From positions 1,472,001-1,536,000 of the forward strand of contig OZ244905.1 in assembly GCA_965221695.1 (NCBI GenBank): a stretch of DNA of 64,000 nt, given 5' to 3'. A program made the translations under genes and the position numbers. This DNA is from Gammaproteobacteria bacterium (GTDB lineage: Bacteria; Pseudomonadota; Gammaproteobacteria; Eutrophobiales; Eutrophobiaceae). Below the pieces are notes generated by a model. The model was not told the DNA's origin. It made no database searches and saw only the letters and a list, made by a program, of their open reading frames with translations. Positions 1 to 64,000 of the stretch are shown here, in pieces; the stretch's first letter is position 1, and each line of letters starts with the position of its first letter.

Positions 1-1
1 C

Positions 2-634
2 AAACAGGTTGCCGGCCCTACCGGAAACCTGACTATCCTGGATAATATCAGCCTGGCGATCAAATATGGAGAGAGCGTGGCAATAACCGGTGTATCCGGC
101 TCCGGCAAATCCACGCTAATCGGGCTCCTCGCGGGACTTGACCTGCCGAGCGCGGGCAAGGTATTCCTGGATAACACGGAACTGACCGCTCTGGATGAAG
201 CCGGCAGGGCGGCATTGCGCAACCGGCGGGTTGGTTTTGTATTTCAATCATTCCAATTGCTGCCGGCCCTGACCGCCCTGGAAAACGTCATGCTGCCGCT
301 GGAGTTGTCGGGCAACGGCGCGGCGCGGGAGCTGGCGCAAAAGCAGTTGAAGGAGGTCGGACTGGCGGGTCGGATGCAACATTATCCTAACCAGTTGTCC
401 GGCGGCGAACAGCAACGGGTCGCTATTGCCAGGGCTTTTGTCGGTAGCCCGCTGGCGCTGTTTGCCGATGAGCTGACCGGCAACCTGGACCGGCAAACCG
501 CGGCGCAGGTTGTTGAACTTCTGTTTCGTCTGAACTCGGAGCGCGGCGCCACATTGATCCTGGTGACCCATGATGACGCCGTATCCAGCCGTTGCAACCG
601 CGTCCTGACACTGGACGGCGGCAGATTGGTCTGA
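2..634 (+). CDS. ybbA: ABC transporter ATP-binding protein (YbbA/LolD-like), 5' end outside window
   Basis: Frame open from base 2; Walker A GVSGSGKST, LSGGEQQR signature, LFADE, VTHD; TGA overlaps ATG of the permease. Confidence 0.88.
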   Translation, partial: KQVAGPTGNLTILDNISLAIKYGESVAITGVSGSGKSTLIGLLAGLDLPSAGKVFLDNTELTALDEAGRAALRNRRVGFVFQSFQLLPALTALENVMLPLELSGNGAARELAQKQLKEVGLAGRMQHYPNQLSGGEQQRVAIARAFVGSPLALFADELTGNLDRQTAAQVVELLFRLNSERGATLILVTHDDAVSSRCNRVLTLDGGRLV

Positions 635-3111
635 TGCAGTTGGTCCGCCTTGCTCTTGCGCAATTCAGGCGGGACTGGCGCGCCGGGGAATTGCGCCTGC
701 TCGGCCTTGCCCTGATCATCGCGGTGGCAAGCCTGACATCCGTTGATTTTTTCACCGACAGGGTTAGACGGGTCACCGAAATCCAGGCCACCGAACTACT
801 GGCCGCCGACCTGGTTGTCAGTTCTGCCGAACCGATCAAACAGGATTTTATCAGCCAGGCTGAAGACCTGGGATTGCAGACAACGCAAACAATCGGTTTT
901 CGCAGCGTGGTCGTGTATGGCGAAAAACTCGAGCTGTCGGAAGTCAAGGCCGCGCAGCCGGGTTACCCGTTGCGGGGCCGGTTGCAGGTTGCGGATGGGT
1001 TGTTCGCCGAAGAATATCAGGCCGATACCATTCCCCGGCAAGGCGCGGTATGGCTGGACCCGAGACTGCTTCAGTTGTTGAGTGTGAATATCGGCGATCG
1101 GATCAACCTGGGCGCATCCACATTCGTAGTCACTAAGGTCCTGACCCATGAGCCCGATCGTAGTGGCGATATGTTCAATATTGCGCCGCGGCTGCTCATG
1201 AATCTTGCAGATGTTGAAGCCACCGGTCTGATATTACCCGGCAGCCAGGTCACGCGCCGGCTTCTGCTGATCGGGGCAGACGATAGGTTAGACGAATTTC
1301 GCTCTCTGGTTGACGACCATGCGGGATACGAGGCGTTGGGAATACGTGAGGTCAGGCCGGAGTTGCGCGCTGCCCTGGAACGTTCAGAGCTGTTCCTCGA
1401 CCTCGCCGTGCTGGTCAGCATCGCGTTGGCCGGGTTGGCGGTCGCCTTGTCGGCGCAACGTTTTGCTGTGAGGCATTTCGACGCCTGCGCTATCATGCGC
1501 TGCCTGGGCGCCGGTCCCGATACGGTCGTCAAGCTCTACGCCATACAGTTGCTGGCAACTGCCCTGATCTGCAGCGCTATCGGCTGCGCGCTGGGCTACC
1601 TGGGACAAACTGTCCTGTCTGCGCTGATGCAGGGGCTGGTAGCCAGACCCCTGCCGTCAGCATCGCCGGCGCCGCTGGTCGGCGGTCTGGCGGTCGGTGT
1701 GGCGACCACGCTGGGCTTTGCTCTGCCACAGATTTTGCGACTGAAAAACGTATCACCCATGCGCACACTAAGGCGCGAGCTGGCGCCGATGCCGCTCAAT
1801 AACCTCGGCATTTGCCTGGCCGCCAGCGGCTGCCTGCTGCTTTTGGCGTTCTGGCAATCCGGCAACCAACGGTTATTTTACTACGGCTGTTGCGCGCTTG
1901 CCGCGACAGGGTTATCGGCCTGGTTGACCGCTGTGCTGGCTATTCGTTGTCTGAACAAGCTGCGCGCCGGGGTTGGCGTAGCCGCTCGCTTCGGCCTGTC
2001 CAATATCGTGCGCCGGGGCGGGTTGAGCACAGCGCAGATCCTGGCAATCAGTCTTGGCGTGATGCTGCTGACTCTGCTGGTCCTGACGCGCGCCGATCTG
2101 CTGGCGAACTGGCGCGATCGGTTGCCCGCCGATACCCCGAATTATTTCCTTATCAACATTCAACCGCACGAGGTGGAATCAATCAGGCAATTCATCAGTG
2201 AGCGCGCGGGTCTTTCCACGCAGACACATCCACTGGTGCGCGCCCGTCTGGTCGCGATAAACGGCAGGACCGTCAGTCCCGATGACTACACAGACGACAG
2301 GGCGCAACGCTTCATGCGGCGCACTTTCAATTTATCTTTTGCGGAGACCTTACAGAACGACAATCGCCTGTTGGAGGGTGAATGGTGGGATGCGGGAGAT
2401 GACAACCGGTTTTCCTTTGAAGAAGACTTTGCCGAGACTTTGGCGATCAACCTCGGCGACACGTTGGAATTTAACATTGCCGGCGCGCGGGTTGCCGGTC
2501 AGGTCGCCAATATCCGCTGGGTTGACTGGGATACATTTAATGTAAATTTTTTTGTCATCACCAGCCCTGCCACACTGGATGGATTCCCCGCCACGCACAT
2601 CACCAGCTTTTATCTGCCCCAGAAGGACCGACCGCTGCTTAACGAGCTGATCAGGCGCTGGCCCAGCGTTACCGTGTTTGATGTGGACTCCATCCTCCAA
2701 CAAGTGCGCCGGGTCATGGAACAAGTAGCGCGGGCAGTGGAATTCATCTCAGTCTTCACCCTGCTGGCAGGGATTATCGTATTGCTCGCGGCGCTGCAAA
2801 CCACTCACAATGAGCGCAGGTATGAAGCCGCTCTGCTGACCACGTTAGGCGCCCGACGGAGCCATATCCTGGCCGGGCTGTTAGCGGAATTTGCCGTTCT
2901 CGGACTGGTATCCGGCCTGATTGCAGCGCTGAACGCCACCGTAGCGGGACTGCTGCTCGCTGAATTCGTTTTCAAAATGGATTTCTCTTTCAATCCCTGG
3001 GTATGGCTGGCTACGCCGTTGCTGTGCATGTCGGTGATTATCGTGGCAGGTTTGGCCGGGACGAGCAAGGTCTTGTCGGCGCCGCCGATGCTGACGTTAA
3101 GACAGGCTTGA
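634..3111 (+). CDS. ybbP: FtsX-like ABC permease (YbbP family)
   Basis: RDWRAGELRLL N-terminus, AADLVV, PNYFLINIQ motifs, many TM helices; ATG at 634 coupled to ATPase stop. Confidence 0.88.
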   Translation: MQLVRLALAQFRRDWRAGELRLLGLALIIAVASLTSVDFFTDRVRRVTEIQATELLAADLVVSSAEPIKQDFISQAEDLGLQTTQTIGFRSVVVYGEKLELSEVKAAQPGYPLRGRLQVADGLFAEEYQADTIPRQGAVWLDPRLLQLLSVNIGDRINLGASTFVVTKVLTHEPDRSGDMFNIAPRLLMNLADVEATGLILPGSQVTRRLLLIGADDRLDEFRSLVDDHAGYEALGIREVRPELRAALERSELFLDLAVLVSIALAGLAVALSAQRFAVRHFDACAIMRCLGAGPDTVVKLYAIQLLATALICSAIGCALGYLGQTVLSALMQGLVARPLPSASPAPLVGGLAVGVATTLGFALPQILRLKNVSPMRTLRRELAPMPLNNLGICLAASGCLLLLAFWQSGNQRLFYYGCCALAATGLSAWLTAVLAIRCLNKLRAGVGVAARFGLSNIVRRGGLSTAQILAISLGVMLLTLLVLTRADLLANWRDRLPADTPNYFLINIQPHEVESIRQFISERAGLSTQTHPLVRARLVAINGRTVSPDDYTDDRAQRFMRRTFNLSFAETLQNDNRLLEGEWWDAGDDNRFSFEEDFAETLAINLGDTLEFNIAGARVAGQVANIRWVDWDTFNVNFFVITSPATLDGFPATHITSFYLPQKDRPLLNELIRRWPSVTVFDVDSILQQVRRVMEQVARAVEFISVFTLLAGIIVLLAALQTTHNERRYEAALLTTLGARRSHILAGLLAEFAVLGLVSGLIAALNATVAGLLLAEFVFKMDFSFNPWVWLATPLLCMSVIIVAGLAGTSKVLSAPPMLTLRQA

Positions 3112-3139
3112 CCAGACCAGGAATTCAAGGAGGCGCCTG

Positions 3140-3175
3140 TTAAAGGAACCTCTGACTTAATCAGAGATTCCCTAA
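3140..3175. repeat. Short palindromic repeat (solo terminal hairpin of the 160-bp element)
   Basis: ggaacctctga-cttaa-tcagagattcc; its end overlaps the dnaQ TAG stop. Confidence 0.85.
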
Positions 3176-3858
3176 CTTTTAGGGGCGCCCTTAAGACGTT
3201 CCAGCATCTTGCGGTGCGCAGCCAGTTCTTCCGGGGTTGGCTCCAGTATTTTCAAGGCGGCGCTGCGCTCGACCGAACGCGGCGTCTGTGGGCCCAAACG
3301 CAACCCGGCTTCCTCATCCTCATCCAGCAACAGGCTTGACTGACCGCCGGTCATGGCCAGGTAAACGTCCAGCAATATCTCAGCGTCCAGCAAGGCGCCG
3401 TGCAGGGAGCGACTCGAATTATCTATCCCGTAGCGCTGGCATAACGCATCTAAGCTGTTCCTTTGACCCGGGTGCATTTCTCTGGCCATCACCAGCGTAT
3501 CGGTAACGCGGCAATAATCCTCAAACTTTCCCCATTCGACTCCCAGACGCGTCAACTCGGCATCGATAAACGCCACATCGAACGGCGCGTTATGGATGAT
3601 GACCTCGCTGTCCCGAATAAAGTCAATCAGCGGATCTGCGATATCCTCGAAAACTGGCTCCCCTTCCAGTTGCTGGGCCGTGATGCCGTGTATTTCAACG
3701 GCTTCTTGTTCTATCTCCCGTTCAGGATTGATGAAATAATGCAAGACCCGGTCGGTCTTGCGACGATCCTTCATTTCGACACAGCCGATCTCAATTATCC
3801 GGTGCCCATTGGCGGGTTCCAGTCCCGTAGTCTCAGTATCCAGGATAATCTGACGCAT
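3172..3858 (-). CDS. dnaQ: DNA polymerase III epsilon subunit
   Basis: DTETTG, HNAPFD, HGALLDAEIL exonuclease motifs, MTGGQ linker; next to rnhA. Confidence 0.97.
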   Translation of the reverse strand: MRQIILDTETTGLEPANGHRIIEIGCVEMKDRRKTDRVLHYFINPEREIEQEAVEIHGITAQQLEGEPVFEDIADPLIDFIRDSEVIIHNAPFDVAFIDAELTRLGVEWGKFEDYCRVTDTLVMAREMHPGQRNSLDALCQRYGIDNSSRSLHGALLDAEILLDVYLAMTGGQSSLLLDEDEEAGLRLGPQTPRSVERSAALKILEPTPEELAAHRKMLERLKGAPKS

Positions 3859-3864
3859 TTTTTC

Positions 3865-4317
3865 TCAGCGGGGATGATTTTGCAATAGCTTGTCCATGGC
3901 CTTGTTTGCCAGTGTATCCACCCGTTCATTTTCAGCATGGCCGCTATGACCTTTAACCCAACGCCATTCAATCTCGTGCGACGCCGTCAACTCATCCAAT
4001 CGTTGCCAAAGATCCAGGTTTTTTACCGGACGCTTTTTTTCGGTACGCCAGCCGCGCCGTTTCCAGTTATCCATCCATTGCAGGATACCGTTCCTTACGT
4101 AGTTTGAATCCGTGGTCAAACGTATCCGGCAGGGTTCCTTCAATGCTTCCAGAGCCTTAATCGCCGCGGTCAGTTCCATACGGTTATTAGTGGTTTGCGA
4201 CTCCGCGCCGGACAGTTCTTTTTCCACATCGTTATAACGCAACAGCGCCCCCCAGCCGCCCGGCCCGGGATTGCCGCGGCAGCCACCGTCGGTAAAGATC
4301 TCTATGAATTTGTCCAT
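3865..4317 (-). CDS. rnhA: Ribonuclease HI
   Basis: [38 protein letters not shown]. Confidence 0.98.
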
Positions 4318-4351
4318 GGGTCGCAGTTTGTTGTGATGTCAGCAAGTTGTA

Positions 4352-4380
4352 ACTTAATCAGGGATTCCGAGCTTCCTTAA
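4352..4380. repeat. Partial/degenerate copy of the short palindromic repeat
   Basis: acttaatcagggattcc...cttccttaa resembles the element right end; terminal tta is the stop of the yafS-like gene. Confidence 0.6.
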
Positions 4381-5138
4381 ACTATATCGCCGCCCGACAT
4401 GGTGGCCGCTCCCGGGTTGGCGTCAGGCAGTAATATCCGTTCGCGCCAGTTCAGTTTTATAGGGTCAACAGGGACGCGGCGTTTCTGAGCAATCATCACA
4501 TAAGCCACACCAGGCAGTGACCAGCAGGATGAGAGCAGTTTTTCCAGAAATAATACCCGGCGGAAAAAACCTCTGTGCCTGCGTGGTGAGCGAAAGAAAA
4601 ACCTTTCTACCTGCAACGTTGCAAAACCGAGCATGGATAACCAGCCCTTGAGCTTCCGCGCGCTGTAAAAACAGCCGTCCCACGGCGGCCGATTACGCGC
4701 TGTCGGATTTAGACGCCACAAGCTCCAAGGGCTGAAACCCGCAATGATCAGACGGCCATCTTCGATCAGGACTCGTTCTATTTCCCTCAGAACAGCGTCA
4801 GGGTCGGAAACATACTCCAGCACATGGAGCATGACTACAACGTCAATGCTGCGCGCGGCGAACGGCAATAACGCGGCCTCGGCTGCCAGCGCGCAACCAT
4901 TATGTCGGGGGCTGCCGGCATCCAGACGCAGCTCGATTTTATTCCGGATACGCTTGGCTGAAGCAAGCATTCCACAATCGTATTCACCTATCTGGGCGAT
5001 GTTATACCCGAACAGGTCGGGCAAAATCCTGTCTAATTTTTCCTTTTCATAACTCGCAAGAGCGCTGCCGGCCTCGCTATTGAGCCAGGCGGAAAACCCG
5101 GCTCGGGCACGGGGCGCTGTTGCGGAGGTATTTTCCAT
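4377..5138 (-). CDS. Class I SAM-dependent methyltransferase (YafS-like)
   Basis: LPFAARSIDVVVMLHVLE, LREIERVL, GFSPWSLW; typical position between mltD and rnhA. Confidence 0.85.
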   Translation of the reverse strand: MENTSATAPRARAGFSAWLNSEAGSALASYEKEKLDRILPDLFGYNIAQIGEYDCGMLASAKRIRNKIELRLDAGSPRHNGCALAAEAALLPFAARSIDVVVMLHVLEYVSDPDAVLREIERVLIEDGRLIIAGFSPWSLWRLNPTARNRPPWDGCFYSARKLKGWLSMLGFATLQVERFFFRSPRRHRGFFRRVLFLEKLLSSCWSLPGVAYVMIAQKRRVPVDPIKLNWRERILLPDANPGAATMSGGDIV

Positions 5139-5193
5139 TGAGTTCAGCTAACTGCAAAGCATCAGATTTTACCTTACGGCCAATCATTTTTCC

Positions 5194-5223
5194 TTAGGAG
5201 CTTTTGAAAAAATTAGAGGCTCC
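5194..5223. repeat. Degenerate copy of the short palindromic repeat
   Basis: ggagcttttga-aaaaa-ttagaggctcc pairs only if G-U is allowed; resembles the other copies. Confidence 0.45.
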
Positions 5224-5278
5224 CGCGCGGCATAGGAATTTGCCGCCATTTTTCATCACGTAGGTGATTGAAAATGAC

Positions 5279-5307
5279 TTGACATCAAGACCGCGCCACC
5301 CTAGCAT
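5279..5307 (+). promoter_or_regulatory. Sigma70 promoter for mltD, probably leaderless
   Basis: TTGACA (5279-5284), 17 nt, TAGCAT (5302-5307); ATG at 5314. Confidence 0.7.
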
Positions 5308-5313
5308 TCACCG

Positions 5314-6945
5314 ATGCGCTATCCAGGCTTGGGAACAACAACCATAATTACCGCCTGCCTGCTGAACGCTTGCAGCGTGCAACCGGTTCAGCAAGCCGCA
5401 GAGTCTCCGCCGGAAACCGCCTCAGAAGCCGAGGAACCGGTAGTATATATCGTCCCGGAACCGGAACTCTATCCCGAATCCGAAGAAGAAGTTGCAACGG
5501 TCGAAAGCAAACCCGAACCTTCGTTCGAACAGCGCGACCTCTGGGAAAAAATTGGCGCGAACCTGAACCTCCCCAGATACCTGGACCGGAAAGCGGTCAA
5601 GGGCAGACTGGCATGGTATGCCAAAAACCAGGAATACCTTGACCGAGTGGTCGAACGCAGCCGCCCCTATCTGTATCACATCGTTAATGAAGTGGAAAAG
5701 CGCGGCATGCCGCTGGAACTGGCCTTGTTGCCCATCGTGGAGAGCGCGTTTCATCCCTTTGCCTATTCACGCAGCCACGCCTCCGGCATCTGGCAGTTTA
5801 TTCCAAGCACCGGAAAAATTTTCGGCTTGAAACAGAACTGGTGGTATGACGGCAGGCGGGACATTGTCGAAGCAACCCGGGCGGCGCTGGATTATATGGA
5901 AAAACTGAATCGGGACTTTGACGGCGACTGGATGCATGCTCTGGCTGCCTACAATACCGGCGAGAGGAACGTGGCCCGGGCAATCCGGCGCAACAGCAAT
6001 GCCGGCAAACCGACGGACTTCTTTTCCTTGCGCCTGCCACGGGAAACCAGAGGCTACGTGCCCAGCTTGCTGGCCGTCGCAGAACTGGTCGCCAATCCGG
6101 AGCAACACGGTGTTTCCTGGCTTCCGACGCCGGATCAGCAGTATTTTGCTCAGGTGGATACGGGAGAGCAGATTGACCTTGCTGTGGCGGCGGAGCTGGC
6201 GGGCGTGAATATGGACGAATTATATACACTGAACCCGGGCTTCAATCGATGGGCCACCGACCCGGATGGTCCGCACCGGTTGCTCGTTCCGGTTGCGGTT
6301 AAAGATACATTCGAGGAAAAACTTGCCGGCCTGTCTTCGGAACAACGGATAAACCGGGATGAGCATAAAGTCAAAACAGGCGAAACCCTGGATGGCATCG
6401 CCAAACGTTACCGCCTCTCCGTTGCCTCGCTGAAATCCATTAACAAGCTGCGCAGCGATATCATCCATACGGGCGATACGCTCCAGGTTCCCATCCCCAA
6501 GGAAGCGGCGAAACATTATACCCTCAGCGTAGAGGGGCGGCGCATGAGAGGCCTCAGGGATACCGGTGACGGCGAAAAATTTATTTATACCGTAAAACGT
6601 GGCGATACGCTCTGGGATATTGGCCGATATTACGGCTTCAGCATCAAACAACTGACTGAATGGAATGGTATATCGCGCCGCCAATACCTGCGCCCTGGCC
6701 AAAAGCTGACCTTGTGGTTCGCCGAGTCAGGCGAGAAAAAAACCGCTGCCATGATCGCAAAGCAGACCACCGACCCGTTCCATTACACCGTAAAAAAAGG
6801 CGATTCCCTATGGTCTATAGCAAAAAAATTCGATGTCACGATAAAACAGTTGCTAGCCTGGAACAACCTTCGCAAAAACAAATTTCTGTATCCCAACCAG
6901 AAAATAACTGTTTATCCGTCCGGTTCCCGCTCAGTTGGCAGCTAA
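5314..6945 (+). CDS. mltD: Membrane-bound lytic murein transglycosylase D with LysM domains
   Basis: Lipobox LNAC, LPIVESAF catalytic Glu, GIWQF, AAYNTG, three LysM repeats. Confidence 0.95.
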   Translation: MRYPGLGTTTIITACLLNACSVQPVQQAAESPPETASEAEEPVVYIVPEPELYPESEEEVATVESKPEPSFEQRDLWEKIGANLNLPRYLDRKAVKGRLAWYAKNQEYLDRVVERSRPYLYHIVNEVEKRGMPLELALLPIVESAFHPFAYSRSHASGIWQFIPSTGKIFGLKQNWWYDGRRDIVEATRAALDYMEKLNRDFDGDWMHALAAYNTGERNVARAIRRNSNAGKPTDFFSLRLPRETRGYVPSLLAVAELVANPEQHGVSWLPTPDQQYFAQVDTGEQIDLAVAAELAGVNMDELYTLNPGFNRWATDPDGPHRLLVPVAVKDTFEEKLAGLSSEQRINRDEHKVKTGETLDGIAKRYRLSVASLKSINKLRSDIIHTGDTLQVPIPKEAAKHYTLSVEGRRMRGLRDTGDGEKFIYTVKRGDTLWDIGRYYGFSIKQLTEWNGISRRQYLRPGQKLTLWFAESGEKKTAAMIAKQTTDPFHYTVKKGDSLWSIAKKFDVTIKQLLAWNNLRKNKFLYPNQKITVYPSGSRSVGS

Positions 6946-6985
6946 CCAGCCAAGCATTCTCCCTGATTCTTCGTAGAGTTGGAGG

Positions 6986-9142
6986 ATGACCCGCTTCCTG
7001 AAATTGTTCCTGCGTTGTCTGCTGCGTTTGCTCTACCGGGTTGAGGTCAGCGGGATGGAATATTATCAGCAAGCCGGCGAGCGAGTATTGATCGTAGCCA
7101 ATCACATTTCTCTGCTTGACGGGATTTTGCTGTACGCCTGGTTTCGGGATGATCTCAGGTTTGCCATCAACACCCAAATCGCCAACCGCCCGCATTTCAA
7201 GCCGTTTCTCTATTTCGCTGATTTATACACCATGGACCCGACCAATCCGTTATCGGTAAAATCCATGGTGCGTTTCCTGCAAGAAGATCGCAAGGCAGTC
7301 ATTTTCCCGGAAGGTCGTATCACTACCACCGGCAGCCTGATGAAAATCTACGAAGGGCCAGGGTTAATCGCCGATCGCGCCGGCGCAACCGTGCTCCCGG
7401 TCGCCATCGACGGCGCGCAATACAGTGCGATGGGTTATCTGGGAGAACGAGTAAGGTTTCCCAAAATCAGGATGCGTACGCTGGCGCCGGAAAAACTGGA
7501 GATCGACCCGTCAATCCAGGGACACGAACGGCGCAAAGCGGCTTCCGCATGGATGCAAAACCTGATGTACAGGCTGTCGTTTGCCGGCTATGACTACGAA
7601 AAGACCGTGTTCGAGGCCATACTCCAGGCTGCGGGCCTGTTCGGACACAAGCGTATCATACTTGAAGATATCAAACGGGAACCGTTTACCTACAGGCAAT
7701 TGCTGATGCGCGCGTTTATCCTCGGAGCTGTGTTACGCAAGGACACACAGGCAGGGGAGCGCGTCGGAGTACTGATGCCGAATGTCGCGGCCGGCGTAGT
7801 GGTATACCTGTCTCTGCTAAGCCTGGAAAGAGTTCCCGCGATGCTGAACTATACAACCGGACTCCAGATCCTGCTGAAAGCCTGTGAAACTGCGTCGATC
7901 AGGACGGTTTACACGTCCAGACAGTTCATAGAGAGCGCCAATCTCAAGCCACTGGCGGAAGGATTGCAGCAACGGACGCAGTTGGTCTACCTGGAGGACT
8001 TGCGTGATCGCATCGGCACAAAGGACAAATTGATCGGACTGCTGCGCAGCCGTTTCCCGCGCGCAGGTTACCGCCCTGCCGCCAAGCCGGAGGACACTGC
8101 CACGATTCTGTTCACCTCCGGCTCGGAAGGCGTTCCCAAGGGTGTGGCGCTATCGCATCGCAACCTGTTGGCCAATTTTGCACAGGCGCGCAGTTGCATC
8201 GGTTTCAAGCCCAGCGATACTATCTTCAACTGCCTACCGTTGTTCCATTCGTTCGGACTCAACATCGGTTGTGTGCTGCCGTTGCTGGGCGGCTGCAAAA
8301 TATTTCTGTACACCACACCCTTGCATTACCGGATCATTCCGGAACTGCTGTATCAGACCGACGCCACCATCTTATTCGCCACCAATACCTTTCTCAAGGG
8401 TTACGGGCAGCATGCCCATTCCTATGATTTCAAATCGCTGAAATATGTGCTGGCTGGGGCTGAAAAGCTGCAGGATGATACCCGCAGACTGTGGATGGAA
8501 AAGTTCGGCATCCGCATCCTCGAGGGCTACGGCGCAACGGAATGCAGCCCGGTAATTTCGGTGAATACCCCCATCAACAACAAGCCCGGCAGTGTGGGGA
8601 AACTATTGCCAGGCATGCGCGCCTACCTGGCGCCGATTGCCGGCATAGAACATGGTGGAAGACTGGTAGTAAGCGGGCCGAACGTCATGTCCGGCTACCT
8701 GTTGCATGGGGCCGGCGGCAGCATTCATCCGCCGCGTACGGAACGCGGGGAAGGTTGGTACGACACCGGCGACATAGCGACTATCGATGCTGAGGGCTAT
8801 ATTGAACTGCTCGGCCGCGCCAAGCGCTTTGCCAAGATCGGCGGAGAAATGATTTCACTCAGCGCGGTGGAAGAGTTGGCCACGCTCACCTGGCCGGATT
8901 GCAATCATGCTGCTTTGTCCATGCCGGATGAGCGCAAAGGGGAGAAAATTATCCTGATATCGGAGCGTGAGGGAGCGGACCGGAAGTCATTCCAGAAAAA
9001 AGCGCGGGAACTGGGTTACGGAGAGTTGTACATTCCCAGGGAAGTCATAGCCATACGCCAGTTGCCGGTACTGGGCACAGGAAAGACAGATTACGTTGCT
9101 TTGCTGGAAAAGCTGAATACCGAAATTGCGGGGTCAGCATAA
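6986..9142 (+). CDS. aas: Bifunctional 2-acyl-GPE acyltransferase / acyl-ACP synthetase
   Basis: NHISLLD and FPEGRIT PlsC motifs; FTSGSEGVPKG, YGATE, GKTDY AMP-binding motifs. Confidence 0.92.
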   Translation: MTRFLKLFLRCLLRLLYRVEVSGMEYYQQAGERVLIVANHISLLDGILLYAWFRDDLRFAINTQIANRPHFKPFLYFADLYTMDPTNPLSVKSMVRFLQEDRKAVIFPEGRITTTGSLMKIYEGPGLIADRAGATVLPVAIDGAQYSAMGYLGERVRFPKIRMRTLAPEKLEIDPSIQGHERRKAASAWMQNLMYRLSFAGYDYEKTVFEAILQAAGLFGHKRIILEDIKREPFTYRQLLMRAFILGAVLRKDTQAGERVGVLMPNVAAGVVVYLSLLSLERVPAMLNYTTGLQILLKACETASIRTVYTSRQFIESANLKPLAEGLQQRTQLVYLEDLRDRIGTKDKLIGLLRSRFPRAGYRPAAKPEDTATILFTSGSEGVPKGVALSHRNLLANFAQARSCIGFKPSDTIFNCLPLFHSFGLNIGCVLPLLGGCKIFLYTTPLHYRIIPELLYQTDATILFATNTFLKGYGQHAHSYDFKSLKYVLAGAEKLQDDTRRLWMEKFGIRILEGYGATECSPVISVNTPINNKPGSVGKLLPGMRAYLAPIAGIEHGGRLVVSGPNVMSGYLLHGAGGSIHPPRTERGEGWYDTGDIATIDAEGYIELLGRAKRFAKIGGEMISLSAVEELATLTWPDCNHAALSMPDERKGEKIILISEREGADRKSFQKKARELGYGELYIPREVIAIRQLPVLGTGKTDYVALLEKLNTEIAGSA

Positions 9143-9167
9143 GCTTGCCGGGATAAGCCGACAAGCT
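9142..9167. terminator. Hairpin between convergent aas and pcm
   Basis: agcttgccgg-gataag-ccgacaagct inverted repeat; no U-tract. Confidence 0.4.
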
Positions 9168-9930
9168 AGTACTGAGTTTCCGTGTTATGTCCGCCACTGC
9201 CCGTAAACGGCACGAAACCTACCGGCAGAATATCCGTTTTCCTAATCTCGCCGTTCTGCTGTTTTTCCAATACCTGCAGAGTCTGATAACCATGTTGTGG
9301 ACCAACCGGGATCACCATCCGCCCCCCGGGTTTGAGCTGGTCAATCAAGGGTTGCGGCGCTTCTTCTGGCGCAGCCGTTACCATGATTGCATCGAACGGC
9401 GCATGTTCCTCCCAGCCGATGTAGCCATCTCCGATTTTCACCGTGACATTATCGAAACCGAGACTGGCGAGGGTATTTTCCGCGCGTTTGCCCAGCGCTT
9501 CGATGATCTCGATGGTATAGACATGGCGCGCCAAACGCGCCAGCGCCGCGGCCTGGTAACCTGAGCCCGTGCCGACCTCCAGCACGACCGAGTCGCCATC
9601 CACATTCATCAGGTGCGTCATCAGAGCAACAATATAAGGCTGCGAAATAGTCTGACCCGCGCCAATGGGCAGAGGCCTGTTCAAATAGGCAAATTCACGC
9701 AGGGCTTCAGGCACAAATTTATGGCGCGGCACGGTTGCCAGAACATCCATCACACGCTCATCCAGCGTGTCTATACCGGTATAACTGCGGGTTTCATCCA
9801 CTGTTTCCTTGATCGCGGTGATCATCTCCCGGCGTTCGGTTTCATATTCGTCCAACGCAACCAGTCCATTAGAGGCTGTTGCCAGCAATATAGCAACTAC
9901 AACAGAACACGGAGATTCTATTTTTATCAT
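9166..9930 (-). CDS. pcm: Protein-L-isoaspartate O-methyltransferase with signal-like N-terminus
   Basis: GQTISQPYIVA, LEVGTGSGYQAA, APFDAIMVTAA. Confidence 0.95.
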   Translation of the reverse strand: MIKIESPCSVVVAILLATASNGLVALDEYETERREMITAIKETVDETRSYTGIDTLDERVMDVLATVPRHKFVPEALREFAYLNRPLPIGAGQTISQPYIVALMTHLMNVDGDSVVLEVGTGSGYQAAALARLARHVYTIEIIEALGKRAENTLASLGFDNVTVKIGDGYIGWEEHAPFDAIMVTAAPEEAPQPLIDQLKPGGRMVIPVGPQHGYQTLQVLEKQQNGEIRKTDILPVGFVPFTGSGGHNTETQY

Positions 9931-9943
9931 TTGGAAAACAGTC

Positions 9944-9980
9944 TTAAAAAAACTCTGAGATTAAGTCAGAGGCTCCCTAA
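9944..9980. repeat. Short palindromic repeat
   Basis: aactctgagattaagtcagaggctccctaa; overlaps the SDR TAG stop. Confidence 0.8.
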
Positions 9981-10732
9981 ACAACTCCGCCTCCCACATT
10001 GAGCGCTGCGCCCGTAATATAGGCGGAATCATCTGAGCACAGGAATACTGCCGCGCTGGCCACATCATCCGGCGTTCCGAACCGCCGCAATGGAATTTCA
10101 GCAAGACGCTCCGTATAGTAGTCCTGATCCATGACATCTGTGGCAAACGCAGTAGAGATCCAGCCGGGCGCAAGCACGTTAACCCTGACCGTTGGGGCGA
10201 TGGTTTTCGCCAATGATTTGCTGAAAGCCTGTATGCCGGCTTTCACTGCGGAAAACATCTGTGGATTGACCCCGGGGTAACCATGAACGGCCTGGTCCCA
10301 GGACATGTTGATTATCACACCGCCTCCCTGGCGTTGCATGACTTCGGCCACTGCCCAGCAACACTGGATAGTCCCTTTCAGGTCGACATCTACCAGCATG
10401 GAGAGCTTTTTCCGGTCGTCAAGCCGGGCGCCGTCACCCGTCAGGATGTCCGCGCCGGCATTATTCACCCATACATCGATGCGGCCAAATCGCTCGCTGA
10501 CCATTTCAATCAGGCCTGCAACCGCTTCCGGATCGGCTATATCCGCTTGCGCCGCAAACGCCTGTCCGGACATGCCCTGTATTTCTCTGACTACCTGTTC
10601 TGCCTGTTCTCCGGACCTGTTGTAATTGACGGCCACGTAAGCGCCCTCTCCGGCAAAGGCCAGCGCCAGCGCGCGCCCGATCCCGGAACTCGCCCCCGTG
10701 ATCACTGCCACCTTATCATGAAGTCGCGCCAT
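9977..10732 (-). CDS. SDR family oxidoreductase
   Basis: TGASSGIG, VNNAG, APGWIST; the YxxxK position reads FSAVK; start at 10732 or 10738. Confidence 0.9.
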   Translation of the reverse strand: MARLHDKVAVITGASSGIGRALALAFAGEGAYVAVNYNRSGEQAEQVVREIQGMSGQAFAAQADIADPEAVAGLIEMVSERFGRIDVWVNNAGADILTGDGARLDDRKKLSMLVDVDLKGTIQCCWAVAEVMQRQGGGVIINMSWDQAVHGYPGVNPQMFSAVKAGIQAFSKSLAKTIAPTVRVNVLAPGWISTAFATDVMDQDYYTERLAEIPLRRFGTPDDVASAAVFLCSDDSAYITGAALNVGGGVV

Positions 10733-10742
10733 GGACATAGTA

Positions 10743-10776
10743 TAATGGAAACTCTGATTAAGTCAGAGGTTCCTAA
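10743..10776. repeat. Short palindromic repeat in divergent promoter region
   Basis: ggaaactctga-ttaag-tcagaggttcc. Confidence 0.88.
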
Positions 10777-10826
10777 AGCAAATCTGGTGGTTCACATATC
10801 TTCCGCAGCTTAAATGTGCCAGACTT

Positions 10827-11651
10827 ATGGTGTCAATCAGCGTCATCATTCCTACTTATAACCGCGCGCGCCTGTTGCCGAGGTGTCTGGATTCGACGAT
10901 CTCACAGACGCTGAAACCGCTCGAGATCATCGTCGTGGATGACGGTTCCACCGACTCGACCCGTGCCCAGGCACAGCGTGACTATCCCGGCATCACACTG
11001 ATCTCGCAAGCTAACAGCGGCGTGAGCTCCGCCAGAAACGCCGGCATACGCGCGGCTCGGGGTGATTGGCTGGCTTTCCTCGATTCGGATGATTCCTGGA
11101 TCCCCGACAAGCTGGAGCGGCAGGCTCAGGTTATCCTGAAATCCCCTGATATCAGTATCGTCCACACAGACGAAATATGGATCCGCAACGGCAAACGGGT
11201 CAACCCGCGGCATAAACACAGGAAATATGGCGGTTTAATCTTCAAACGCTGCTTGCCCCTGTGCGCAATCTCCCCTTCCTCCGTCATGATCCATCGACGC
11301 GTATTCGAGCAGGTGGGCTTATTTGATGAAACACTGCCGGTATGCGAGGATTATGATTTGTGGCTGCGCATCTGCGCGCGCATGCCGGTCGCATTAGTTC
11401 CGGAGCGCCTGATCACCAAGTATGGCGGACATTCCGATCAGCTCTCAACCCGCTACTGGGGCATGGATCGCTTTCGCATCAGGTCGCTTGACAGGATTCT
11501 CACTGAAGCGGCGCTCAAGCCCTCTGATCGGAATGCCGCAATTGAGACCCTGCTCAGCAAAATCAGAATTTATCTTGACGGCGCCGCAAAACACAACAAC
11601 CGGATATTCGTTCCGGAGTGTGAAAGATTGCTGACGCGCTACGCTCATTGA
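10827..11651 (+). CDS. Glycosyltransferase family 2
   Basis: SVIIPTYNR, VDDGSTD, FLDSDD, CEDYDLWLR. Confidence 0.92.
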   Translation: MVSISVIIPTYNRARLLPRCLDSTISQTLKPLEIIVVDDGSTDSTRAQAQRDYPGITLISQANSGVSSARNAGIRAARGDWLAFLDSDDSWIPDKLERQAQVILKSPDISIVHTDEIWIRNGKRVNPRHKHRKYGGLIFKRCLPLCAISPSSVMIHRRVFEQVGLFDETLPVCEDYDLWLRICARMPVALVPERLITKYGGHSDQLSTRYWGMDRFRIRSLDRILTEAALKPSDRNAAIETLLSKIRIYLDGAAKHNNRIFVPECERLLTRYAH

Positions 11652-12463
11652 TGTTGCATATTATCTGCGCGCTGAAACCTGAGGCCCGGCCTTTGCTGGA
11701 TCATTTCGGCTTGCGCCCCCGGTCCGACGCGCCACAGGTGTATCATAACCCCGATACCCGTATCTCTCTCACATTGTCCGGTATCGGCAAATCTGCCGCG
11801 GCCGCAGCAGTCGAGCAGACTCACGCGCTGTTCAACGCCGATAAATCCCACGCCTGGCTCAACCTGGGCATTGCGGGACACGCCAAACTGCCGCTTGGCC
11901 AGGCGGTTATCATAAAAAAGATAACTGACGCGGCCACTGGGCAAACCTGGTTCCCCTCCCTGGTCTTTGCCGTAACCATTCCTTCACGAGACCTGCTCAC
12001 CCTGGACGAACCTGAAAGCAACTACCGGAACGAACTGTTCGATATGGAATGCGCCGGTTTTTATCGCGCCGCGAGCGGTATCGCGACGCTGGAATTAGCG
12101 CAGGCAGTGAAGATTGTCTCGGATAATGCCGAGCAACCGATGGACAGAGTCGACCCGACCCTGATCAGCCGGTTGACGCAGCAAAACCTGCCTGTAATCG
12201 AGGAGATTATGCGGCAAATGCAGGCGCTATCAGCGCTGCAACTGCGTCTTAACGACACAGGCCCGGATTACCATGCAATCACAAAGCGCCGGCATTTCAG
12301 CGTGAGCCAGCAACGCCAGTTGCAGGTTTGTCTCAGAAAATGGCGGGCGTTGCATCCTGGAGATGGCGGCCTGGTCCAGCGCGTGGCTGGAAAAAAGACC
12401 GCCGCTGAGATACTCCGGTTCCTGCAAGGGGAACTGGATCGCGCTCCGATCAGACTCCATTGA
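11648..12463 (+). CDS. Nucleoside phosphorylase/nucleosidase-like protein (PNP_UDP_1 fold) with C-terminal extension
   Basis: ALKPEA, SGIGK, NLGIAG, DMECAG, KIVSDN. Confidence 0.75.
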   Translation: MMLHIICALKPEARPLLDHFGLRPRSDAPQVYHNPDTRISLTLSGIGKSAAAAAVEQTHALFNADKSHAWLNLGIAGHAKLPLGQAVIIKKITDAATGQTWFPSLVFAVTIPSRDLLTLDEPESNYRNELFDMECAGFYRAASGIATLELAQAVKIVSDNAEQPMDRVDPTLISRLTQQNLPVIEEIMRQMQALSALQLRLNDTGPDYHAITKRRHFSVSQQRQLQVCLRKWRALHPGDGGLVQRVAGKKTAAEILRFLQGELDRAPIRLH

Positions 12464-12469
12464 ACAGAG

Positions 12470-13504
12470 ATGATCGACCAGATCTATATCGAGGAAACCC
12501 TGCTTGAACATCCCCGGGCGCGCGCCATCTTGCGGCGTTTCCCGGATGCGGCGGTGACCACCTGCGACCGCTACGGCGAAATATTCAACCGCAGAGCGCA
12601 GAACTTCCGCTTGCAGAAGATGAATCCGGCTTTGATCCTGGCTGAGAAGTTTTCCAATCATGTGTTGCCTTCTCCGCCGGAATACGCCATCGGCGGCGAT
12701 TTCAATTATTACTTCTCGCACATGTTAAATTGCGTCTACGACTGCCGCTACTGTTTTCTGCAAGGCATGTACCAGTCTGCGCACTATGTGGTTTTTGTCA
12801 ACTACGAAGACTTTTTCGAGGCCATTGTTGGCAAGATCATGGCAGCGGGGGATGCCTCGGCGCATTTCTTTTCAGGTTATGATTGCGACAGCCTGGCGCT
12901 GGAACCGGTAACGGATTTCGTGAAGGAATTCCTGCCCTTGTTCAGGAAGCATCCCCAGGCTCTGTTGGAATTGCGCACCAAAAGCACACAAATCCGGTCA
13001 TTGCTGAACCGTGAACCCATCCCCAACTGTATTGTCGCCTACAGTTTCACACCGTCTGAAATCGCTGCAGCCATCGAACACAAAACGCCTCCGGTGAGCA
13101 AGCGATTGCAGGCGTTACAACGCCTACAGGCGCGCGGCTGGCGAGTCGGGTTGCGTTTTGACCCGTTGATTTACCAGGACGGCGTGAAGCAGCAATATGA
13201 GCGGCTGTTCTCCCAAGTCTTTGCTGTTATCGATATGGCGCTACTGCATTCGGTCAGCCTGGGGAGTTTCCGTCTGCCCAAATCGTTCTACCAGTCTTTG
13301 GCGCGGCTTTATCCGGATGAAGTCCTGTTCGCTTCACCGCTGGAAGAGTCTGCGGATGGGATGATCACATACCGGGAACAAATTCGCGCGGAGTTGGTGT
13401 CGTTTTGCAGGAAAGCCTTGCTGAAACATGTCCCGGCGGATAAACTTTTTCTCTGCGAACCTGTTTATCAGGCAAATATTGCAGCCAACTATCCAACCTC
13501 TTGA
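12470..13504 (+). CDS. Spore photoproduct lyase-like radical SAM enzyme
   Basis: CVYDCRYC triad, DSLALEP, LRTKS, GLRFDP. Confidence 0.85.
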   Translation: MIDQIYIEETLLEHPRARAILRRFPDAAVTTCDRYGEIFNRRAQNFRLQKMNPALILAEKFSNHVLPSPPEYAIGGDFNYYFSHMLNCVYDCRYCFLQGMYQSAHYVVFVNYEDFFEAIVGKIMAAGDASAHFFSGYDCDSLALEPVTDFVKEFLPLFRKHPQALLELRTKSTQIRSLLNREPIPNCIVAYSFTPSEIAAAIEHKTPPVSKRLQALQRLQARGWRVGLRFDPLIYQDGVKQQYERLFSQVFAVIDMALLHSVSLGSFRLPKSFYQSLARLYPDEVLFASPLEESADGMITYREQIRAELVSFCRKALLKHVPADKLFLCEPVYQANIAANYPTS

Positions 13505-13612
13505 TAGCAGGATAGTATCCCTGCGGGCCTCGACTGACTAACGACTGGTGAAATACGGGCTTGGCAGTCATAATTGACGAATTGGGAAGCATCGCTTTCT
13601 TTAACAAATACA

Positions 13613-13640
13613 TAAGGAACCTCTGATTAAGTCAGAGGTT
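13613..13640. repeat. Short palindromic repeat
   Basis: taaggaacctctga-ttaag-tcagaggtt, upstream of the TonB receptor start. Confidence 0.85.
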
Positions 13641-13659
13641 AGTCATAGGGGTTTGGATA

Positions 13660-15957
13660 ATGATCCGATTCTGTAAAGACCTATATCGGTGGACAAACGT
13701 TTGCATGGCGGGCGTGGCCGCGATGGCGCTGCCGCCTGCCCTGGCACAGTCAGTTCTTGAGGAGGTCGTGGTGACGGCGCGCAAACGCGAAGTGTCTCTT
13801 CAGGATGCGGCTATTGCGGTATCCGTACTGTCCGGTGAGGACTTCGACAAATCCAACGTGGTAAGACTGGACAACTTCAATGGATATGTCCCGGGACTGG
13901 TTGTTGCGAAAAACGACGGCGCCGGCCGCGTCGTGACCATTCGCGGCATCGGCTGGGAAACCGCCCAGAACCTGACCACGCAACCCAGTGTGCTGAGCTA
14001 CATCGACGGCATCTATCTTGCCAACCCGCTGGCAATGGGCATGGATCTTGGCGACCTGGAGCGAATCGAGGTCTTGCGCGGCCCGCAGGGCACCGAGTTC
14101 GGCCAAGGCGCCACCGGCGGCTCCATTAACCTCGTCACGAAAAGACCGCATTTCGACCAGATGGAAGGCTCCGCCGAACTGAGCTATGGAACTTATAACA
14201 ATCTGCGCGGACGCGTCTCGATAAACGCGCCGCTTTCCGACACCTGGGCAATCCGAGCATCGGCGCAGAAATACAGGCGAGATGGTTTCGCGGAGATTGA
14301 GGGCGGTGAACTGGATGGATACGACTTGGATGATGCCGATTCGTTCACCGCCAAATTGGCGGCGCTGTGGCAGCCGTCAGAAGACTTCAGCGCGCGCGCG
14401 CAGGTATTCATACATGACTCCGACCATGGCGCCGCAGCGCAGAAGAACGAGTATGATCCCAACCCCGACACGCGCGAACTGTCCCAGGATTATGCCGGTA
14501 TCTTCGCGCTGGAAAACTACAACGCATCGCTGATCATTGAATGGGCAAGCCCCTGGGGCATGACACTCAAATCACTGACTGGCTGGCAGGCGCTGAAGAA
14601 GGAACAGTCGGTAGATGGCGACCGCCTGAATGAAAACCTCACTTATATCAACAGTACCGGGTATGCCTTCAACAACTGGGACGTATTGCCTTATTGGGAT
14701 AACGATTCCGATGCCGTCAGCCAGGAAATCAACATTAGCTACCTCGGCGAGCGCCTCGAATGGACGCTCGGCGGTTATTACCTGCATCACGAGAACTTCA
14801 ATGACTTCCTGGAAGCCACAGGACCGGGGCCGTTCACGGAATCGCCAGCGTCCCTGCCCCGTTCCCAACTGAACGCGCAAACCTTGCCGCCGTTCCAGTC
14901 GCATTTGAATTTCACGGAAGTCCGCACCGTCACCCGCGAGGACTACGCATTCTACGGGCAAGCCACCTACCGGCTGAACGATAAGTTCGCCGTCACCGCG
15001 GGCCTGCGTTACCAAGATGAGGACCAGCTAGATGAAACATCCCAGTTCTTTGGTATTTTCGGGGATGGCCGCCGGGAAACGAACGACTCGAAAGTGACCT
15101 GGAAGGCAGGAGTGGATGCGCATCTTACTGAAGACAACCTGGTCTATGGACTGGTCTCCACCGGCTGGAAAAACGGTGGTTCAGGCAGCCCCGGGATATT
15201 CAAACCGGATCAATTTGAACCCGAGGAGGTGACAGCCTACGAACTGGGGACCCGCAACAATTTCCTTGACGGACGCCTGCGTCTGAATATTACGGCATTT
15301 TATTACGACCATGAACACATGCAGTTCACCTATGAGGACCCTGCGCCATTTGCCGGCGGCACATGGACCATTCCCCAATCGGAGCAGTACGGCATCGAGT
15401 CTGAGCTAAGCTGGCTGTTGGCGGATAACTGGCAGCTCGATGGCATGCTGGCGTGGCAGGACGGCAAGGTGAAATCAGATGTGTTCGCGCTCGACGTTGA
15501 AGATTTCCGCGCTGCGTTGATACCATTCCAACTGGGCCTGTTTACCCCGAACGCGGTTGAGGAACGCATCAGGATGAACAACGCCAATAACCTCAAAGGC
15601 AATGAACCGCCGAAACTGGCGGATATCATGGCGCGTGTCGCCTTGACCAATACCCATGTCTTCGCTGACGGTTCCATACTGAATTCACGAGTGGAATATG
15701 TCCACCGCGGCAAGTTCCAGGCCCGCATATTTAATCACCCCAGGGTCGACAGCGTGCCCAATTATGATATTTTCAACCTGTATTTTGACTACGACGTGGG
15801 CAATATGCCCCTCAGTTTGAGCCTCAGTGTCACCAATGTTTTCGACAAAAACGGCATCAATAACATCTTCACCAATCCATACGGATTGTGGACCACGAGC
15901 TACGAGTATATCCCGCCGCGAGAGGCCATCGGCTCGATCAAATACAGTTGGAAATAG
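13660..15957 (+). CDS. TonB-dependent receptor
   Basis: Signal peptide, LEEVVVTARKRE TonB box, IEVLRGPQGT plug motif, aromatic C-terminus. Confidence 0.95.
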   Translation: MIRFCKDLYRWTNVCMAGVAAMALPPALAQSVLEEVVVTARKREVSLQDAAIAVSVLSGEDFDKSNVVRLDNFNGYVPGLVVAKNDGAGRVVTIRGIGWETAQNLTTQPSVLSYIDGIYLANPLAMGMDLGDLERIEVLRGPQGTEFGQGATGGSINLVTKRPHFDQMEGSAELSYGTYNNLRGRVSINAPLSDTWAIRASAQKYRRDGFAEIEGGELDGYDLDDADSFTAKLAALWQPSEDFSARAQVFIHDSDHGAAAQKNEYDPNPDTRELSQDYAGIFALENYNASLIIEWASPWGMTLKSLTGWQALKKEQSVDGDRLNENLTYINSTGYAFNNWDVLPYWDNDSDAVSQEINISYLGERLEWTLGGYYLHHENFNDFLEATGPGPFTESPASLPRSQLNAQTLPPFQSHLNFTEVRTVTREDYAFYGQATYRLNDKFAVTAGLRYQDEDQLDETSQFFGIFGDGRRETNDSKVTWKAGVDAHLTEDNLVYGLVSTGWKNGGSGSPGIFKPDQFEPEEVTAYELGTRNNFLDGRLRLNITAFYYDHEHMQFTYEDPAPFAGGTWTIPQSEQYGIESELSWLLADNWQLDGMLAWQDGKVKSDVFALDVEDFRAALIPFQLGLFTPNAVEERIRMNNANNLKGNEPPKLADIMARVALTNTHVFADGSILNSRVEYVHRGKFQARIFNHPRVDSVPNYDIFNLYFDYDVGNMPLSLSLSVTNVFDKNGINNIFTNPYGLWTTSYEYIPPREAIGSIKYSWK

Positions 15958-15960
15958 CCC

Positions 15961-16995
15961 TTAAGGCTTGAGCAGAATCTTGCCGATGCAATTTCCGCTG
16001 AGTAGCTTCTCCTGCGCCCTACCGCCTTCGGCCAGGGGAAATTCGCTGTCCACGACCGCCCGATAATCGCCCGCGCAATACTGCTCCCAGGCCGGCCCGA
16101 ATTCGTCATAACGAAACGCGTCTGAACCGAGGATTTTCAGGCCGATGCTGTACAAGTAGCCCAGGCTGGGGATGCGCGCGCTATCACCGGAGGTGGCGCC
16201 ACAAGTCACCAGGCGTCCACGCGGCCGCAGCGCTAGCAGCGAGGCTTCCCACAATGATGCGCCAACGTGATCCAATACCAGGTCAACGCCGGTTCCGCCG
16301 GTCATGTCCCGGGCCCAGGTCGCCACATCATCTTTGCGGCTATTGCAAACATGGTCAGCGCCGATTTCCAGAGCTGCCTCGCATTTTTCCCGACTACCGG
16401 CGCTGGCCAGAACAGTCGCTCCAGCCTGCTTCGCCCACTGGATGGCAGCGGTAGATACCCCACTGCCGGCGGCAAGCGCCAACACCGTCTCGCCGGCTTT
16501 GAGTTGGCCTACCTCGAACAGGGCGTGGTGCGCAGTCATCCAGCAGGTGGGAAACACCACGGCGGACTGCCACGACTTATCGTCCGGGATCGGATACAGG
16601 TGAGTCTCCGGCGCCAGGCACTTCTCTGCATAGCCGCCGGGAAAGACGCTGCCTATGACACCCAATTCACCGTATACATCATCCATACCGGCAAGCTTTG
16701 ACCCTGCCGGCGCTTCGACCATGGATGGGTTTACCAGCGCTCGGTCACCGGGTTTAAACTTGGTGACCTGCTCACCGATTTCCAATACTGTTCCGGCAAC
16801 ATCCATCCCGGAGATGTGCGGCAGGGTGAAACCCGGTACGGTGAACCAACCATTGCGCTGTATTACATCCAATCGGTTCACGGTCGTCATTGCAACCTCG
16901 ATCACCACATCCCGGAGTCCAGGCTCAGGATCCGGCACATCACGGTACTGCAACACATCAGGCCCTCCGTGTTGTTTATAGATCAGCGCTTTCAT
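15961..16995 (-). CDS. MDR family (quinone oxidoreductase/alcohol dehydrogenase-like) oxidoreductase
   Basis: MKALIY..HGGPDVL, PHISGMDVAG, AAGSGVS, GKILL; lacks structural Zn cysteines. Confidence 0.9.
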   Translation of the reverse strand: MKALIYKQHGGPDVLQYRDVPDPEPGLRDVVIEVAMTTVNRLDVIQRNGWFTVPGFTLPHISGMDVAGTVLEIGEQVTKFKPGDRALVNPSMVEAPAGSKLAGMDDVYGELGVIGSVFPGGYAEKCLAPETHLYPIPDDKSWQSAVVFPTCWMTAHHALFEVGQLKAGETVLALAAGSGVSTAAIQWAKQAGATVLASAGSREKCEAALEIGADHVCNSRKDDVATWARDMTGGTGVDLVLDHVGASLWEASLLALRPRGRLVTCGATSGDSARIPSLGYLYSIGLKILGSDAFRYDEFGPAWEQYCAGDYRAVVDSEFPLAEGGRAQEKLLSGNCIGKILLKP

Positions 16996-17176
16996 GCAGC
17001 ATCCCCCCATCACGTAACAAATGATTCGGCATACTGGTATCATACACAAGTCAAATCAATGGAAAAGAGGACTTTAGTTGTTCCAGCGCCGCTTATGCCC
17101 AAATGCCAGACACAATTAACGGAGCGGCGGCCGGATAAAATCTTTTCCCAAGTATCCATACACTCGGAGAAATACC

Positions 17177-18799
17177 ATGTCAGCACAACACGCTGTTACG
17201 ACAATGGATTCGGACGATCTCGATGCCATTCTGGGAGTAGTAGCGGAAGGAGAGGTAAGTCTTCGCTCCTGGCTTCGGCAGTTGCGCGAAGCAGACCAAG
17301 TCAGACAGGTTCGATGCGAGGTGGATTCCAACCTGGAGTTGGGCGCAATCACCCGCGTCAACCTGGGACTGGCAGGCCCCGCGCTGCTGTTCGAGAACAT
17401 CAAGGGTTACCAGGATACCCGCTCGACCCGTTTCGTCACCTGCGGAATGGGCAACAAACGGCAATTATGCGCGTTGCTGGATCTGCCCGGGGACACTGCG
17501 GACAAGGCAATCGTGCGCCACCTCAAGGAGACCTATAACAACCCCGTGGGGCCGGTAATCGTGCCCCACTCACCGGTGAAGCAAAACGTCCTGAAAGGCC
17601 CCTCTATTGACCTGAAACAATTCCCGGCGCCGATCTGGCAAGAAATGGACGGGGGACGTTATCTGAACACGTTCTGCGGTGTCATAACCAAAGACCGTCA
17701 CACCGGACGGGAGAATATCGGCCTATACCGCGGGCAGGTCGTTGACAGGAACCATATTGCCATGGTCATGCTGCCAACCCAAGGCGGCGGCGGACACCTC
17801 ACAGGTTACCGGCAAAACCGGGAGAAAATGCCAGTCGCCATCGCCTACGGCGCCCACGACGTGACGCCGTTCTGCGCCGGCAGTCCATTTCCGCGCCATG
17901 TGTGTGAATGGGACATGATGGGAGCCATCCTGGGCAAGCCCATCGAACTGGTCAAGTGTGAAACTGTGGACCTGGTGGCGCCCGCAGGCACTGAGGTCAT
18001 CATCGAAGGTTATCTGGACCCGAATCCTGAAAGCTACCGCATGGAAGGTCCGTTCGGCGAGTACCCCGGCTATGCCGGCGGCACGCCGTCACCCAAGCCG
18101 ACCCTGGAAGTAACCTGCATCACCCATCGGGACAACCCCATCATGCGCGGCACCTTGGAGGGCTGCCGTCCCGGTTTTCCATCTGAGGATTCAATACTAT
18201 GTTCCTATAGCTGGTCGGCCATCTTCTGGAACATGCTGGAAACCGCCGGAGTGGTGGGCGTCACCGATGTCTGGTGCCCTCATGTCTCCACCGGCACACA
18301 TATCGTGGTGCAGATACGCAAACAGTACCGCGGCCATGCTCAGCAGGTGGCTATGGCTCTGTGGGGAACCAGCGCGGCCCAGTGGTTTTTCAAGCACGTG
18401 CTGGTGGTGGAGGAAGATATCGATATCCGCGATCCTCTTGCGCTGGAATGGGCGATCGCGTTCCGGGTCAACGCCGGTATGGATCAGGTCATGCTGGTCG
18501 GCCCGACATTTGGTTCGCCGCTGGACCCTTCCGTTTCCCATGACGCGCTGGACATGCCGCGCTTTCGCACCGGCAAGTGGACCCGGGTCCTGGTCGATGC
18601 CACCCGTAATTGGGAACTGGCTGAAAACGATGATTGGAACGGTCAGAGTTTCCCGCCTGTTGGCAAACTCGAACCGGAACTGGAGGAGAAAATCCGGGCG
18701 CGCTGGGCAGAATACGGTATCGGCATCCCCTACCTGGATGAGAACCAGCGGCAACAGCTAACTCTGGCCAATCTCAGGGATGTGCTGCCGTTTGTCTGA
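17177..18799 (+). CDS. UbiD-family (prFMN-dependent) decarboxylase
   Basis: PALLFENIKGY, DGGRY, NIGLYR, EGPFGEYPGY, VVEEDIDI. Confidence 0.93.
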   Translation: MSAQHAVTTMDSDDLDAILGVVAEGEVSLRSWLRQLREADQVRQVRCEVDSNLELGAITRVNLGLAGPALLFENIKGYQDTRSTRFVTCGMGNKRQLCALLDLPGDTADKAIVRHLKETYNNPVGPVIVPHSPVKQNVLKGPSIDLKQFPAPIWQEMDGGRYLNTFCGVITKDRHTGRENIGLYRGQVVDRNHIAMVMLPTQGGGGHLTGYRQNREKMPVAIAYGAHDVTPFCAGSPFPRHVCEWDMMGAILGKPIELVKCETVDLVAPAGTEVIIEGYLDPNPESYRMEGPFGEYPGYAGGTPSPKPTLEVTCITHRDNPIMRGTLEGCRPGFPSEDSILCSYSWSAIFWNMLETAGVVGVTDVWCPHVSTGTHIVVQIRKQYRGHAQQVAMALWGTSAAQWFFKHVLVVEEDIDIRDPLALEWAIAFRVNAGMDQVMLVGPTFGSPLDPSVSHDALDMPRFRTGKWTRVLVDATRNWELAENDDWNGQSFPPVGKLEPELEEKIRARWAEYGIGIPYLDENQRQQLTLANLRDVLPFV

Positions 18800-18838
18800 C
18801 TGGTGTTTTGCTACATGGCCTATAGAGCCACCCTGAAG

Positions 18839-18999
18839 TTAAGGAAACTCTGAACAAGTCCATCCTGGACTTGTCAGAGTACGGAAAACAAAAATGCGAT
18901 TTTTGTTTTCCTCACAATATCAATGCCTTACAGTCATTGATATTGACGATACATCCTTGTATCGTAGGAACCTCTGAGACTTAATCAGAGGTTCCTTAA
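18839..18999. mobile_element. ~160-bp five-hairpin MITE-like element, copy 1
   Basis: Ends ttaaggaaactctga / tcagaggttccttaa form TIRs; five tandem hairpins; similar copy at 22948. Confidence 0.85.
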
Positions 19000-19013
19000 A
19001 ATAACTTCCGGCT

Positions 19014-20771
19014 TTACATGGCGCGCCGTAGCTGTGCCGTTTCAGCCCGGGCAATCGTATAATCGAAAGGAGCCCCGTCGCCGTGGATTGCGACTCCGTA
19101 TTGTTCTCGCGCGGCTTCGATGGAGACCAGGCCGTTGCGCACATCGCGCAGCACAGCTTCCGGATCGCGTTGCCGGGGGTCGCCGAAACCACCGCCGCCA
19201 CTGGAGACGATGGCCATGGTATCCCCCTGGTTTAGGGTATACATACGGTTGCCGTCAATCTGTTCCTTGCTGCCATCGGCGTGCTCCAGCGTCATCCGGT
19301 GCGGAACCGCGCCGCGCCCGCCGCATATGCCCAGGGGCGCAGTGAAATCACGGGCGCCACTGCCGAAATTAGCGCAAGCGATGTTATCGCCCTCAATGGT
19401 AAAGGTATAACGCACTCCAAAGCCGCCGCGCCATTGGCCCGGTCCGGCGCTGTCGGGTTCAATTTCGTACTCCACCAGTTTATACGGGGTCACCAGTTCA
19501 TGCAGTTCCGGGTCCGGCGCGCGCAATCCGCCCAGGGTAACCGGGGTGCCCACGTGATCCCAACCATCGTATCCGTTTACCGCGCCGCCGCCGCCCTTAC
19601 TCATGAAGTGGATATCCGCGAAGAAGCGGCCGGCTCCGGGGTGGATGCCCATAGTAGCTGGAGCGCACCAACGTCCCCACAGAGCTGGAACCTGTTCCGG
19701 TATGACCTGCGCCAGGGCCAGCCAGGTGGCTTCGATCATGGCCTCACCGACACACAGGGTGCAGCATGAGGTGGGCGCGGGTTCCGCCGCATTCACTATT
19801 GTTCCCGACGGCGCAATTACATGCAAAGGCCGCACCGCGCCGTCGTTGAAATCGATGTCGTTGCTGATGGCGCCGGTCGCAAACAAGGCCAGGTGGCTCA
19901 TGGCATTGGTGTTCGGCAGGGTGCTGTTGATGTAACCCGTAGCCTGCGGGTCGCTACCGGTATAATCAAAGGTGATGTTGTCGCCACTGACCTTCAGGGT
20001 AAGCCGCACCACCGGACTCTGGTCAAACACGATGCCGTCATGGTCTATGGCCCGTTCCGCGTAGTACTCGCCGTCCGGTATGGCGGCGATATCGGCGCGC
20101 ACCCGGCGCTCAGTGGCATCCAGTATTTGCGCAGTAGCGGCGGAGAGCGTCGCGACGCCGTACTGGTCCAGCAGCGTTATCAAGCGTCTTTCTCCCAGGT
20201 TGACCGCGCCGATCTGGCACTGTATGTCCCCCTCCACCAACTCCCTGGCGCGCACATTGAGCAGGATGAAATCCAACACATCTTCGCGCAGCGCGCCCTT
20301 GTCAGCCAGACGCAGGCATGGAATACGTAAAGCATCCTCCCAAGCATCCCGGGCTTGGGGGTTATAGCCAACCACGCCACCACCGCCCATGTCGGCATGA
20401 TGGCCCTTGGAAAGCAACCAGTAACACAACTGCCCGTCGCGAAATACCGGTTTCATGACGTTCAGATCCGGCGGATGGTTGTTGCCGCGGTAGGGATCGT
20501 TCAGCACGAACAGGTCGCCCTCGTGAATATCACCGGCAAAGCGTTCTGCAATCGCCTTGGCTGTGAACGGGGTGGATGCGGCAATGTCAGGGATATAAAT
20601 TGTTTGCGCTACCAGTTCCGTGTTGCGGTCGAAGATGGCAGTAGTGAAATCACGCGCCTCGGAAAATATCGGCGAACGTGAGGTACGCAACATGGTCTCA
20701 CCCATTTCTTTACAGATGGATGACAACCGTGCGCTGATGATGGCGACATCTACCGGATCAATTTGGCTCAT
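19014..20771 (-). CDS. Hydantoinase B/oxoprolinase family subunit
   Basis: RTSRSPIF, NDPYRGNNHPPD, HHADMGG, GGGGFGDP. Confidence 0.93.
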   Translation of the reverse strand: MSQIDPVDVAIISARLSSICKEMGETMLRTSRSPIFSEARDFTTAIFDRNTELVAQTIYIPDIAASTPFTAKAIAERFAGDIHEGDLFVLNDPYRGNNHPPDLNVMKPVFRDGQLCYWLLSKGHHADMGGGGVVGYNPQARDAWEDALRIPCLRLADKGALREDVLDFILLNVRARELVEGDIQCQIGAVNLGERRLITLLDQYGVATLSAATAQILDATERRVRADIAAIPDGEYYAERAIDHDGIVFDQSPVVRLTLKVSGDNITFDYTGSDPQATGYINSTLPNTNAMSHLALFATGAISNDIDFNDGAVRPLHVIAPSGTIVNAAEPAPTSCCTLCVGEAMIEATWLALAQVIPEQVPALWGRWCAPATMGIHPGAGRFFADIHFMSKGGGGAVNGYDGWDHVGTPVTLGGLRAPDPELHELVTPYKLVEYEIEPDSAGPGQWRGGFGVRYTFTIEGDNIACANFGSGARDFTAPLGICGGRGAVPHRMTLEHADGSKEQIDGNRMYTLNQGDTMAIVSSGGGGFGDPRQRDPEAVLRDVRNGLVSIEAAREQYGVAIHGDGAPFDYTIARAETAQLRRAM

Positions 20772-20784
20772 TGGTTATATGCTC

Positions 20785-20819
20785 CTAAGGAACCTCTGAT
20801 TAAATCTCAGAGGTTGCCT
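20785..20819. repeat. Short palindromic repeat between hydantoinase A and B
   Basis: ctaaggaacctctga-ttaaatc-tcagaggtt. Confidence 0.85.
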
Positions 20820-20841
20820 GATTTTATACACAGCGAAGTTC

Positions 20842-22932
20842 TTACACACGCGCCTGTGCGTTCTCTGTTGTGGATATAGACAGCAGGTAGTTCCCCCACT
20901 CATCACAGCTTAGCTGGGTATCGCCAGGCAATACGATGGTTGTGGTGGGCTGTTCGACAATAGCCGGGCCCGGCAGTTGGTTGCCTGGAGACAAAGCGAG
21001 GCCGTCGTAGACGGGCACGGTCATCATCCTGTTGTCGAACCAGGCGGGTCGTTTGCCTTTGCGGGCATGTTCTGCCGAGGGACTGCCGAGCGCGTATTTT
21101 TGTGTTTTCGGTTTCTTCGTAGCCCCGGTGGCGCTCAGACGCAGGTTGATAAGTTCTACTTCAGCATGGGTCATGCTATAGCCGAAGCGTTCATCGTGGA
21201 GACAGTGAAACCGGCTCACCAGTTGTTCCCAGGCTACACCATCCGCTTTGCCTTCGGCGAAGCCTGGCGTTTCAACCTCATTGAACTGGCCGGCATAACG
21301 CAGATCAGCGGAGAAATCCAGGTTAACATCGGCGCTGTCAACTTGTTCTTCGCTGAATGTGGCGCGCGCTATCTGGCTCATCTCTTGGATGGCATCGTTA
21401 ATGACCGCGAAATCCACCAGAGAGCCGACCATTGCGCAAGTGCGAATGTACGTGTGTTTCAAGTCGGACAGCAACATGCCGGCCGCGCAGAACACCGAGG
21501 ATTCCCGTGGCACAAGTAGCGTGTTGATGCCCAGCTCACGGGCGATGGGCGCAGCATGGATAGGGCCAGCGCCGCCGGCGACGATCATGGTGAACGCGCG
21601 CGGGTCCAGGCCGCGTTGCACAGTAACCACGGTCACGGCATTGCCCATGATCGAATTGGCCACCCGGTAGATTCCGTACGCGGCGTCTGTAACGGATAAC
21701 CCCAGCGGTCCGGCGACCCTGGTTTCAATGGCCCTGACAGCCGCGTCACGGTCGAGCTTGAGCGCCCCGCCGTGGAAGTAATCAGCATCCAGATATCCCA
21801 GCGCCAGATCCGCGTCGGTTACCGTGGGTTCTACCCCGCCGCGGCCATAACAGGCCGGCCCGGGATCGGCGCCGGCGCTGGCTGGGCCAACGCGCAATAT
21901 GCCGCCATCATCGACACTGGCTATCGACCCGCCGCCCGCTCCCACGGTGTGAATATCCAGCATGGGCGTCGCCACATGAAAACCGGCCACTTCATTTTCC
22001 GAGGTAACGGCGACACGCCCGTTTCGAACCAAGGCAACATCAAAACTGGTGCCGCCCATGTCCACACAAATAAGGTTTTTGTAATCGTGGGCGCTGCCAT
22101 AGTGAATCCCGGCGCCCGGACCGCCGGCGGGTCCAGACAGCAATGTGTTAACAGCAAAACGGCTCGTGACTCTGGGTGACATGCAACCACCGTTGGACTG
22201 CATGATGTTCAACACGCCGCGGAAGCCATTTTCAGTCAGACGCGCCTCCAGGTTATCCAGGTAACGGGCCAATGGCGGCCCCGTATAGGAATTCAAAGCT
22301 GTCGTGCTATGCCGTTCGTACACGCGTATCTGCGGCAATACTTCACTGGACAGGGAAATGTACACCTCGGGCAAAGCTTCCTGAAGGATTTCCCTTGTGC
22401 GCAACTCATGCGCCGGATTGAGAAACGACCACAAGTATGAGATTGCAACCGCCTCCACTTCGGCAGCGCGTAACACTGCCGCGGCGGCATGGACATCCTG
22501 TTCAATCAGGGGAGTGATGACCCGGCCGTTGGCGTCAATGCGTTCCGTTACCGTCAGCGTCAACGCGCGTTCAATCAGGACAGGCGGCGGCGCCAATTCC
22601 AGGTCGTAGCGCTCCCCGGTCTTCATGCCTCGGCGCATAGCCAACAGGTCGCGAAACCCGCGAGTGGTGATAAAGCCAGTGCGGGCCCCGCTTTGAGTCA
22701 GCACGGCATTGGTGGTAATCGTGGTTCCATGAACGATCGCATCCACCCGGGCGAGAAAATCCTGCAGACCGGTCCGGCTATCCTGCGCGGCCTGTTCCAG
22801 CGCGGCAAATACGCCCAGACTGGGATCAGCCGGTGTAGTGGGCGACTTGCAAATACGTGTCTTCCCTTGTTCATCACACACCAACAGGTCAGTAAAGGTG
22901 CCGCCGACATCGATGCCGATTTGATAACCCAT
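20842..22932 (-). CDS. Hydantoinase A/oxoprolinase family subunit (ATP-binding)
   Basis: DVGGTFTD, HGTTITTN, SGPAGG, DMGGTSFD, GAGGGSI. Confidence 0.94.
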   Translation of the reverse strand: MGYQIGIDVGGTFTDLLVCDEQGKTRICKSPTTPADPSLGVFAALEQAAQDSRTGLQDFLARVDAIVHGTTITTNAVLTQSGARTGFITTRGFRDLLAMRRGMKTGERYDLELAPPPVLIERALTLTVTERIDANGRVITPLIEQDVHAAAAVLRAAEVEAVAISYLWSFLNPAHELRTREILQEALPEVYISLSSEVLPQIRVYERHSTTALNSYTGPPLARYLDNLEARLTENGFRGVLNIMQSNGGCMSPRVTSRFAVNTLLSGPAGGPGAGIHYGSAHDYKNLICVDMGGTSFDVALVRNGRVAVTSENEVAGFHVATPMLDIHTVGAGGGSIASVDDGGILRVGPASAGADPGPACYGRGGVEPTVTDADLALGYLDADYFHGGALKLDRDAAVRAIETRVAGPLGLSVTDAAYGIYRVANSIMGNAVTVVTVQRGLDPRAFTMIVAGGAGPIHAAPIARELGINTLLVPRESSVFCAAGMLLSDLKHTYIRTCAMVGSLVDFAVINDAIQEMSQIARATFSEEQVDSADVNLDFSADLRYAGQFNEVETPGFAEGKADGVAWEQLVSRFHCLHDERFGYSMTHAEVELINLRLSATGATKKPKTQKYALGSPSAEHARKGKRPAWFDNRMMTVPVYDGLALSPGNQLPGPAIVEQPTTTIVLPGDTQLSCDEWGNYLLSISTTENAQARV

Positions 22933-22947
22933 ATTGTTCAGTAATGT

Positions 22948-23106
22948 TTAATGAAGCTCTGAACAAGTTCATCCTGGACTTGTCAGAGCACGCAAAACAA
23001 AAATGCGATTTTTGTTTTGCTGTCAAAATCAATGACGTATCGTCACTGATTTTGGCGATACATCCCTGTATCGCAGGAAACTCTGACTTAATCAGAGTTT
23101 CCTTAA
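22948..23106. mobile_element. ~160-bp five-hairpin MITE-like element, copy 2
   Basis: Same architecture and orientation as copy 1, TTAA at both ends. Confidence 0.85.
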
Positions 23107-23222
23107 GTGAGTCAGAAGCTCCTACGGTACAGAGATGTATCGCCCTATGTCAACCGGCGCCTGCCCCGCGACAAAACCTGTGTTAAACTTTTCAACAGAT
23201 CCGCACCTGACACGCCAGCGAT

Positions 23223-23624
23223 ATGACAGAACAACTGTTACCCTCCGACTTCGCCGACCTGGAGCTATTCGCCGATTGGGCGTTGGCCAATGAAGCCGAC
23301 CGGCTGCAAAAACGCCTTGCCTCTTCGATGGAAGACATCCAGGCGTTCCATGCCGCTATGCTGGCTCGTGTAGAGGACGCGCTGGAATACCTGAACGGCT
23401 TTCCCCTGGACCAGTTGCCGCAACCTGAACAACGTCTCCTGAACCTGACCCTGTCTCTTGCCGAGGTCTGGGTTGCCGTGGAATTGTACAAACAACCGGA
23501 CCATCCTTTTGGTCTGGACATGAGGCGCTTCGTTCCGGGCGAGGCGACTCTGTTCCTCCCGTCTAACCGGGCGCCCGACCCGCAGCAGGAACTTGACAGA
23601 GCAGGCCATGGAACTGTCCCATAA
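23223..23624 (+). CDS. Small helical hypothetical protein preceding the Rieske oxygenase
   Basis: Coding-like ORF (LP.DFADLE..ADWAL, RLASSMEDIQAF) overlapping the Rieske start. Confidence 0.75.
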   Translation: MTEQLLPSDFADLELFADWALANEADRLQKRLASSMEDIQAFHAAMLARVEDALEYLNGFPLDQLPQPEQRLLNLTLSLAEVWVAVELYKQPDHPFGLDMRRFVPGEATLFLPSNRAPDPQQELDRAGHGTVP

Positions 23625-24813
23625 AACGCGCACAGCAAAGTATCCTGAACTGGGAACAGATCCGATCCCCATTCAGCCCTGCATTGACCCGGAGGTATTC
23701 AAAGCGGAGCGGGAAGCTGTATTCCGCCGCTCCTGGCTGAATTTGGGTCGGATCGAACTGATCCCCGAGGCAGGCGATTATTTCGTCAGAGATATCGAAG
23801 TGTGTTTTACCTCGGTCCTCGTAGTGCGCGGACGCGATAACGTCATCCGGGCATTTCATAATATGTGTTCGCACCGGGCCAACCAGGTGGTCTGGAAAAA
23901 TCGCGGCAAATGCCGTGGCTCTTTCGTGTGCCCGTTCCACGGCTGGGCCTTTGATACCCGGGGCAAGCTGATCAACATGACTGACAAGGAAAACTTTTTT
24001 GCCGGCCCCGATGCCGATCTGGATATGACCGAGATCCAGACCGATGTCTGGAACGGTTTCATATTCATCCGCCTCAAACCGCAGGATGATCAGACACTGG
24101 AGGAGTACCTGGAACCGGTTTCAACATCCCTGAAGGACTATCCGTTTGCCGAATTGACCCGGCGCGAATGGTACCGTGTGGACGAGAAAGTGAATTGGAA
24201 GGCGCTACTGGACGCGCAACTGGAAGGCTGGCATGTGCCGTTCCTGCACAAGAACAGCCTGGCCCGGTCAACCTCTGCGGCCGGCATGCTGCTACGTCAC
24301 AGTATTCTGGAAGCTCTCGGCCCCCACGCGCTGGTTGGCACGGAACCGCCACCGGTATTCAATCCTACGCCGGTGGGCAAGGTAAGCCTGAAATACGGCA
24401 TTGGCGCGTACGATGCGTTTGCTTTTACTGAACCGCGGCGCACGGATGCGGACAAATACAACCTCAGAGGCGCGATGAACCTGTACTTCATCTTCCCCAA
24501 CGTCATCATGGGCCTGATGCGGGACTGTTATTGGATGTATAACGTGTGGCCGCTTGCCGTGGACCGAACAATATGGGAGATCGGCGTGAACACGGCGCCG
24601 CCGCGCAACGCGGGAGAGTTGTTTTGTCAGGAATACAACAAGATCGGACTACGCGATACCTTGATGGAAGACACCGCCACCCATGAAAAGGTACAGCAAG
24701 TATTAAAATCCGGCGCCAAGGAACATTTCCATTTCCAGGATGAGGAGCTGGCATTGAGGAACTTCCACCACGCAGTGGACGCCTGCCTGGCAAAACTCCC
24801 GCCCAAGAGTTAA
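23608..24813 (+). CDS. Rieske non-heme iron ring-hydroxylating oxygenase alpha subunit
   Basis: CSH...CPFHGW Rieske ligands; NWK...EGWHVPFLH and distal ED mononuclear Fe motifs. Confidence 0.93.
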   Translation: MELSHKTRTAKYPELGTDPIPIQPCIDPEVFKAEREAVFRRSWLNLGRIELIPEAGDYFVRDIEVCFTSVLVVRGRDNVIRAFHNMCSHRANQVVWKNRGKCRGSFVCPFHGWAFDTRGKLINMTDKENFFAGPDADLDMTEIQTDVWNGFIFIRLKPQDDQTLEEYLEPVSTSLKDYPFAELTRREWYRVDEKVNWKALLDAQLEGWHVPFLHKNSLARSTSAAGMLLRHSILEALGPHALVGTEPPPVFNPTPVGKVSLKYGIGAYDAFAFTEPRRTDADKYNLRGAMNLYFIFPNVIMGLMRDCYWMYNVWPLAVDRTIWEIGVNTAPPRNAGELFCQEYNKIGLRDTLMEDTATHEKVQQVLKSGAKEHFHFQDEELALRNFHHAVDACLAKLPPKS

Positions 24814-24834
24814 CCTGAATGGCAAAGCCGCGCT

Positions 24835-26736
24835 ATGGATAGACTTGCGCATATCACGGCAGGCGTTGCCGGCCATGTCGATCATGGCAAGACCAGCCTG
24901 GTGAAGGCGCTTACCGGCATGGAGACAGACCGTCTCCGGGAAGAAAAGGAAAGAGGCCTGTCGATCGTACCCGGTTACGCGTACCTGGAGTCGGAACGGG
25001 GCGTGATCGATTTAATCGATGTACCCGGCCACGAGGATTTCATTCGTATGATGATTGCCGGCGCCACCGGCATCGATTTCCTGTTACTCACGGTGGCGGC
25101 TAACGAGGGGATCAAGCCGCAGACGCGCGAACACCTGCATATCGCCGACCTGCTCGGCGCCGGCAAGGGCCTGGCAGTCATTACCAAGTCCGACCTGGCA
25201 GGTGACGGCGATTGCGCGCGGGTTGCAGACCAGATCAAAGACTTCAGCGCGGGCACGTTTATGGAAGGCTGCCCAATCATTGAGGCTTCCGTGCATGACG
25301 GCCGGAGTATCGACAATTTGAAGGCGCTGCTGGAACAACAGTTGCGGAGCCCGATCAACAGAAGCGACAGCGGACAGTGCTACCTGCCGCTGGACCGGGT
25401 ATTCACGATGGCCGGCTTCGGCACTATCGCCACCGGCACTCTGAGGAACGGCGCGCTGGCAACCGGCCAGGAGGTCGATATCCTGCCGCAGGGGCGCCGC
25501 GTTGTCATTCGCCAATTACAGGTGCATAACAGGGAGGAAGACATTGCTTACCCGGGCCAGCGGGTTGCGGTAAACCTGCGTAACGTCGACAAGAGCAGCA
25601 TTGCCAGGGGTGATGTGCTGGCTACTCCGGGGTACCTGAAACCCACGCGCCTGCTTGATGTCGAATTGCGCTTGCTGAACGGGTCACATGTTGCGCCGAA
25701 GTACGGTGAGCAGGTGCGCGTCCTGTTCGGGACTTGCGAAAGGTCGGCAAAGTTACGCATCCTGGGGGGTGGTGACGCGCAACCGGGTTCGATGCTCACT
25801 GCCCAGCTTGACTGCGCGCGCGCCGTGGTGGCGCCGGTCGGGGAACGATTTATCGTGCGCAGCTTATCGCCGTCCACGACCCTGGGCGGCGGCCGTATCC
25901 TGGACAACGCCCCGGCAAAGCACCGGCGCGCCGATCTGCGCGCGCTGGCCTACCTGTCCAGGCTGGCGCGCGGAGATACGGCGGAAATCATTAATGAACG
26001 GGTCCGCGCGGCCGGGACCCGGGGGACCGATATCGCTGATTTGGCCAGGTCCGTAAACCTGGCTGAAGCTGAACTGGCGCAGAGACTGGATACAACGGAT
26101 TGTGTATTCATCGAGACACGGCGGGTCATGTCCGGGGACGCATTCGGAGCCTTGTGCGAACAGGCGCTGGCCGAAATCGATGAATTTCACAGGACCAACC
26201 CGCTACGCAAGGGGCAACCCCTGGAAGACCTGCGCACGCGCCTTGCAGATCACATCGACGACACAGTTTTCCGCTTCCTGGTTAACCACCTGGCCGGGGA
26301 AGGTCTTATCCGGACCGATAAATCCCTGGTGCGCCTGCGGGACTTCGATCCTCTGGACGCTCTTGATGCCGATGAAAAAAGGATCGCCGGTGAAATAGCC
26401 GGCGCATTCAAGGCAGGGGCGCTGCAACCGCCTGAATTGAACGAGGTACTGCAGGGCAACCCACAGCGGAAACGCCTGTACCGGCACCTCACCGAGATCG
26501 GCGAACTGGTACCGCTGCATAACAGGGACACGAACCGCACCCTGGTGTTCCATCTCCACAACATCAACGATATGGCGCTCAAACTGCAGCAGGCCTACCC
26601 CGACTCAAAACCGTTTACCGTGGCGGACGTACGCAAACTCGTGGATACTACAAGAAAGTTTGCGATCCCCCTGTTGGAATACCTGGACAACCAGCGCGTG
26701 ACCGTACGTGTCGGGGACAAACGTAAAGTACTATAA
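24835..26736 (+). CDS. selB: Selenocysteine-specific elongation factor
   Basis: GHVDHGKT, DRLREEKERGLSI, DVPGHE, TKSD, C-terminal TRKFAIPLLEYLD winged helix. Confidence 0.96.
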   Translation: MDRLAHITAGVAGHVDHGKTSLVKALTGMETDRLREEKERGLSIVPGYAYLESERGVIDLIDVPGHEDFIRMMIAGATGIDFLLLTVAANEGIKPQTREHLHIADLLGAGKGLAVITKSDLAGDGDCARVADQIKDFSAGTFMEGCPIIEASVHDGRSIDNLKALLEQQLRSPINRSDSGQCYLPLDRVFTMAGFGTIATGTLRNGALATGQEVDILPQGRRVVIRQLQVHNREEDIAYPGQRVAVNLRNVDKSSIARGDVLATPGYLKPTRLLDVELRLLNGSHVAPKYGEQVRVLFGTCERSAKLRILGGGDAQPGSMLTAQLDCARAVVAPVGERFIVRSLSPSTTLGGGRILDNAPAKHRRADLRALAYLSRLARGDTAEIINERVRAAGTRGTDIADLARSVNLAEAELAQRLDTTDCVFIETRRVMSGDAFGALCEQALAEIDEFHRTNPLRKGQPLEDLRTRLADHIDDTVFRFLVNHLAGEGLIRTDKSLVRLRDFDPLDALDADEKRIAGEIAGAFKAGALQPPELNEVLQGNPQRKRLYRHLTEIGELVPLHNRDTNRTLVFHLHNINDMALKLQQAYPDSKPFTVADVRKLVDTTRKFAIPLLEYLDNQRVTVRVGDKRKVL

Positions 26737-26752
26737 AAAAGCTCTGAACAAG
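26734..26752. repeat. Left-end fragment of the 160-bp element
   Basis: taaaaaagctctgaacaag matches gctctgaacaag of copy 2 and starts at the selB TAA. Confidence 0.6.
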
Positions 26753-26761
26753 ACCACCTAT

Positions 26762-26854
26762 GGAGGTGAAAGAAGTCTGGTGACTTCCCTGGTCTTCAAA
26801 ACCAGTGACTTGCCCAACGCGAGTGGTGGGTTCGATTCCCATCCACCTCCGCCA
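26762..26854 (+). tRNA. selC: tRNA-Sec (UCA)
   Basis: 6-bp D stem gaagtc/gacttc with 4-nt loop, ctggt-ctTCAaa-accag, long variable arm, GGTTCGATTCC, GCCA end; follows selB. Confidence 0.96.
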
Positions 26855-26913
26855 TTCAGTTACCAGCCCGCATCACAATGTGCCCACAAAGCACTTTGGC
26901 TGCTGCCGGAGAA

Positions 26914-26941
26914 TTGCATCAGAGTCTAAATCATGTAGAAT
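26914..26941 (+). promoter_or_regulatory. Sigma70-like promoter for the leader ORF
   Basis: TTGCAT, 16 nt, TAGAAT; ATG at 26948. Confidence 0.55.
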
Positions 26942-26947
26942 GGCTTC

Positions 26948-27271
26948 ATGTCGCTAATCAATCAGCACAAATGGATAACATGGCTCGGGATAGTTCTGTT
27001 CCTGGCCGGACAAACGCTCTCCATTGCGCATGCGAGTGAATTCGGCCCGGGTCCCCATGAGCACAATGGCGTTGCTTGTTTCGCGATCCTGAACGATGAG
27101 CAGGACGGGATCGATGCGGCTGCGAATGCCGCTGCGCCAACGTTCATCGCCCTGGTCTCGACCACAGTTCAACCAACGAAACAGGCGCTGCCAAAGCGCT
27201 TGCTTTCGCTTCGACCCCCGCCTACAGGTCCTCCTTCAATCCTGTCCCATTTGAGTTACTTGCACCGTTAA
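26948..27271 (+). CDS. DUF2946-like leader protein (TM helix, His/Cys patch, Pro-rich C-terminus)
   Basis: Hydrophobic N-terminus, AH...HEHNGVAC, RPPPTGPP; sits upstream of a TonB receptor. Confidence 0.65.
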   Translation: MSLINQHKWITWLGIVLFLAGQTLSIAHASEFGPGPHEHNGVACFAILNDEQDGIDAAANAAAPTFIALVSTTVQPTKQALPKRLLSLRPPPTGPPSILSHLSYLHR

Positions 27272-27394
27272 GGGTAACTGCGCCTCTGTGCGCTATTGCC
27301 TTTGCGGCGTTTGAAACACTTACGAACTTACTTGCACCGTTAAGGGCATCCGCATATCTGTGCGCTGCTGCCTTTGCGGTATTCGAAACAGTTA
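27256..27394 (+). repeat. Two-copy direct repeat, 72-bp period
   Basis: ttacttgcaccgttaaggg...tctgtgcgct..tgcctttgcgg..gaaaca.tta at 27256 and 27328; 55/67 identical by hand alignment. Confidence 0.9.
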
Positions 27395-27409
27395 ATGGAT
27401 TCAGGAACA

Positions 27410-29611
27410 ATGACCAAATATACATTCAAGCCGGTGGCGATCGCTTTCGTTGCCGCACTCACTTATTCTTACGCGCTGCCCATCGCGGCGCAAAGCTCGC
27501 AGACAGAAGCCTCCGGGCAACTCGTTGAGGAGGTTTTTGTGGTCGGCAAGCGCCGCGCATATCAGGGAAACTTCGACAATCTGGAAAAACCCTCGGCGGA
27601 CCAAATGATAGCGGAAGAGCTGCTGCGCGAAGCCGGGGCGATAAACCTCAATGACGCGCTGGACCTATCGGCATCCGTTGCCCGGCAAAACAACTTTGGC
27701 GGTCTTTGGAACGCCTTTTCGGTTCGCGGCTTCGCCGGGGACATCAACTTGCCCAGCGGATTTCTGGTCAATGGATTTAATGCAGGCCGCGGGTTCGCCG
27801 GTCCGCGAGACCTGGCGGGTATTGAAGCCATGGAAGTGCTGAAAGGGCCGCGCTCAGCGCTGTTCGGGCGGGGCGAGCCTGGCGGCACGGTCAATCTGAT
27901 TACCAAACGGCCGCGGTTTGAGACGGCGGGAGACTTCCGGGCCAGCTACGGGCGTTGGGATCAAATGCGTTTCGAAGGCGATGTCCAAACCACGGTAGGC
28001 GCCAACGACGAGTTGGGGCTGCGCCTCGTCGGGTTCTACGAGGATGCGGAGAGCTTCAGGGATACGGTTGAGACCGAGCGCGTGGGATTTTATCCGTCGG
28101 TTACCTGGGAAGTCTCCGAGGCAACCAGCGTGACTTACGAGATGGAGTACACCGAGCAGGAGATCCCCTTTGATCGAGGCGTTGCCTATTCCGAATCGTA
28201 TGGCTTCACACCGCGCAAAACCTTCGTAGGCGAGCCTGGCGACGGCCCCATTGAGACCGAGGCGCTTGGTCATCAGCTCGAAGCCCAGCACAACTTCTCC
28301 GACAACTGGAGCCTGCTTGCCGGCCTAGGCTACAGAGACACCTCCTTCGAAGGCAACGCATCCGAAACCAACTTCGGGGGACGCCAGACCTATTTCCTGG
28401 ATGGCCGAACCCTGTCGCGTTTTTTCCGCTATCGGGAATTTGATTCAGACTACTTCGTCGCACGCGCTGAAGTTGCGGGCGAGTTCAATACAGGTTCGCT
28501 GCGCCACCGGCTGCTTGTGGGCGCCGACTATGACCGTTTCAAACTCAATTGGTTCATCTTGCGTTACCGGCCCGGGTGGTTTCCGGCAGGCACGGACATC
28601 AACACGCTCGATCCGTCAGCGTATCTGTTCCTGGACGTGTTCAATCCGGTCTATGGCCGGTCTCCGCAACCTGTGCCTGGCCCGAACACCAACCGAGACG
28701 AAGATCTGGAAGGATTCGGCATCTACATCCAAGACCAGATCGACATCACGGACCGGTTGCAAGTTCGTCTCGGCTTGCGCTGGGATGACTTTGAGCAGGA
28801 TTTGACCAACCTGCGCGCGGCGCCTGCGACGACGACCTCCACATCGGATACCCGACTCTCGCCGCAGTTTGGCGCGGTTTACTCGGTGAACGATGCCGTC
28901 AGCCTCTACGCCTCCTACGGCGAAGGTTTCCGCCAGCAAGCCGGTTCGGACTATCAAGGCAACCAGTTTGCCCCCAACATCACCGAATCTGTGGAGGTTG
29001 GGCTCAAGTTGGATGCGGCGCAATTCTCTGACGTGCTCTCTGGCTCACTCTCATTCGCACTATTCCAGGTGGATCAAAGCAACATTCTGGTCAACGACGA
29101 CCGGCCGGAGGCCGTAGCAGTCGGGTGGTTTTCCCGAGATGCAGGCAAAGCACGCAGCCGCGGAGTGGAAGTCGACGCGAACCTTGCCTTTGAGACTGGC
29201 TTCAATCTATGGCTTTCCTACGCATACATCGACGCCGAATTCACCAACAGCAATCTCGAAGCTGACTGGGGCGTTCTCATTGAGGACGGTGACCCACTAA
29301 TCAACTCGCCGGAGCATCAGGTGAGCTTGCAGATCAGCCAGAGTTTCAAGGTGGCAGGCATGCCGGCGCAGGTGGGCGCCGGACTTCAATACACGGACGA
29401 GCGGCTGGGGTTTACGGCCTTTGATTTCCACTTGCCGAGCTACACCACCGCACGGTTCTTTGGCCAAATCGCACCCACGGACCGGTTCGCCATTCGCTTT
29501 GACCTGGACAACGCATTTGACGAGACGTACTACACCAATTCATATGCGGATGTTTGGGTCGAGCCAGGCGCGCCGCGTAGCTACCGTTTGACGGCGTCCT
29601 ATTCGTTTTAG
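27410..29611 (+). CDS. TonB-dependent receptor (siderophore/metal type)
   Basis: VEEVFVVG, VRGF, EVLKGPRSALFGRGEPGGTVN, C-terminal YSF. Confidence 0.95.
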   Translation: MTKYTFKPVAIAFVAALTYSYALPIAAQSSQTEASGQLVEEVFVVGKRRAYQGNFDNLEKPSADQMIAEELLREAGAINLNDALDLSASVARQNNFGGLWNAFSVRGFAGDINLPSGFLVNGFNAGRGFAGPRDLAGIEAMEVLKGPRSALFGRGEPGGTVNLITKRPRFETAGDFRASYGRWDQMRFEGDVQTTVGANDELGLRLVGFYEDAESFRDTVETERVGFYPSVTWEVSEATSVTYEMEYTEQEIPFDRGVAYSESYGFTPRKTFVGEPGDGPIETEALGHQLEAQHNFSDNWSLLAGLGYRDTSFEGNASETNFGGRQTYFLDGRTLSRFFRYREFDSDYFVARAEVAGEFNTGSLRHRLLVGADYDRFKLNWFILRYRPGWFPAGTDINTLDPSAYLFLDVFNPVYGRSPQPVPGPNTNRDEDLEGFGIYIQDQIDITDRLQVRLGLRWDDFEQDLTNLRAAPATTTSTSDTRLSPQFGAVYSVNDAVSLYASYGEGFRQQAGSDYQGNQFAPNITESVEVGLKLDAAQFSDVLSGSLSFALFQVDQSNILVNDDRPEAVAVGWFSRDAGKARSRGVEVDANLAFETGFNLWLSYAYIDAEFTNSNLEADWGVLIEDGDPLINSPEHQVSLQISQSFKVAGMPAQVGAGLQYTDERLGFTAFDFHLPSYTTARFFGQIAPTDRFAIRFDLDNAFDETYYTNSYADVWVEPGAPRSYRLTASYSF

Positions 29612-29731
29612 GCAGCCAAAGTCAGAGGCGCTGGTGCACTATCCAATTGCGAGCGGGTTCGCGGCTTACAAGCATCGCGAGAAGCGCAACAAGCCTAGTA
29701 CTCTTAACGACCAGACTTGGAGTTACAAACA

Positions 29732-30454
29732 ATGACTATGCTCTCAACCCGGGCGCTCAGTGTGGAACGCTCTGGAACGCAAGCGCTCAAGGATGTCTCC
29801 TTCAGCGTCGAGCAAGGCGAAGTTCATGCCTTGCTCGGCGGCAACGGCGCCGGCAAATCAACCGCCTTGCTAACCTTCCTCGGCTTCCTCACGCCAGCGT
29901 CGGGCAGCGCGCATGTTCAAGGCCGGGACGTGCGCGACAACGTCAGCGCCGCCAGGCAAGCCATCGCCTACCTGCCCGAGGCTGCCACCTTGTACGGCCA
30001 CCTGAACGCCTACGAGAACCTCCGCTATTTCCTGTCTCTCGCCAAAAAGGACACACACAAGCAAGCGCTCGATGCCGCGTTGGACCGCGTGGCCTTGCAA
30101 GCCGAGGCCCGTGAAATGCGCATGCAAACCTACTCAAAAGGCATGCGCCAAAAGGTGGCGATAGCCATGGCAATCCTCAGAGAGGCGCCTATTATGCTTC
30201 TCGACGAGCCGACCTCCGGCCTAGACCCGGCTGCGATCGACGACTTCAACGGGCTGGTCCGGGACCTCGCCGAAGACAGCCGAACCATTTTGCTGGTGAC
30301 CCATGATGTGTACGGCGCCTGCCATGTCGCCGACCGCATCCACCTTCTGCACAAGGGCGAACTCGTCGGCGCCTTCGACCGGCCATCAGGCATGGACCGT
30401 ATCGACACCGAGTCGGTGCATGCCGCGTTCACCACGCAGGCAGCGGCACGATGA
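29732..30454 (+). CDS. ABC transporter ATP-binding protein
   Basis: GGNGAGKST, YSKGMRQK, LLDEPTSGLD. Confidence 0.93.
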   Translation: MTMLSTRALSVERSGTQALKDVSFSVEQGEVHALLGGNGAGKSTALLTFLGFLTPASGSAHVQGRDVRDNVSAARQAIAYLPEAATLYGHLNAYENLRYFLSLAKKDTHKQALDAALDRVALQAEAREMRMQTYSKGMRQKVAIAMAILREAPIMLLDEPTSGLDPAAIDDFNGLVRDLAEDSRTILLVTHDVYGACHVADRIHLLHKGELVGAFDRPSGMDRIDTESVHAAFTTQAAAR

Positions 30455-31887
30455 GCGGACTGTTCACCATCGCTCAGGCGGAATGGCAACTGTGGCTGAG
30501 GTCGCGACTTGCGTTGGGCACGTTGCTGATCTTAGCGCTGTTGCTGATCTCGACAAGCATTGTCACTGCGCTGAAGATGAGCGAGGAACGCCACGGGCGC
30601 ACGGAACAGCAGGCGGCAGCCGAAGAGTACTTTTTGTCCCAGCCGGATCGCCACCCGCATCGCATGGTGCATTATGGGCATTATGTGTTTCGCGTCCCCC
30701 CGCCCCTATCGATGATCGACCCCGGCGTGGACTCGGTCACCGGGCAGTCGATGTTTCTTGAAGGCCACCAGCAAAACACCGCGATGTTCGCCGATGCGAG
30801 GGCAAGCGCCGAACTCGGCGGATTTGAGGAGTTGACAACCGCACTAGTCTACCAGTTGTTACTGCCATTGCTGCTGATCGCCATCGGCCATGGCCTTATC
30901 ATTCGCGAGCGCGAGGAGAACACGCTGGCGCCGTTGCTTGCGCAGGGCGTGACGGGCATTCAACTCTACGCCGCCAAGGGCATTGCCCTGGCGGGCCTGT
31001 CCCTTGCGCTGTTGCTGCCGCTTGCCGTCATGTGCGCTGTCGCCATCGGACGGGGCGCTGCGCCACTCGCCGGCGCAGGCGTCCTGATGCTTTACACGCT
31101 CTATTTGCTCGTCTGGTGCAGCCTCATCCTGCTGGTATCAAGCCTGGCCCGGTCTCGCAGTCTCGCCCTCGGCATATTGACCCTGTTCTGGCTGGTAAGC
31201 GCGTTGATCATCCCGCGCGTTGCAGTCGAATCCGCGAGCGGCGCTATTCCCGCGCCGGGCAAGATAGAGACCGACCTCAACATGCAGGCCGAGTTGCGTG
31301 AAGTCGGTGATGGCCACAAGGCCGACGCACCGGAATTTCGGCAGCTTCAGGCGAACCTGCTGAAGCAATTCGGTGTGACCAGGCTGGAAGACTTGCCGGT
31401 CAACTTCCGGGGCGTCGTTGCCCAAACCGCGGAGGCGGATTTGACGGAAGTGATGAACCGGCATGCCGAACAGCGCATGGCGCTCGAAGCGGATCAGGCC
31501 CGGCGCGCCGCATTGTTTGGCTGGTTATCGCCAGTCGTGGCGGTCGCAGCAGGCTCGCGCGCACTGTCGGGTACCGACCTTGCAACCCACCATCGTTTCC
31601 TGCGCGAAGCCGAGGTCGTGCGCTTCGACTTCGTGCAGGGCCTCAATCGCGTACATGCCGAGCAACTCCCCTATAGCGATGACATCAATCGCAACATCGA
31701 TCACGAGGCCGCAAAACGCACCCGTATGCCGGCCGAAAACTGGAACGTGCTCAATGAGTTTTCCTTCCAGCCAGATACCGCCAGCGAACGCCTGGCTCGC
31801 GCCAGCACACCCGCTTCCATGCTGCTCGCCTGGCTGCTGATTCTCTCAGCCATTGGCATGCTTGCAGCGCGCAGGATGCAGGCATGA
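30451..31887 (+). CDS. ABC-2 type permease (DUF3526 family)
   Basis: HPHRMVHYG motif, REREENTL, several TM helices, ATGA-coupled. Confidence 0.85.
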   Translation: MSGLFTIAQAEWQLWLRSRLALGTLLILALLLISTSIVTALKMSEERHGRTEQQAAAEEYFLSQPDRHPHRMVHYGHYVFRVPPPLSMIDPGVDSVTGQSMFLEGHQQNTAMFADARASAELGGFEELTTALVYQLLLPLLLIAIGHGLIIREREENTLAPLLAQGVTGIQLYAAKGIALAGLSLALLLPLAVMCAVAIGRGAAPLAGAGVLMLYTLYLLVWCSLILLVSSLARSRSLALGILTLFWLVSALIIPRVAVESASGAIPAPGKIETDLNMQAELREVGDGHKADAPEFRQLQANLLKQFGVTRLEDLPVNFRGVVAQTAEADLTEVMNRHAEQRMALEADQARRAALFGWLSPVVAVAAGSRALSGTDLATHHRFLREAEVVRFDFVQGLNRVHAEQLPYSDDINRNIDHEAAKRTRMPAENWNVLNEFSFQPDTASERLARASTPASMLLAWLLILSAIGMLAARRMQA

Positions 31888-33134
31888 GTGGGCCGATGCG
31901 GGAACTCCGATTTCTCGTGAACGACCGGGCGGTGTTGCTCTGGCTGGTGATCGCGGCGCTTATTGCGTGCACCTCGGTGTTTCTTGGCCTGCGCGAGGTC
32001 GCCGCGCAACGCACCGTCCTTGACGAATTGGTCGATATCGACCGCACCGAGCGGGAAGTGGTGACGGGAATGCACCGAGACTGGGGCTATGCGGCTTACT
32101 ACACCTTTCACCTGACCTACGATCCGCCGTCGGATTTTGCGTTTGCTGCGCTCGGCCAGCGCGACACCTCGCCCTGGAAACATCGCATCCGCGCCCTTGC
32201 CCTGGAAGGACAGATTTACGAAACCGACGCAGACAATCCCGACTTTGCGTTGATTGGCCGACTCGACTTCGCGTTTGTTGCGAGCATACTTGCTCCGTTA
32301 TTGCTGATCCTCCTACTGCATGACTTGCGTTCCAGAGAACGCGCTGCGGGACGCTATGAACTGCTCAGCGCAACGGCAGCGAGCGCGGGCAGCCCCTGGC
32401 TCGCGCGTGCGGGTTGGCGGGTTGGCGCACTGACGTTGTGCCTGCTTGTTCCACTCTGGGCAGGCGGTCTGTTGGCCGGAACGGACGCTTCAAAGCTGGC
32501 GCTAGCAAGCCTCCTGGTGGCCTTGCACATCGGCTTCTGGTGGGGTATTTGCGCGGCTATCGATCGTTTTGGCTGGAGCAGCCCGGTCAACCTGACCGCG
32601 CTTATCGGCGTATGGCTGGCGCTTACCGTGGTCGTCCCCGCAGCCATCAAGAGTTCAGTGGAGGCCGCCGTGCCATTACCGGATGGCGGCGAGATCATGC
32701 TGATTCAAAGGGAGGCAGTGAACGACGCGTGGGATTTGCCCAAGTCAGCGACCATGGGGCCCTTCATTGAGCGCCATCCGCAATGGGCGGACTACGCGGA
32801 AATCAACCAGTCATTCGAATGGAAATGGTATTACGCTTTTCAACAAGTCGGCGACCAGACAGTCGAGCCCCTGTCGCTGGCCTATCGCGAAGGACGCATC
32901 AGGCGAGACCGGCTTGCTGGAACGCTCGCCTGGCTGTCACCACCCGCACTGGTTGAGCGCACCCTGCAAGACATTGCGGACACGAGCATGACGGATTCAC
33001 TGGCCTATGAGCAACAGGTACGCGACTTCCATAACGCGCTGAGACACTACTACTACCCCAGGCTGTTTCGCGATGAAGTCGTCTCAGATGCAAGCCTCGC
33101 ACAGCGACCTGAATTTCGGGTAACGGGAAAATGA
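31884..33134 (+). CDS. ABC-2 type permease (DUF3526 family)
   Basis: AAYYTFHLT, GQRD, EGQIYE, QREAVNDAWD, WKWYYAFQ. Confidence 0.85.
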   Translation: MSGPMRELRFLVNDRAVLLWLVIAALIACTSVFLGLREVAAQRTVLDELVDIDRTEREVVTGMHRDWGYAAYYTFHLTYDPPSDFAFAALGQRDTSPWKHRIRALALEGQIYETDADNPDFALIGRLDFAFVASILAPLLLILLLHDLRSRERAAGRYELLSATAASAGSPWLARAGWRVGALTLCLLVPLWAGGLLAGTDASKLALASLLVALHIGFWWGICAAIDRFGWSSPVNLTALIGVWLALTVVVPAAIKSSVEAAVPLPDGGEIMLIQREAVNDAWDLPKSATMGPFIERHPQWADYAEINQSFEWKWYYAFQQVGDQTVEPLSLAYREGRIRRDRLAGTLAWLSPPALVERTLQDIADTSMTDSLAYEQQVRDFHNALRHYYYPRLFRDEVVSDASLAQRPEFRVTGK

Positions 33135-33331
33135 ACACATAGCAAGTGTACGGTGAAACCGATCACATAATAAACGACACATCTTCCTCTTAGGTTTAAT
33201 TTCGTGTTTGACAAATCCATTTAAAGAATGGTTAATAGAGTTCAGGCAAAAAGGTAAATATGATCCATCCGATTCACAAAATTTCACATTTCTGATTCCA
33301 TCACCTCCAATCTGTTAATGTGAACTGGCTT

Positions 33332-34072
33332 ATGTACCGGCAACTGGACAGACTCAAACAAAAACTTGATGCGCATCGGCCTTTATCATCTGCTGTGATA
33401 AAGAACCTGCGTGAGGACCTGGTATTGCGTTGGACTTACCACTCCAATGCAATCGAAGGCAATACGCTTACGTTGAAAGAAACCAAAGTAGCATTGGAAG
33501 GCATCACAGTTGGCGGTAAAACCATGCGGGAACACCTCGAGGCGATTAACCACAGGGAAGCGATTTATTTCATCGAGGAATTGGCGCTTCAAAAAAATCC
33601 ACTTACGCAGCGAGACATAAAAAATATTCACCAGTTGATCCTGAAAGGTATTGACGACCGTAATGCCGGCGCCTACCGAAACACCAATGTCATTATCGCC
33701 GGCGCCGACCATACGCCGCCTAATTTTTTGCACGTGATAAGCGAAATGGACCAACTGGCAAGCTGGCATCAAAACGAAGCGCAAAGACTACACCCGGTGG
33801 AAAGAGCAGGCCGCTTGCATGCTGACTTTGTCAGAATTCATCCTTTCATTGATGGCAATGGCAGGACAGCCCGGCTATTGATGAATCTTGAATTGATGCA
33901 AGCAGGCTTTCCTGCTGCAGTTCTGCCTGTAGAAAAACGCTTGGACTATTACGAAACATTGGACGCAGCACATATTCAAAACGACTACCAGCCATTCTTA
34001 TCCTTGATAATTGAAATAGTCGAACTGGGTTTTCAGCCCTACTGGCATGTTTTAAATATTAAGCAGGATTAA
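33332..34072 (+). CDS. Fic family protein with N-terminal inhibitory motif
   Basis: HPFIDGNGRTAR; SNAIEGN. Confidence 0.94.
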   Translation: MYRQLDRLKQKLDAHRPLSSAVIKNLREDLVLRWTYHSNAIEGNTLTLKETKVALEGITVGGKTMREHLEAINHREAIYFIEELALQKNPLTQRDIKNIHQLILKGIDDRNAGAYRNTNVIIAGADHTPPNFLHVISEMDQLASWHQNEAQRLHPVERAGRLHADFVRIHPFIDGNGRTARLLMNLELMQAGFPAAVLPVEKRLDYYETLDAAHIQNDYQPFLSLIIEIVELGFQPYWHVLNIKQD

Positions 34073-34171
34073 GTTAAAACTTCAGATGCTTCACCTTATC
34101 GACTAATCAAAACAACAAGTTACGTGATAGCTTCGAATCCGGCCATCCGCACTAATTTTTACCTTTTTTAT

Positions 34172-34459
34172 TCATTTCAAATCTACGAACACGTTCGGAT
34201 GCTGCTCGGCAATTCGTAGAAGAGCAATAGCCGGGCCCTGCGGCTGTGGCCTTCCTTGTTCCCAGTCCTGCAGGGTACGCAGACTTACCCCAATCATGTC
34301 GGCAAACGCCGATTGTGACAGTTCTAACTTAAAGCGAATGGCTTTTGGTTCTGACGGTGCAGAAAGCCTGGTCGTCTTAAGTTTTACCTTGCCCTTCTTA
34401 TACTCCTGAATTTCTTTAAGGCCCGCGAGTATTTCAGCCCCGATATCACGATTTGTCAT
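34172..34459 (-). CDS. HigA-like Xre/HTH antitoxin
   Basis: LSQSAFADMIGVSLRTLQDWEQGR..P.GPA. Confidence 0.88.
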   Translation of the reverse strand: MTNRDIGAEILAGLKEIQEYKKGKVKLKTTRLSAPSEPKAIRFKLELSQSAFADMIGVSLRTLQDWEQGRPQPQGPAIALLRIAEQHPNVFVDLK

Positions 34460-34685
34460 GTTTAATGGCCTCCGCTATTTTTTTGAGTCTATGGCCGGGG
34501 ATCGTTGAGCGTTCCGATTTGTCATAGAGCGCCAACATCCATATTTCATGTTCAGACGGTTTCCAGTATTAAATCACTCGAACACCGCCACTTTTACCAC
34601 GGCCACTTTGCGCACTGCGTACTTTCCTCACACCACCGGAACCACGGATAAGGTTGCCGGCATCTGGTTTCATCATCAGATAGGA
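34446..34685 (-). pseudogene. HigB/RelE toxin pseudogene (5'-truncated, internal TAA)
   Basis: Manual translation SYLMMKPDAGNLIRGSGGVRKVR..GRGKSGGVRVI*YW..IWMLALYDKSE; TAA at 34569-34571. Confidence 0.88.
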
Positions 34686-35104
34686 TTACTCGGGTGTGCT
34701 GCCAGGAGGCGAAGATATCGATCATACGCGTGTGTCTGGATAGTCAGGCCATTCTCCCAGCGGTTCAAGGAAGCTACACCGATACCTGTTACTTGAGCAA
34801 ATTCCTCCTGAGTCATACCGAATCCTTTTCTGATGTGACGTATATCGTCAGGCGACAGGACGCTAAGATGCCGGCATACCGCTTCGTGTTGTAATCGTTC
34901 GCCTTCATCATCAAGATATACGAAGTCGCAGTCTTTGCATCGGCGAACAGGTACATTCACTGTCAGTTCCACCATGGATTCACCGGACCCATAGTTGAAT
35001 GCGTGGGAGTTCCATGATGTAGTTATGCTCGCGTTGCCACACAGTGCGCATGTGAGTTCCTGCTTTGCTGTAACCAGCCCAGTTGCTGATGGTTTTGGAT
35101 TCAT
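34676..35104 (-). CDS. MqsA-like zinc-ribbon + HTH antitoxin
   Basis: CALC and CKDC ligands, IRHIRKGFGMTQEEFA..LNRWENG; no cognate toxin seen. Confidence 0.82.
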   Translation of the reverse strand: MNPKPSATGLVTAKQELTCALCGNASITTSWNSHAFNYGSGESMVELTVNVPVRRCKDCDFVYLDDEGERLQHEAVCRHLSVLSPDDIRHIRKGFGMTQEEFAQVTGIGVASLNRWENGLTIQTHAYDRYLRLLAAHPSNPI

Positions 35105-35473
35105 TTTAGTTATCTCGTTCAGAGTAGTGAAAACTGCGCCCAATGATCTTCCCGGACCCAAGTTGGAGCTTGATTCTAATCACATGGTAACAATTATCAG
35201 TTAATTCTTGGCTCTATTAAAGTGATCATGGAGTGGCTCTATAGAGGTGCAAACTGACGTTGACTCGGGTTATTCCACTCTCGATAAAACAGCCGAGAAT
35301 AATCGTTTAGTCACACGCTGGAATTTATGGGTGCCCGAAAAAACGCAATTATGAAACTTACCGATTTTCAGGAGATTTGGACTTCACACTTCGGGATCAA
35401 AGTTACGTTGATGAGGCATTACGGAATTCTAACAATATTGTATCCTGCTTAACCCAAGCATAAGCACAGAATA

Positions 35474-36754
35474 TTAGCTCTCGTCACTTTCTAACATATC
35501 AATGGCGATGGCTGTGCAGGTGTCGACTATGGCATCCAATACTATGTGGAGCTTCGCGGAATCATACGGGTTGTCTCGTCCTTTTTGATTTAAGAAGGCT
35601 TTCGTGAATTTCTCTTTATGCTGCAAAATGCCCTGATAATGACCAACTTCCTCAATGTGATTCTTCCATTGCACGAGGGGTTGTAGACCTTCTACGTTAA
35701 GATCGAGATAGCACTCGATAGCAGCAGCCCGTCCATTTATATCGGCCAACTGCTTACCATTGGGTCCTGTCGTCGGGAAAGATTTAAATGCTTTAAGATC
35801 GGGTAACTTCATTGCCCGCATATTCATAGGTAGTGCCATGTGATTCAATTTCCGAACCGCTCTGCTTCCCTCCGCGTCATTATCAAGAAGGAAAACTGTC
35901 CGATTTTGTATATCAATGCTTTTTAGACCTTTGGCGAAATTGACTAAATTACCGGTACCGGAGAACGGATGTCCTTTGTTAAAATCGATAAATTGAAAGA
36001 AGTCTGCAATCTCAGGTCGAAGGAATTTGAAGGCTTTCTCCAAAATATGACTGTCGGAACTACCTTCGGTCGCAATCGAATATCTTTGCCTGCGGCGAGC
36101 CCCTGGACGGAATGCACTTTCTTCAGCCCACCCCGCGTAGACCATGGGGCCATATTGCCAGTCCAGATTCAGGTCTAAGTTTGTAGGATTTTCGGCAAGA
36201 AGCCGCAGCAGAGTATAGGGTTGAAGAAAGTCGACAAGGCTTGCGAAGTAGCTCTTCTCTGAGTGCATCGAATTGTCGTAATAATTACAACTAGGAATAC
36301 GTGAATTCAGCAACTCATCAGTAAAACGTCCTTTGATACGGGTCTCATTATCCTTGGACCAACTTAGGTATGAATCATCCAGATCTTTGATATTGACCGT
36401 ATTCACAAAGCTGAGGAATTCTTCAAATGACATGACTTCGAACCGTAACTTGTCGTAGGATTTAGCTAACTCGCTACGGTACAATTTGGCCATCTGTGTA
36501 TATTCGGCTTCAGCCGTTGCCAAATTGTGGCCTAGCAACTCGAGTCGCGGCAGGACAGTGCTGAGGGGACGGCGAAATCCTAATTCCGGTTCCCCTAGAA
36601 GCGGGCTATCATCTTGATCATCATAGTAATACTGGCCGGACTGAAACTTTTTTCGATCACTAGACTGGAAGAGAAATCCATGATCTGCGCCGCGGTGGTT
36701 CTTTGCATATGTGATCGACATCCCCCCGATTTCAAGACAAATCTCTGTTCCCAT
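35474..36754 (-). CDS. HEPN/Toprim-associated N-terminal domain + Toprim protein
   Basis: MGT..L......KN...HG.LFQ N-terminus; TEGSSD and DND Toprim acidic motifs; AT-richer. Confidence 0.72.
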   Translation of the reverse strand: MGTEICLEIGGMSITYAKNHRGADHGFLFQSSDRKKFQSGQYYYDDQDDSPLLGEPELGFRRPLSTVLPRLELLGHNLATAEAEYTQMAKLYRSELAKSYDKLRFEVMSFEEFLSFVNTVNIKDLDDSYLSWSKDNETRIKGRFTDELLNSRIPSCNYYDNSMHSEKSYFASLVDFLQPYTLLRLLAENPTNLDLNLDWQYGPMVYAGWAEESAFRPGARRRQRYSIATEGSSDSHILEKAFKFLRPEIADFFQFIDFNKGHPFSGTGNLVNFAKGLKSIDIQNRTVFLLDNDAEGSRAVRKLNHMALPMNMRAMKLPDLKAFKSFPTTGPNGKQLADINGRAAAIECYLDLNVEGLQPLVQWKNHIEEVGHYQGILQHKEKFTKAFLNQKGRDNPYDSAKLHIVLDAIVDTCTAIAIDMLESDES

Positions 36755-36942
36755 TTCTCATAACCTATTCATGTTCTCTCTAATTTATCCCTTCTCCATA
36801 AATTGAGATGCCTGTGGGTAAGGGATTTTCCAAAATTACTTGTCCCTGATTTGTTCGCACTTAGCAATTCGTCTACAGGCTGCTCGTTATTTTTGTGACA
36901 CGCATATTCTCCATTCTAACCTAGAGGCTCATCATCCATTCT

Positions 36943-38430
36943 CTAATCTGCCTTCAACCCAGCCAGCACCTCCCGGAAACTGTTAAGTCCGGCTTCAAGG
37001 TTTTCAATGATCTCCTCGGCTAGGTCGTCGGGTTCGGGAAGGTTGTCAAGGTCGGTCAGGCTTTTGTCTTTGAGCCAGAAGATGTCGAGGCTGGTTTTGT
37101 CGCGCGCTTTGATCTTCTCAAGGCTGTAGCTGCGCCAGCGGCCGTCCGGTGCGTCGTTTTCGTGCCAGGTTGCCTTGCGCTCATGCCGGTTCTGTGGGTT
37201 GTAGCACTGGATGAAGTCTGCCAGATCTTCGAATCGCATTGGCTTCTTCTTCAGTGTGTGGTGAATATTGGTGCGGTAATCGTAGTACCAGACTTGTTTG
37301 GTCCAGGGTTCCGGGCTGGCCTCGCGGTTATCGAAGAAAATCACATTAGCCTTCACGCCTTGCGCGTAGAACACACCGGTGGGTAGGCGCAGGATAGTAT
37401 GCAGGTCAGTGTTTTCCAGTAACTTCTGACGAATTGTCTCACCCGCTCCGCCCTCGAACAGTACGTTATCCGGCACAACAATGGCGGCGCGTCCGCTGGT
37501 CTTGAGCATGGTGCGGATGTGCTGCACGAAGTTGAGTTGCTTGTTCGAGGTGCTGGCCCAGAAATCCTGGCGGTTGTAGGTCAGTTGGTCCCGGTCCTGT
37601 TCGCTCTCCTCGTTGGTGAAGGTCATCGAACTTTTCTTGCCGAACGGCGGATTTGCGAGCACATAGTCGAAACGTTTGCCGTTATCGGCCACCAACGAAT
37701 CGTTTGGCGAGACTGGCGCGCCACCGTCGATCTCACCGATGTTGTGCAGGAACATGTTCATCAAACACAGGCGACGCGTGTTGGCAACAATCTCGTTGCC
37801 GTGAAACGCATCGTGCTTCAGAAACGCTTTCTGCGCCTTGTCCAGCATAAAGTTATCCGGGTTGGTCATGAAGTCGTAGGCTGCCAGAAAGAACCCACCT
37901 GTGCCGCAGGCTGGGTCCGCTATCAGTTTGCCGGGTTCGGGCCGCACGCATTCAACCATCGCGCGGATGAGGGCACGCGGTGTGAAATACTGGCCGGCTC
38001 CGGATTTTGTGTCTTCTGCGTTCTTCTCCAACAGCCCTTCGTAGATGTCCCCTTTGATGTCGGCACCCATGGTGACCCACTCGGTGTCGTCAACCATGTC
38101 GATAAGACGGTAGAGTTTCGCCGGGTCTTGAATCTTGTTCTGCGCCTTGGTGAAAATCTGCCCCAGCATACCCGGCCTGGCGCCGAGTTCCCTCAGCAAT
38201 GTGGCATAGTGGCGCTCCAGTTCCGCCCCGTTCCTGGATGTAAGGCTGTGCCAGGCATACTCATCCGGGATGCCGACATCGCGCTGATAGGGCGGTTTGC
38301 CGTACTCATCCGCCATCTTGAGAAAGATCAGATAGGTGAGTTGCTCCAGGTAATCGCCATAGCCCACGCCGTCATCACGCAGGGTGTTGCAGAAGCTCCA
38401 GACTTTGGAGACGATGGGGGCGGCGCTCAT
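36943..38430 (-). CDS. hsdM: Type I R-M methyltransferase subunit
   Basis: GAGQYFTPR, DPACGTGGF, ANPPF. Confidence 0.96.
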   Translation of the reverse strand: MSAAPIVSKVWSFCNTLRDDGVGYGDYLEQLTYLIFLKMADEYGKPPYQRDVGIPDEYAWHSLTSRNGAELERHYATLLRELGARPGMLGQIFTKAQNKIQDPAKLYRLIDMVDDTEWVTMGADIKGDIYEGLLEKNAEDTKSGAGQYFTPRALIRAMVECVRPEPGKLIADPACGTGGFFLAAYDFMTNPDNFMLDKAQKAFLKHDAFHGNEIVANTRRLCLMNMFLHNIGEIDGGAPVSPNDSLVADNGKRFDYVLANPPFGKKSSMTFTNEESEQDRDQLTYNRQDFWASTSNKQLNFVQHIRTMLKTSGRAAIVVPDNVLFEGGAGETIRQKLLENTDLHTILRLPTGVFYAQGVKANVIFFDNREASPEPWTKQVWYYDYRTNIHHTLKKKPMRFEDLADFIQCYNPQNRHERKATWHENDAPDGRWRSYSLEKIKARDKTSLDIFWLKDKSLTDLDNLPEPDDLAEEIIENLEAGLNSFREVLAGLKAD

Positions 38431-39125
38431 ACAGGGAAGCCCTTTGCCTCAATCTGCCGAACTAAGGCATTGCCAGCCTCAGTGCGTCGGTAGCACTGGT
38501 TCTGACTTCTGGGTTTGTCGGGTACGGCCATTTCGATCAGACCGGCATCAAGGGCTGGGCGTAGATATATAGTCCTGAAGTGCTTCCGGTCTTTCAGTTC
38601 CAGTTTTTCCTGCAATTGCCCGCGACTCATGGATTCTGAAAGTGCTGTCACCAGTCTTAAGACATGTCTAGTCACTTGGGGGGTCACTTGGGGGGTCTTT
38701 TGTATATAGGCCTGTTTTATCAGAGACTTATCTTGTTCGGCCACGTGTCCTGTTACTTGTTCGGTATCTTGTAGGGCGACTTGAGGGGTCACTTGGGGTG
38801 TCACTTGTTCGGTCGCGGGCTGTAAAGCCTGCTGATGTACCGGTAGGCACACCCGGAACCAGGTGCGTTCATCGTCGCTCTCGAAGATCGGAGCCGGGGA
38901 GCCGTTCTCCTCGCTCAGAATCACCGGCAACGGACCGCGGACCTCTTTCTCCTTGAACTGTTCTCTGCCTAGCCTATTGGGGAACCACACCACATCGATT
39001 TGCCTCGTCAGTAAGAATTTGTGTAGTTGGTCGTTGAAAAATAACAACACGACATTCTTCGGGAACAGGGCTTCGGGCGGCCTGCCAACGATGTCTAGGT
39101 TCCGGTCGATAAGCGTATCCGTCAT
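38427..39125 (-). pseudogene. C-terminal remnant of AlbA_2/HATPase/HTH regulator-like gene with internal deletion
   Basis: PKNVVLLFF..QIDVVWFP joined directly to NGSPAPIFESDDER, TPQV repeats, PDKPRSQNQCY end. Confidence 0.7.
38670..38815 (-). repeat. 12-bp coding repeats (TPQV/TEQV)
   Basis: Recurrent gtcacttggggg / gtcacttgttcg units. Confidence 0.75.
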
Positions 39126-40096
39126 CGTAGCTCCTCTGGCAGTTCGATACCATTCTTGACGAAAAATTCCTTGATTATGTCGTCACCCGATGCCACGCTA
39201 AAGCTGTGAATTTGAACCCCTCCTCCACTGCTCAAGGCGTTAACAGCGTCAAAGAAATTATTCTCATTCAGCCAGTCATACCTCTTGCTAGCCAAGCTTT
39301 CCCAAGTCTTCGTCAATGACCACTCTATCAACTCAGGCTCGGCCGACTGCTCCTCGCCACCGACCAGAATTGGGCCTGGAGCGACATAGCGCCCGTTTTG
39401 TTCCTTTACCTGTGCGCCCCACAAAGATATGATTTTTGTGGACAGGGAATCAGTCGCTTTACCACCAGGCGGCGGATGTATCCCAGACCTGTGTGAAGCC
39501 ACCTTGTTTCTCCATGCCCGCAATGGCTTTGCTTCGGGTATTGATTTAGTGTACTCCCGCGCACGAGATTTAATTTTCTCCATACCATCTTTGCAGAAAG
39601 CAAAATCCTCATAGTTTCCCTCACGCGCCAAAGTATCCAGCAAGCTGACGCCTTCCATGAGATTCAGCATACTCACGCTGAACCAGTCGAACTTGACAGC
39701 TAGATGCGCATAGATGCTATTGACATCGAAATCATGACAGCTATTAGGGTCGCTCGGCAACTTACATTCGAGATTCCTTACTTCTTGATATAGGGAATGA
39801 AGACCGGTACGCAAAACCGCTACATTGCGAACAAAGTTACTGGAATTTTTAAAGTGAGCAATCTTTCCCGGCGGCCAATCCGCCTTGTCCAGTACGACAA
39901 ATCCAAGTTTACTTAGGGCGGCCTCTAATGCCTCTTCTCTCGTTCGTGCCTTCGCGATCACTTCTTTATTCTTCTCCTGTTCAATATAAACAATCCATTC
40001 TATAGGTTCGTCTTCCGAGGGAATCGGTTCCCAACGAAGAATTGTGTCTGCTGTGTGCATGATGTGTTTTAATTCAATGAACTTTGCAACAATCAA
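39122..40096 (-). CDS. Hypothetical protein, candidate HEPN ribonuclease
   Basis: Intact AT-richer ORF; RNKVASH fits R-x4-6-H; start TTG 40096 or ATG 40060. Confidence 0.65.
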
Positions 40097-40296
40097 GGCG
40101 CATGAACGAGAGTCGCCGAGTCTGCAACGCCCAACACGATGTAACCGCCGCCGAGGTTATGGAAATCGTTTGCGAAAGCGCAGATGGTGTGTAACACGCT
40201 GGCCGGATTCCAGCCTGCCTTGTACTCAATCCGCTCTCCCTCAATGCTGCGCTGGTGCAGTAGGTGGTCGATGTTGATGGGAAGTTCGTTGCTCAT
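40093..40296 (-). pseudogene. N-terminal remnant of AlbA_2 (Schlafen-like) gene
   Basis: [22 protein letters not shown]...GGGYIVLGV then abrupt end. Confidence 0.8.
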
Positions 40297-41849
40297 ACCG
40301 TCGCCGCTTTAGGTTGGCGTCTCTTACCAGTTTTGCCTTTTGATTGTGCCATTTTCTCTGCTCGAATCCGTTCCAGCAGCACAGACGCCGGTTCGTCGTT
40401 GGGGTCTTGCGGGACCAGTTGGCCGGAGAAGGCTTTTTTTAGGATGGATTGGCGGAGGGTATCTATATAACTGAGAGTCCCTATAATTTTCCGTTCCTGC
40501 GCGTCAAGAGTCGTTAGGATATTATCAATCCGCCGACAAAGCACTTCTTGTTCCTCCAACGGAATCAGTGGCACAGGAAACTTGCTAAGAACTGTTTTAT
40601 TGATCGAAGCAAGATTCGTTGTCTGTTTACCTACCTTTTCGAAATATCGCTGTCCAAATGCGTTAGCCCAGTAGGACAGAAGTTTCGAGTTGAATTCTGA
40701 CGTTATATGTGGAGTTGCTCTGAAAACGTGATTTTGGGTTATACACGGCACAATTTCAGACTGCCAAATCCAACCTCGGCCAAGTTTGTCCCGATCTCCT
40801 CCTTCGTTAAATAGTATATCCCACTTCTTGAGTTGAAGAGCGGCAAGCTGGGATTTCTCTATTCTCATATGCTTGATTTCGGAAAGATCGAGAACTCCTC
40901 GTTGCACGTTCGCCACCCGCAAGTAGGGAACTTCCATCGGATCTTTGAACTTTCGTCTAGCACTGACCGACATTCCTGAACCTATTTCCGCAACTTGGCA
41001 AAGACGTACGAGATACCAACTTTCGGGTGTATTTGGTAGCTCGTATTTTTCCTGAGAAGCTATTTCTGTGGTTGTCGTCACTCTGTTCGGTTTTGTTGGC
41101 TTCTTGATTGAATCTCCTTCTGCTTTCCACTCTCTAACAGCAACCCTCCATTCCTCAAGTTGCCGCTCATAGTGGGCTTCCCGCTCCCGCTTGATGCGAG
41201 CGAGCAATTGCTCGGGTGTTTCGAGTTTGCCCTTGTTCTTCTTACGCCAATCCGCGGTGAGCTTGCCTTCAAAGGCGTGTTTGAGTACGGCCTGACGGTA
41301 GACTGCAAGCTGCGCTCGTGCCGTCTTCAGGCTTTCAATGCCCTTGTCCAGCTCGGAAAAGAGTTCCTCGATCTTGGCGATGATCCGATTTTGTTCAAGC
41401 AACGGTGGTAAATGAAGCTCGAAACTTTCAATTAACGCCTTAGTAATGGCCTTGAATGTCGAGCCTGTCCCTTTTCCTGATATATCAGGCTCTGCACTTC
41501 TGAATAGATACAGCAGGAACTTCGGCTCAATTCCCCCAAGGGGGTGAAGTGCTGCTAATCCTCGACCAATGCAGCACTCGTGTTGCACCAGATTAGTTGG
41601 TCCAACGGGAGCTCGAACCGACAGTAGCGTTGCGCCTGGTTTGGCCACCTTATTGGGCTTTGAACAATACAGGTTGACGGTTGGGGATAGATCGCCGAAT
41701 TCCGCCTTCCCCTGAAAGAAAGGAAGGCCATCCCCGTTACGGTTATAGGTCCTGGAAGAGGGGGACTGGCCCATCACGATGTGCGTGAAATCGATAAGAA
41801 TGCATCGTTGCCATCCCTTAGGGACTGTGTTCTTTACGAAATCGGTCAT
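40293..41849 (-). CDS. hsdS: Type I R-M specificity subunit
   Basis: Two TRDs with conserved [10 protein letters not shown] and IPLEEQ regions, [14 protein letters not shown]. Confidence 0.95.
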
Positions 41850-41856
41850 TTATATC

Positions 41857-41906
41857 GCCAACGCCTCATTCAACTCATTAATTTCACTATCCATCCGACC
41901 CCCGAA
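41857..41906 (-). repeat. Diverged duplicate of the hsdR 3' end
   Basis: 43/50 identical to 42825-42874; FGGRMDSEINELNEALA vs FGDRMDSVIDEMNEALA. Confidence 0.9.
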
Positions 41907-41985
41907 ATTCTGACACTTCCGATCTATGCTTCCATTGAAATAGACCCGCGAGGCATGAAACCGCGAGTTCGTATTAACATGAAGG

Positions 41986-42014
41986 TTGCAAACATTGCGG
42001 CATTGCCGCATAAT
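41986..42014 (+). promoter_or_regulatory. TA promoter with palindromic operator
   Basis: TTGCAA, 17 nt, CATAAT; perfect tgcggca-t-tgccgca at 41996-42010. Confidence 0.7.
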
Positions 42015-42023
42015 TGACAGTTC

Positions 42024-42353
42024 ATGCATTTGTACTTTACTCGAGCTTATGAACGCGCCATTAGCAAATTGCTCTCGCCACCGGCCCGAGGTGAAATGGA
42101 ATCGGCAATTATGTCCGCTCCCGATTCGGCGCCCGTTATTCGGGGGACAGGCGGCATCCGCAAGCTGCGATGGGCGGGTTCCGGTCGCGGCAAGCGAGGT
42201 GGCATCCGCGTAATCTACTTCTACCCTGGTCCCGAAGCGATTTATATGCTGACGGCATATGCGAAGGCAGAGCGCGAAGATTTGTCGGCAGCGGATATGA
42301 AGGTGTTGTCCAAGCAGGTGGCAGAAATCAAAAAAGAGAGGCGAAAACGATGA
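42024..42353 (+). CDS. HigB/RelE family toxin
   Basis: IRGTGGIRKLRW..GRGKRGGIRVIYF..LTAYAK. Confidence 0.92.
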   Translation: MHLYFTRAYERAISKLLSPPARGEMESAIMSAPDSAPVIRGTGGIRKLRWAGSGRGKRGGIRVIYFYPGPEAIYMLTAYAKAEREDLSAADMKVLSKQVAEIKKERRKR

Positions 42354-42691
42354 ATGAACGCACCAAGATCGGTCAGGAGATTGAAGCGGCCCTCGGCGAG
42401 GTGCTGGCTCATGTGCGCGGCGAGGCTGTGCTGGCTTGCCGGATTGTAGATGACCCCAGTGCCGCGCGGATTGTTGCGCTGCGTAAACGATTGAAGCTGA
42501 GCCGGCAGAAGTTCGCGGACCGATTTGGCCTTGATGTGCGCGCTGTGCAGGACTGGGAGCAGGGCCGACGGGTTCCGGAACGGGCTGCACGCGTCTTGCT
42601 GACCGTGATTGACCATGATCCGGATTCGGTTGCGCGTGCGCTCGCCGCAGGGGCAACAAAGCCCGGGGATGCCCAAATTGCGGCTCAGTGA
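42350..42691 (+). CDS. HigA-like HTH antitoxin
   Basis: ATGA overlap with toxin; LSRQKFADRFGL..VQDWEQGRR.P. Confidence 0.9.
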   Translation: MNERTKIGQEIEAALGEVLAHVRGEAVLACRIVDDPSAARIVALRKRLKLSRQKFADRFGLDVRAVQDWEQGRRVPERAARVLLTVIDHDPDSVARALAAGATKPGDAQIAAQ

Positions 42692-42707
42692 AGGCTGAGC
42701 TGGCACT

Positions 42708-42819
42708 AAGGTAAAAGGAAGAAGGAGGAAGGAAGAAACGCGCGTTGAAATCAACGCGCGGCCTTTCGCTTCGCATTGTCCTTGTTACTTCTGCCTTTAT
42801 CCTTCTACCTTTTTCCTTC
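42708..42819. repeat. Inverted arrays of 7-bp AAGGNNN repeats forming a long hairpin
   Basis: aaggtaa aaggaag aaggagg aaggaag on +; aaggaaa aaggtag aaggata aaggcag on -; inner cgcgcgttga-aa-tcaacgcgcg. Confidence 0.8.
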
Positions 42820-45583
42820 ACGCTGCCAACGCCTCATTCATCTCATCAATCACACTATCCATCCGGTCTCCGAACAGCTCGTACATCCGACCCCGGCCGC
42901 CTTTGGCATCGAACGGCGTCATTTCGAGGTCGTTCTTATCCAAGTGGAACGAAGTGATGATATGTTCGCGAATCATGCGCAACCAATCCATCTGTTCTTC
43001 GTTGAACTTTTCACCGGCGCCGCTGTGGTGCGTCATAATCCAGGTCTGGAAGTTGCGGCGTACGGTTTCTGCATAAGTCGACAATCTGGCATCAATGCCG
43101 CAGACGCGACGAATCAATGCCATAAGCGCTGTTAATTCGGTAACCGGCTGGGAACCTTTATATTCGTCAAGAAGTTCATATGCCTGCCATACGCGCAACG
43201 GCGCCAGCTTGGGCCGGTCGCGCTTTAACCGGTCCAAGACTTCCCGGATCATCGCGTAGGTCAACTCTCGTCGGCGATAGGGCTGGGAGAAGAAAATCGT
43301 CAGCGCTTCAATCTCATCGCGGTTGGCTTCCAGGTATTGCCGGAAGTCCTCCACCATACTCTTCGCATTCTCGTGCGCGGCATCTGCCCATCCGGCGCTG
43401 AGCAAGGTATCCGGGTTGTCGTGGTCGATGGTCTGTTCTTTGTCCCGGCGAATTGAGTCGATCAATTGGATCAGTTTACCGTTGAATACCTTGGCTGCTT
43501 CGTTCACCAACTGTTCCTGGGCCTGTACGCGCACTGCCTCCGTTGGCTCAGCGTCATTCGCCACCGGTTTTATCTCGCGGGCTTTCTCCTCGATTCTGTC
43601 CGGGTCTATCGCGGCCAGCAGATCGCTGACGATCCGGGTGAGTTCGATGCCCCCGGCTTGCGCCGTGATCTTTTCTTTCTCGGCCGGATCGAGTTGCTGA
43701 TTCAGCCGCGCGAGACGGCCGGCCAGCGAACTCACCGTTTCTTCGTCGCGCGCGCCCATCATCACATTCATTGCAAGGTCTTTGAGTGGAACAGTAGGCT
43801 TGGTGTCCAGCGGTTGGCTGGCCGTTTTCACTGATTTGGTTACCCCGACCGCGTCAACGATCACATAGTGGGTCTTTGCGCTGGTAGCGGAGGGTGAGAC
43901 TTTCTTGAGATCGTCATGATCGAGGGTACGCGTGCCCCGGCCCTTCATCTGCTCGAAGTAATTACGGCTCTTGACATCGCGCATGAACAGCAGGCATTCG
44001 AGCGGTTTTACATTGGTGCCGGTGGCAATCATGTCCACGGTCACGGCGATACGCGGGTTATAATCATTGCGAAGCTGACTGAGGACCGTCTTGGGATCGT
44101 CATCGATCCGGTAGGTGACTTTCTTGCAAAAGGCATTACCTTCACCGAACTCTTCCCGCACGGTCTGGATAATGTCATCGGCGTGGCTGTCGGTCTTGGC
44201 GAAGATCAGCGTCTTCGGGATCTCTTTGCGGACCGGAAAGATTTCCGGCAATTTGTCGCGAAACGTCTTGATCACCAAGCGAATCTGGTCGGGGTTGACA
44301 ACGCTGCGGTCGAGTTGCCTGGTGTCATAGGTCTCGTCCTCGTCCTGGGTCTCCCAGCGCTTGCGTCTTGACAGGCGCTCACGCTTCTCGACGAGCTGCT
44401 CCGCCTTGAGTTGACCGCCGTGTTTCGTCACCTCCGTGTCGATGACATAGATTTCGTTGCCCACATTGACGCCGTCGGCAACGGCCTGCTCGTGGGTATA
44501 CTCACTGACAACATTCTGCTTGAAGAATCCGAAAGTGCGGTTATCTGGCGTTGCGGTCAAACCGATAAGATAAGCGTCGAAATATTCTAGTACCTGAAGC
44601 CAGAGATTATAGATGGAGCGGTGGCATTCGTCGATGACGATGAAATCGAAGAACTCCGGTGGAATCTTCGCGTTATAGTCTACTGTTTGGGGTTGTTTAG
44701 GCTGTACCCTCTCCGCCGGGTTGGACTCCTCGGTGGCTTCGTCGAATTCCTGGCCTTTAAGCAGTGAATACATTCTCTGGATGGTACTGATGCAGACCTG
44801 ACTGTCCTTGGCCACAAAGGATGATTTCAATCGTTGGACGTTATAAAGTTCTGTGAACTTGCGGTTGTCGTCGCTCGGCACATAAGCCATGAATTCCTGC
44901 TCGGCCTGTTCGCCCAGATTCCGGGTGTCCACAAGAAAGAGGATGCGTTTGGCGCCGGCATGTTTAAGCAACCGGTAGATCGACGTGACCGCAGTGTAGG
45001 TCTTACCTGAACCGGTGGCCATCTGAATAAGGGCGCGGGGACGGTCTTCCTTGAATGAGGTTTCCAATTTCTGAATGGCGTTGAATTGGCATGTTCTGAG
45101 TCCCCCAGGGTCCAACTCTGGCAGGCTGTGAAACCGGGCGCGCAGCGTGTCCGATTGTGCGTACCAGTCCCGTAGCGTCTCTGGTCGAAAAAAGCTGAAT
45201 GCTTCGCGGGAACGGGGGTGTGGATCGCGCTTATCGGTAAAGCGTGTGAGTACCCCTGTGCTCTCGTACACAAAAGTCATGGGTTCTTTGTTGTTAAACC
45301 ACTTGAGCCTGGCGTTGGCATAAGTGGCGGATTGTTCTTCAACCTTGGTTAGCTTGTGGCCGTAGTATTTCGGTTTGGCCTCGATAATGCCAACGGGTTT
45401 TTTGTCGATCAACAGCGCGTAGTCAGCGGGGCCAACATCTGTCGGATACTCGCGAACAGCAATCCCGGAGCCTGCGCTGAAGTCGATTTCATTCTTTGAT
45501 TGCACCTTCCAACCGGCCTGTTCCAGCTTGTCATCAATGACCTCGCGGGCCTGCTGTTCGGGGGTTCGGTTTCCTTCACTCAT
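42818..45583 (-). CDS. hsdR: Type I R-M restriction subunit (EcoEI-like C-terminus)
   Basis: PADY..IEAK nuclease motif, MATGSGKT, DECH, TATP, QMKGRGTR. Confidence 0.95.
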   Translation of the reverse strand: MSEGNRTPEQQAREVIDDKLEQAGWKVQSKNEIDFSAGSGIAVREYPTDVGPADYALLIDKKPVGIIEAKPKYYGHKLTKVEEQSATYANARLKWFNNKEPMTFVYESTGVLTRFTDKRDPHPRSREAFSFFRPETLRDWYAQSDTLRARFHSLPELDPGGLRTCQFNAIQKLETSFKEDRPRALIQMATGSGKTYTAVTSIYRLLKHAGAKRILFLVDTRNLGEQAEQEFMAYVPSDDNRKFTELYNVQRLKSSFVAKDSQVCISTIQRMYSLLKGQEFDEATEESNPAERVQPKQPQTVDYNAKIPPEFFDFIVIDECHRSIYNLWLQVLEYFDAYLIGLTATPDNRTFGFFKQNVVSEYTHEQAVADGVNVGNEIYVIDTEVTKHGGQLKAEQLVEKRERLSRRKRWETQDEDETYDTRQLDRSVVNPDQIRLVIKTFRDKLPEIFPVRKEIPKTLIFAKTDSHADDIIQTVREEFGEGNAFCKKVTYRIDDDPKTVLSQLRNDYNPRIAVTVDMIATGTNVKPLECLLFMRDVKSRNYFEQMKGRGTRTLDHDDLKKVSPSATSAKTHYVIVDAVGVTKSVKTASQPLDTKPTVPLKDLAMNVMMGARDEETVSSLAGRLARLNQQLDPAEKEKITAQAGGIELTRIVSDLLAAIDPDRIEEKAREIKPVANDAEPTEAVRVQAQEQLVNEAAKVFNGKLIQLIDSIRRDKEQTIDHDNPDTLLSAGWADAAHENAKSMVEDFRQYLEANRDEIEALTIFFSQPYRRRELTYAMIREVLDRLKRDRPKLAPLRVWQAYELLDEYKGSQPVTELTALMALIRRVCGIDARLSTYAETVRRNFQTWIMTHHSGAGEKFNEEQMDWLRMIREHIITSFHLDKNDLEMTPFDAKGGRGRMYELFGDRMDSVIDEMNEALAA

Positions 45584-45651
45584 TGCGGATATTCTTTGGG
45601 TAGTCGTGTGCCAGCAAACCCAGCGTGGATCATATCTGCAGTCCGCCACTC

Positions 45652-47490
45652 TCAGCGGGTCACGTTTCCTACCGGTTGGCTCAGGGCGTCGGCTACCAGT
45701 TCGTCTACGTTGCTGCCGGTGAGGGAGTTCAGAAATGCGACGATGGCATCCATCTCAGCGTTGTTCAGACCCAGTGGTTGGATCAAGGGGTCGAGCAACG
45801 CATTTTTTATGCCGCCGCGGTTGTAGAACTCGACCACCTGGCGCAGGGTTCGCAGTGAACCGTTGTGCATGTACGGGGCGCTGAGGGCCACGTTGCGCAA
45901 CATCGGTGTCCTGTATTTCCAGCGGTCGTCGGGGTTGCCGGTAATCTCGTAATAACCGAGGTCGTTGGGAGCCGGCTTGCCCTTGAGAGTGATGAACTCC
46001 CGGTCGACCATAAGCGTGACGCCGGGCGCCACCGTCACCGGCACTTTGTCATCCGGTGTTCCCATGGAAACCAGGTAACCGATGCCGGTGTTATGCAGAC
46101 CGTGGTCGGTGAACAGCGCGTAATCCCTGTTGACGGTATGGCACGCGACGCAGCGCGCCTTGCCGGTAAACAGGTCGAAGCCGGCTCTTGCCTGTTCATC
46201 CAACGCAGCTTTCTCGCCGCCGTAATACCAGCGATCAAACGCGCTGCCCGCCGAGCTCAGGGTGCGCTGGTAGCTGGCCAGGGCCATGCCCACGGTCTCC
46301 ATGCCAGGCCCTCTCCCATCAAAAGCCTGTGCAAACTTGCCTTGATATTCAGGCAGGGATTTCAGCCGGTCGATGACAAAACCGACGGACGGGTTGGCCA
46401 TTTCGTTGCGCGCCAGCAGCGGTGTCCAGACCTGTTGTTCCAGCAGGTTCTCGCGGGCGTCATGGAACAGCTTTTGGGCAAAGCCGACGTTATACAGCGT
46501 TGGCGCATTGCGGCGCAGGGTTCGGCCTTCAATACCGATGGCGACCGACAGTTCCTGGCTGGTGAAACCCTGTTCCGGGATATGGCACATCGCACAGGAG
46601 AGCGTGTTGTTATGCGACAGGCGCCGGTCGAAAAACAGTTGCCGGCCGAGCAGTATCTTTTCCTGTGTCAGCGGGTTGTTATTCGGGACCTCAAGCAGGG
46701 GCAGGCCGGACAGCGCCCCCTCACCTGACGCGCCGCCACTTGCCCTGCCCTCCGCTGCACTGGACGCTGCCTCTGTCGCCGCGCCTAAGCTGTGATCGCC
46801 ACTTTCGATGGCCAGGGTGATGATGTCGTTGATCACCGTGTCTGCATGCAGGAACGATACGCTGTAGATGTTGCGCACCTGTTTTTGCTTGTCCAGCAGG
46901 AACACCCGCAGGATGTGCGAAATCACTCCGGTGTATTTTCCGGTCTCGTCGTATTCCTTGTTCACCGACTGGTTGTAACCCCGGAGCATGGGCTGCAAGC
47001 GCGCCGTTGAAGCTGTGGTCAGGAAGCGCCAGTCATAGTTGTTCCGGTTGAACTGTCTACCGTACTTCAGCATCACCTGCGGCGTGTCGAAATCCGGATC
47101 GAAGCTGAGGCTGATCATCCGCACCTGATCCTCAAGACGGCTGTCCGCATCCAATCGCTGTTGTAACTGCCCCAAGACGAAGGTGGCCAGCGGACACCCG
47201 TTGACATCGTTGCAACTGGTAAAGATGAAGCTGAGGACGACGAACTTGTCGCCAAAGAACTCGTGCAGGGGGCGTTCACGCCCTGTTTCGTCCAGCACCA
47301 GGCCGTCGCCGGCCTTGCCTAACGGGGGGAGCTGGTAGGTGCCCGGTTCCGGCGCGTCGTATTCGAGCACGCGGTAGCCCGGCGCCAGGATCTGCGCCGG
47401 CGCGTCATGCTGATGTTGTGCCTGGGCGCGCGGCGCTACTACGGGGTAGAGACAAAGAACGCCGACTACCAGTAAAAGGAGCGCCCTCAC
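45652..47490 (-). CDS. SCO/SenC domain + MauG-like diheme peroxidase fusion (MTO maturation)
   Basis: Signal peptide, SCO-like CNDVNGC...H, heme motifs CAMCH and CVACH, APYMHNG; follows mtoX. Confidence 0.88.
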   Translation of the reverse strand: MRALLLLVVGVLCLYPVVAPRAQAQHQHDAPAQILAPGYRVLEYDAPEPGTYQLPPLGKAGDGLVLDETGRERPLHEFFGDKFVVLSFIFTSCNDVNGCPLATFVLGQLQQRLDADSRLEDQVRMISLSFDPDFDTPQVMLKYGRQFNRNNYDWRFLTTASTARLQPMLRGYNQSVNKEYDETGKYTGVISHILRVFLLDKQKQVRNIYSVSFLHADTVINDIITLAIESGDHSLGAATEAASSAAEGRASGGASGEGALSGLPLLEVPNNNPLTQEKILLGRQLFFDRRLSHNNTLSCAMCHIPEQGFTSQELSVAIGIEGRTLRRNAPTLYNVGFAQKLFHDARENLLEQQVWTPLLARNEMANPSVGFVIDRLKSLPEYQGKFAQAFDGRGPGMETVGMALASYQRTLSSAGSAFDRWYYGGEKAALDEQARAGFDLFTGKARCVACHTVNRDYALFTDHGLHNTGIGYLVSMGTPDDKVPVTVAPGVTLMVDREFITLKGKPAPNDLGYYEITGNPDDRWKYRTPMLRNVALSAPYMHNGSLRTLRQVVEFYNRGGIKNALLDPLIQPLGLNNAEMDAIVAFLNSLTGSNVDELVADALSQPVGNVTR

Positions 47491-47493
47491 CCG

Positions 47494-48861
47494 TTAGAAG
47501 TTAACCGCCACGGATACCGCTTGATCCTCTCCGGCGGGCCGGCGTTTTGCATACAGTGCATAAGAGCCGAAGCGCATCTGGTGGGGCATGCCCAGTCCTG
47601 CCTCAATGAAATCGATGGAGAACTGCAGGTTCAGCTTCTCCCCGTCCCAGGTGTAGGACTTGAAATATTGCAGGTCCTCGCCTTCCTCGGCCTGCCGTTT
47701 GTCCCAGTTGGACAGCAAGGAGGAGGTGAAGTAAACCCGTTTCCCGTCCCAGCTCTGGGACAGCATATTGATCTGGGCGCCGATCTTCTCTGCGAAGATT
47801 TCCTTTGCGTTATGCGGATCGCTGATATCGAATACCCGGGCCATGCCGTCGTTCCAGGTGTCCACCCATAACAGCGAATCATCCGCCGAAATGGAAATAT
47901 CCACGGGCAGCGGAATCTGCTCGGCCACGCCGATGTCCGCAACCGGCTTCGCTTGCCAGTCGCCGCCGTCATCCTCGTAGATCAGCCAGATCTTGGATGT
48001 GAGCGCAGTGGTCGTGAAGCAGTAATTATTGCGCGAGCCCCAGGCGCAGCGAATTTCCAGCGGCGCTCCGGGCACGTCCAGCACCTTTTTCGGCTGGCGT
48101 TTGTGCAGGTCCCAGATGACCACGGTATTGCCGAACCGCTGCATCGCCTCCGGGTCCGCCATCATTTGGCCCAGGTCCATCATGTAATTGTTCCAGCCGG
48201 TAAATGAGGACGTGACCATCACGTTGCGGCGCGGCAGCACGCGCAGGTCATAACCATAGCCATCGGCGAAAGTGCCGGACTTGACCGCGCCTTGCAGGTC
48301 GGCGTCGGTAGGCATCCAGTAAGTGGCAACGTAATCGCCTTCGTTGGTGTATTCCACTATCCCGGTCACGCCACCGTGATCCTTGTCATTCGACAAGCCG
48401 GTAATAAGCATCCTGCCGGGCATCGCATAACTGGTGTGCGGCCCGACCACGCCGCCGCTGCGGGCGACAAAATCTTCGATGGTCTTGTGCAGCCTGGGTT
48501 GGGCCGGGTCTGAATGCACATCGAAGATAAAAATCCTGTTGGTGTCGAGCCCGGACGCCCACAGGTAGCGCCGGTCATCCGTCAGGCCCGAATGGTGAGC
48601 TTCATTACGCCCGCCCACCGATAAAACGTGAACCACCTCGCCGTATTTTTCCGACTGCGGGTTGACGTCCACGGTAACCAGTTTGTCCTGTTCATCACCT
48701 AGACCCTCCATGCCCAGCGTCCAGATATAGACGAAATCCTCCTGTCCGACGATTTTCGCCATGTACGGCGACATACAGGTCTCATCGGCGGAAGCAAGCG
48801 GCGTGATTGACAGCAGGAAAAGAAAGACAATAAAATAAGCGGTGCCGGTAAGTTGTCTCAT
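47494..48861 (-). CDS. mtoX: Methanethiol oxidase (SBP56 family)
   Basis: Signal peptide then DETCMSPY, EAHH, GPH, FTGW and LLSNWD Trp motifs, PHQM; SCO/MauG neighbour. Confidence 0.9.
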   Translation of the reverse strand: MRQLTGTAYFIVFLFLLSITPLASADETCMSPYMAKIVGQEDFVYIWTLGMEGLGDEQDKLVTVDVNPQSEKYGEVVHVLSVGGRNEAHHSGLTDDRRYLWASGLDTNRIFIFDVHSDPAQPRLHKTIEDFVARSGGVVGPHTSYAMPGRMLITGLSNDKDHGGVTGIVEYTNEGDYVATYWMPTDADLQGAVKSGTFADGYGYDLRVLPRRNVMVTSSFTGWNNYMMDLGQMMADPEAMQRFGNTVVIWDLHKRQPKKVLDVPGAPLEIRCAWGSRNNYCFTTTALTSKIWLIYEDDGGDWQAKPVADIGVAEQIPLPVDISISADDSLLWVDTWNDGMARVFDISDPHNAKEIFAEKIGAQINMLSQSWDGKRVYFTSSLLSNWDKRQAEEGEDLQYFKSYTWDGEKLNLQFSIDFIEAGLGMPHQMRFGSYALYAKRRPAGEDQAVSVAVNF

Positions 48862-49075
48862 TGATTATCTCCGGTCAGTAAAGGATCAGTCTCAACAACA
48901 ATAATACAACGTTTCGATACATTTTACATTTTTACCTGTACCCACCGGCCGCTGTCGTGCACTATACAAATTATGACGTACTTCATTGTACGTGAAACCG
49001 GACTCTAAGCTGATAGTGTTATATTGGCCGTAACCTGATTATTTTCCACCAGTACTCTTTCCAGCAGATATTGAC

Positions 49076-50740
49076 ATGAAACGCACGCGCGGTAAGAAAG
49101 GCCGCATCCAGGGTCGGATTACACCAAATAAGGCATTGGCCGAGGTACGGGAGCTGCTGGGAGACGCGCCGCGTACCCGCGACCTGCTGCTGGAACACCT
49201 GCACAAGCTGCAGGATCATTACGGACACCTGTCGCACCGCCACCTGCTGGCGCTTGCGATTGAAATGGAACTGCCCATGGCCGAGGTCTACGAGACAGCC
49301 ACCTTCTATCACCATTTCGATGTGTTGAAAGCCGACGATACCCCTCCGCCCGGTATTACCGTGCGGGTCTGTGAGTCGCTGACCTGTGAGATGTTCGGCG
49401 CAGCCGATTTGATCAACCAGCTTAACGCGACAACCGACTCCGACCAGGTCAGGATTCAGCCAGTGCCCTGTGTAGGCCGTTGCCATGCGGCGCCGGTCGC
49501 GGTGGTGGGCGCCAACCCGGTGGAACATGCGCAAACGGAAACGGTTGCCGCCGCCGTGAACAACAAGGCTACGGTATGCCCGCAACCGGACGCAATGCGC
49601 TACGCGGACTACCGCGCACAAGGCGGATACAAGCTGCTTGCGGAGTGCCGCAATGGCGGATACACGCCGGAACAGGTCATTGACATGCTGGAGACGGCCA
49701 ACCTGCGCGGCCTGGGCGGCGCCGGTTTCCCGGCAGGGCGAAAATGGCGCATCCTGCGCAGCCAAGCCCAACCCCGGCTGATTGCAGTCAACATCGACGA
49801 GGGCGAGCCGGGGACCTTCAAAGACCGTCACTACCTGGAACGCGATCCGCACCGTTTCATTGAAGGAACACTGATTGCGGCCTGGGCCATCGACGCGGAA
49901 GCGATCTATATCTACCTGCGTGATGAATACGCCGGCTGCCGCGCCCTGTTGCAGGCAGAACTGGCAGCATTGCAGGATGATCCGCCCTGCCCGCTGCCGC
50001 CGATCCACTTACGGCGCGGCGCCGGCGCTTATATCTGTGGCGAAGAATCCGCGATGCTCGAATCCATTGAAGGCAAACGCGGCATGCCGCGCCTGCGGCC
50101 GCCTTACGTAGCGGAAGTGGGTCTGTTCAACCGCCCTACCCTGGAACAGAACATGGAAACCCTGCACTGGGTGCGGGATATCATTGAGAACGGGCCCGAA
50201 TGGTTTACATCCAAGGGCCGGCGCGGCCGCAAGGGCTTGCGCTCGTTCTCGGTGAGCGGCAGAGTGCAGAACCCCGGCGTGCACGTGGCGCCGGCAGGAA
50301 CCACGATCCGCGAGCTGATCGAGGATTACTGTGGCGGCATGTTGCCCGGTCACGAATTTTACGGCTACTTCCCCGGTGGCGCCTCCGGCGGGATACTACC
50401 TGCTTCCCTGGACGATATACCGCTGGATTTCGACACCTTGCAGCCGCACGGCGCGTTCATCGGTTCAGCCGCGGTGATCGTGCTGTCCGACCAGGACAGC
50501 GCCCGCGCGCTGGCGCTGAACGCGATGCGCTTTTTTGAGGATGAATCCTGCGGCCAGTGCACACCTTGCCGGGCAGGTACGGCCAAGGCGGTGAAACTGA
50601 TGGAGAAACCGGAATGGGACCGGCTGTTGCTGGAAGATCTGGCGCAGGCCATGGAAGACGCATCAATCTGCGGGCTGGGCCAGGCCGCGCCAAACCCGTT
50701 GCGTTGCGCGATAAAGTATTTCCCGGAAGAATTTTCCTGA
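49076..50740 (+). CDS. NAD-dependent formate dehydrogenase beta (NuoE-NuoF-like fusion)
   Basis: RGLGGAGFP, DEGEPGTFKDR, GAGAYICGEE, ESCGQCTPCR; N-terminal 2Fe-2S cysteines. Confidence 0.92.
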   Translation: MKRTRGKKGRIQGRITPNKALAEVRELLGDAPRTRDLLLEHLHKLQDHYGHLSHRHLLALAIEMELPMAEVYETATFYHHFDVLKADDTPPPGITVRVCESLTCEMFGAADLINQLNATTDSDQVRIQPVPCVGRCHAAPVAVVGANPVEHAQTETVAAAVNNKATVCPQPDAMRYADYRAQGGYKLLAECRNGGYTPEQVIDMLETANLRGLGGAGFPAGRKWRILRSQAQPRLIAVNIDEGEPGTFKDRHYLERDPHRFIEGTLIAAWAIDAEAIYIYLRDEYAGCRALLQAELAALQDDPPCPLPPIHLRRGAGAYICGEESAMLESIEGKRGMPRLRPPYVAEVGLFNRPTLEQNMETLHWVRDIIENGPEWFTSKGRRGRKGLRSFSVSGRVQNPGVHVAPAGTTIRELIEDYCGGMLPGHEFYGYFPGGASGGILPASLDDIPLDFDTLQPHGAFIGSAAVIVLSDQDSARALALNAMRFFEDESCGQCTPCRAGTAKAVKLMEKPEWDRLLLEDLAQAMEDASICGLGQAAPNPLRCAIKYFPEEFS

Positions 50741-50774
50741 GGCAATCCGCAGATGTTCCTTTGAAATGAGATAA

Positions 50775-53516
50775 ATGCACAAAGAAGACAATACGACAAT
50801 CCGGTTTTCCCTGAACGGGCGCGACATTGAGGCCGCAGCGGAAGAGACAATACTTGAGGCGGCGCAGCGTCATGGGGTCGAGATCCCGCGGCTGTGCTAT
50901 AAAGAAGGCTATCGCGCCGACGGTAACTGCCGCGCCTGCATGGTGGAGATCGAGGGCGAGCGCGCCCTGGCGCCGTCCTGTTGCCGCAATCCCGCAGCCG
51001 GCATGAAGGTGACCAGTGACTCGGATCGGGCGCTGCACTCGCAGAAAATGGTGCTGGAACTGTTGCTGGCCGACATGCCGCAACAGGGCGAGTCACCTTA
51101 CCGGCTGGATTCGGAACTGGATCACTGGGCATCAAAATTGAACGTGTTCTCGCCCCGCTTCGAAGCGCGGGAACCCGTCACATCGGACCACTCGCATCCT
51201 GCCATCGCGGTTAACCTCGATGCCTGTATCCAGTGTACCCGTTGCGTGCGCGCCTGCCGCGAAGAACAGGTAAACGACGTTATCGGTTACGCACATCGGG
51301 GTAAACACTCCGAAATTGTGTTCGATATGGGCGACCTGATGGGCGAGAGCACCTGCGTGGCTTGCGGCGAGTGCGTGCAGGCCTGCCCCACCGGCGCGCT
51401 GATGCCGGCCCGGAACGTCGGGCTGGTGGAACCGGACAGGCAGGTCGATTCCGTTTGCCCGTATTGCGGTGTGGGCTGCCTGCTGACATACAACGTGAAG
51501 AACGGCCACATTCAGTATGTCGAAGGCCGTGATGGCCCCTCCAATCAAAGCCGCCTGTGCGTCAAGGGGCGATATGGTTTCGACTATGTTCATCACCCCG
51601 CGCGCCTGACGCGGCCACTGGTCCGGAAGCCGGGCACGCCCAAGACCACGGAAATCATCCCGTCCCGGGCGTTGCACCGCTATTTTCGCGAGGCAACCTG
51701 GGAAGAAGCCCTGGACCTGGCGGCCGCCGGGCTGCGTTCTATCCGCGACACGCAGGGATCGCAAGCCCTGGCCGGGTTCGGCTGCGCCAAGGGGAGCAAC
51801 GAGGAAGCCTACCTGTTCCAGAAGCTGGTACGCACCGGTTTCGGTACGAATAACGTGGACCATTGTACCCGCCTGTGCCATGCCTCCTCGGTAGCGGCGC
51901 TGCTGGAGACCATCGGCTCCGGCGCAGTCTCCAACCAGGTGGCTGACGGCACCCAGGCTGAGGTCATCATCGTGATCGGCGCCCGGCCCAATGATAACCA
52001 TCCGGTGGCGGCCACGTTCATGAAGAATGCGGCCCTGAACGGCAGCAAACTGGTCGTGATCGAGCCTTACAGCTCCGAGATGTACCTGCACGCCCATGAG
52101 TTCCTGCAACTGCGTCCGGGCACGGATGTGCTGCTGCTGAATGGCATGATGCACACCATCATCGACGAGGAATTGCAGGACCAGGCGTTTATCGATGCCC
52201 ATACCGACGGGTTCGACGCGCTGCGGGAAACAGTACGGGAGTACAGCCCGGAGAAAGTGTCGCCGCTGTGCGGTATCGCTGCGGAGACCATCCGGGAGAC
52301 GGCGCGCCTGTATGCGACCGCAAAATCCGCGATCATCTTCTGGGGCATGGGCATTTCACAACATACGCACGGAACGGACAACGCCCGCTGCCTGATCTCG
52401 CTGGCGTTGATGACTGGGCAGATCGGACGGCCCGGCACCGGGCTGCATCCGCTACGCGGCCAGAACAACGTACAAGGGGCGTCCGACATGGGTCTTATCC
52501 CGATGGTTTACCCCGACTACCAGTCTGTGCAAGACCCTGCGGTGAAAAGCAAGTTCGAGGAATTTTGGGGCACGGAACTTGATCCGGAAAGCGGCAAAAC
52601 GGTGGTTGAGATCATGCACAGCGTGCATGACGGGGATATCACCGGCATGTACATCATGGGTGAGAATCCGGCGATGTCCGATCCCAACCTGGCGCACGCC
52701 AGGGAAGCGCTCACCAGGCTGGAGCATCTCGTGGTGCAGGATATCTTCTTCACCGAAACCTGCGGCTTTGCCGATGTGATCCTGCCGGCCTCCGCGTTCC
52801 CGGAGAAAACCGGCACGTATACCAACACCGATCGTCGGGTACAACTGGGAAGGCAGGCCGTCAGCCCACCCGGCGCGGCGCGTCAGGATCTCCGGATTAT
52901 CCAGGAACTGGCTCGGCGCCTTGGCCTTAACTGGCGCTACGCCGGCCCGGAAGCCGTATTCGAGGAGATCAGGCAAGCCGTGCCGAGTATGGCGGGCATG
53001 ACCTGGGCGCGCCTGGAAGAAGAGGATTCACTTACCTACCCCCTGCTCAGCGAGGGCGACCCGGGCGAACCGATCATCTTCAAAGACGGGTTTTTCCCGA
53101 CCGCCAACGGCAAGGGGCGTTTCGTTGCGGCTGAGTATATCGAGGCAGCCGAACTGCCCGATGAGACACATCCATTCATCTTCATGACCGGGCGGCAACT
53201 GGAACACTGGCACACCGGCACGATGACACGCCACTCTCGGGTGTTGAACACGATAGAGCCCTGGCCCTATGTCCTGGTCAATCCCGAGGACCTGCGTCGG
53301 CTGGACATGGAATCCGGCGACCTGCTGGCCATTGAATCCCGGCGCGGCGCGCTGACCGTCGCCACCCGCGTGGACGAAGGCATGCAAAAAGGTGTCTTCA
53401 TGATGCCGTTCACCTACCACGAAGCCGCGGCAAACCTGCTCACCAACGACGCCCTCGACCCCTTCGGCAAGATCCCGGAGTTCAAGTTCTGTGCAATACG
53501 GGTGAGCAAACATTGA
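50775..53516 (+). CDS. Formate dehydrogenase alpha subunit (Mo/W-bisPGD, Cys ligand)
   Basis: N-terminal Fe-S clusters, CPYCGVGC, RLCHAS, LRGQNNVQG, PEFK. Confidence 0.95.
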   Translation: MHKEDNTTIRFSLNGRDIEAAAEETILEAAQRHGVEIPRLCYKEGYRADGNCRACMVEIEGERALAPSCCRNPAAGMKVTSDSDRALHSQKMVLELLLADMPQQGESPYRLDSELDHWASKLNVFSPRFEAREPVTSDHSHPAIAVNLDACIQCTRCVRACREEQVNDVIGYAHRGKHSEIVFDMGDLMGESTCVACGECVQACPTGALMPARNVGLVEPDRQVDSVCPYCGVGCLLTYNVKNGHIQYVEGRDGPSNQSRLCVKGRYGFDYVHHPARLTRPLVRKPGTPKTTEIIPSRALHRYFREATWEEALDLAAAGLRSIRDTQGSQALAGFGCAKGSNEEAYLFQKLVRTGFGTNNVDHCTRLCHASSVAALLETIGSGAVSNQVADGTQAEVIIVIGARPNDNHPVAATFMKNAALNGSKLVVIEPYSSEMYLHAHEFLQLRPGTDVLLLNGMMHTIIDEELQDQAFIDAHTDGFDALRETVREYSPEKVSPLCGIAAETIRETARLYATAKSAIIFWGMGISQHTHGTDNARCLISLALMTGQIGRPGTGLHPLRGQNNVQGASDMGLIPMVYPDYQSVQDPAVKSKFEEFWGTELDPESGKTVVEIMHSVHDGDITGMYIMGENPAMSDPNLAHAREALTRLEHLVVQDIFFTETCGFADVILPASAFPEKTGTYTNTDRRVQLGRQAVSPPGAARQDLRIIQELARRLGLNWRYAGPEAVFEEIRQAVPSMAGMTWARLEEEDSLTYPLLSEGDPGEPIIFKDGFFPTANGKGRFVAAEYIEAAELPDETHPFIFMTGRQLEHWHTGTMTRHSRVLNTIEPWPYVLVNPEDLRRLDMESGDLLAIESRRGALTVATRVDEGMQKGVFMMPFTYHEAAANLLTNDALDPFGKIPEFKFCAIRVSKH

Positions 53517-53520
53517 ATTT

Positions 53521-53700
53521 GTGTCGCCCAGGGGCGACCAGTTGTTTCACTGGATTCCCGCTTTCACGGGAATGGGAGGGGGGCACTTCCGCGAACACTG
53601 CCACAGCACCACTCCCGCGGAAGCGGGAGTCCAATGTAATACTGTGTCGCCCGCAGGGCGACCCGTTGTTTCACTGGATTCCCGCTTTCGCGGGAATGGG
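53521..53700. repeat. REP/BIME-like cluster of palindromic repeats
   Basis: Two direct ~56-bp units containing tggattcccgctttc.cgggaat and an inverted middle copy at 53611-53633. Confidence 0.85.
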
Positions 53701-53748
53701 ATAGGGGCGCTAGCGGGGGAATAGGATGGAGTGCGTGCCCGCTTGTTG

Positions 53749-53757
53749 TGATATAAT
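53749..53757 (+). promoter_or_regulatory. Extended -10 promoter of yajC-secDF
   Basis: TG-a-TATAAT about 30 nt before the yajC ATG. Confidence 0.55.
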
Positions 53758-53787
53758 GTTCAACCTATTTCAGAAAACGTCGAACAG

Positions 53788-54114
53788 ATGATTGATTTCT
53801 TCATAAACAGCGCATGGGCACAGGCTGGCGGACAGGGCGGGGGTGGTTCCTTCCTGTTCATGATGCTCTTGTTTTTTGTTATATTTTACTTCTTCCTGAT
53901 CCGGCCGCAGATGAAACAGGCCAAGGAGCACAAGCAACTGGTCAGCAACCTGGCGAAAGGCGATGAAGTGACCACCAATGGCGGCGTGCTGGGGAAGATT
54001 AACCAGGTGGGAGATAATTTTATCGTGCTGGAAATTGCCCAGGGCACCGAGATCAAGGTGCAGAAGCAGGCCGTTAACGCGGTCCTGCCGAAGGGAACGC
54101 TGAAAACCCTCTGA
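53788..54114 (+). CDS. yajC: Preprotein translocase subunit YajC
   Basis: FYFFLIRPQ, KGDEVTTNGG, LPKGT. Confidence 0.97.
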   Translation: MIDFFINSAWAQAGGQGGGGSFLFMMLLFFVIFYFFLIRPQMKQAKEHKQLVSNLAKGDEVTTNGGVLGKINQVGDNFIVLEIAQGTEIKVQKQAVNAVLPKGTLKTL

Positions 54115-54248
54115 AGCGCGTTACAGATATCATCCCAGTTGTTCATGGACTGCCATCTCAAAACTCCAATTCATAAGGTACGCCGCAAGGACATGGATAT
54201 TTCACTGACTTTCCACCCGCGCCTAGAGACGCGCAAAGTTAACTGCCG

Positions 54249-56108
54249 ATGAACCGTTACCCTCTCTGGAAATACCTGCTGATCTGTGTCGTCATTGCAG
54301 TCGGCTGCTTGTACGCGCTGCCCAATATATACGGCAAGGACCCGGCTTTGCAGGTTTCTGCGTCGCGCGGCGGCGAGGTTAGCGAACTGACCCGCTATGC
54401 CGTGGAAGATGCCCTGGACACGGCAGGTATCGAATACGGCGCTATCACTGTGGGGCAGGGGAACCTGGTGGTCAGGTTTGCGGATGAGGGAACCCAACTC
54501 AAGGCCCAGGATGTGGTAAAGGAAGCGCTGGGCCGCACCCATACCGTAGCGCTGAACCTGGCGCCGGCAACGCCGGGCTGGCTGCGCACGCTGGGCGCCG
54601 AACCCATGTTCCTGGGCCTGGACCTGCGCGGTGGCGTGCACTTCCTGATGCAAGTGGACATGGAAGCGGCGATCGTCAAGGCGGAAGAGCGGTACGTTTC
54701 GGACATCAGGACGCAACTGCGAGACGAGCGCATCCGCTACCGGACCATCACCCGGCGCAGGGACGGTGGTTTGCTGATCCGCTTCCGCGACGCCGAACAG
54801 CGCCGTCTGGGCATCATAGAAATAGAAGACAGTTTCACCGACCTGGAGCTGGAGCAACCCGGGTCCGAGAGCGACGAGTTTCCCCTGCTGGCCCGTCTCA
54901 GTGACAATGCGGTAAAGGAAACCCGGCGGCTGGCGCTGCAGCAGAACATCACCACCTTACGCAAACGGGTGAACGAACTGGGCGTGGCCGAACCGATTAT
55001 TCAGCAGCAGGGGCTGGAGCGCGTGGTCGTGCAATTGCCGGGGGTGCAGGACACTGCCCGGGCAAAAGAGATCCTGGGCGCTACCGCAACCCTGGAATTC
55101 CGCATGACCGACGAGGAGCGTTCCGTGCAGGATGCGCTGGATGGGCGCGTGCCTGCCGGTTCCCGGCTGTATTATGAACGGGGCGGCAACCCGGTACTGC
55201 TGAAGAAAGAGGTCATGCTCACCGGCGACTATATCATCGACGCCGCAGCCGGTTTCGATGGCGTCACTGGCAGTCCCAATGTTTCCATCACCCTGGACGG
55301 CAAGGGCGCGAAACGCTTCAGCGACGCCACCGCCGAGGAGGTGGGCAGGAACATGGCCGTGGTGTTTATCGAAAACAAAACCGAGACCGTGGAGCAGGAT
55401 GGAGAAATGGTGAAACGCCGGGAAACCATTGAGGAAGTCATCAACGTGGCCACCATTCGGGAACAACTGGGCAAACGCTTCCAGATCACCGGCCTGGACA
55501 CTACCGAGGAATCCCGTAACCTGGCGCTGTTGCTGCGTGCCGGCGCGCTGGCGGCGCCCATCGAGATCATCGAAGAACGTACCGTGGGTCCTAGCCTGGG
55601 CCAGGACAATATTGACAAGGGTTTCCTGTCGGTCAAGATCGGGTTCATCCTGGTGCTGATCTTCATGGCAGTATGGTACAAGGCTTTTGGCCTGGCTGCG
55701 GATGTGGCCCTGGCGCTGAACCTGGTGCTGATCGTTGCCCTGTTGTCGATGCTGCAGGCAACACTTACCTTGCCGGGTATTGCCGGGATCGTACTGACCG
55801 TCGGTATGGCGGTGGATGCCAATGTGCTCATCTTCCAGCGTATCCGCGAAGAGATCCAGAACGGCAATTCGCCCCAGGCCAGCATCCACGCGGGCTATGA
55901 AAAAGCGTTCACCACCATCGCCGACGCCAACATCACAACCCTGTTTGCAGCCATTGTACTGTTCAGTTTCGGCACCGGCCCAATCAAGGGATTTGCGGTT
56001 ACCCTGTCCCTGGGCATAGTGTGCTCAATGTTTACCGCGATCATGGTGACCCGCGGCATAGTAAACCTGATTTACGGCGGCAGGAAGCTGCGCAAGCTGG
56101 TGATCTGA
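54249..56108 (+). CDS. secD: Protein translocase subunit SecD
   Basis: NRYPLWKY, LGLDLRGGVHF, GMAVDANV. Confidence 0.98.
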   Translation: MNRYPLWKYLLICVVIAVGCLYALPNIYGKDPALQVSASRGGEVSELTRYAVEDALDTAGIEYGAITVGQGNLVVRFADEGTQLKAQDVVKEALGRTHTVALNLAPATPGWLRTLGAEPMFLGLDLRGGVHFLMQVDMEAAIVKAEERYVSDIRTQLRDERIRYRTITRRRDGGLLIRFRDAEQRRLGIIEIEDSFTDLELEQPGSESDEFPLLARLSDNAVKETRRLALQQNITTLRKRVNELGVAEPIIQQQGLERVVVQLPGVQDTARAKEILGATATLEFRMTDEERSVQDALDGRVPAGSRLYYERGGNPVLLKKEVMLTGDYIIDAAAGFDGVTGSPNVSITLDGKGAKRFSDATAEEVGRNMAVVFIENKTETVEQDGEMVKRRETIEEVINVATIREQLGKRFQITGLDTTEESRNLALLLRAGALAAPIEIIEERTVGPSLGQDNIDKGFLSVKIGFILVLIFMAVWYKAFGLAADVALALNLVLIVALLSMLQATLTLPGIAGIVLTVGMAVDANVLIFQRIREEIQNGNSPQASIHAGYEKAFTTIADANITTLFAAIVLFSFGTGPIKGFAVTLSLGIVCSMFTAIMVTRGIVNLIYGGRKLRKLVI

Positions 56109-56130
56109 GCAACCGTATGCGCACTGTCCG

Positions 56131-57045
56131 ATGAAATTACCGACACAAAGATTCAACTTTGACTTCATGGGCAAACGCAAGGTTGCGGCGCTGTTCTCCG
56201 CGTTGCTGCTCAGCGTTTCCATCACCTCCCTGGTCACGCAGAAACTCAATTTCGGCATTGATTTCACCGGCGGCACGCTGGTGGAGGTCGGTTACAGCGA
56301 GACCGTGGAACTGAACGAGGTGAGGAGCGTGCTGTCCGCCACCGAGTTCAGGGATGCGGTGGTCCAGTATTTCGGTTCCGCCAACGACATCTTGATCCGG
56401 GTCGCCCAGGTTGAGGGCATGAACAGCGCGGACATCAGTAACGAGATAATTGGAGTCCTGGAACAATCCGGCCATGCGGTCGAGGTTCGGCGCGTAGAAT
56501 TCGTCGGTCCCCAGGTGGGCGAAGACCTGCAGGAAGACGGCGGGCTGGCGTTGATCTATGCGCTGATCATGGTTTTCATTTATATTGCGTTCCGCTTCCA
56601 GCGGCTGTTTTCCGTCGGCGCGATTGCCGCGCTGGTGCATGACGTTATCATCACCGTCGGCATCTTTTCTGTGTTGCAACTCGATTTCGACCTGACCGTG
56701 CTGGCGGCGCTGTTGGCGGTTATCGGTTATTCGCTCAACGATACCATCGTGGTCTTCGACCGTATTCGGGAAAATTTTCGCCGCATACGCAAGGGCGCGC
56801 CGGTCGAGATCGTCAACGCGTCGTTGAACCAGACCCTGACCCGCACCTTGATCACCTCCCTGACCACCTTGCTGGTATTATCCGCGCTGTTCTTCCTGGG
56901 AGGCGAACTCATACGTCCATTCTCAAGCGCGCTGATCATCGGCGTCATCATCGGCACCTATTCCTCCATATACGTTGCCAGCCCCGTCACCCTGGCGCTG
57001 GGCATCAGCAAACAGGACCTGATGCCGGTTGAAAAAGAGGAATAA
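56131..57045 (+). CDS. secF: Protein translocase subunit SecF
   Basis: GIDFTGG, GYSLNDTIVVFDRIRE, GTYSS. Confidence 0.98.
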   Translation: MKLPTQRFNFDFMGKRKVAALFSALLLSVSITSLVTQKLNFGIDFTGGTLVEVGYSETVELNEVRSVLSATEFRDAVVQYFGSANDILIRVAQVEGMNSADISNEIIGVLEQSGHAVEVRRVEFVGPQVGEDLQEDGGLALIYALIMVFIYIAFRFQRLFSVGAIAALVHDVIITVGIFSVLQLDFDLTVLAALLAVIGYSLNDTIVVFDRIRENFRRIRKGAPVEIVNASLNQTLTRTLITSLTTLLVLSALFFLGGELIRPFSSALIIGVIIGTYSSIYVASPVTLALGISKQDLMPVEKEE

Positions 57046-57113
57046 CATGCGGTCAGCGTAAAACCGGAACACAGTGGTCAGAAACGGCCCGTTGTTTCCT
57101 GTTGATACCTGAT

Positions 57114-58256
57114 ATGAAGATCACCGCAGACAGCGCCATCCCCTATGCCGAGCGCCTTTTTTCGACCCTGGGCGAGGTGGAACCGGTAGACACCGCGGCG
57201 CTCAGCGCTGATTCACTTAGTGATACCGATTGCCTGGTAATCCGCTCGGTAACCAGGGTGGACCGGGACCTGCTGGACGGCACAAAAGTACGCTGTGTCG
57301 CCAGCGCCTCGAGCGGAATTGACCATGTGGACCAGGATTACCTGCATTCTCGGGGCATCCCGCTGTTATCCGCAACAGGTTGCAACGCCCGCGCGGTCGC
57401 CGAATACGTGCTCAGTTGCCTGTTCGTACTGGCGCAACAATACGGCGTGGAACTGGAAGACAAAACCGTTGGTATTATCGGCTGCGGCCAGGTGGGCGGA
57501 CAGTTACGCAGATTGTTGCGGCTGCTGGGTATCGAGACCCGGGTCTACGACCCGTTTATCAGGGATGAAAACGGTCATTTTAACTTCCGGAACCTGGAGC
57601 AAGCGCTGTCCTCGGACATAATCAGCCTGCATGTTCCGCTGACGCGGTCTGGCGACTACCCCACCGCGCGCATGGTTGACCGAGAATTCCTAGACAAGCT
57701 GAAGCCTGATGTCATCTTCATCAATACTGCGCGCGGCGCGGTCGTGCACGAACAGGACCTTATCGATTTCGCCGGGCGCAACCCGGCGTGCCGCCTGGCG
57801 CTGGATGTCTGGGACAACGAACCCGAAATCAATATTGAACTGCTGGGGCACACGGCGCTGGCCACGCCTCATGTGGCCGGCTACAGCGCCCGGGCGAAAC
57901 TGAATGCTACGCGCATGACTTATGAGCAGGTCTGTGCCTGGGTCGGCGCGCCGGCCGCGGCGGCAGACGATACAGTAATGCCGGGAGAGCAGATGGAGTT
58001 CAACCTATCCGGATTCGACGAGCCTTTCGATGCCGTCAGGCTGGCCGTCCTGGCCTGTTATGACGTGCGCACGGATTGCGCAGCGTTCAGGGAGATAGAA
58101 TCCGTTGGCGGGCACTGCAGGAGTGATTTTTTTACGACAGCAAGAGCAGATTATTCTTTCAGGCGGGAATTTCCCGATTTGCGGGTAGTCCTGCCCGGTA
58201 ATGACCGCGGCATACGTGATCAATTGTCCGGCCTGGGATTTGACGTTGTCGGTTAA
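57114..58256 (+). CDS. pdxB: Erythronate-4-phosphate dehydrogenase
   Basis: MKITAD, IRSVT, GCNARAVAEY, LDVWDNEP, TPHVAGYS. Confidence 0.93.
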   Translation: MKITADSAIPYAERLFSTLGEVEPVDTAALSADSLSDTDCLVIRSVTRVDRDLLDGTKVRCVASASSGIDHVDQDYLHSRGIPLLSATGCNARAVAEYVLSCLFVLAQQYGVELEDKTVGIIGCGQVGGQLRRLLRLLGIETRVYDPFIRDENGHFNFRNLEQALSSDIISLHVPLTRSGDYPTARMVDREFLDKLKPDVIFINTARGAVVHEQDLIDFAGRNPACRLALDVWDNEPEINIELLGHTALATPHVAGYSARAKLNATRMTYEQVCAWVGAPAAAADDTVMPGEQMEFNLSGFDEPFDAVRLAVLACYDVRTDCAAFREIESVGGHCRSDFFTTARADYSFRREFPDLRVVLPGNDRGIRDQLSGLGFDVVG

Positions 58257-58260
58257 CCCG

Positions 58261-58857
58261 GTGAACCTCGGGTTTCTGGCCTCCCATAACGGCAGCAACA
58301 TGCAGGCCGTTATCGATGCCTGCCGCTCGGGGAGACTGGCTGCGAGTCCTGTGGTGGTCATCAGCAACAATGTGGATTCCGGCGCCTTGGAACGCGCCCG
58401 TAACGAAAGAATCCCCTGTTATCACCTGAGCAACCGCACCCACCCGGACCCCGAGGACCTGGACAGGCAAATCGTCGATGTCCTGCTCGAACATGGGGTC
58501 AACCTGGTGATTCTGGCCGGGTACATGAAGAAAATCGGCCCCGTGACGCTGGCGACATTCCCCGGCCATATCCTGAACATCCATCCGGGCCTGTTGCCCG
58601 ACTTCGGTGGCCAGGGCATGTATGGCCGGCGCGTGCATGAAGCCGTACTGGCCGCGGGCGCCGGGACCACCGGCGCGACCGTCCACGTGGTGGACGCGAT
58701 CTACGATAACGGCCCGATACTCGCGCAAAAGAAAGTCAAGGTAAAAAAGACGGATACGGCAGACAGCCTGGCCCGGCGCGTGCTGGCGCTGGAGCATGAA
58801 CTCTACGTGGAGACTATTGACCGGATAATCCGCGCGGAGATACGGCTTCCAGGGTAA
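58261..58857 (+). CDS. purN: Phosphoribosylglycinamide formyltransferase
   Basis: GSNMQA, LAGYM, NIHPGLLP, GATVH, EHELY; GTG start. Confidence 0.93.
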   Translation: MNLGFLASHNGSNMQAVIDACRSGRLAASPVVVISNNVDSGALERARNERIPCYHLSNRTHPDPEDLDRQIVDVLLEHGVNLVILAGYMKKIGPVTLATFPGHILNIHPGLLPDFGGQGMYGRRVHEAVLAAGAGTTGATVHVVDAIYDNGPILAQKKVKVKKTDTADSLARRVLALEHELYVETIDRIIRAEIRLPG

Positions 58858-58886
58858 GACAGGTCATGATGGTTTTCTGACCTGTT

Positions 58887-59300
58887 TTACTCAACCGTTA
58901 TCGTAATCTGTTCTGACATCACCGCAGGTTCATGGGGAATGTGGGCAAAATCTCCCAACAGAAGTTGCAGTGTGTGTTCCCCCGGAGGCAACTCCAGCGT
59001 AACTTCCGTCTGGCCACCGCCAAAATGCAGGTGGTTAGCGTCATTGATGATGGGAAAATCGAGCGCCGGCAACTCCGTGTTCACCAGCAAGTGATGGTGG
59101 CCGCTGTTGTCGTACTTGATGCCGGCGGGCGCTACGCCCATGTTCTTCAGCCCGAAGCGGACGGTGACCGGATTTGACACCGTTGCGCCGGCGGCAGGCG
59201 AGATGAAATAAAGTTCGGCATTCTCCGGAGCAGGAGTTCGCTGTTGGGCGAATACGGAAAATGCACATACGGCAAGGAGCAAGAAAACCAGTTTATTCAT
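58887..59300 (-). CDS. DUF4399-like exported protein
   Basis: Signal peptide, GHHHLLVN, HFGGGQTE, LPPGEHTLQL. Confidence 0.8.
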   Translation of the reverse strand: MNKLVFLLLAVCAFSVFAQQRTPAPENAELYFISPAAGATVSNPVTVRFGLKNMGVAPAGIKYDNSGHHHLLVNTELPALDFPIINDANHLHFGGGQTEVTLELPPGEHTLQLLLGDFAHIPHEPAVMSEQITITVE

Positions 59301-59510
59301 TTGCAAACCTCTTTGATTCAGTAATTTGTCCGAGTATCTCACTACCAATTGATGCGATGATCGCTGAGGATTTACAGATTACCATAATTCATTGACAGCA
59401 AACATCTATCCGATGCTGACAAGCGAGTTGGCGAAATTGTCAGACCAGTATGAGACCATGAAACAGAAAATCATGGACATGTTTTACCGTATGATGGTTT
59501 AATTGATATC

Positions 59511-62003
59511 GTGTCGGAAAACCAAATCACTACATTGTACGAGCGGTACATTCTCGGCCGTCCCCGGTCGGCGCTGGCGGTCCTGCTCGCCCTGTTCGCT
59601 TTTTTTGGCTGGCATGCCAGGGACTTCAAACTGGATGCCTCCACCGATACCCTGATCCTCGAAAGTGACGAAGACCTGCGCACATTGCGTCAGGTGAACA
59701 AGCGTTATGCAACCCGGGAGTTCCTGGTCGTGACGTTCACTCCCGCCACTGACCTGTTCTCGGATGAGTCGCTGGAAACAATTCGCCGGTTGCGGGACGA
59801 CCTGGAACAACTGCCGGGGGTCGATTCGGTGTTCACACTGATCGATGCGCCACTGGTAAAAATCGTCGGCGGCAAACTGGCCGAGGTGGCCACCAACTAT
59901 CGCACATTGGAGGACCCGGAGGTGGACCGGGAGCGGGCGCGGGAAGAACTCCTGGCCAGTCCCATATTCCTGGACCTGCTGATCAGCCGCGATGCCGGAA
60001 CAACGGCGCTGCAGGTCAACCTGAAAAACAACGCGGCCTTCATCGATGCTCAGAAACGGAGAAACGAACTGCTGATAACACGGGACACCGAGGGTCTGAC
60101 CGCAGCGGAACAGCTCGAACTGGCGCAGATCCAGCAACAGTACGATGCGGCCAAGAAGGAAGTCACCCGGCTCAACCATGAAACCGTTGCCGCAACCCGT
60201 GCGGTGATGGACCGCTACCGGGACCGGGGCATCCTTTACCTCGGCGGTATTCCGATGATTGCGGACGACATGATCACGTTCATCAAGAACGACCTGTTGG
60301 TATTTGGCTCAGGCGTATTCGCGTTCCTGATAATCATGTTGTCAATCATCTTCCGCCAGGCCAGGTTCGTGTTGCTGCCCCTGTGCAGTTGCGCGTTTAC
60401 GGTGGTCATCATGATGGGGCTACTGGGCATGACCGGCTGGCCGGTAACGGTGATTTCATCCAATTTCATCTCGCTGATGCTGATTCTCACTATGTCGATG
60501 AACGTGCACCTGGTAGTGCGTTACCGCCAACTGAGCCGTGATTTTGCCGGCCAAGGTCAGAAGCAACTGGTATCCGATACCGTTCGCCGCATGGTCTGGC
60601 CCTGTCTGTACACCGCGTTGACCACGATGATCGGTTTCGGCTCGTTGGTGGTTAGCGATATCAAGCCCGTAATTGATTTCGGCTGGATGATGGCCCTGGG
60701 GCTTTGCGTTACCTTTATGACCTCATTCCTGCTGTTTCCGACGATACTGGTGTCACTGAAGAAAAAGATCACGTATCCGGGCAAGGAAGAGGCGCCATTC
60801 ACCGCGGTACTGGCGAGGTTCACCGAGAAGTTCGGCAACGGCGTGCTGGCAATCGCGCTGCTGCTGGCCGTGCTCAGCGTTTACGGCGTATCACGTTTGA
60901 AGGTTGAAAACAGCTTTGTTAACTACTTCAGCGATTCCACGGAAATACACCAGGGGCTGAAACTGATCGATGATGAACTGGGCGGCACTGCGCCCTTGGA
61001 CGTTGTTCTGAAATTCGATCCGGTCAAGGAATTCGGGGAAGAAGATGCGTCAGAGGACGATGAATTTGCCGACCTGGACGACCTGTTCGGCGGCTTCGAT
61101 ACGGAACCCGCGGACCCGGCGGATTCCTGGTTTACCGCGTACAAGATCGATCGCATCAAAGCGGTGCACGACTACCTGGACAGTCTGCCTGCCGTGGGCA
61201 AGGTCCAGTCACTGGCTTCGGTGCTGCGCCTGGCGGAAGACCTGAACGAGGGCGAGGAGTTCGATGCTTTCGAGCTGGCGATCATCAACAAGAAACTGCC
61301 GCCGGAGATCAAGGAACAACTGATTGATCCGTATATCTCCATCGAGGACAACGAAGCCCGCATCAACATGCGCATCCTGGATTCCCTGCCCGACCTGCGC
61401 CGCAAGCAGTTCCTGGAAAAAATCAGCGCAGACCTGCGTGCCGAATTGGGCCTGACCGACGATGAGTTCCAGGTCAGCGGCGCGATGGTGTTGTACAACA
61501 ATATGCTGCAAAGCCTGTTTACTTCCCAGATTGAAACCCTGGGGGTCGTGATGCTGGGCATTGCCCTGATGTTGCTGGTACTGTTCCGGTCCTTGTCTCT
61601 GGCCATCATCGGCATCCTGCCGAATATCCTGGCTGCCGGCATCATCCTGGGGCTTATGGGCATCCTGGACATCCCCCTGGACATGATGACGATCACCATC
61701 GCCGCGATCACAATCGGCATCGCGGTGGACAACAGCATCCATTACATCTACCGCTTCCGCGAGGAGCGCCCGAACCAGCCGGACTATATTTCCACGCTAC
61801 ACTACTGCCACGCCAACATTGGGCGTGCGGTGTTCTATACGGCTATCACCATCATCATCGGCTTTTCCATCCTGGTGATGTCGAATTTCATACCGACTAT
61901 CTATTTCGGCCTGCTCACAGCGCTGGCGATGTTCATCGCGCTACTTGCAGCCCTCACCCTGCTGCCCAAGCTAATCCTGGTGTTCCGGCCTTTCGGCGAG
62001 TAA
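59511..62003 (+). CDS. MMPL/RND family transporter
   Basis: Two TM repeats with periplasmic loops, LTTMIGFGSL, GIAVDNSIH. Confidence 0.9.
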   Translation: MSENQITTLYERYILGRPRSALAVLLALFAFFGWHARDFKLDASTDTLILESDEDLRTLRQVNKRYATREFLVVTFTPATDLFSDESLETIRRLRDDLEQLPGVDSVFTLIDAPLVKIVGGKLAEVATNYRTLEDPEVDRERAREELLASPIFLDLLISRDAGTTALQVNLKNNAAFIDAQKRRNELLITRDTEGLTAAEQLELAQIQQQYDAAKKEVTRLNHETVAATRAVMDRYRDRGILYLGGIPMIADDMITFIKNDLLVFGSGVFAFLIIMLSIIFRQARFVLLPLCSCAFTVVIMMGLLGMTGWPVTVISSNFISLMLILTMSMNVHLVVRYRQLSRDFAGQGQKQLVSDTVRRMVWPCLYTALTTMIGFGSLVVSDIKPVIDFGWMMALGLCVTFMTSFLLFPTILVSLKKKITYPGKEEAPFTAVLARFTEKFGNGVLAIALLLAVLSVYGVSRLKVENSFVNYFSDSTEIHQGLKLIDDELGGTAPLDVVLKFDPVKEFGEEDASEDDEFADLDDLFGGFDTEPADPADSWFTAYKIDRIKAVHDYLDSLPAVGKVQSLASVLRLAEDLNEGEEFDAFELAIINKKLPPEIKEQLIDPYISIEDNEARINMRILDSLPDLRRKQFLEKISADLRAELGLTDDEFQVSGAMVLYNNMLQSLFTSQIETLGVVMLGIALMLLVLFRSLSLAIIGILPNILAAGIILGLMGILDIPLDMMTITIAAITIGIAVDNSIHYIYRFREERPNQPDYISTLHYCHANIGRAVFYTAITIIIGFSILVMSNFIPTIYFGLLTALAMFIALLAALTLLPKLILVFRPFGE

Positions 62004-62129
62004 AACCAGGCGCCGGAGGCGACTCTGTACATAAACGGAACTTTTTGAAATAAATTCTTTCTCAATTGCCAGGTTCAAATATAATATAGGGCTGTGCTAT
62101 AGATAAATTCAATCGGGAGATACCAGACC

Positions 62130-62762
62130 ATGAGACGGAAACTTTTCTATTTTGTGATATTGCTGTTGCCGGCGCTGACGGTAACTTCGGCTACAGAGGA
62201 CATTGACAAGCCTGAGGATGTAATTCTGACTACGGTGGATAGCGTGATCGCCCGCATTACCGCGGAAAGAGAGATGCTTGATGCGCAACCGGAAACAGTA
62301 TATGACCTGATAAACGACCTGATCGTGCCCGTCTTCGATTTCAAGAACATGTCCAGGTGGATACTGGGCAAGCATTGGAAGGAGGCCAGTGAAGAGCAAC
62401 GCAACACGTTCACCAATGAATTCCAGGCGCTACTGGTGCGTACTTATGCCAAGGCAGTGCTGGGTTTTACCAACGAGCAGGTCAATTATGTGGAAACCCT
62501 GACAGGCTCCAAGCCCAATATCGTGATGGTAAAGACCGAGATAGAGTCGGACAACGGCGTCACACCGGTCAATTACACGATGCATATCAGCGACGGGAGC
62601 TGGAAAGTAATAAACGTGGCCTTTGAAGGCATAAGCCTGGTCGAGACATACCGGAAGTCTTTTGCCTCCGAGATCCGCAATAACGGCCTGGCAACCCTGT
62701 TGCAGAAGCTGGTGGACAAGAACGAAAAACTGGAACAGTCCCTGGTGACTGAAGATGCCTGA
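62130..62762 (+). CDS. mlaC: MlaC/Ttg2D phospholipid-binding protein
   Basis: FDFKNMSRWILG, LLVRTY, WKVINVAFEGISL. Confidence 0.9.
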   Translation: MRRKLFYFVILLLPALTVTSATEDIDKPEDVILTTVDSVIARITAEREMLDAQPETVYDLINDLIVPVFDFKNMSRWILGKHWKEASEEQRNTFTNEFQALLVRTYAKAVLGFTNEQVNYVETLTGSKPNIVMVKTEIESDNGVTPVNYTMHISDGSWKVINVAFEGISLVETYRKSFASEIRNNGLATLLQKLVDKNEKLEQSLVTEDA

Positions 62763-62833
62763 GAAACAGGTTAGCGGCCAATGAGAAACACGGGTAATCC
62801 GCATCGCCGCTTTGTGCGGGAGGAGCGCTGACC

Positions 62834-63094
62834 ATGCAGGTTGAAGACATTGCAGAATTGATTAAATCCGGTGTCCCGGATTGCGAGGTCGAAGTAGATG
62901 GTGACGGCACACATTTCACCGCGATCATCGTGAGCAATGTGTTTGCAGGAAAGAACATGGTACAGCAGCACCAACTGGTCTACGGCGCTCTCGGAGACAA
63001 GATGGGAGGTGAAATCCACGCTCTTTCGATACAAACCTACACACCGGAAGAATGGAAAAAAAAGAGCGCGTTTCGGGTCATCTCTTCGACATAA
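62834..63094 (+). CDS. ibaG: BolA/IbaG family protein
   Basis: GDGTHF, HQLVY, IHALSI; directly upstream of murA. Confidence 0.88.
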   Translation: MQVEDIAELIKSGVPDCEVEVDGDGTHFTAIIVSNVFAGKNMVQQHQLVYGALGDKMGGEIHALSIQTYTPEEWKKKSAFRVISST

Positions 63095-63101
63095 TCACTG
63101 A

Positions 63102-64000
<899 letters not shown>

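Follow-up and report, generated by a model that had tools for sequence, protein, structure and literature searches.

Five-hairpin copies in the window

The stretch of DNA analysed here (the window, 64 kb) contains two copies of a short non-coding element that measures 151 bp (151-153 bp) in its proper extent. Copy A is found on the plus strand at 18843-18995. With 153 bp it is 2 bp longer than the 151-bp consensus, and it is flanked by the same 4-mer, TTAA, at 18839-18842 and 18996-18999. It is 100% identical to the genomic copy at G000:C1:1981512-1981672, where G000 denotes the window's own genome. Copy B (22952-23102, plus strand, 151 bp) is flanked by TTAA at 22948-22951 and 23103-23106 and belongs to a second subfamily. 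It lies upstream of a minus-strand open reading frame (20842-22932), at a distance of 16 nt from the first ATG. An inverted fragment of a further copy abuts copy B (23106-23146, minus strand, nhmmer E 2.5e-6) and covers profile positions 105-145, i.e. the fourth hairpin and part of the fifth. Other remnants in the window are a diverged partial copy (5195-5288, minus strand, profile positions 65-157, nhmmer E 2.6e-6), mini-elements that consist only of terminal inverted repeats (TIRs), with 27 bp at 3145-3171 and at 10747-10773 and 29 bp at 20789-20817, the latter between two hydantoinase genes with the flanks CTAA/CTGA, as well as a weak TIR hairpin resembling such mini-elements (13613-13640, nhmmer E 5.4e-5).

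Folding each window copy as RNA provided five consecutive hairpins with energies of -76.6 kcal/mol (z -12.25) for copy A and -75.5 kcal/mol (z -11.96) for copy B, and 0 of 200 shuffles were as stable. This confirms the five tandem hairpins that a first-pass annotation had read from the letters of both copies. Folded as single-stranded DNA, copy A adopted the same structure on both strands (z -14.8 and -15.0). The hairpins H1 to H5 span 18847-18880, 18883-18911, 18915-18945, 18946-18965 and 18967-18995 in copy A and 22956-22989, 22992-23020, 23024-23054, 23055-23074 and 23075-23102 in copy B. H1 and H5 form the ends of the element, each of them combining a TIR with its own inverted copy, and H2 to H4 are three inner hairpins with freely covarying stems.

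Over 139 nt the stretches 18839-18999 and 22948-23106 align without gaps at 86% identity, and the mean column identity of the two copies in the alignment is 89%. One paired change per stem had been claimed: A/T to G/C in stem 1, G/C to C/G in stem 2, T/A to A/T in stem 3, A/T to G/C in stem 4 and C/G to A/T in stem 5. All five were present in the alignment, and stem 3 carries a second compensated pair beyond those listed. A comparison of the consensus sequences of the genome's two subfamilies gives 17 differing positions, 12 of which constitute six compensated pairs. Four further differences are unpaired, and the remaining one, located at the stem 3 tip, is an unpaired-partner change.

Genomic copies, target sites and an IS5-group partner

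The window's own genome (3.54 Mb) contains 289 merged BLAST loci of the family with 87 full-length copies; roughly 180 shortened copies stand beside these roughly 87 full ones. The TIRs comprise 11-19 nt, and nearly all copies have GGAAnCTCTGA at both ends. Identical 4-mers flank 64 of the 87 full copies (TTAA 33, TTAG 7, CTAA 7, TAAA 5, CTAG 2, and others), with 49 of the 64 fitting YTAR, the target motif described for IS5 (PMC5009759). The first-pass annotation had let the copies begin and end with TTAA and carry TIRs. While the TIRs stand, the terminal TTAA is not the end of the element: it is the duplicated target site of YTAR type, which lies outside the element and varies in sequence. 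A TTAA transposon of piggyBac type was rejected, since 31 of the 64 perfect duplications are not TTAA and the parent transposase is of IS5 type. Besides the standard form, a 223-bp variant with an added module exists, and in a relative a 66-bp deletion form of only H1 and H5 occupies a site at which the own genome has a full copy.

Of the 22 other species of the genus 18 carry the family, as do 3 of the 16 further families that were sampled within the class. In total it was found in at least 96 stretches, all of them from records of uncultured Gammaproteobacteria. Congeners carry the element at sites that lack it in the own genome (L008/L034, L013 and L030), and the reverse applies at L102; the flanks at these sites are only ~80% identical. 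Five sites are filled in both the own genome and near relatives. Among the orthologous sites compared there was no base-precise empty site; the species are only about 80% identical and the intergenic DNA has diverged.

An autonomous relative with near-identical ends was found in a congener (G001, loci L183/L186). This IS is 1149-1151 bp long, ends in GGAAGCTCTGATTAAGCCC and GGAAACTCTGATCAAGTCT, has TTAA on both flanks and contains an open transposase frame of 319 aa. The ends of the element agree with those of the 1149-bp IS in L183 at 16 and 17 of 19 positions. In particular, the left TIR of copy A (GGAAACTCTGAACAAGTCC, 18843-18861, plus strand) shares 17/19 positions with one of these ends and 15/19 with E. 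coli IS5A at the right end of the latter. Like the element, IS5 has ends that begin with GGAA and duplicates 4 bp of YTAR type; the ends have GAACAAGTCC in common (15/19). Pfam domains and similarity to E. coli InsH1 were measured on a sister frame (L050 of G022) rather than on the G001 frame, and there gave DUF772 and DDE_Tnp_1 domains and 47% identity to InsH1 (E 1e-88). The likeness to IS5 is limited to about 19 nt per end: the element has no coding capacity and its five-hairpin interior is unrelated. Since the inner 110 bp are also unrelated to the partner IS, derivation from it is read from the ends only.

Within the genus the matching IS has an open frame in one species and is a pseudogene in others. 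A search of the own genome for a PF01609 transposase gave no match, and the partner transposase persists there only as a 33-aa relic (76% identity). The earlier remark that the window holds no transposase therefore extends, apart from this relic, to the whole genome. With a relic as the only remainder, the copies in the own genome are probably stranded now. The co-occurrence of partner IS and MITE is poor, because G022, the species of the genus richest in IS fragments, has no MITE copy, and G000 and G008, the richest in near-identical copies, have no PF01609 transposase. Recent spread in the own genome therefore requires a transposase that later disappeared.

The element is identified as a MITE by its TIRs, its 4-bp target duplication, its 87 full copies and an autonomous relative of the IS5 group. 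Very probably it is a non-autonomous derivative of an IS5-group IS, by which it was moved in trans, and the fold would be of importance at the stage of proliferation. The structured MITE with maintained hairpins that had been proposed from the window is supported by the TIRs, the target duplication, the copy number, the covariation described below and the outcome of the Rfam searches. There, no family reached its gathering threshold: the window copies scored at best 34 bits (threshold 80), and a second search that included copy A gave at best 22.5 bits (threshold 42). Our literature search returned no paper on this IS5-derived five-hairpin MITE family. The gyrA RNA motif (RF01740) was rejected as well; it scored 40.5 bits against a threshold of 45 in one copy with flank (L196), and it gave no match in three other loci or in copy A.

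Covariation and private mutations

Single-copy folding produced exactly five hairpins in 84 of 91 diverse copies. Across these 91 copies 91.7% of the cells were paired, compared with 82.5 ± 0.2 in shuffles (0/500 reached the observed value), and 40 of 61 pairs changed on both sides, compared with 23 ± 2, although the significance is overstated by this shuffle control because the sequences are related. Slid controls were 34-50% paired. Each helix contains 6-10 covarying pairs. The covariation, noted at first in two copies, holds in 91 copies from many genomes.

Mutations private to single copies behaved differently: the singleton density was 0.70 per site in stems and 0.79 per site in unpaired positions. 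As private mutations strike stems and loops alike, the constraint probably acts on proliferating lineages. The proposed course of events is as follows. The transposase of an IS5-group IS, presumably of the type found in the congener, would move the 151-bp element in trans and insert it at YTAR sites, mostly TTAA, whereby 4 bp become duplicated. Spreading lineages always carry intact stems, and resident copies gain stem mutations as fast as elsewhere. From this contrast we infer that the fold matters at proliferation; it may be of use to the transposition substrate or to the immediate survival of the latter rather than render a service at each locus. The element belongs to an ordinary kind of mobile DNA, and what is unusual are the five hairpins that are kept via paired changes, together with two CsrA-like loops.

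While the other regions have 0.82-0.91 singletons per site, the density is lower in H3 (0.55) and H4 (0.40), which softens the view that proliferation is the only stage at which the fold is of importance.

CsrA-like loops and other explanations for the fold

The SELEX consensus for CsrA is RUACARGGAUGU, in which ACA and UGU pair as the stem top and GGA is placed in the loop (PMC4347634). The minus-strand sequence of H4 is RTACARGGATGT, and this 12-mer matches the consensus at 12/12 positions in 78 of the 87 copies; the top of its stem consists of ACA and UGU with GGA in the loop, as the consensus demands. In copy A the H4 tip reads ATACAAGGATGT (18951-18962, minus strand, 12/12), and the predicted fold places GGA inside a 4-nt loop. 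A second loop, GTCCnGGAnGGAC in H1, is present on the minus strand of 72/87 copies; in copy A it is a GGA triloop (18863-18865, minus strand) closed by a 9-bp stem. Two loop GGAs were found on the minus strand of 79/87 copies. With GGA loops in the context A(N)GGA / RUACARGGAUGU, the element has the sequence and fold of a CsrA-binding RNA, and the loops are candidate sites.

One possible but rather doubtful reading, which is compatible with a MITE, is that of a mobile module whose minus-strand H4 and H1 loops bind CsrA. Insertions would subject neighbouring transcripts to control by CsrA, or all copies would jointly titrate CsrA, and the fold and loops would be kept for that. CsrA is encoded in the own genome, where 103 of these 12-mers occur compared with 1.3 expected from composition. 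Among copies from many genomes, CAnGGAnG is retained in 81/91 and CCnGGAnGG in 82/91 while the lower stems covary. The plus strand has no GGA in a hairpin loop, its lone unpaired GGA (66/87 copies) being read as the TIR-terminal GGAA. Moreover, the added module of the 223-bp variant bears a further GGA loop, and H4 has the fewest private mutations. Among rare stem variants A:C is more frequent than G:T (about 1.4 to 1), and A:C is equivalent to a G:U wobble when the minus strand is the RNA; for these rare, roughly independent variants neither data set is significant alone (p 0.11 and 0.12). The earlier impression that non-canonical pairs favour no strand is thus modified by the larger number of copies, though within either data set it is not contradicted significantly.

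Several observations argue against such a module. The minus strand is sense to the neighbouring gene in 73 of 174 gene-facing cases, which is no enrichment, and promoter-like sites are not above background. The H1 loop adjoins the TIR, where the transposase could impose a constraint, and a DNA transposon has no obvious gain from CsrA binding. Csr/Rsm sponge RNAs (CsrB, RsmY/Z/V) resemble the element in having several GGA-loop hairpins, and the tip of its H4 is identical to the SELEX consensus for CsrA. However, they carry 5-20 sites, while the element offers two per copy, is dispersed mobile DNA and has no known promoter; with the Csr/Rsm models of Rfam it reaches no more than 12-14 bits (thresholds 57-100). 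Somewhat less likely still is the view of the element as a transposon equipped with ready-made high-affinity CsrA hairpins, which could rewire the Csr regulon as it transposes or form a dispersed CsrA sponge. If true, each insertion would supply an intergenic region with a consensus CsrA site and, as the second, a GGA triloop, and the fold would be kept since the minus-strand RNA must present the loops; the 12-mer of the consensus site occurs about 100 times in one 3.5-Mb genome.

Alternatively, stems could stay paired without selection if mismatches in single-stranded DNA hairpins were corrected from arm to arm (quasi-palindrome or template-switch correction) during replication or transposition, such that a mutation is either erased or copied as its complement. 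Many switches are indeed transversion flips that lack a wobble intermediate: one pair changes from G-C to C-G (43/33), and three others change from A-T to T-A (50/38, 45/32 and 48/40). One-sided G-U states are rare, and both DNA strands fold equally well. In resident copies, however, uncompensated mismatches in stems are as frequent per site as changes in loops. Of 159 rare stem variants, 147 are unpaired; the correction is therefore inactive at resident loci and would need to be confined to transposition. It furthermore does not explain the H1 and H4 loop sequences, which are conserved across genera. We consider this mechanism unlikely.

A role of the RNA for the host at each locus, as transcript stabiliser, RNase site or terminator, has precedents in other structured bacterial MITEs, namely bcr1, ERIC and Correia (PMC3184786, PMC10969869). 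All 87 copies are intergenic, the duplicated TAA or TAG serves as stop codon at 10 of 78 facing gene ends, and tandem gene pairs exhibit a mild orientation bias (28 vs 14, p 0.04). Terminator-like and promoter-like sites are nevertheless not above shuffled expectation and the stems overall are not depleted in private mutations, which makes such a role improbable. In its tandem hairpins and its high copy number the element is reminiscent of REP clusters, yet a REP/REPIN-type palindrome moved by a RAYT tyrosine transposase or a multi-copy structured ncRNA gene can practically be dismissed given the variable direct 4-bp duplications at 64/87 copies, the IS5-type TIRs, the lack of any Rfam family at threshold and, for RAYT, the absence of a Y1_Tnp (PF01797) gene from the genome.

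MITEPgRS/BrickBuilt of Porphyromonas gingivalis and ATR of Neisseria are type II MITEs with only TIRs in common with IS5-family elements (PMC4596501); they differ in TIRs of GAGACC... type, in variable or absent target duplications, in having no five-hairpin architecture and in hosts from other phyla or orders. In the Bacillus cereus group, bcr1 has about 155 bp, short terminal direct repeats and compensatory changes that keep the fold (PMC3184786). The likeness in size, direct repeats and compensatory changes contrasts with its 5-bp duplications, the absence of IS5-type ends, a Firmicute host and demonstrated transcription. Correia (Neisseria) and ERIC (enterobacteria) are likewise stably folding intergenic MITEs of 100-160 bp that can affect neighbouring transcripts, but they fold mainly by pairing of two long TIRs, whereas the present element has five local hairpins, a 4-bp rather than a TA duplication and an identifiable IS5-type parent. 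The strongly structured Tourist/PIF-Harbinger MITEs of plants stem from eukaryotic relatives of IS5 and insert at TAA/TTA-type sites; they differ in a 3-bp duplication and eukaryotic hosts, and evidence for common descent does not go beyond the transposase superfamily. Correia elements have a TA duplication, 26-bp TIRs, Neisseria hosts and an IHF site, and an assignment to them was rejected in view of the 4-bp duplication, the 11-19-nt TIRs and the uncultured gammaproteobacterial hosts. The IHF consensus occurs in 59 of the 87 copies, in 53 of these at one position in H3.

The five-hairpin repeat and its ends

The two repeat copies lie where the first-pass annotation had placed them, at window positions 18839–18999 (copy A) and 22948–23106 (copy B), both ranges including the flanking TTAA. 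Their identity is 86% over an ungapped stretch of 139 nt and 89% by column in the alignment. When each copy was folded singly as RNA, five hairpins in a row were obtained (H1 to H5, from left to right), with energies of −76.6 and −75.5 kcal/mol and z-scores of −12.25 and −11.96 for copies A and B, respectively; 0 of 200 dinucleotide shuffles were equally stable. Folding copy A as ssDNA gave the same five hairpins for both strands (z −14.8 and −15.0). The paired changes that had been listed, one per stem, are all five present in the alignment of the two copies. The consensuses of the two subfamilies within the genome differ at 17 positions, 12 of which make up six compensated pairs.

Copies A and B have the same orientation and lie on either side of the hydantoinase/oxoprolinase B and A genes (window 18839–23106). 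The 70-nt gap that separates these genes contains a mini-element, i.e. a hairpin consisting only of the terminal inverted repeats (TIRs), and 16 nt lie between the end of copy B and the first ATG of the A gene. The neighbours outside this pair are genes for a UbiD-family protein and a Rieske oxygenase. The gene order of the region is kept in two congeners without copies A and B. Two other local repeats were seen in the window, a 67-nt unit at 72-nt spacing (27256–27394) and a 56-nt unit at 124-nt spacing that contains a palindrome, GGATTCCCGC...GCGGGAATGGGA (53532–53711).

A BLASTN search with both copies against their own genome, a single contig of 3.54 Mb with 55% G+C, returned 627 pieces that merged into 289 places, 87 of them full length. 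All 87 full copies were brought into a common register together with their 12-nt flanks. TTAA had been taken as the end of the element; it is present at both ends, but it does not belong to the element, as the outer four bases differ among copies yet are directly repeated on either side (TTAG...TTAG, CTAA...CTAA, TAAA...TAAA, TGAG...TGAG). Identical flanking 4-mers were found in 64 of the 87 copies (TTAA 33, TTAG 7, CTAA 7, TAAA 5, CTAG 2, CTTA 2, TAAG 2 and six singletons), and 49 of these 64 fit YTAR. TTAA is thus a 4-bp target-site duplication. Without it, the element is 151 bp long (153 in copy A), with GGAAnCTCTGA at its left end and TCAGAGnTTCC at its right end. According to PMC5009759, IS5 is marked by a 4-bp duplication at 5'-YTAR-3'.

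In the search for empty sites of the window copies, the closest genome (G008) had no match to either left flank, and in two others (G007 and the congener G001) the genes were syntenic while the intergenic DNA was not alignable. In three public DNA runs, short-read contigs placed on window 18400–23500 break at both copies (18742–19083 and 22846–23187), where the summed k-mer depth is about 100–400 times that of the flanks; no joint removing exactly one element was found in this interval.

Covariation and the level at which the fold is kept

The fold was further analysed on a diverse set of 91 sequences, comprising the two window copies and 89 different full-length copies from retrieved loci. 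The latter were chosen from 106 candidates by leaving out one duplicate of copy A and 16 copies with larger insertions or deletions. Folded singly, 84 of the 91 form exactly five hairpins. RNAalifold on a MAFFT alignment lost stem 3, because the diverged stem-3 arms were misaligned, as well as parts of other stems. Counted with the structure of copy A projected onto the set, which somewhat favours that structure, standard pairs occupy 91.7% of 5363 cells, compared to 82.5 ± 0.2% in shuffled data, where 0 of 500 shuffles reached the observed value. With partners slid by 1–3 columns only 34–50% were paired. This supports the proposal that the structure is maintained.

Changes on both sides were found at 40 of the 61 pairs (23 ± 2 in column shuffles) and in 520 cells (166 in shuffles). 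These figures are tempered by the relatedness of the sequences and by a reference structure taken from one of them. Every helix contains 6–10 covarying pairs, and several positions carry three or four Watson-Crick types, e.g. C-G 53, A-U 14, G-C 11 and U-A 5. In a tally of the pair table, at least 58 Watson-Crick pair types had both bases changed relative to the commonest type, so that separate compensated switches number no fewer than this. The sequences of stems 3 and 4 are entirely different in distant genomes and still form perfect hairpins.

Private (singleton) substitutions amounted to 0.70 per site in stems and 0.79 per site in unpaired regions, and 147 of 159 rare stem variants were unpaired. 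With rates so similar in stems and unpaired regions, and with rare stem variants mostly unpaired, resident copies decay roughly neutrally. Since the fixed differences between lineages are compensated, this points to a fold that matters when a copy proliferates. Such a restriction to proliferation is softened by the lower singleton densities of H3 (0.55) and H4 (0.40), the other regions having 0.82–0.91. Hairpin-templated repair confined to transposition, a possible alternative, would leave the same mutation pattern. The DDE/IS5-type transposition mechanism is not known to require hairpins. The family provides a clean natural experiment, in which a DNA transposon of this type has preserved its five hairpins through dozens of independent compensated switches while resident copies decay freely, and makes it directly testable whether secondary structure aids the spread of a cut-and-paste element. 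Any function of the element past mobility is putative.

An IS5-type parent and the distribution of the family

The left end of the element agrees with the end of E. coli K-12 IS5A at 15 of 19 positions, including GAACAAGTCC. In the own genome a search for DDE_Tnp_1 (PF01609) found no match, and no IS-sized TIR pair surrounded a transposase. All seven IS-sized TIR pairs with equal flanks turned out to be ordinary genes between two mini-elements, and a 1146-bp insertion relative to locus L112 was a membrane-protein gene. PF01609 matches were obtained in 16 of 23 genomes of the genus. Scanning 30 PF01609 loci for ends like those of the repeat revealed an insertion sequence in the congener G022; with the frame of this insertion sequence as protein query, relatives turned up in 4 of the 23 genomes. 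G001 carries both the repeat and the insertion sequence, whose length is 1149–1151 bp. The ends of its insertion sequence, GGAAGCTCTGATTAAGCCC and GGAAACTCTGATCAAGTCT, are identical to the two ends of the repeat at 16 and 17 of 19 positions; TTAA stands on either side of the insertion sequence, which contains an open frame of 319 aa. The sister frame from G022, with DUF772 and DDE_Tnp_1 domains, shares 47% identity with InsH1 of E. coli IS5 (E 1e-88).

The absence of a transposase, which had been noted for the window, extends genome-wide as far as PF01609 is concerned, except for remnants: tblastn with the G001 protein found only a 33-aa stretch with 76% identity to the congener's protein and a weaker stretch of 43 aa. 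The former is a relic of about 100 nt of the 5' end of the gene outside the window (contig C1, 1594560–1594655), such that the partner insertion sequence was once present. As the interior of the repeat is unrelated to the insertion sequence, the two have only their ends in common. The repeat is a new family of IS5-derived MITE (miniature non-autonomous transposon), an already-known kind of element, with exceptionally clear structural covariation.

Among related elements, the literature describes MITEs of the IS5 family (PMC4596501) and the structured MITE-like repeat bcr1, which has compensatory changes (PMC3184786); a general review of such elements is also available (PMC10969869). An identity with piggyBac, Correia or REPIN was rejected, as was one with Chunjie, for which PMC3184786 gives 9-bp direct repeats and 21-bp TIRs. 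The suggestion that the family was undescribed held for Rfam, no family reaching its threshold for the tested copies. A literature search by kind of element found no description of the family.

Of 22 further species of the genus, 18 carry the element. Beyond the genus it was detected in one of the two other genera of the family, and beyond the family in 3 of 16 families sampled from the class; in the copies from these species, genera and families identity falls to 74–83%. A pattern scan of a named genome collection found at least 96 stretches; among the matches listed, all titles were uncultured Gammaproteobacteria, Chromatiales or Rhodanobacteraceae genomes. Distant blastn with the element against a plasmid collection gave no match.

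CsrA consensus, derivatives and genomic setting

In 78 of the 87 full copies, the minus strand of H4 has the sequence RTACARGGATGT, and the genome contains 103 of these 12-mers compared to 1.3 expected from composition. RTACARGGATGT equals the CsrA SELEX consensus RUACARGGAUGU, and the fold places its GGA in the H4 loop, as in the consensus hairpin described in PMC4347634. H1 of copy A has a GGA triloop in the minus-strand fold. CAnGGAnG and CCnGGAnGG occur in 81 and 82 of the 91 diverse copies, respectively, and CsrA is encoded in the own genome. However, the orientation of the copies relative to neighbouring genes showed no enrichment for the minus strand, a promoter scan of the element remained at shuffled background, and Csr/Rsm Rfam models scored 12–14 bits only. 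Binding of CsrA by minus-strand RNA of the element is possible but rather doubtful. If the consensus in the H4 loop were functional, this mobile element would bring along sites for a global post-transcriptional regulator; literature searches found no transposon carrying CsrA sites.

The non-canonical pairs had been said to favour neither strand. This weakens with more copies: over all cells A:C exceeds G:T (89 vs 51 in the own genome; 140 vs 71 in the diverse set), and so it does among rare variants (53 vs 37, p 0.11; 43 vs 29, p 0.12, respectively), where neither data set is significant by itself. The excess would correspond to G:U wobble on the minus strand, a strand signal that is suggestive only. 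The Rfam gyrA RNA motif matched minus-strand H2 and H1 of one copy plus flank over its full length (locus L196, 180–267; contig C1, 1336179–1336266) with 40.5 bits (E 3.7e-9; threshold 45), sharing the GUGAG leader and the CCAnGAUGG loop. The match was not reproduced in three other loci or in copy A.

In H1 the left TIR pairs with a second, inverted stretch that repeats its inner part; H5 is formed by a complete TIR pair. H5-like TIR-only hairpins of 27–31 bp occur 226 times in the genome; about 41 belong to long copies as their H5, and 52 are solitary, flanked by perfect 4-bp duplications. Further forms are deletion derivatives of 60–91 bp and a 223-bp form with an extra 72-bp module between H3 and H4, found at contig C1, 1137685–1137907 (locus L193, 86–308) and at three more sites. 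The module consists of hairpins, one of which shows a CUGGA loop on the minus strand. A full copy of the own genome corresponds, at one orthologous site, to a 66-bp H1+H5 form in a relative, such that short forms can arise in place. On the plus strand the IHF consensus WATCAANNNNTTR is present in 59 of the 87 copies, in 53 at one position of H3 (e.g. window 18918–18930); the whole genome has only 189 matches.

On a crude ORF-based gene map all 87 full copies are intergenic, and in tandem gene pairs they show a weak orientation bias (28 to 14, p 0.04). At 10 of 78 facing gene ends the duplicated TAA or TAG provides the stop codon. A scan of the element for terminators stayed at shuffled background. 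For annotation of this group of uncultured soil and groundwater Gammaproteobacteria, the family accounts for many intergenic repeats, contig breaks and stop codons from duplicated TAA/TAG.

A second, unrelated MITE-like family of about 265–295 bp, with TIRs of roughly 31 nt and a G+C-rich interior, was found outside the window (contig C1, 893841–894136; locus L163, 2439–2704), and a search of the window gave no copy of it. One of its sites is occupied only in the own genome and a nearby one only in a close relative, so that it has moved recently. Shared flanks show that several five-hairpin copies went into TTAA inside a TIR of this second family.

Follow-up and report, generated by a model that had tools for sequence, protein, structure and literature searches.

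We propose that a 323-codon open reading frame (ORF) lying antisense to a toxin-antitoxin (TA) pair inside a type I restriction-modification (R-M) operon is, judged from its sequence and that of its relatives, probably a selected filler frame whose likely role is to keep the hsd mRNA occupied by ribosomes where it crosses the inverted TA genes, while the protein it encodes seems irrelevant. Since the frame is unbroken in all four intact operons found, it is likely there only to move ribosomes downstream. We call it the bridge; the window is the whole 64,000-nucleotide stretch of DNA that was analysed. The features concerned are as follows.

36943..38430, minus strand: hsdM, 495 aa, final link in the start/stop chain from hsdR
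38427..40296, minus strand: Schlafen/AlbA-Fic-like cargo gene, in 67-aa and 232-aa pieces with a 324-aa ORF between
40293..41849, minus strand: hsdS, 518 aa, beginning right after the bridge stop
41850..42821, minus strand: bridge (filler) ORF, 323 codons, read 42821→41850, GTG start
41850..41950, minus strand: degenerate copy of the hsdR 3' end, 94 nt, 72% identical
41940..41983, minus strand: promoter-tail junction, exceeding that of G008, L016, L135 and L177 by 33 nt, in frame
41986..42014, plus strand: TA promoter-like site, holding a 15-nt palindromic operator (41996-42010) conserved in relatives
42024..42353, plus strand: RelE-family toxin, 109 aa (Pfam PF06296, above cut-off)
42350..42691, plus strand: HTH_3 antitoxin, 113 aa (Pfam PF01381, above cut-off)
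42699..42830, minus strand: long hairpin, -56.6 kcal/mol, z -5.1, with the GTG at its base
42707..42777, minus strand: hsdS remnant of an earlier allele (end of the first recognition domain), extra base near 42744
42729..42760, minus strand: intrinsic-terminator-like site, 9-bp stem and U/C-rich tail, 60-90 nt past the hsdR stop
42818..45583, minus strand: hsdR, type I R subunit with EcoEI_R_C domain, its TGA overlapping the bridge GTG by 4 nt

An open frame between hsdR and hsdS

The earlier note on this DNA had described a frame that starts at a GTG on the hsdR TGA, stays open through the hairpin, both TA genes and their promoter, and ends in frame in a duplicated hsdR tail beside the hsdS ATG. 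This description holds throughout: the GTG and the TGA overlap by 4 nt on the minus strand, there are zero stops over the hairpin, antitoxin, toxin, TA promoter and hsdR-tail copy, and the TAA at its end is followed at once, with no change of frame, by the hsdS ATG at 41849. The remaining two minus frames of the region contain 18 and 8 stops. The bridge is a chimera of the hsdS remnant with its one added base, the antisense TA sequence and the hsdR tail; it reads the antitoxin at an offset of one base and the toxin codon-to-codon in antisense. The extra base, common to the window, L016 and L176, shifts the hsdS frame into the open frame. The earlier reading did not include two points: the 5' part derives from an old hsdS, and a mini-ORF of 14 codons within the tail may couple hsdS even in the absence of the long frame. 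An assembly error is unlikely, because pieces of contigs from X1 and X2, runs of two studies of which one may be the source, together cover the region and show few differences, although no single piece spans it.

The surrounding operon is that of a type I R-M system. Its hsdR, hsdS and hsdM are intact and carry Pfam EcoEI_R_C/ResIII, Methylase_S and N6_Mtase/HsdM_N domains, respectively (the longest hsdR ORF runs from 45649, with the likely start at 45583). Six start/stop junctions, each of -4 or 0 nt, form an unbroken chain from hsdR to hsdM, in which the cargo pieces and the interrupting 324-aa ORF, of no assigned family, meet at 4-nt overlaps at every joint. Gene order and domains are the same as in other hsdR(EcoEI_R_C)-hsdS-cargo-hsdM operons, where cargo at the R/S junction together with an hsdR-tail copy recurs; that cargo lies mostly on the operon strand, whereas here it is inverted and crossed by a full-length bridge. 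By our own count, hsdR lies within 4 nt of hsdS in about 23 of 35 related loci, in a survey that omitted one unpublished genome (G075, L131). The hsdR tail overlaps hsdS in most relatives, and both end junctions of the bridge are inherited from it. These junctions measure -4 and 0 nt in the window and -4 and -4 in G008 and G556, distances that suit termination-reinitiation; they are looser in L016 (-47 or -35 nt, and +9 nt), where the genes at the 5' link overlap by 35-47 nt without a Shine-Dalgarno sequence (SD), and tight coupling needs a closer junction according to PMC10666635.

The TA genes resemble a type II system by sequence: a predicted RelE-family toxin overlaps an HTH_3 antitoxin, and the promoter, which points toward hsdR, contains a palindromic operator. 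With its RelE toxin first and HTH antitoxin second, the pair is one that we take to be HigBA-like; MqsA models scored below cut-off. A plasmid pattern search returned 4 records with one hsdR tail apiece, and a pattern search of viral contigs gave 0 matches.

The frame in intact and damaged relatives

Ten loci carry the element, the most divergent at 81% identity. Four operons have hsdR, hsdS and hsdM all intact, and in each of them a single frame leads without a break from the gene upstream to the beginning of hsdS: in the window (bridge of 323 aa), in G008 (312 aa, with another tail and another hsdS), in L016 (323 aa, TA nucleotide identity 82%) and in G556/L186 (231 aa, with another 5' spacer and the toxin deleted). 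It is thus kept across different hsdS alleles. All 6 length changes in these operons are in frame (+33, -42, 18, the 219-nt toxin deletion and two independent 5' links), giving p = 0.0014 against a one-in-three null, or 0.004 minus the toxin deletion; with damaged loci added, 8 of 11 are in frame (p = 0.009). Conversely, the link is broken in 4/4 informative damaged loci (intact vs damaged, Fisher p = 0.029), by a start out of frame in L176, an internal stop in the orphan copy L177 and out-of-frame deletions in L179 and L180. The 5'-link count omits L135 and L177, which have lost the upstream gene, and L183 is an antitoxin piece only. The TA part is still stop-free in the damaged L135, L176 and L180. 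Since all copies form one clade descending from a single insertion, these frame tests rest on few events. Separately, the 219-nt toxin deletion may owe its being in frame to the coupling of the antitoxin itself.

Together with the rarity of open frames among the control pairs below, these counts support the suggestion of the earlier note that the open frame carries ribosomes over an inverted insertion. The note also cautioned that antisense ORFs arise by chance in GC-rich DNA; the genome has 750 antisense shadow ORFs of at least 200 codons, and 145 of at least 323 aa by a crude count, so that the length of the bridge alone is unremarkable. Coupling is what sets it apart, as it is the only one of the 750 coupled at both ends (4 are coupled at the 5' end and 7 at the 3' end). 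The synonymous shuffling that the note had called for left both TA genes open in 3.3% of trials under genome codon usage and in 16% with their own codons permuted; the promoter was open in 46% and the right spacers in 14% of trials. There are 24 frame-closing changes among 506 TA-silent single changes. Stop codons are depleted relative to the null, modestly so from substitutions alone.

From these alignments, we suggest the following history. The TA pair would have been inserted backwards within an hsdS gene, and the system would have been restored by a copy of the hsdR tail and a fresh hsdS downstream. The old hsdS would then have been reduced to a stub, which one extra base linked to the sole stop-free antisense frame. 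In the present operon, ribosomes finishing hsdR would begin again at the GTG that overlaps its stop, and their translation would cover roughly 1 kb of antisense RNA otherwise left bare, masking it from Rho and from the terminator-like hairpin; they would stop in the tail copy, restart on hsdS and continue along the chain of 4-nt overlaps to hsdM. The bridge may thus relieve polarity by shielding against Rho or the terminator, and its transcript may have an antisense effect on the TA mRNA. Rho was found in 5/5 genomes tested. Against such shielding, the C-over-G excess that is a hallmark of Rho sites is slight for the window and for G008, and L016 and L186 show none overall.

Alternative explanations

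It is also conceivable, albeit unlikely, that the frame was open by chance when the element arose and has simply not decayed, without present function, hsdS being served by the 14-codon mini-ORF and a promoter of its own. The single origin of the element fits this idea, as do both end junctions, which the hsdR tail brings with it at no cost. The mini-ORF begins at an internal ATG of the tail copy (41894) and ends at the hsdS start; in the window, this ATG is served by a good SD of its own (-9.5 kcal/mol), so that hsdS could be coupled without the bridge. Tail copies also act as short couplers before hsdS in four other loci, with same-strand cargo (L252, L253, L255 and L207). In EcoKI, hsdM-hsdS has its own separate promoter, according to the relevant part of PMC12707154; a weak test found no minus-strand sigma-70-like site in 41700-43100, which counts slightly against such a promoter here.

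The control pairs bear on both sides of this question. Homologous TA pairs outside the element, with the same junction, were open in 6 of 74. All six are GC-rich (0.66-0.70), and no shared operon context was seen among their listed neighbourhoods; five form one clade without hsd context, showing that openness is heritable, and 22% of control pairs at 78-86% identity, the divergence in question, gain no stop. In contrast, none of 37 GC-matched controls (GC ≤0.64) was open, nor any of 11 in related host genomes, a set that partly overlaps the 74. A value of 0.11 for the window-to-G008 antitoxin was set aside as inflated, because its null ignores mutation distance, and the empirical no-gain rates were used instead. 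Against an undecayed relic, intact operons change length only in frame, and breaks occur only in damaged loci. Beyond the element, an independent inverted ParDE insertion in G427 (L128) was considered as a second case and dropped, as its two-ORF relay is no better than the null (53% of codon permutations give the same relay). At L254, a short ORF chain crosses an inverted antitoxin-like gene; this locus is outside all counts.

Considerably less probable is a regulatory switch, in which the frame would be an attenuator or excludon arm: transcription of hsdS-hsdM would pass the hairpin only during hsdR translation, while derepression of the TA pair would lower S and M by polymerases meeting head-on and by pairing of the RNAs. 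The position of the GTG at the base of a stable hairpin with a terminator-like stem and U-tract, the TA promoter directed at hsdR, and a layout like that of the noncontiguous operons in the portions of PMC7154746 concerned all suit such a device. Yet the frame persists despite an imperfect terminator stem in L016 and a replaced hairpin region in G556, the stem being perfect only in the window and G008. The hairpin arms, one of purine-rich heptamers paired with a pyrimidine-rich one, can be explained as relics: the purine-rich arm is the leftover of a four-helix-bundle element that L016 still has, and the other derives from hsdS. The terminator-like site is weak evidence alone, because 2 such sites were found against 1.7 expected.

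The earlier note also judged the product to look non-functional, and the sequence comparisons agree. In the bridge frame, pN is 0.195 and pS 0.139, with no sign of purifying selection on amino acids, and TA synonymous divergence between the window and L016 is like that of controls. The first 20 tail codons have pN≈pS and are still stop-free; the last 15, beside hsdS, show some constraint. The protein matched no Pfam or NCBIfam family. None of 1350 candidates, all of near length, was homologous to it, tblastn confirmed no relative in 149 metagenome stretches, and the exact sequence was absent from the protein collection searched. An AlphaFold model had a mean pLDDT of 37, which says little because it was built from one sequence. 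A real overprinted gene with an active protein, such as an HsdR C-terminal peptide competing in R-M assembly, would account for the stop avoidance, the constraint on the last 15 codons and a weak, below-cut-off EcoEI_R_C match of the L016 version, but is very improbable given pN≥pS over the TA part, a length varying between 231 and 323 aa, an N-terminus that has been replaced, the absence of family and homologue and, weakly, the low pLDDT.

Relation to known systems

The locus shares traits with several known systems. Like the S. aureus menE-menC-MW1733-ytkD-MW1731 noncontiguous operon, or excludon, described in parts of PMC7154746 and PMC11034616, the locus has opposite-strand genes between co-oriented operon genes (toxin and antitoxin on the plus strand, hsdR and hsdS on the minus strand), and a read-through mRNA would be antisense to them. 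In those descriptions, the spanning region is untranslated and its survival is credited to Gram-positive runaway transcription; the hsd locus differs in that a coupled open frame spans the insert in hosts with Rho. Termination-reinitiation coupling, and uORFs serving only ribosome delivery, are treated in sections of PMC10666635 and PMC12548453; the bridge shares with them junctions of -4 and 0 nt between complex subunits and an ORF that passes the ribosome on independently of its product, but unlike uORFs it spans 231-323 codons, sits inside an operon and crosses, in antisense, two real genes whose frames differ. It also resembles olg1/olg2 of Pseudomonas aeruginosa, long antisense ORFs over annotated genes with stop-codon avoidance, for which the pertinent text of PMC8850804 reports translation and takes codon-position constraint as protein function. 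Here, by contrast, the amino acids are unconstrained, and the frame crosses two genes with their spacers and is coupled at either end to a gene of the operon. No description of a filler antisense frame as a mechanism was found in the open-access literature.

Implications

We tentatively raise the possibility that bacteria with Rho can tolerate backwards genes in an operon through an evolved, sacrificial antisense frame, which would constrain silent codons and later indels and would place R-M expression under head-on transcription from the TA pair. If true, the escape of Gram-negative noncontiguous operons from polarity would have a general explanation that can be searched for in genomes. The noncontiguous-operon atlas poses the puzzle of transcription persisting opposite an inverted gene, which the portion of PMC11034616 concerned answers only for Gram-positives with runaway transcription; a selected junk frame would be a concrete answer for hosts with Rho. 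For the overlapping-gene field, it would be a caution that antisense stop-codon depletion can reflect ribosome traffic rather than a protein. It also suggests why, at the hsdR/hsdS junction, type I R-M loci keep gaining cargo and, with it, a copied hsdR tail.

Architecture of the bridge locus

The inverted toxin-antitoxin (TA) pair between hsdR and hsdS is crossed by a single antisense frame, the bridge, which is a real feature of the locus:

42821→41850, minus strand: bridge ORF, 323 aa
within the bridge span, plus strand: HTH_3 antitoxin
within the bridge span, plus strand: RelE-family toxin
within the bridge span: TA promoter-like site
within the bridge span: copy of the hsdR 3' end (the tail), 94 nt, 72% identical

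The anatomy described in an earlier note holds: the start GTG overlaps the hsdR TGA by 4 nt, the frame stays open across a hairpin, the TA pair and its promoter, and the bridge TAA directly adjoins the hsdS ATG. The GTG lies at the base of the hairpin (z -5.1), a terminator-like stem lies 60-90 nt after hsdR, and the tail has an ATG with a usable SD at 41894. The toxin is crossed codon to codon and the antitoxin one base offset; the plus-strand reading of 42821-41850 is full of stops. Contig pieces from runs X1 and X2 together cover the region and differ little from it.

From hsdR to hsdM the genes form a chain of -4/0 junctions that also takes in the fragments of a disrupted cargo gene. This Schlafen/AlbA-Fic-like gene (38427-40296) is split by a 324-aa ORF, a cluster of 4 with no Pfam or NCBIfam family; the two parts, of 67 aa and 232 aa, remain linked through 4-nt overlaps all the way to hsdM. 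The congener G008 has a frameshift in the last part, and its next possible start follows after a short gap. Immediately upstream of hsdR, ~70 nt from where it probably starts, the same strand carries an SBP56-family gene and an SCO-cytochrome c peroxidase fusion (45652-48861), whose transcription may read through into the hsd operon. Downstream, low-GC DNA (33320-36754) holds a defence-type cluster with Fic and HEPN/Toprim-N proteins, a second RelE/HTH-like TA pair and an extra HTH gene.

Chance expectation for the frame

That antisense ORFs arise by chance, as the earlier note cautioned, is borne out in this genome, where long ones are ordinary: by a crude count, 145 shadow ORFs reach 323 aa or more, and a dicodon gene model gives 750 antisense ones with 200 codons or more. 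Coupling to an upstream stop occurs in 4 of these 750 and coupling to a downstream start in 7; just one, the bridge itself, has both. The end junctions come at little cost: in ~23 of 35 related loci by our count, the hsdS start lies no more than 4 nt from the hsdR stop, so any hsdR tail supplies a start/stop overlap. In the proposed check by synonymous shuffling, both TA genes were open in 3.3% of resamplings with genome codon usage and in 16% of trials with their own codons permuted; the promoter spacer was left open in 46% of shuffles and the right spacer in 14%.

As controls we used 80 homologous TA pairs outside the element, 74 of them with the same junction, of which 6 are open across both genes. 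At GC ≤0.64 none of 37 controls is open (the element's clade lies at 0.58-0.63); at GC >0.64 six of 38 are, five in one clade. Also closed are all 11 TA pairs of related host genomes, partly the same loci as other controls, and both paralogous pairs of the window genome. Against selection, the hsd-linked TA copies are one clade and one insertion, and 22% of control pairs at 78-86% identity show no new stop. At 93-99% identity 69-83% show none; from these rates, substitutions alone give only ~0.1 (our product). One locus alone cannot decide between chance and selection; relatives can.

Fate of the frame in relatives

The frame is unbroken in 4/4 intact operons (window, G008, L016 and L186) vs 0/4 damaged ones (Fisher p = 0.029, also with the two congeners merged; the figures are somewhat overstated, as kin are not independent). 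In all four intact operons hsdR and hsdS are full-length and hsdM is open, that of L016 reaching the locus edge. G008 carries the same insertion at 97% identity, with 312 aa open, a 4-nt overlap onto a different hsdS, a strongly diverged tail and a junction 33 nt shorter. In L016, from a record labelled Thermodesulfobacteriota MAG, the TA pair is 82% identical and a four-helix-bundle gene (TIGR02436) follows hsdR; the 323-aa frame has its start ATGs 47 and 35 nt ahead of the stop of that gene and ends 9 nt ahead of hsdS; in G546 (L178), where the TA pair is missing, hsdS itself starts at these ATGs. In G556 (L186) the 5' spacer differs, the toxin has lost 219 nt and the junction is 42 nt shorter, yet one frame of 231 aa connects the GTG at the hsdR stop with hsdS, which it overlaps by 4 nt. 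The four-helix-bundle gene (L016 5785-6192), positioned after hsdR, has purine-rich heptamer arms; L016 hsdS (3243-4850) has its first 19 codons copied from it and holds a complementary pyrimidine-rich stretch in frame.

Among damaged loci, L176 has an internally deleted hsdR and an ATG over its stop out of frame with the bridge; L177 has TA and tail, no hsd genes in 9 kb, and a stop inside the antitoxin part; the toxin deletion of L180 is out of frame. L179 has hsdS split by an opposite-strand insertion carrying a 563-aa ORF, presumably a group II intron protein; two deletions connect with the bridge frame, and a third disrupts it, leaving a gap of ~20 nt. In L135-137 (one metagenome lineage, hsdR mostly gone) TA and tail are open and the 5' link was lost together with hsdR, so these are uninformative for that link; L183 is an antitoxin piece only.

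The six length changes in intact operons (+33, -42, 18, -219 and two separate 5' links) all preserve the frame (p = 0.0014, one-in-three null); p is 0.004 if the toxin deletion, which might be in frame to serve the antitoxin, is set aside. Counting damaged loci as well, but not the 5' ends of L135 and L177, 8 of 11 preserve the frame (p = 0.009). A single bridging ORF survives 0 of ~250 simulated 1-2 nt deletions in each of window, G008 and L016, and 79 of 178 in L186, because a second frame is partly open there; the indels of L186 therefore count for less.

Openness is kept and sequence is not. Over the TA pair the bridge has pN 0.195 vs pS 0.139, and family, homologue and structure-model searches gave no family, homologue or confident fold, in agreement with the earlier impression of a non-functional protein. 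The bridge fails the protein-constraint test of olg-type antisense overlapping genes, as excerpted from PMC8850804. At synonymous sites of the TA genes, window and L016 have diverged as far as controls have (0.41 and 0.49 vs 0.41 and 0.42). Between window and G008, the first 20 tail codons have pN 0.42, pS 0.41 and no stop (chance 0.5-0.6 each), and the last 15 have pN 0.20 and pS 0.52. pS between the two is 0.012 in the toxin, 0.20 in the antitoxin, 0.10 in hsdR and ~0.4 in the tail; the mosaic over 42024-42691 suggests recent recombination through the TA pair as a putative crossover site for hsdS exchange.

Origin and other insertions

The 5' part of the bridge aligns with the end of the first recognition domain in the intact hsdS of L016 and L178. 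One extra base in this part is common to window, L016 and L176; without it, the hsdS frame would enter a 170-codon frame stopping inside the toxin. We infer that the TA pair inserted inverted into hsdS, a tail-plus-hsdS copy restored the system, the old hsdS shrank, a one-base change corrected the frame, and tails and hsdS alleles were exchanged later. As for the hairpin, its purine arm is left over from the four-helix-bundle element.

L128 (1738-2266) has an independent insertion of an inverted ParDE pair between hsdR and a tail copy, and two ORFs of 111 and 135 aa that overlap each other cover it. We rejected it as a second bridge, the cover not exceeding the shuffle null; it is the one independent inverted insertion tested for generality. 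In L252, L253, L255, L256 (three copies), L207, L119 and L120, same-strand cargo is followed by an hsdR-tail copy and then hsdS; in most cases the copy closes a short ORF that overlaps hsdS by 4 nt, and tail copies of this sort act as short couplers. At the hsdR-hsdS junctions of L181, L182 and L193, short overlapping ORFs extend over same-strand remnants and a GC-rich hairpin repeat and lead to the tail; L185, with hsdM frameshifted, has no such start.

Proposed mechanism

The bridge frame was probably selected, and the following filler-frame mechanism is, on balance, a fairly likely explanation. The ribosome terminating on hsdR would open the hairpin and restart at the GTG at its base; ~1 kb of RNA would be masked from Rho, which is present in 5/5 genomes tested, and from the terminator-like stem, and ribosomes would be handed over to hsdS. 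Given the tail ATG at 41894 and the short-coupler tails elsewhere, it is more likely polarity than coupling alone that makes the long frame necessary.

In the excerpts available of the papers cited here, it is established that Rho causes polarity on untranslated RNA and that some ORFs do no more than deliver ribosomes (PMC12548453), and coupling requires overlaps or very short gaps (PMC10666635), a rule that suits three of the four operons well and L016 less so. In EcoKI, hsdM-hsdS have a second promoter (PMC12707154); a similar one here would undercut the model, and a weak scan of the bridge locus saw no such minus-strand promoter. The locus would work like a noncontiguous operon (PMC7154746) in which the spanning region, instead of being bare, is predicted to be translated. 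An atlas paper flagged the untranslated stretch as a puzzle, solved for Gram-positives only (PMC11034616). At the level of listings, our open-access searches showed no description of a filler frame kept open by selection over an inverted insertion. The bridge locus is assembled from known parts.
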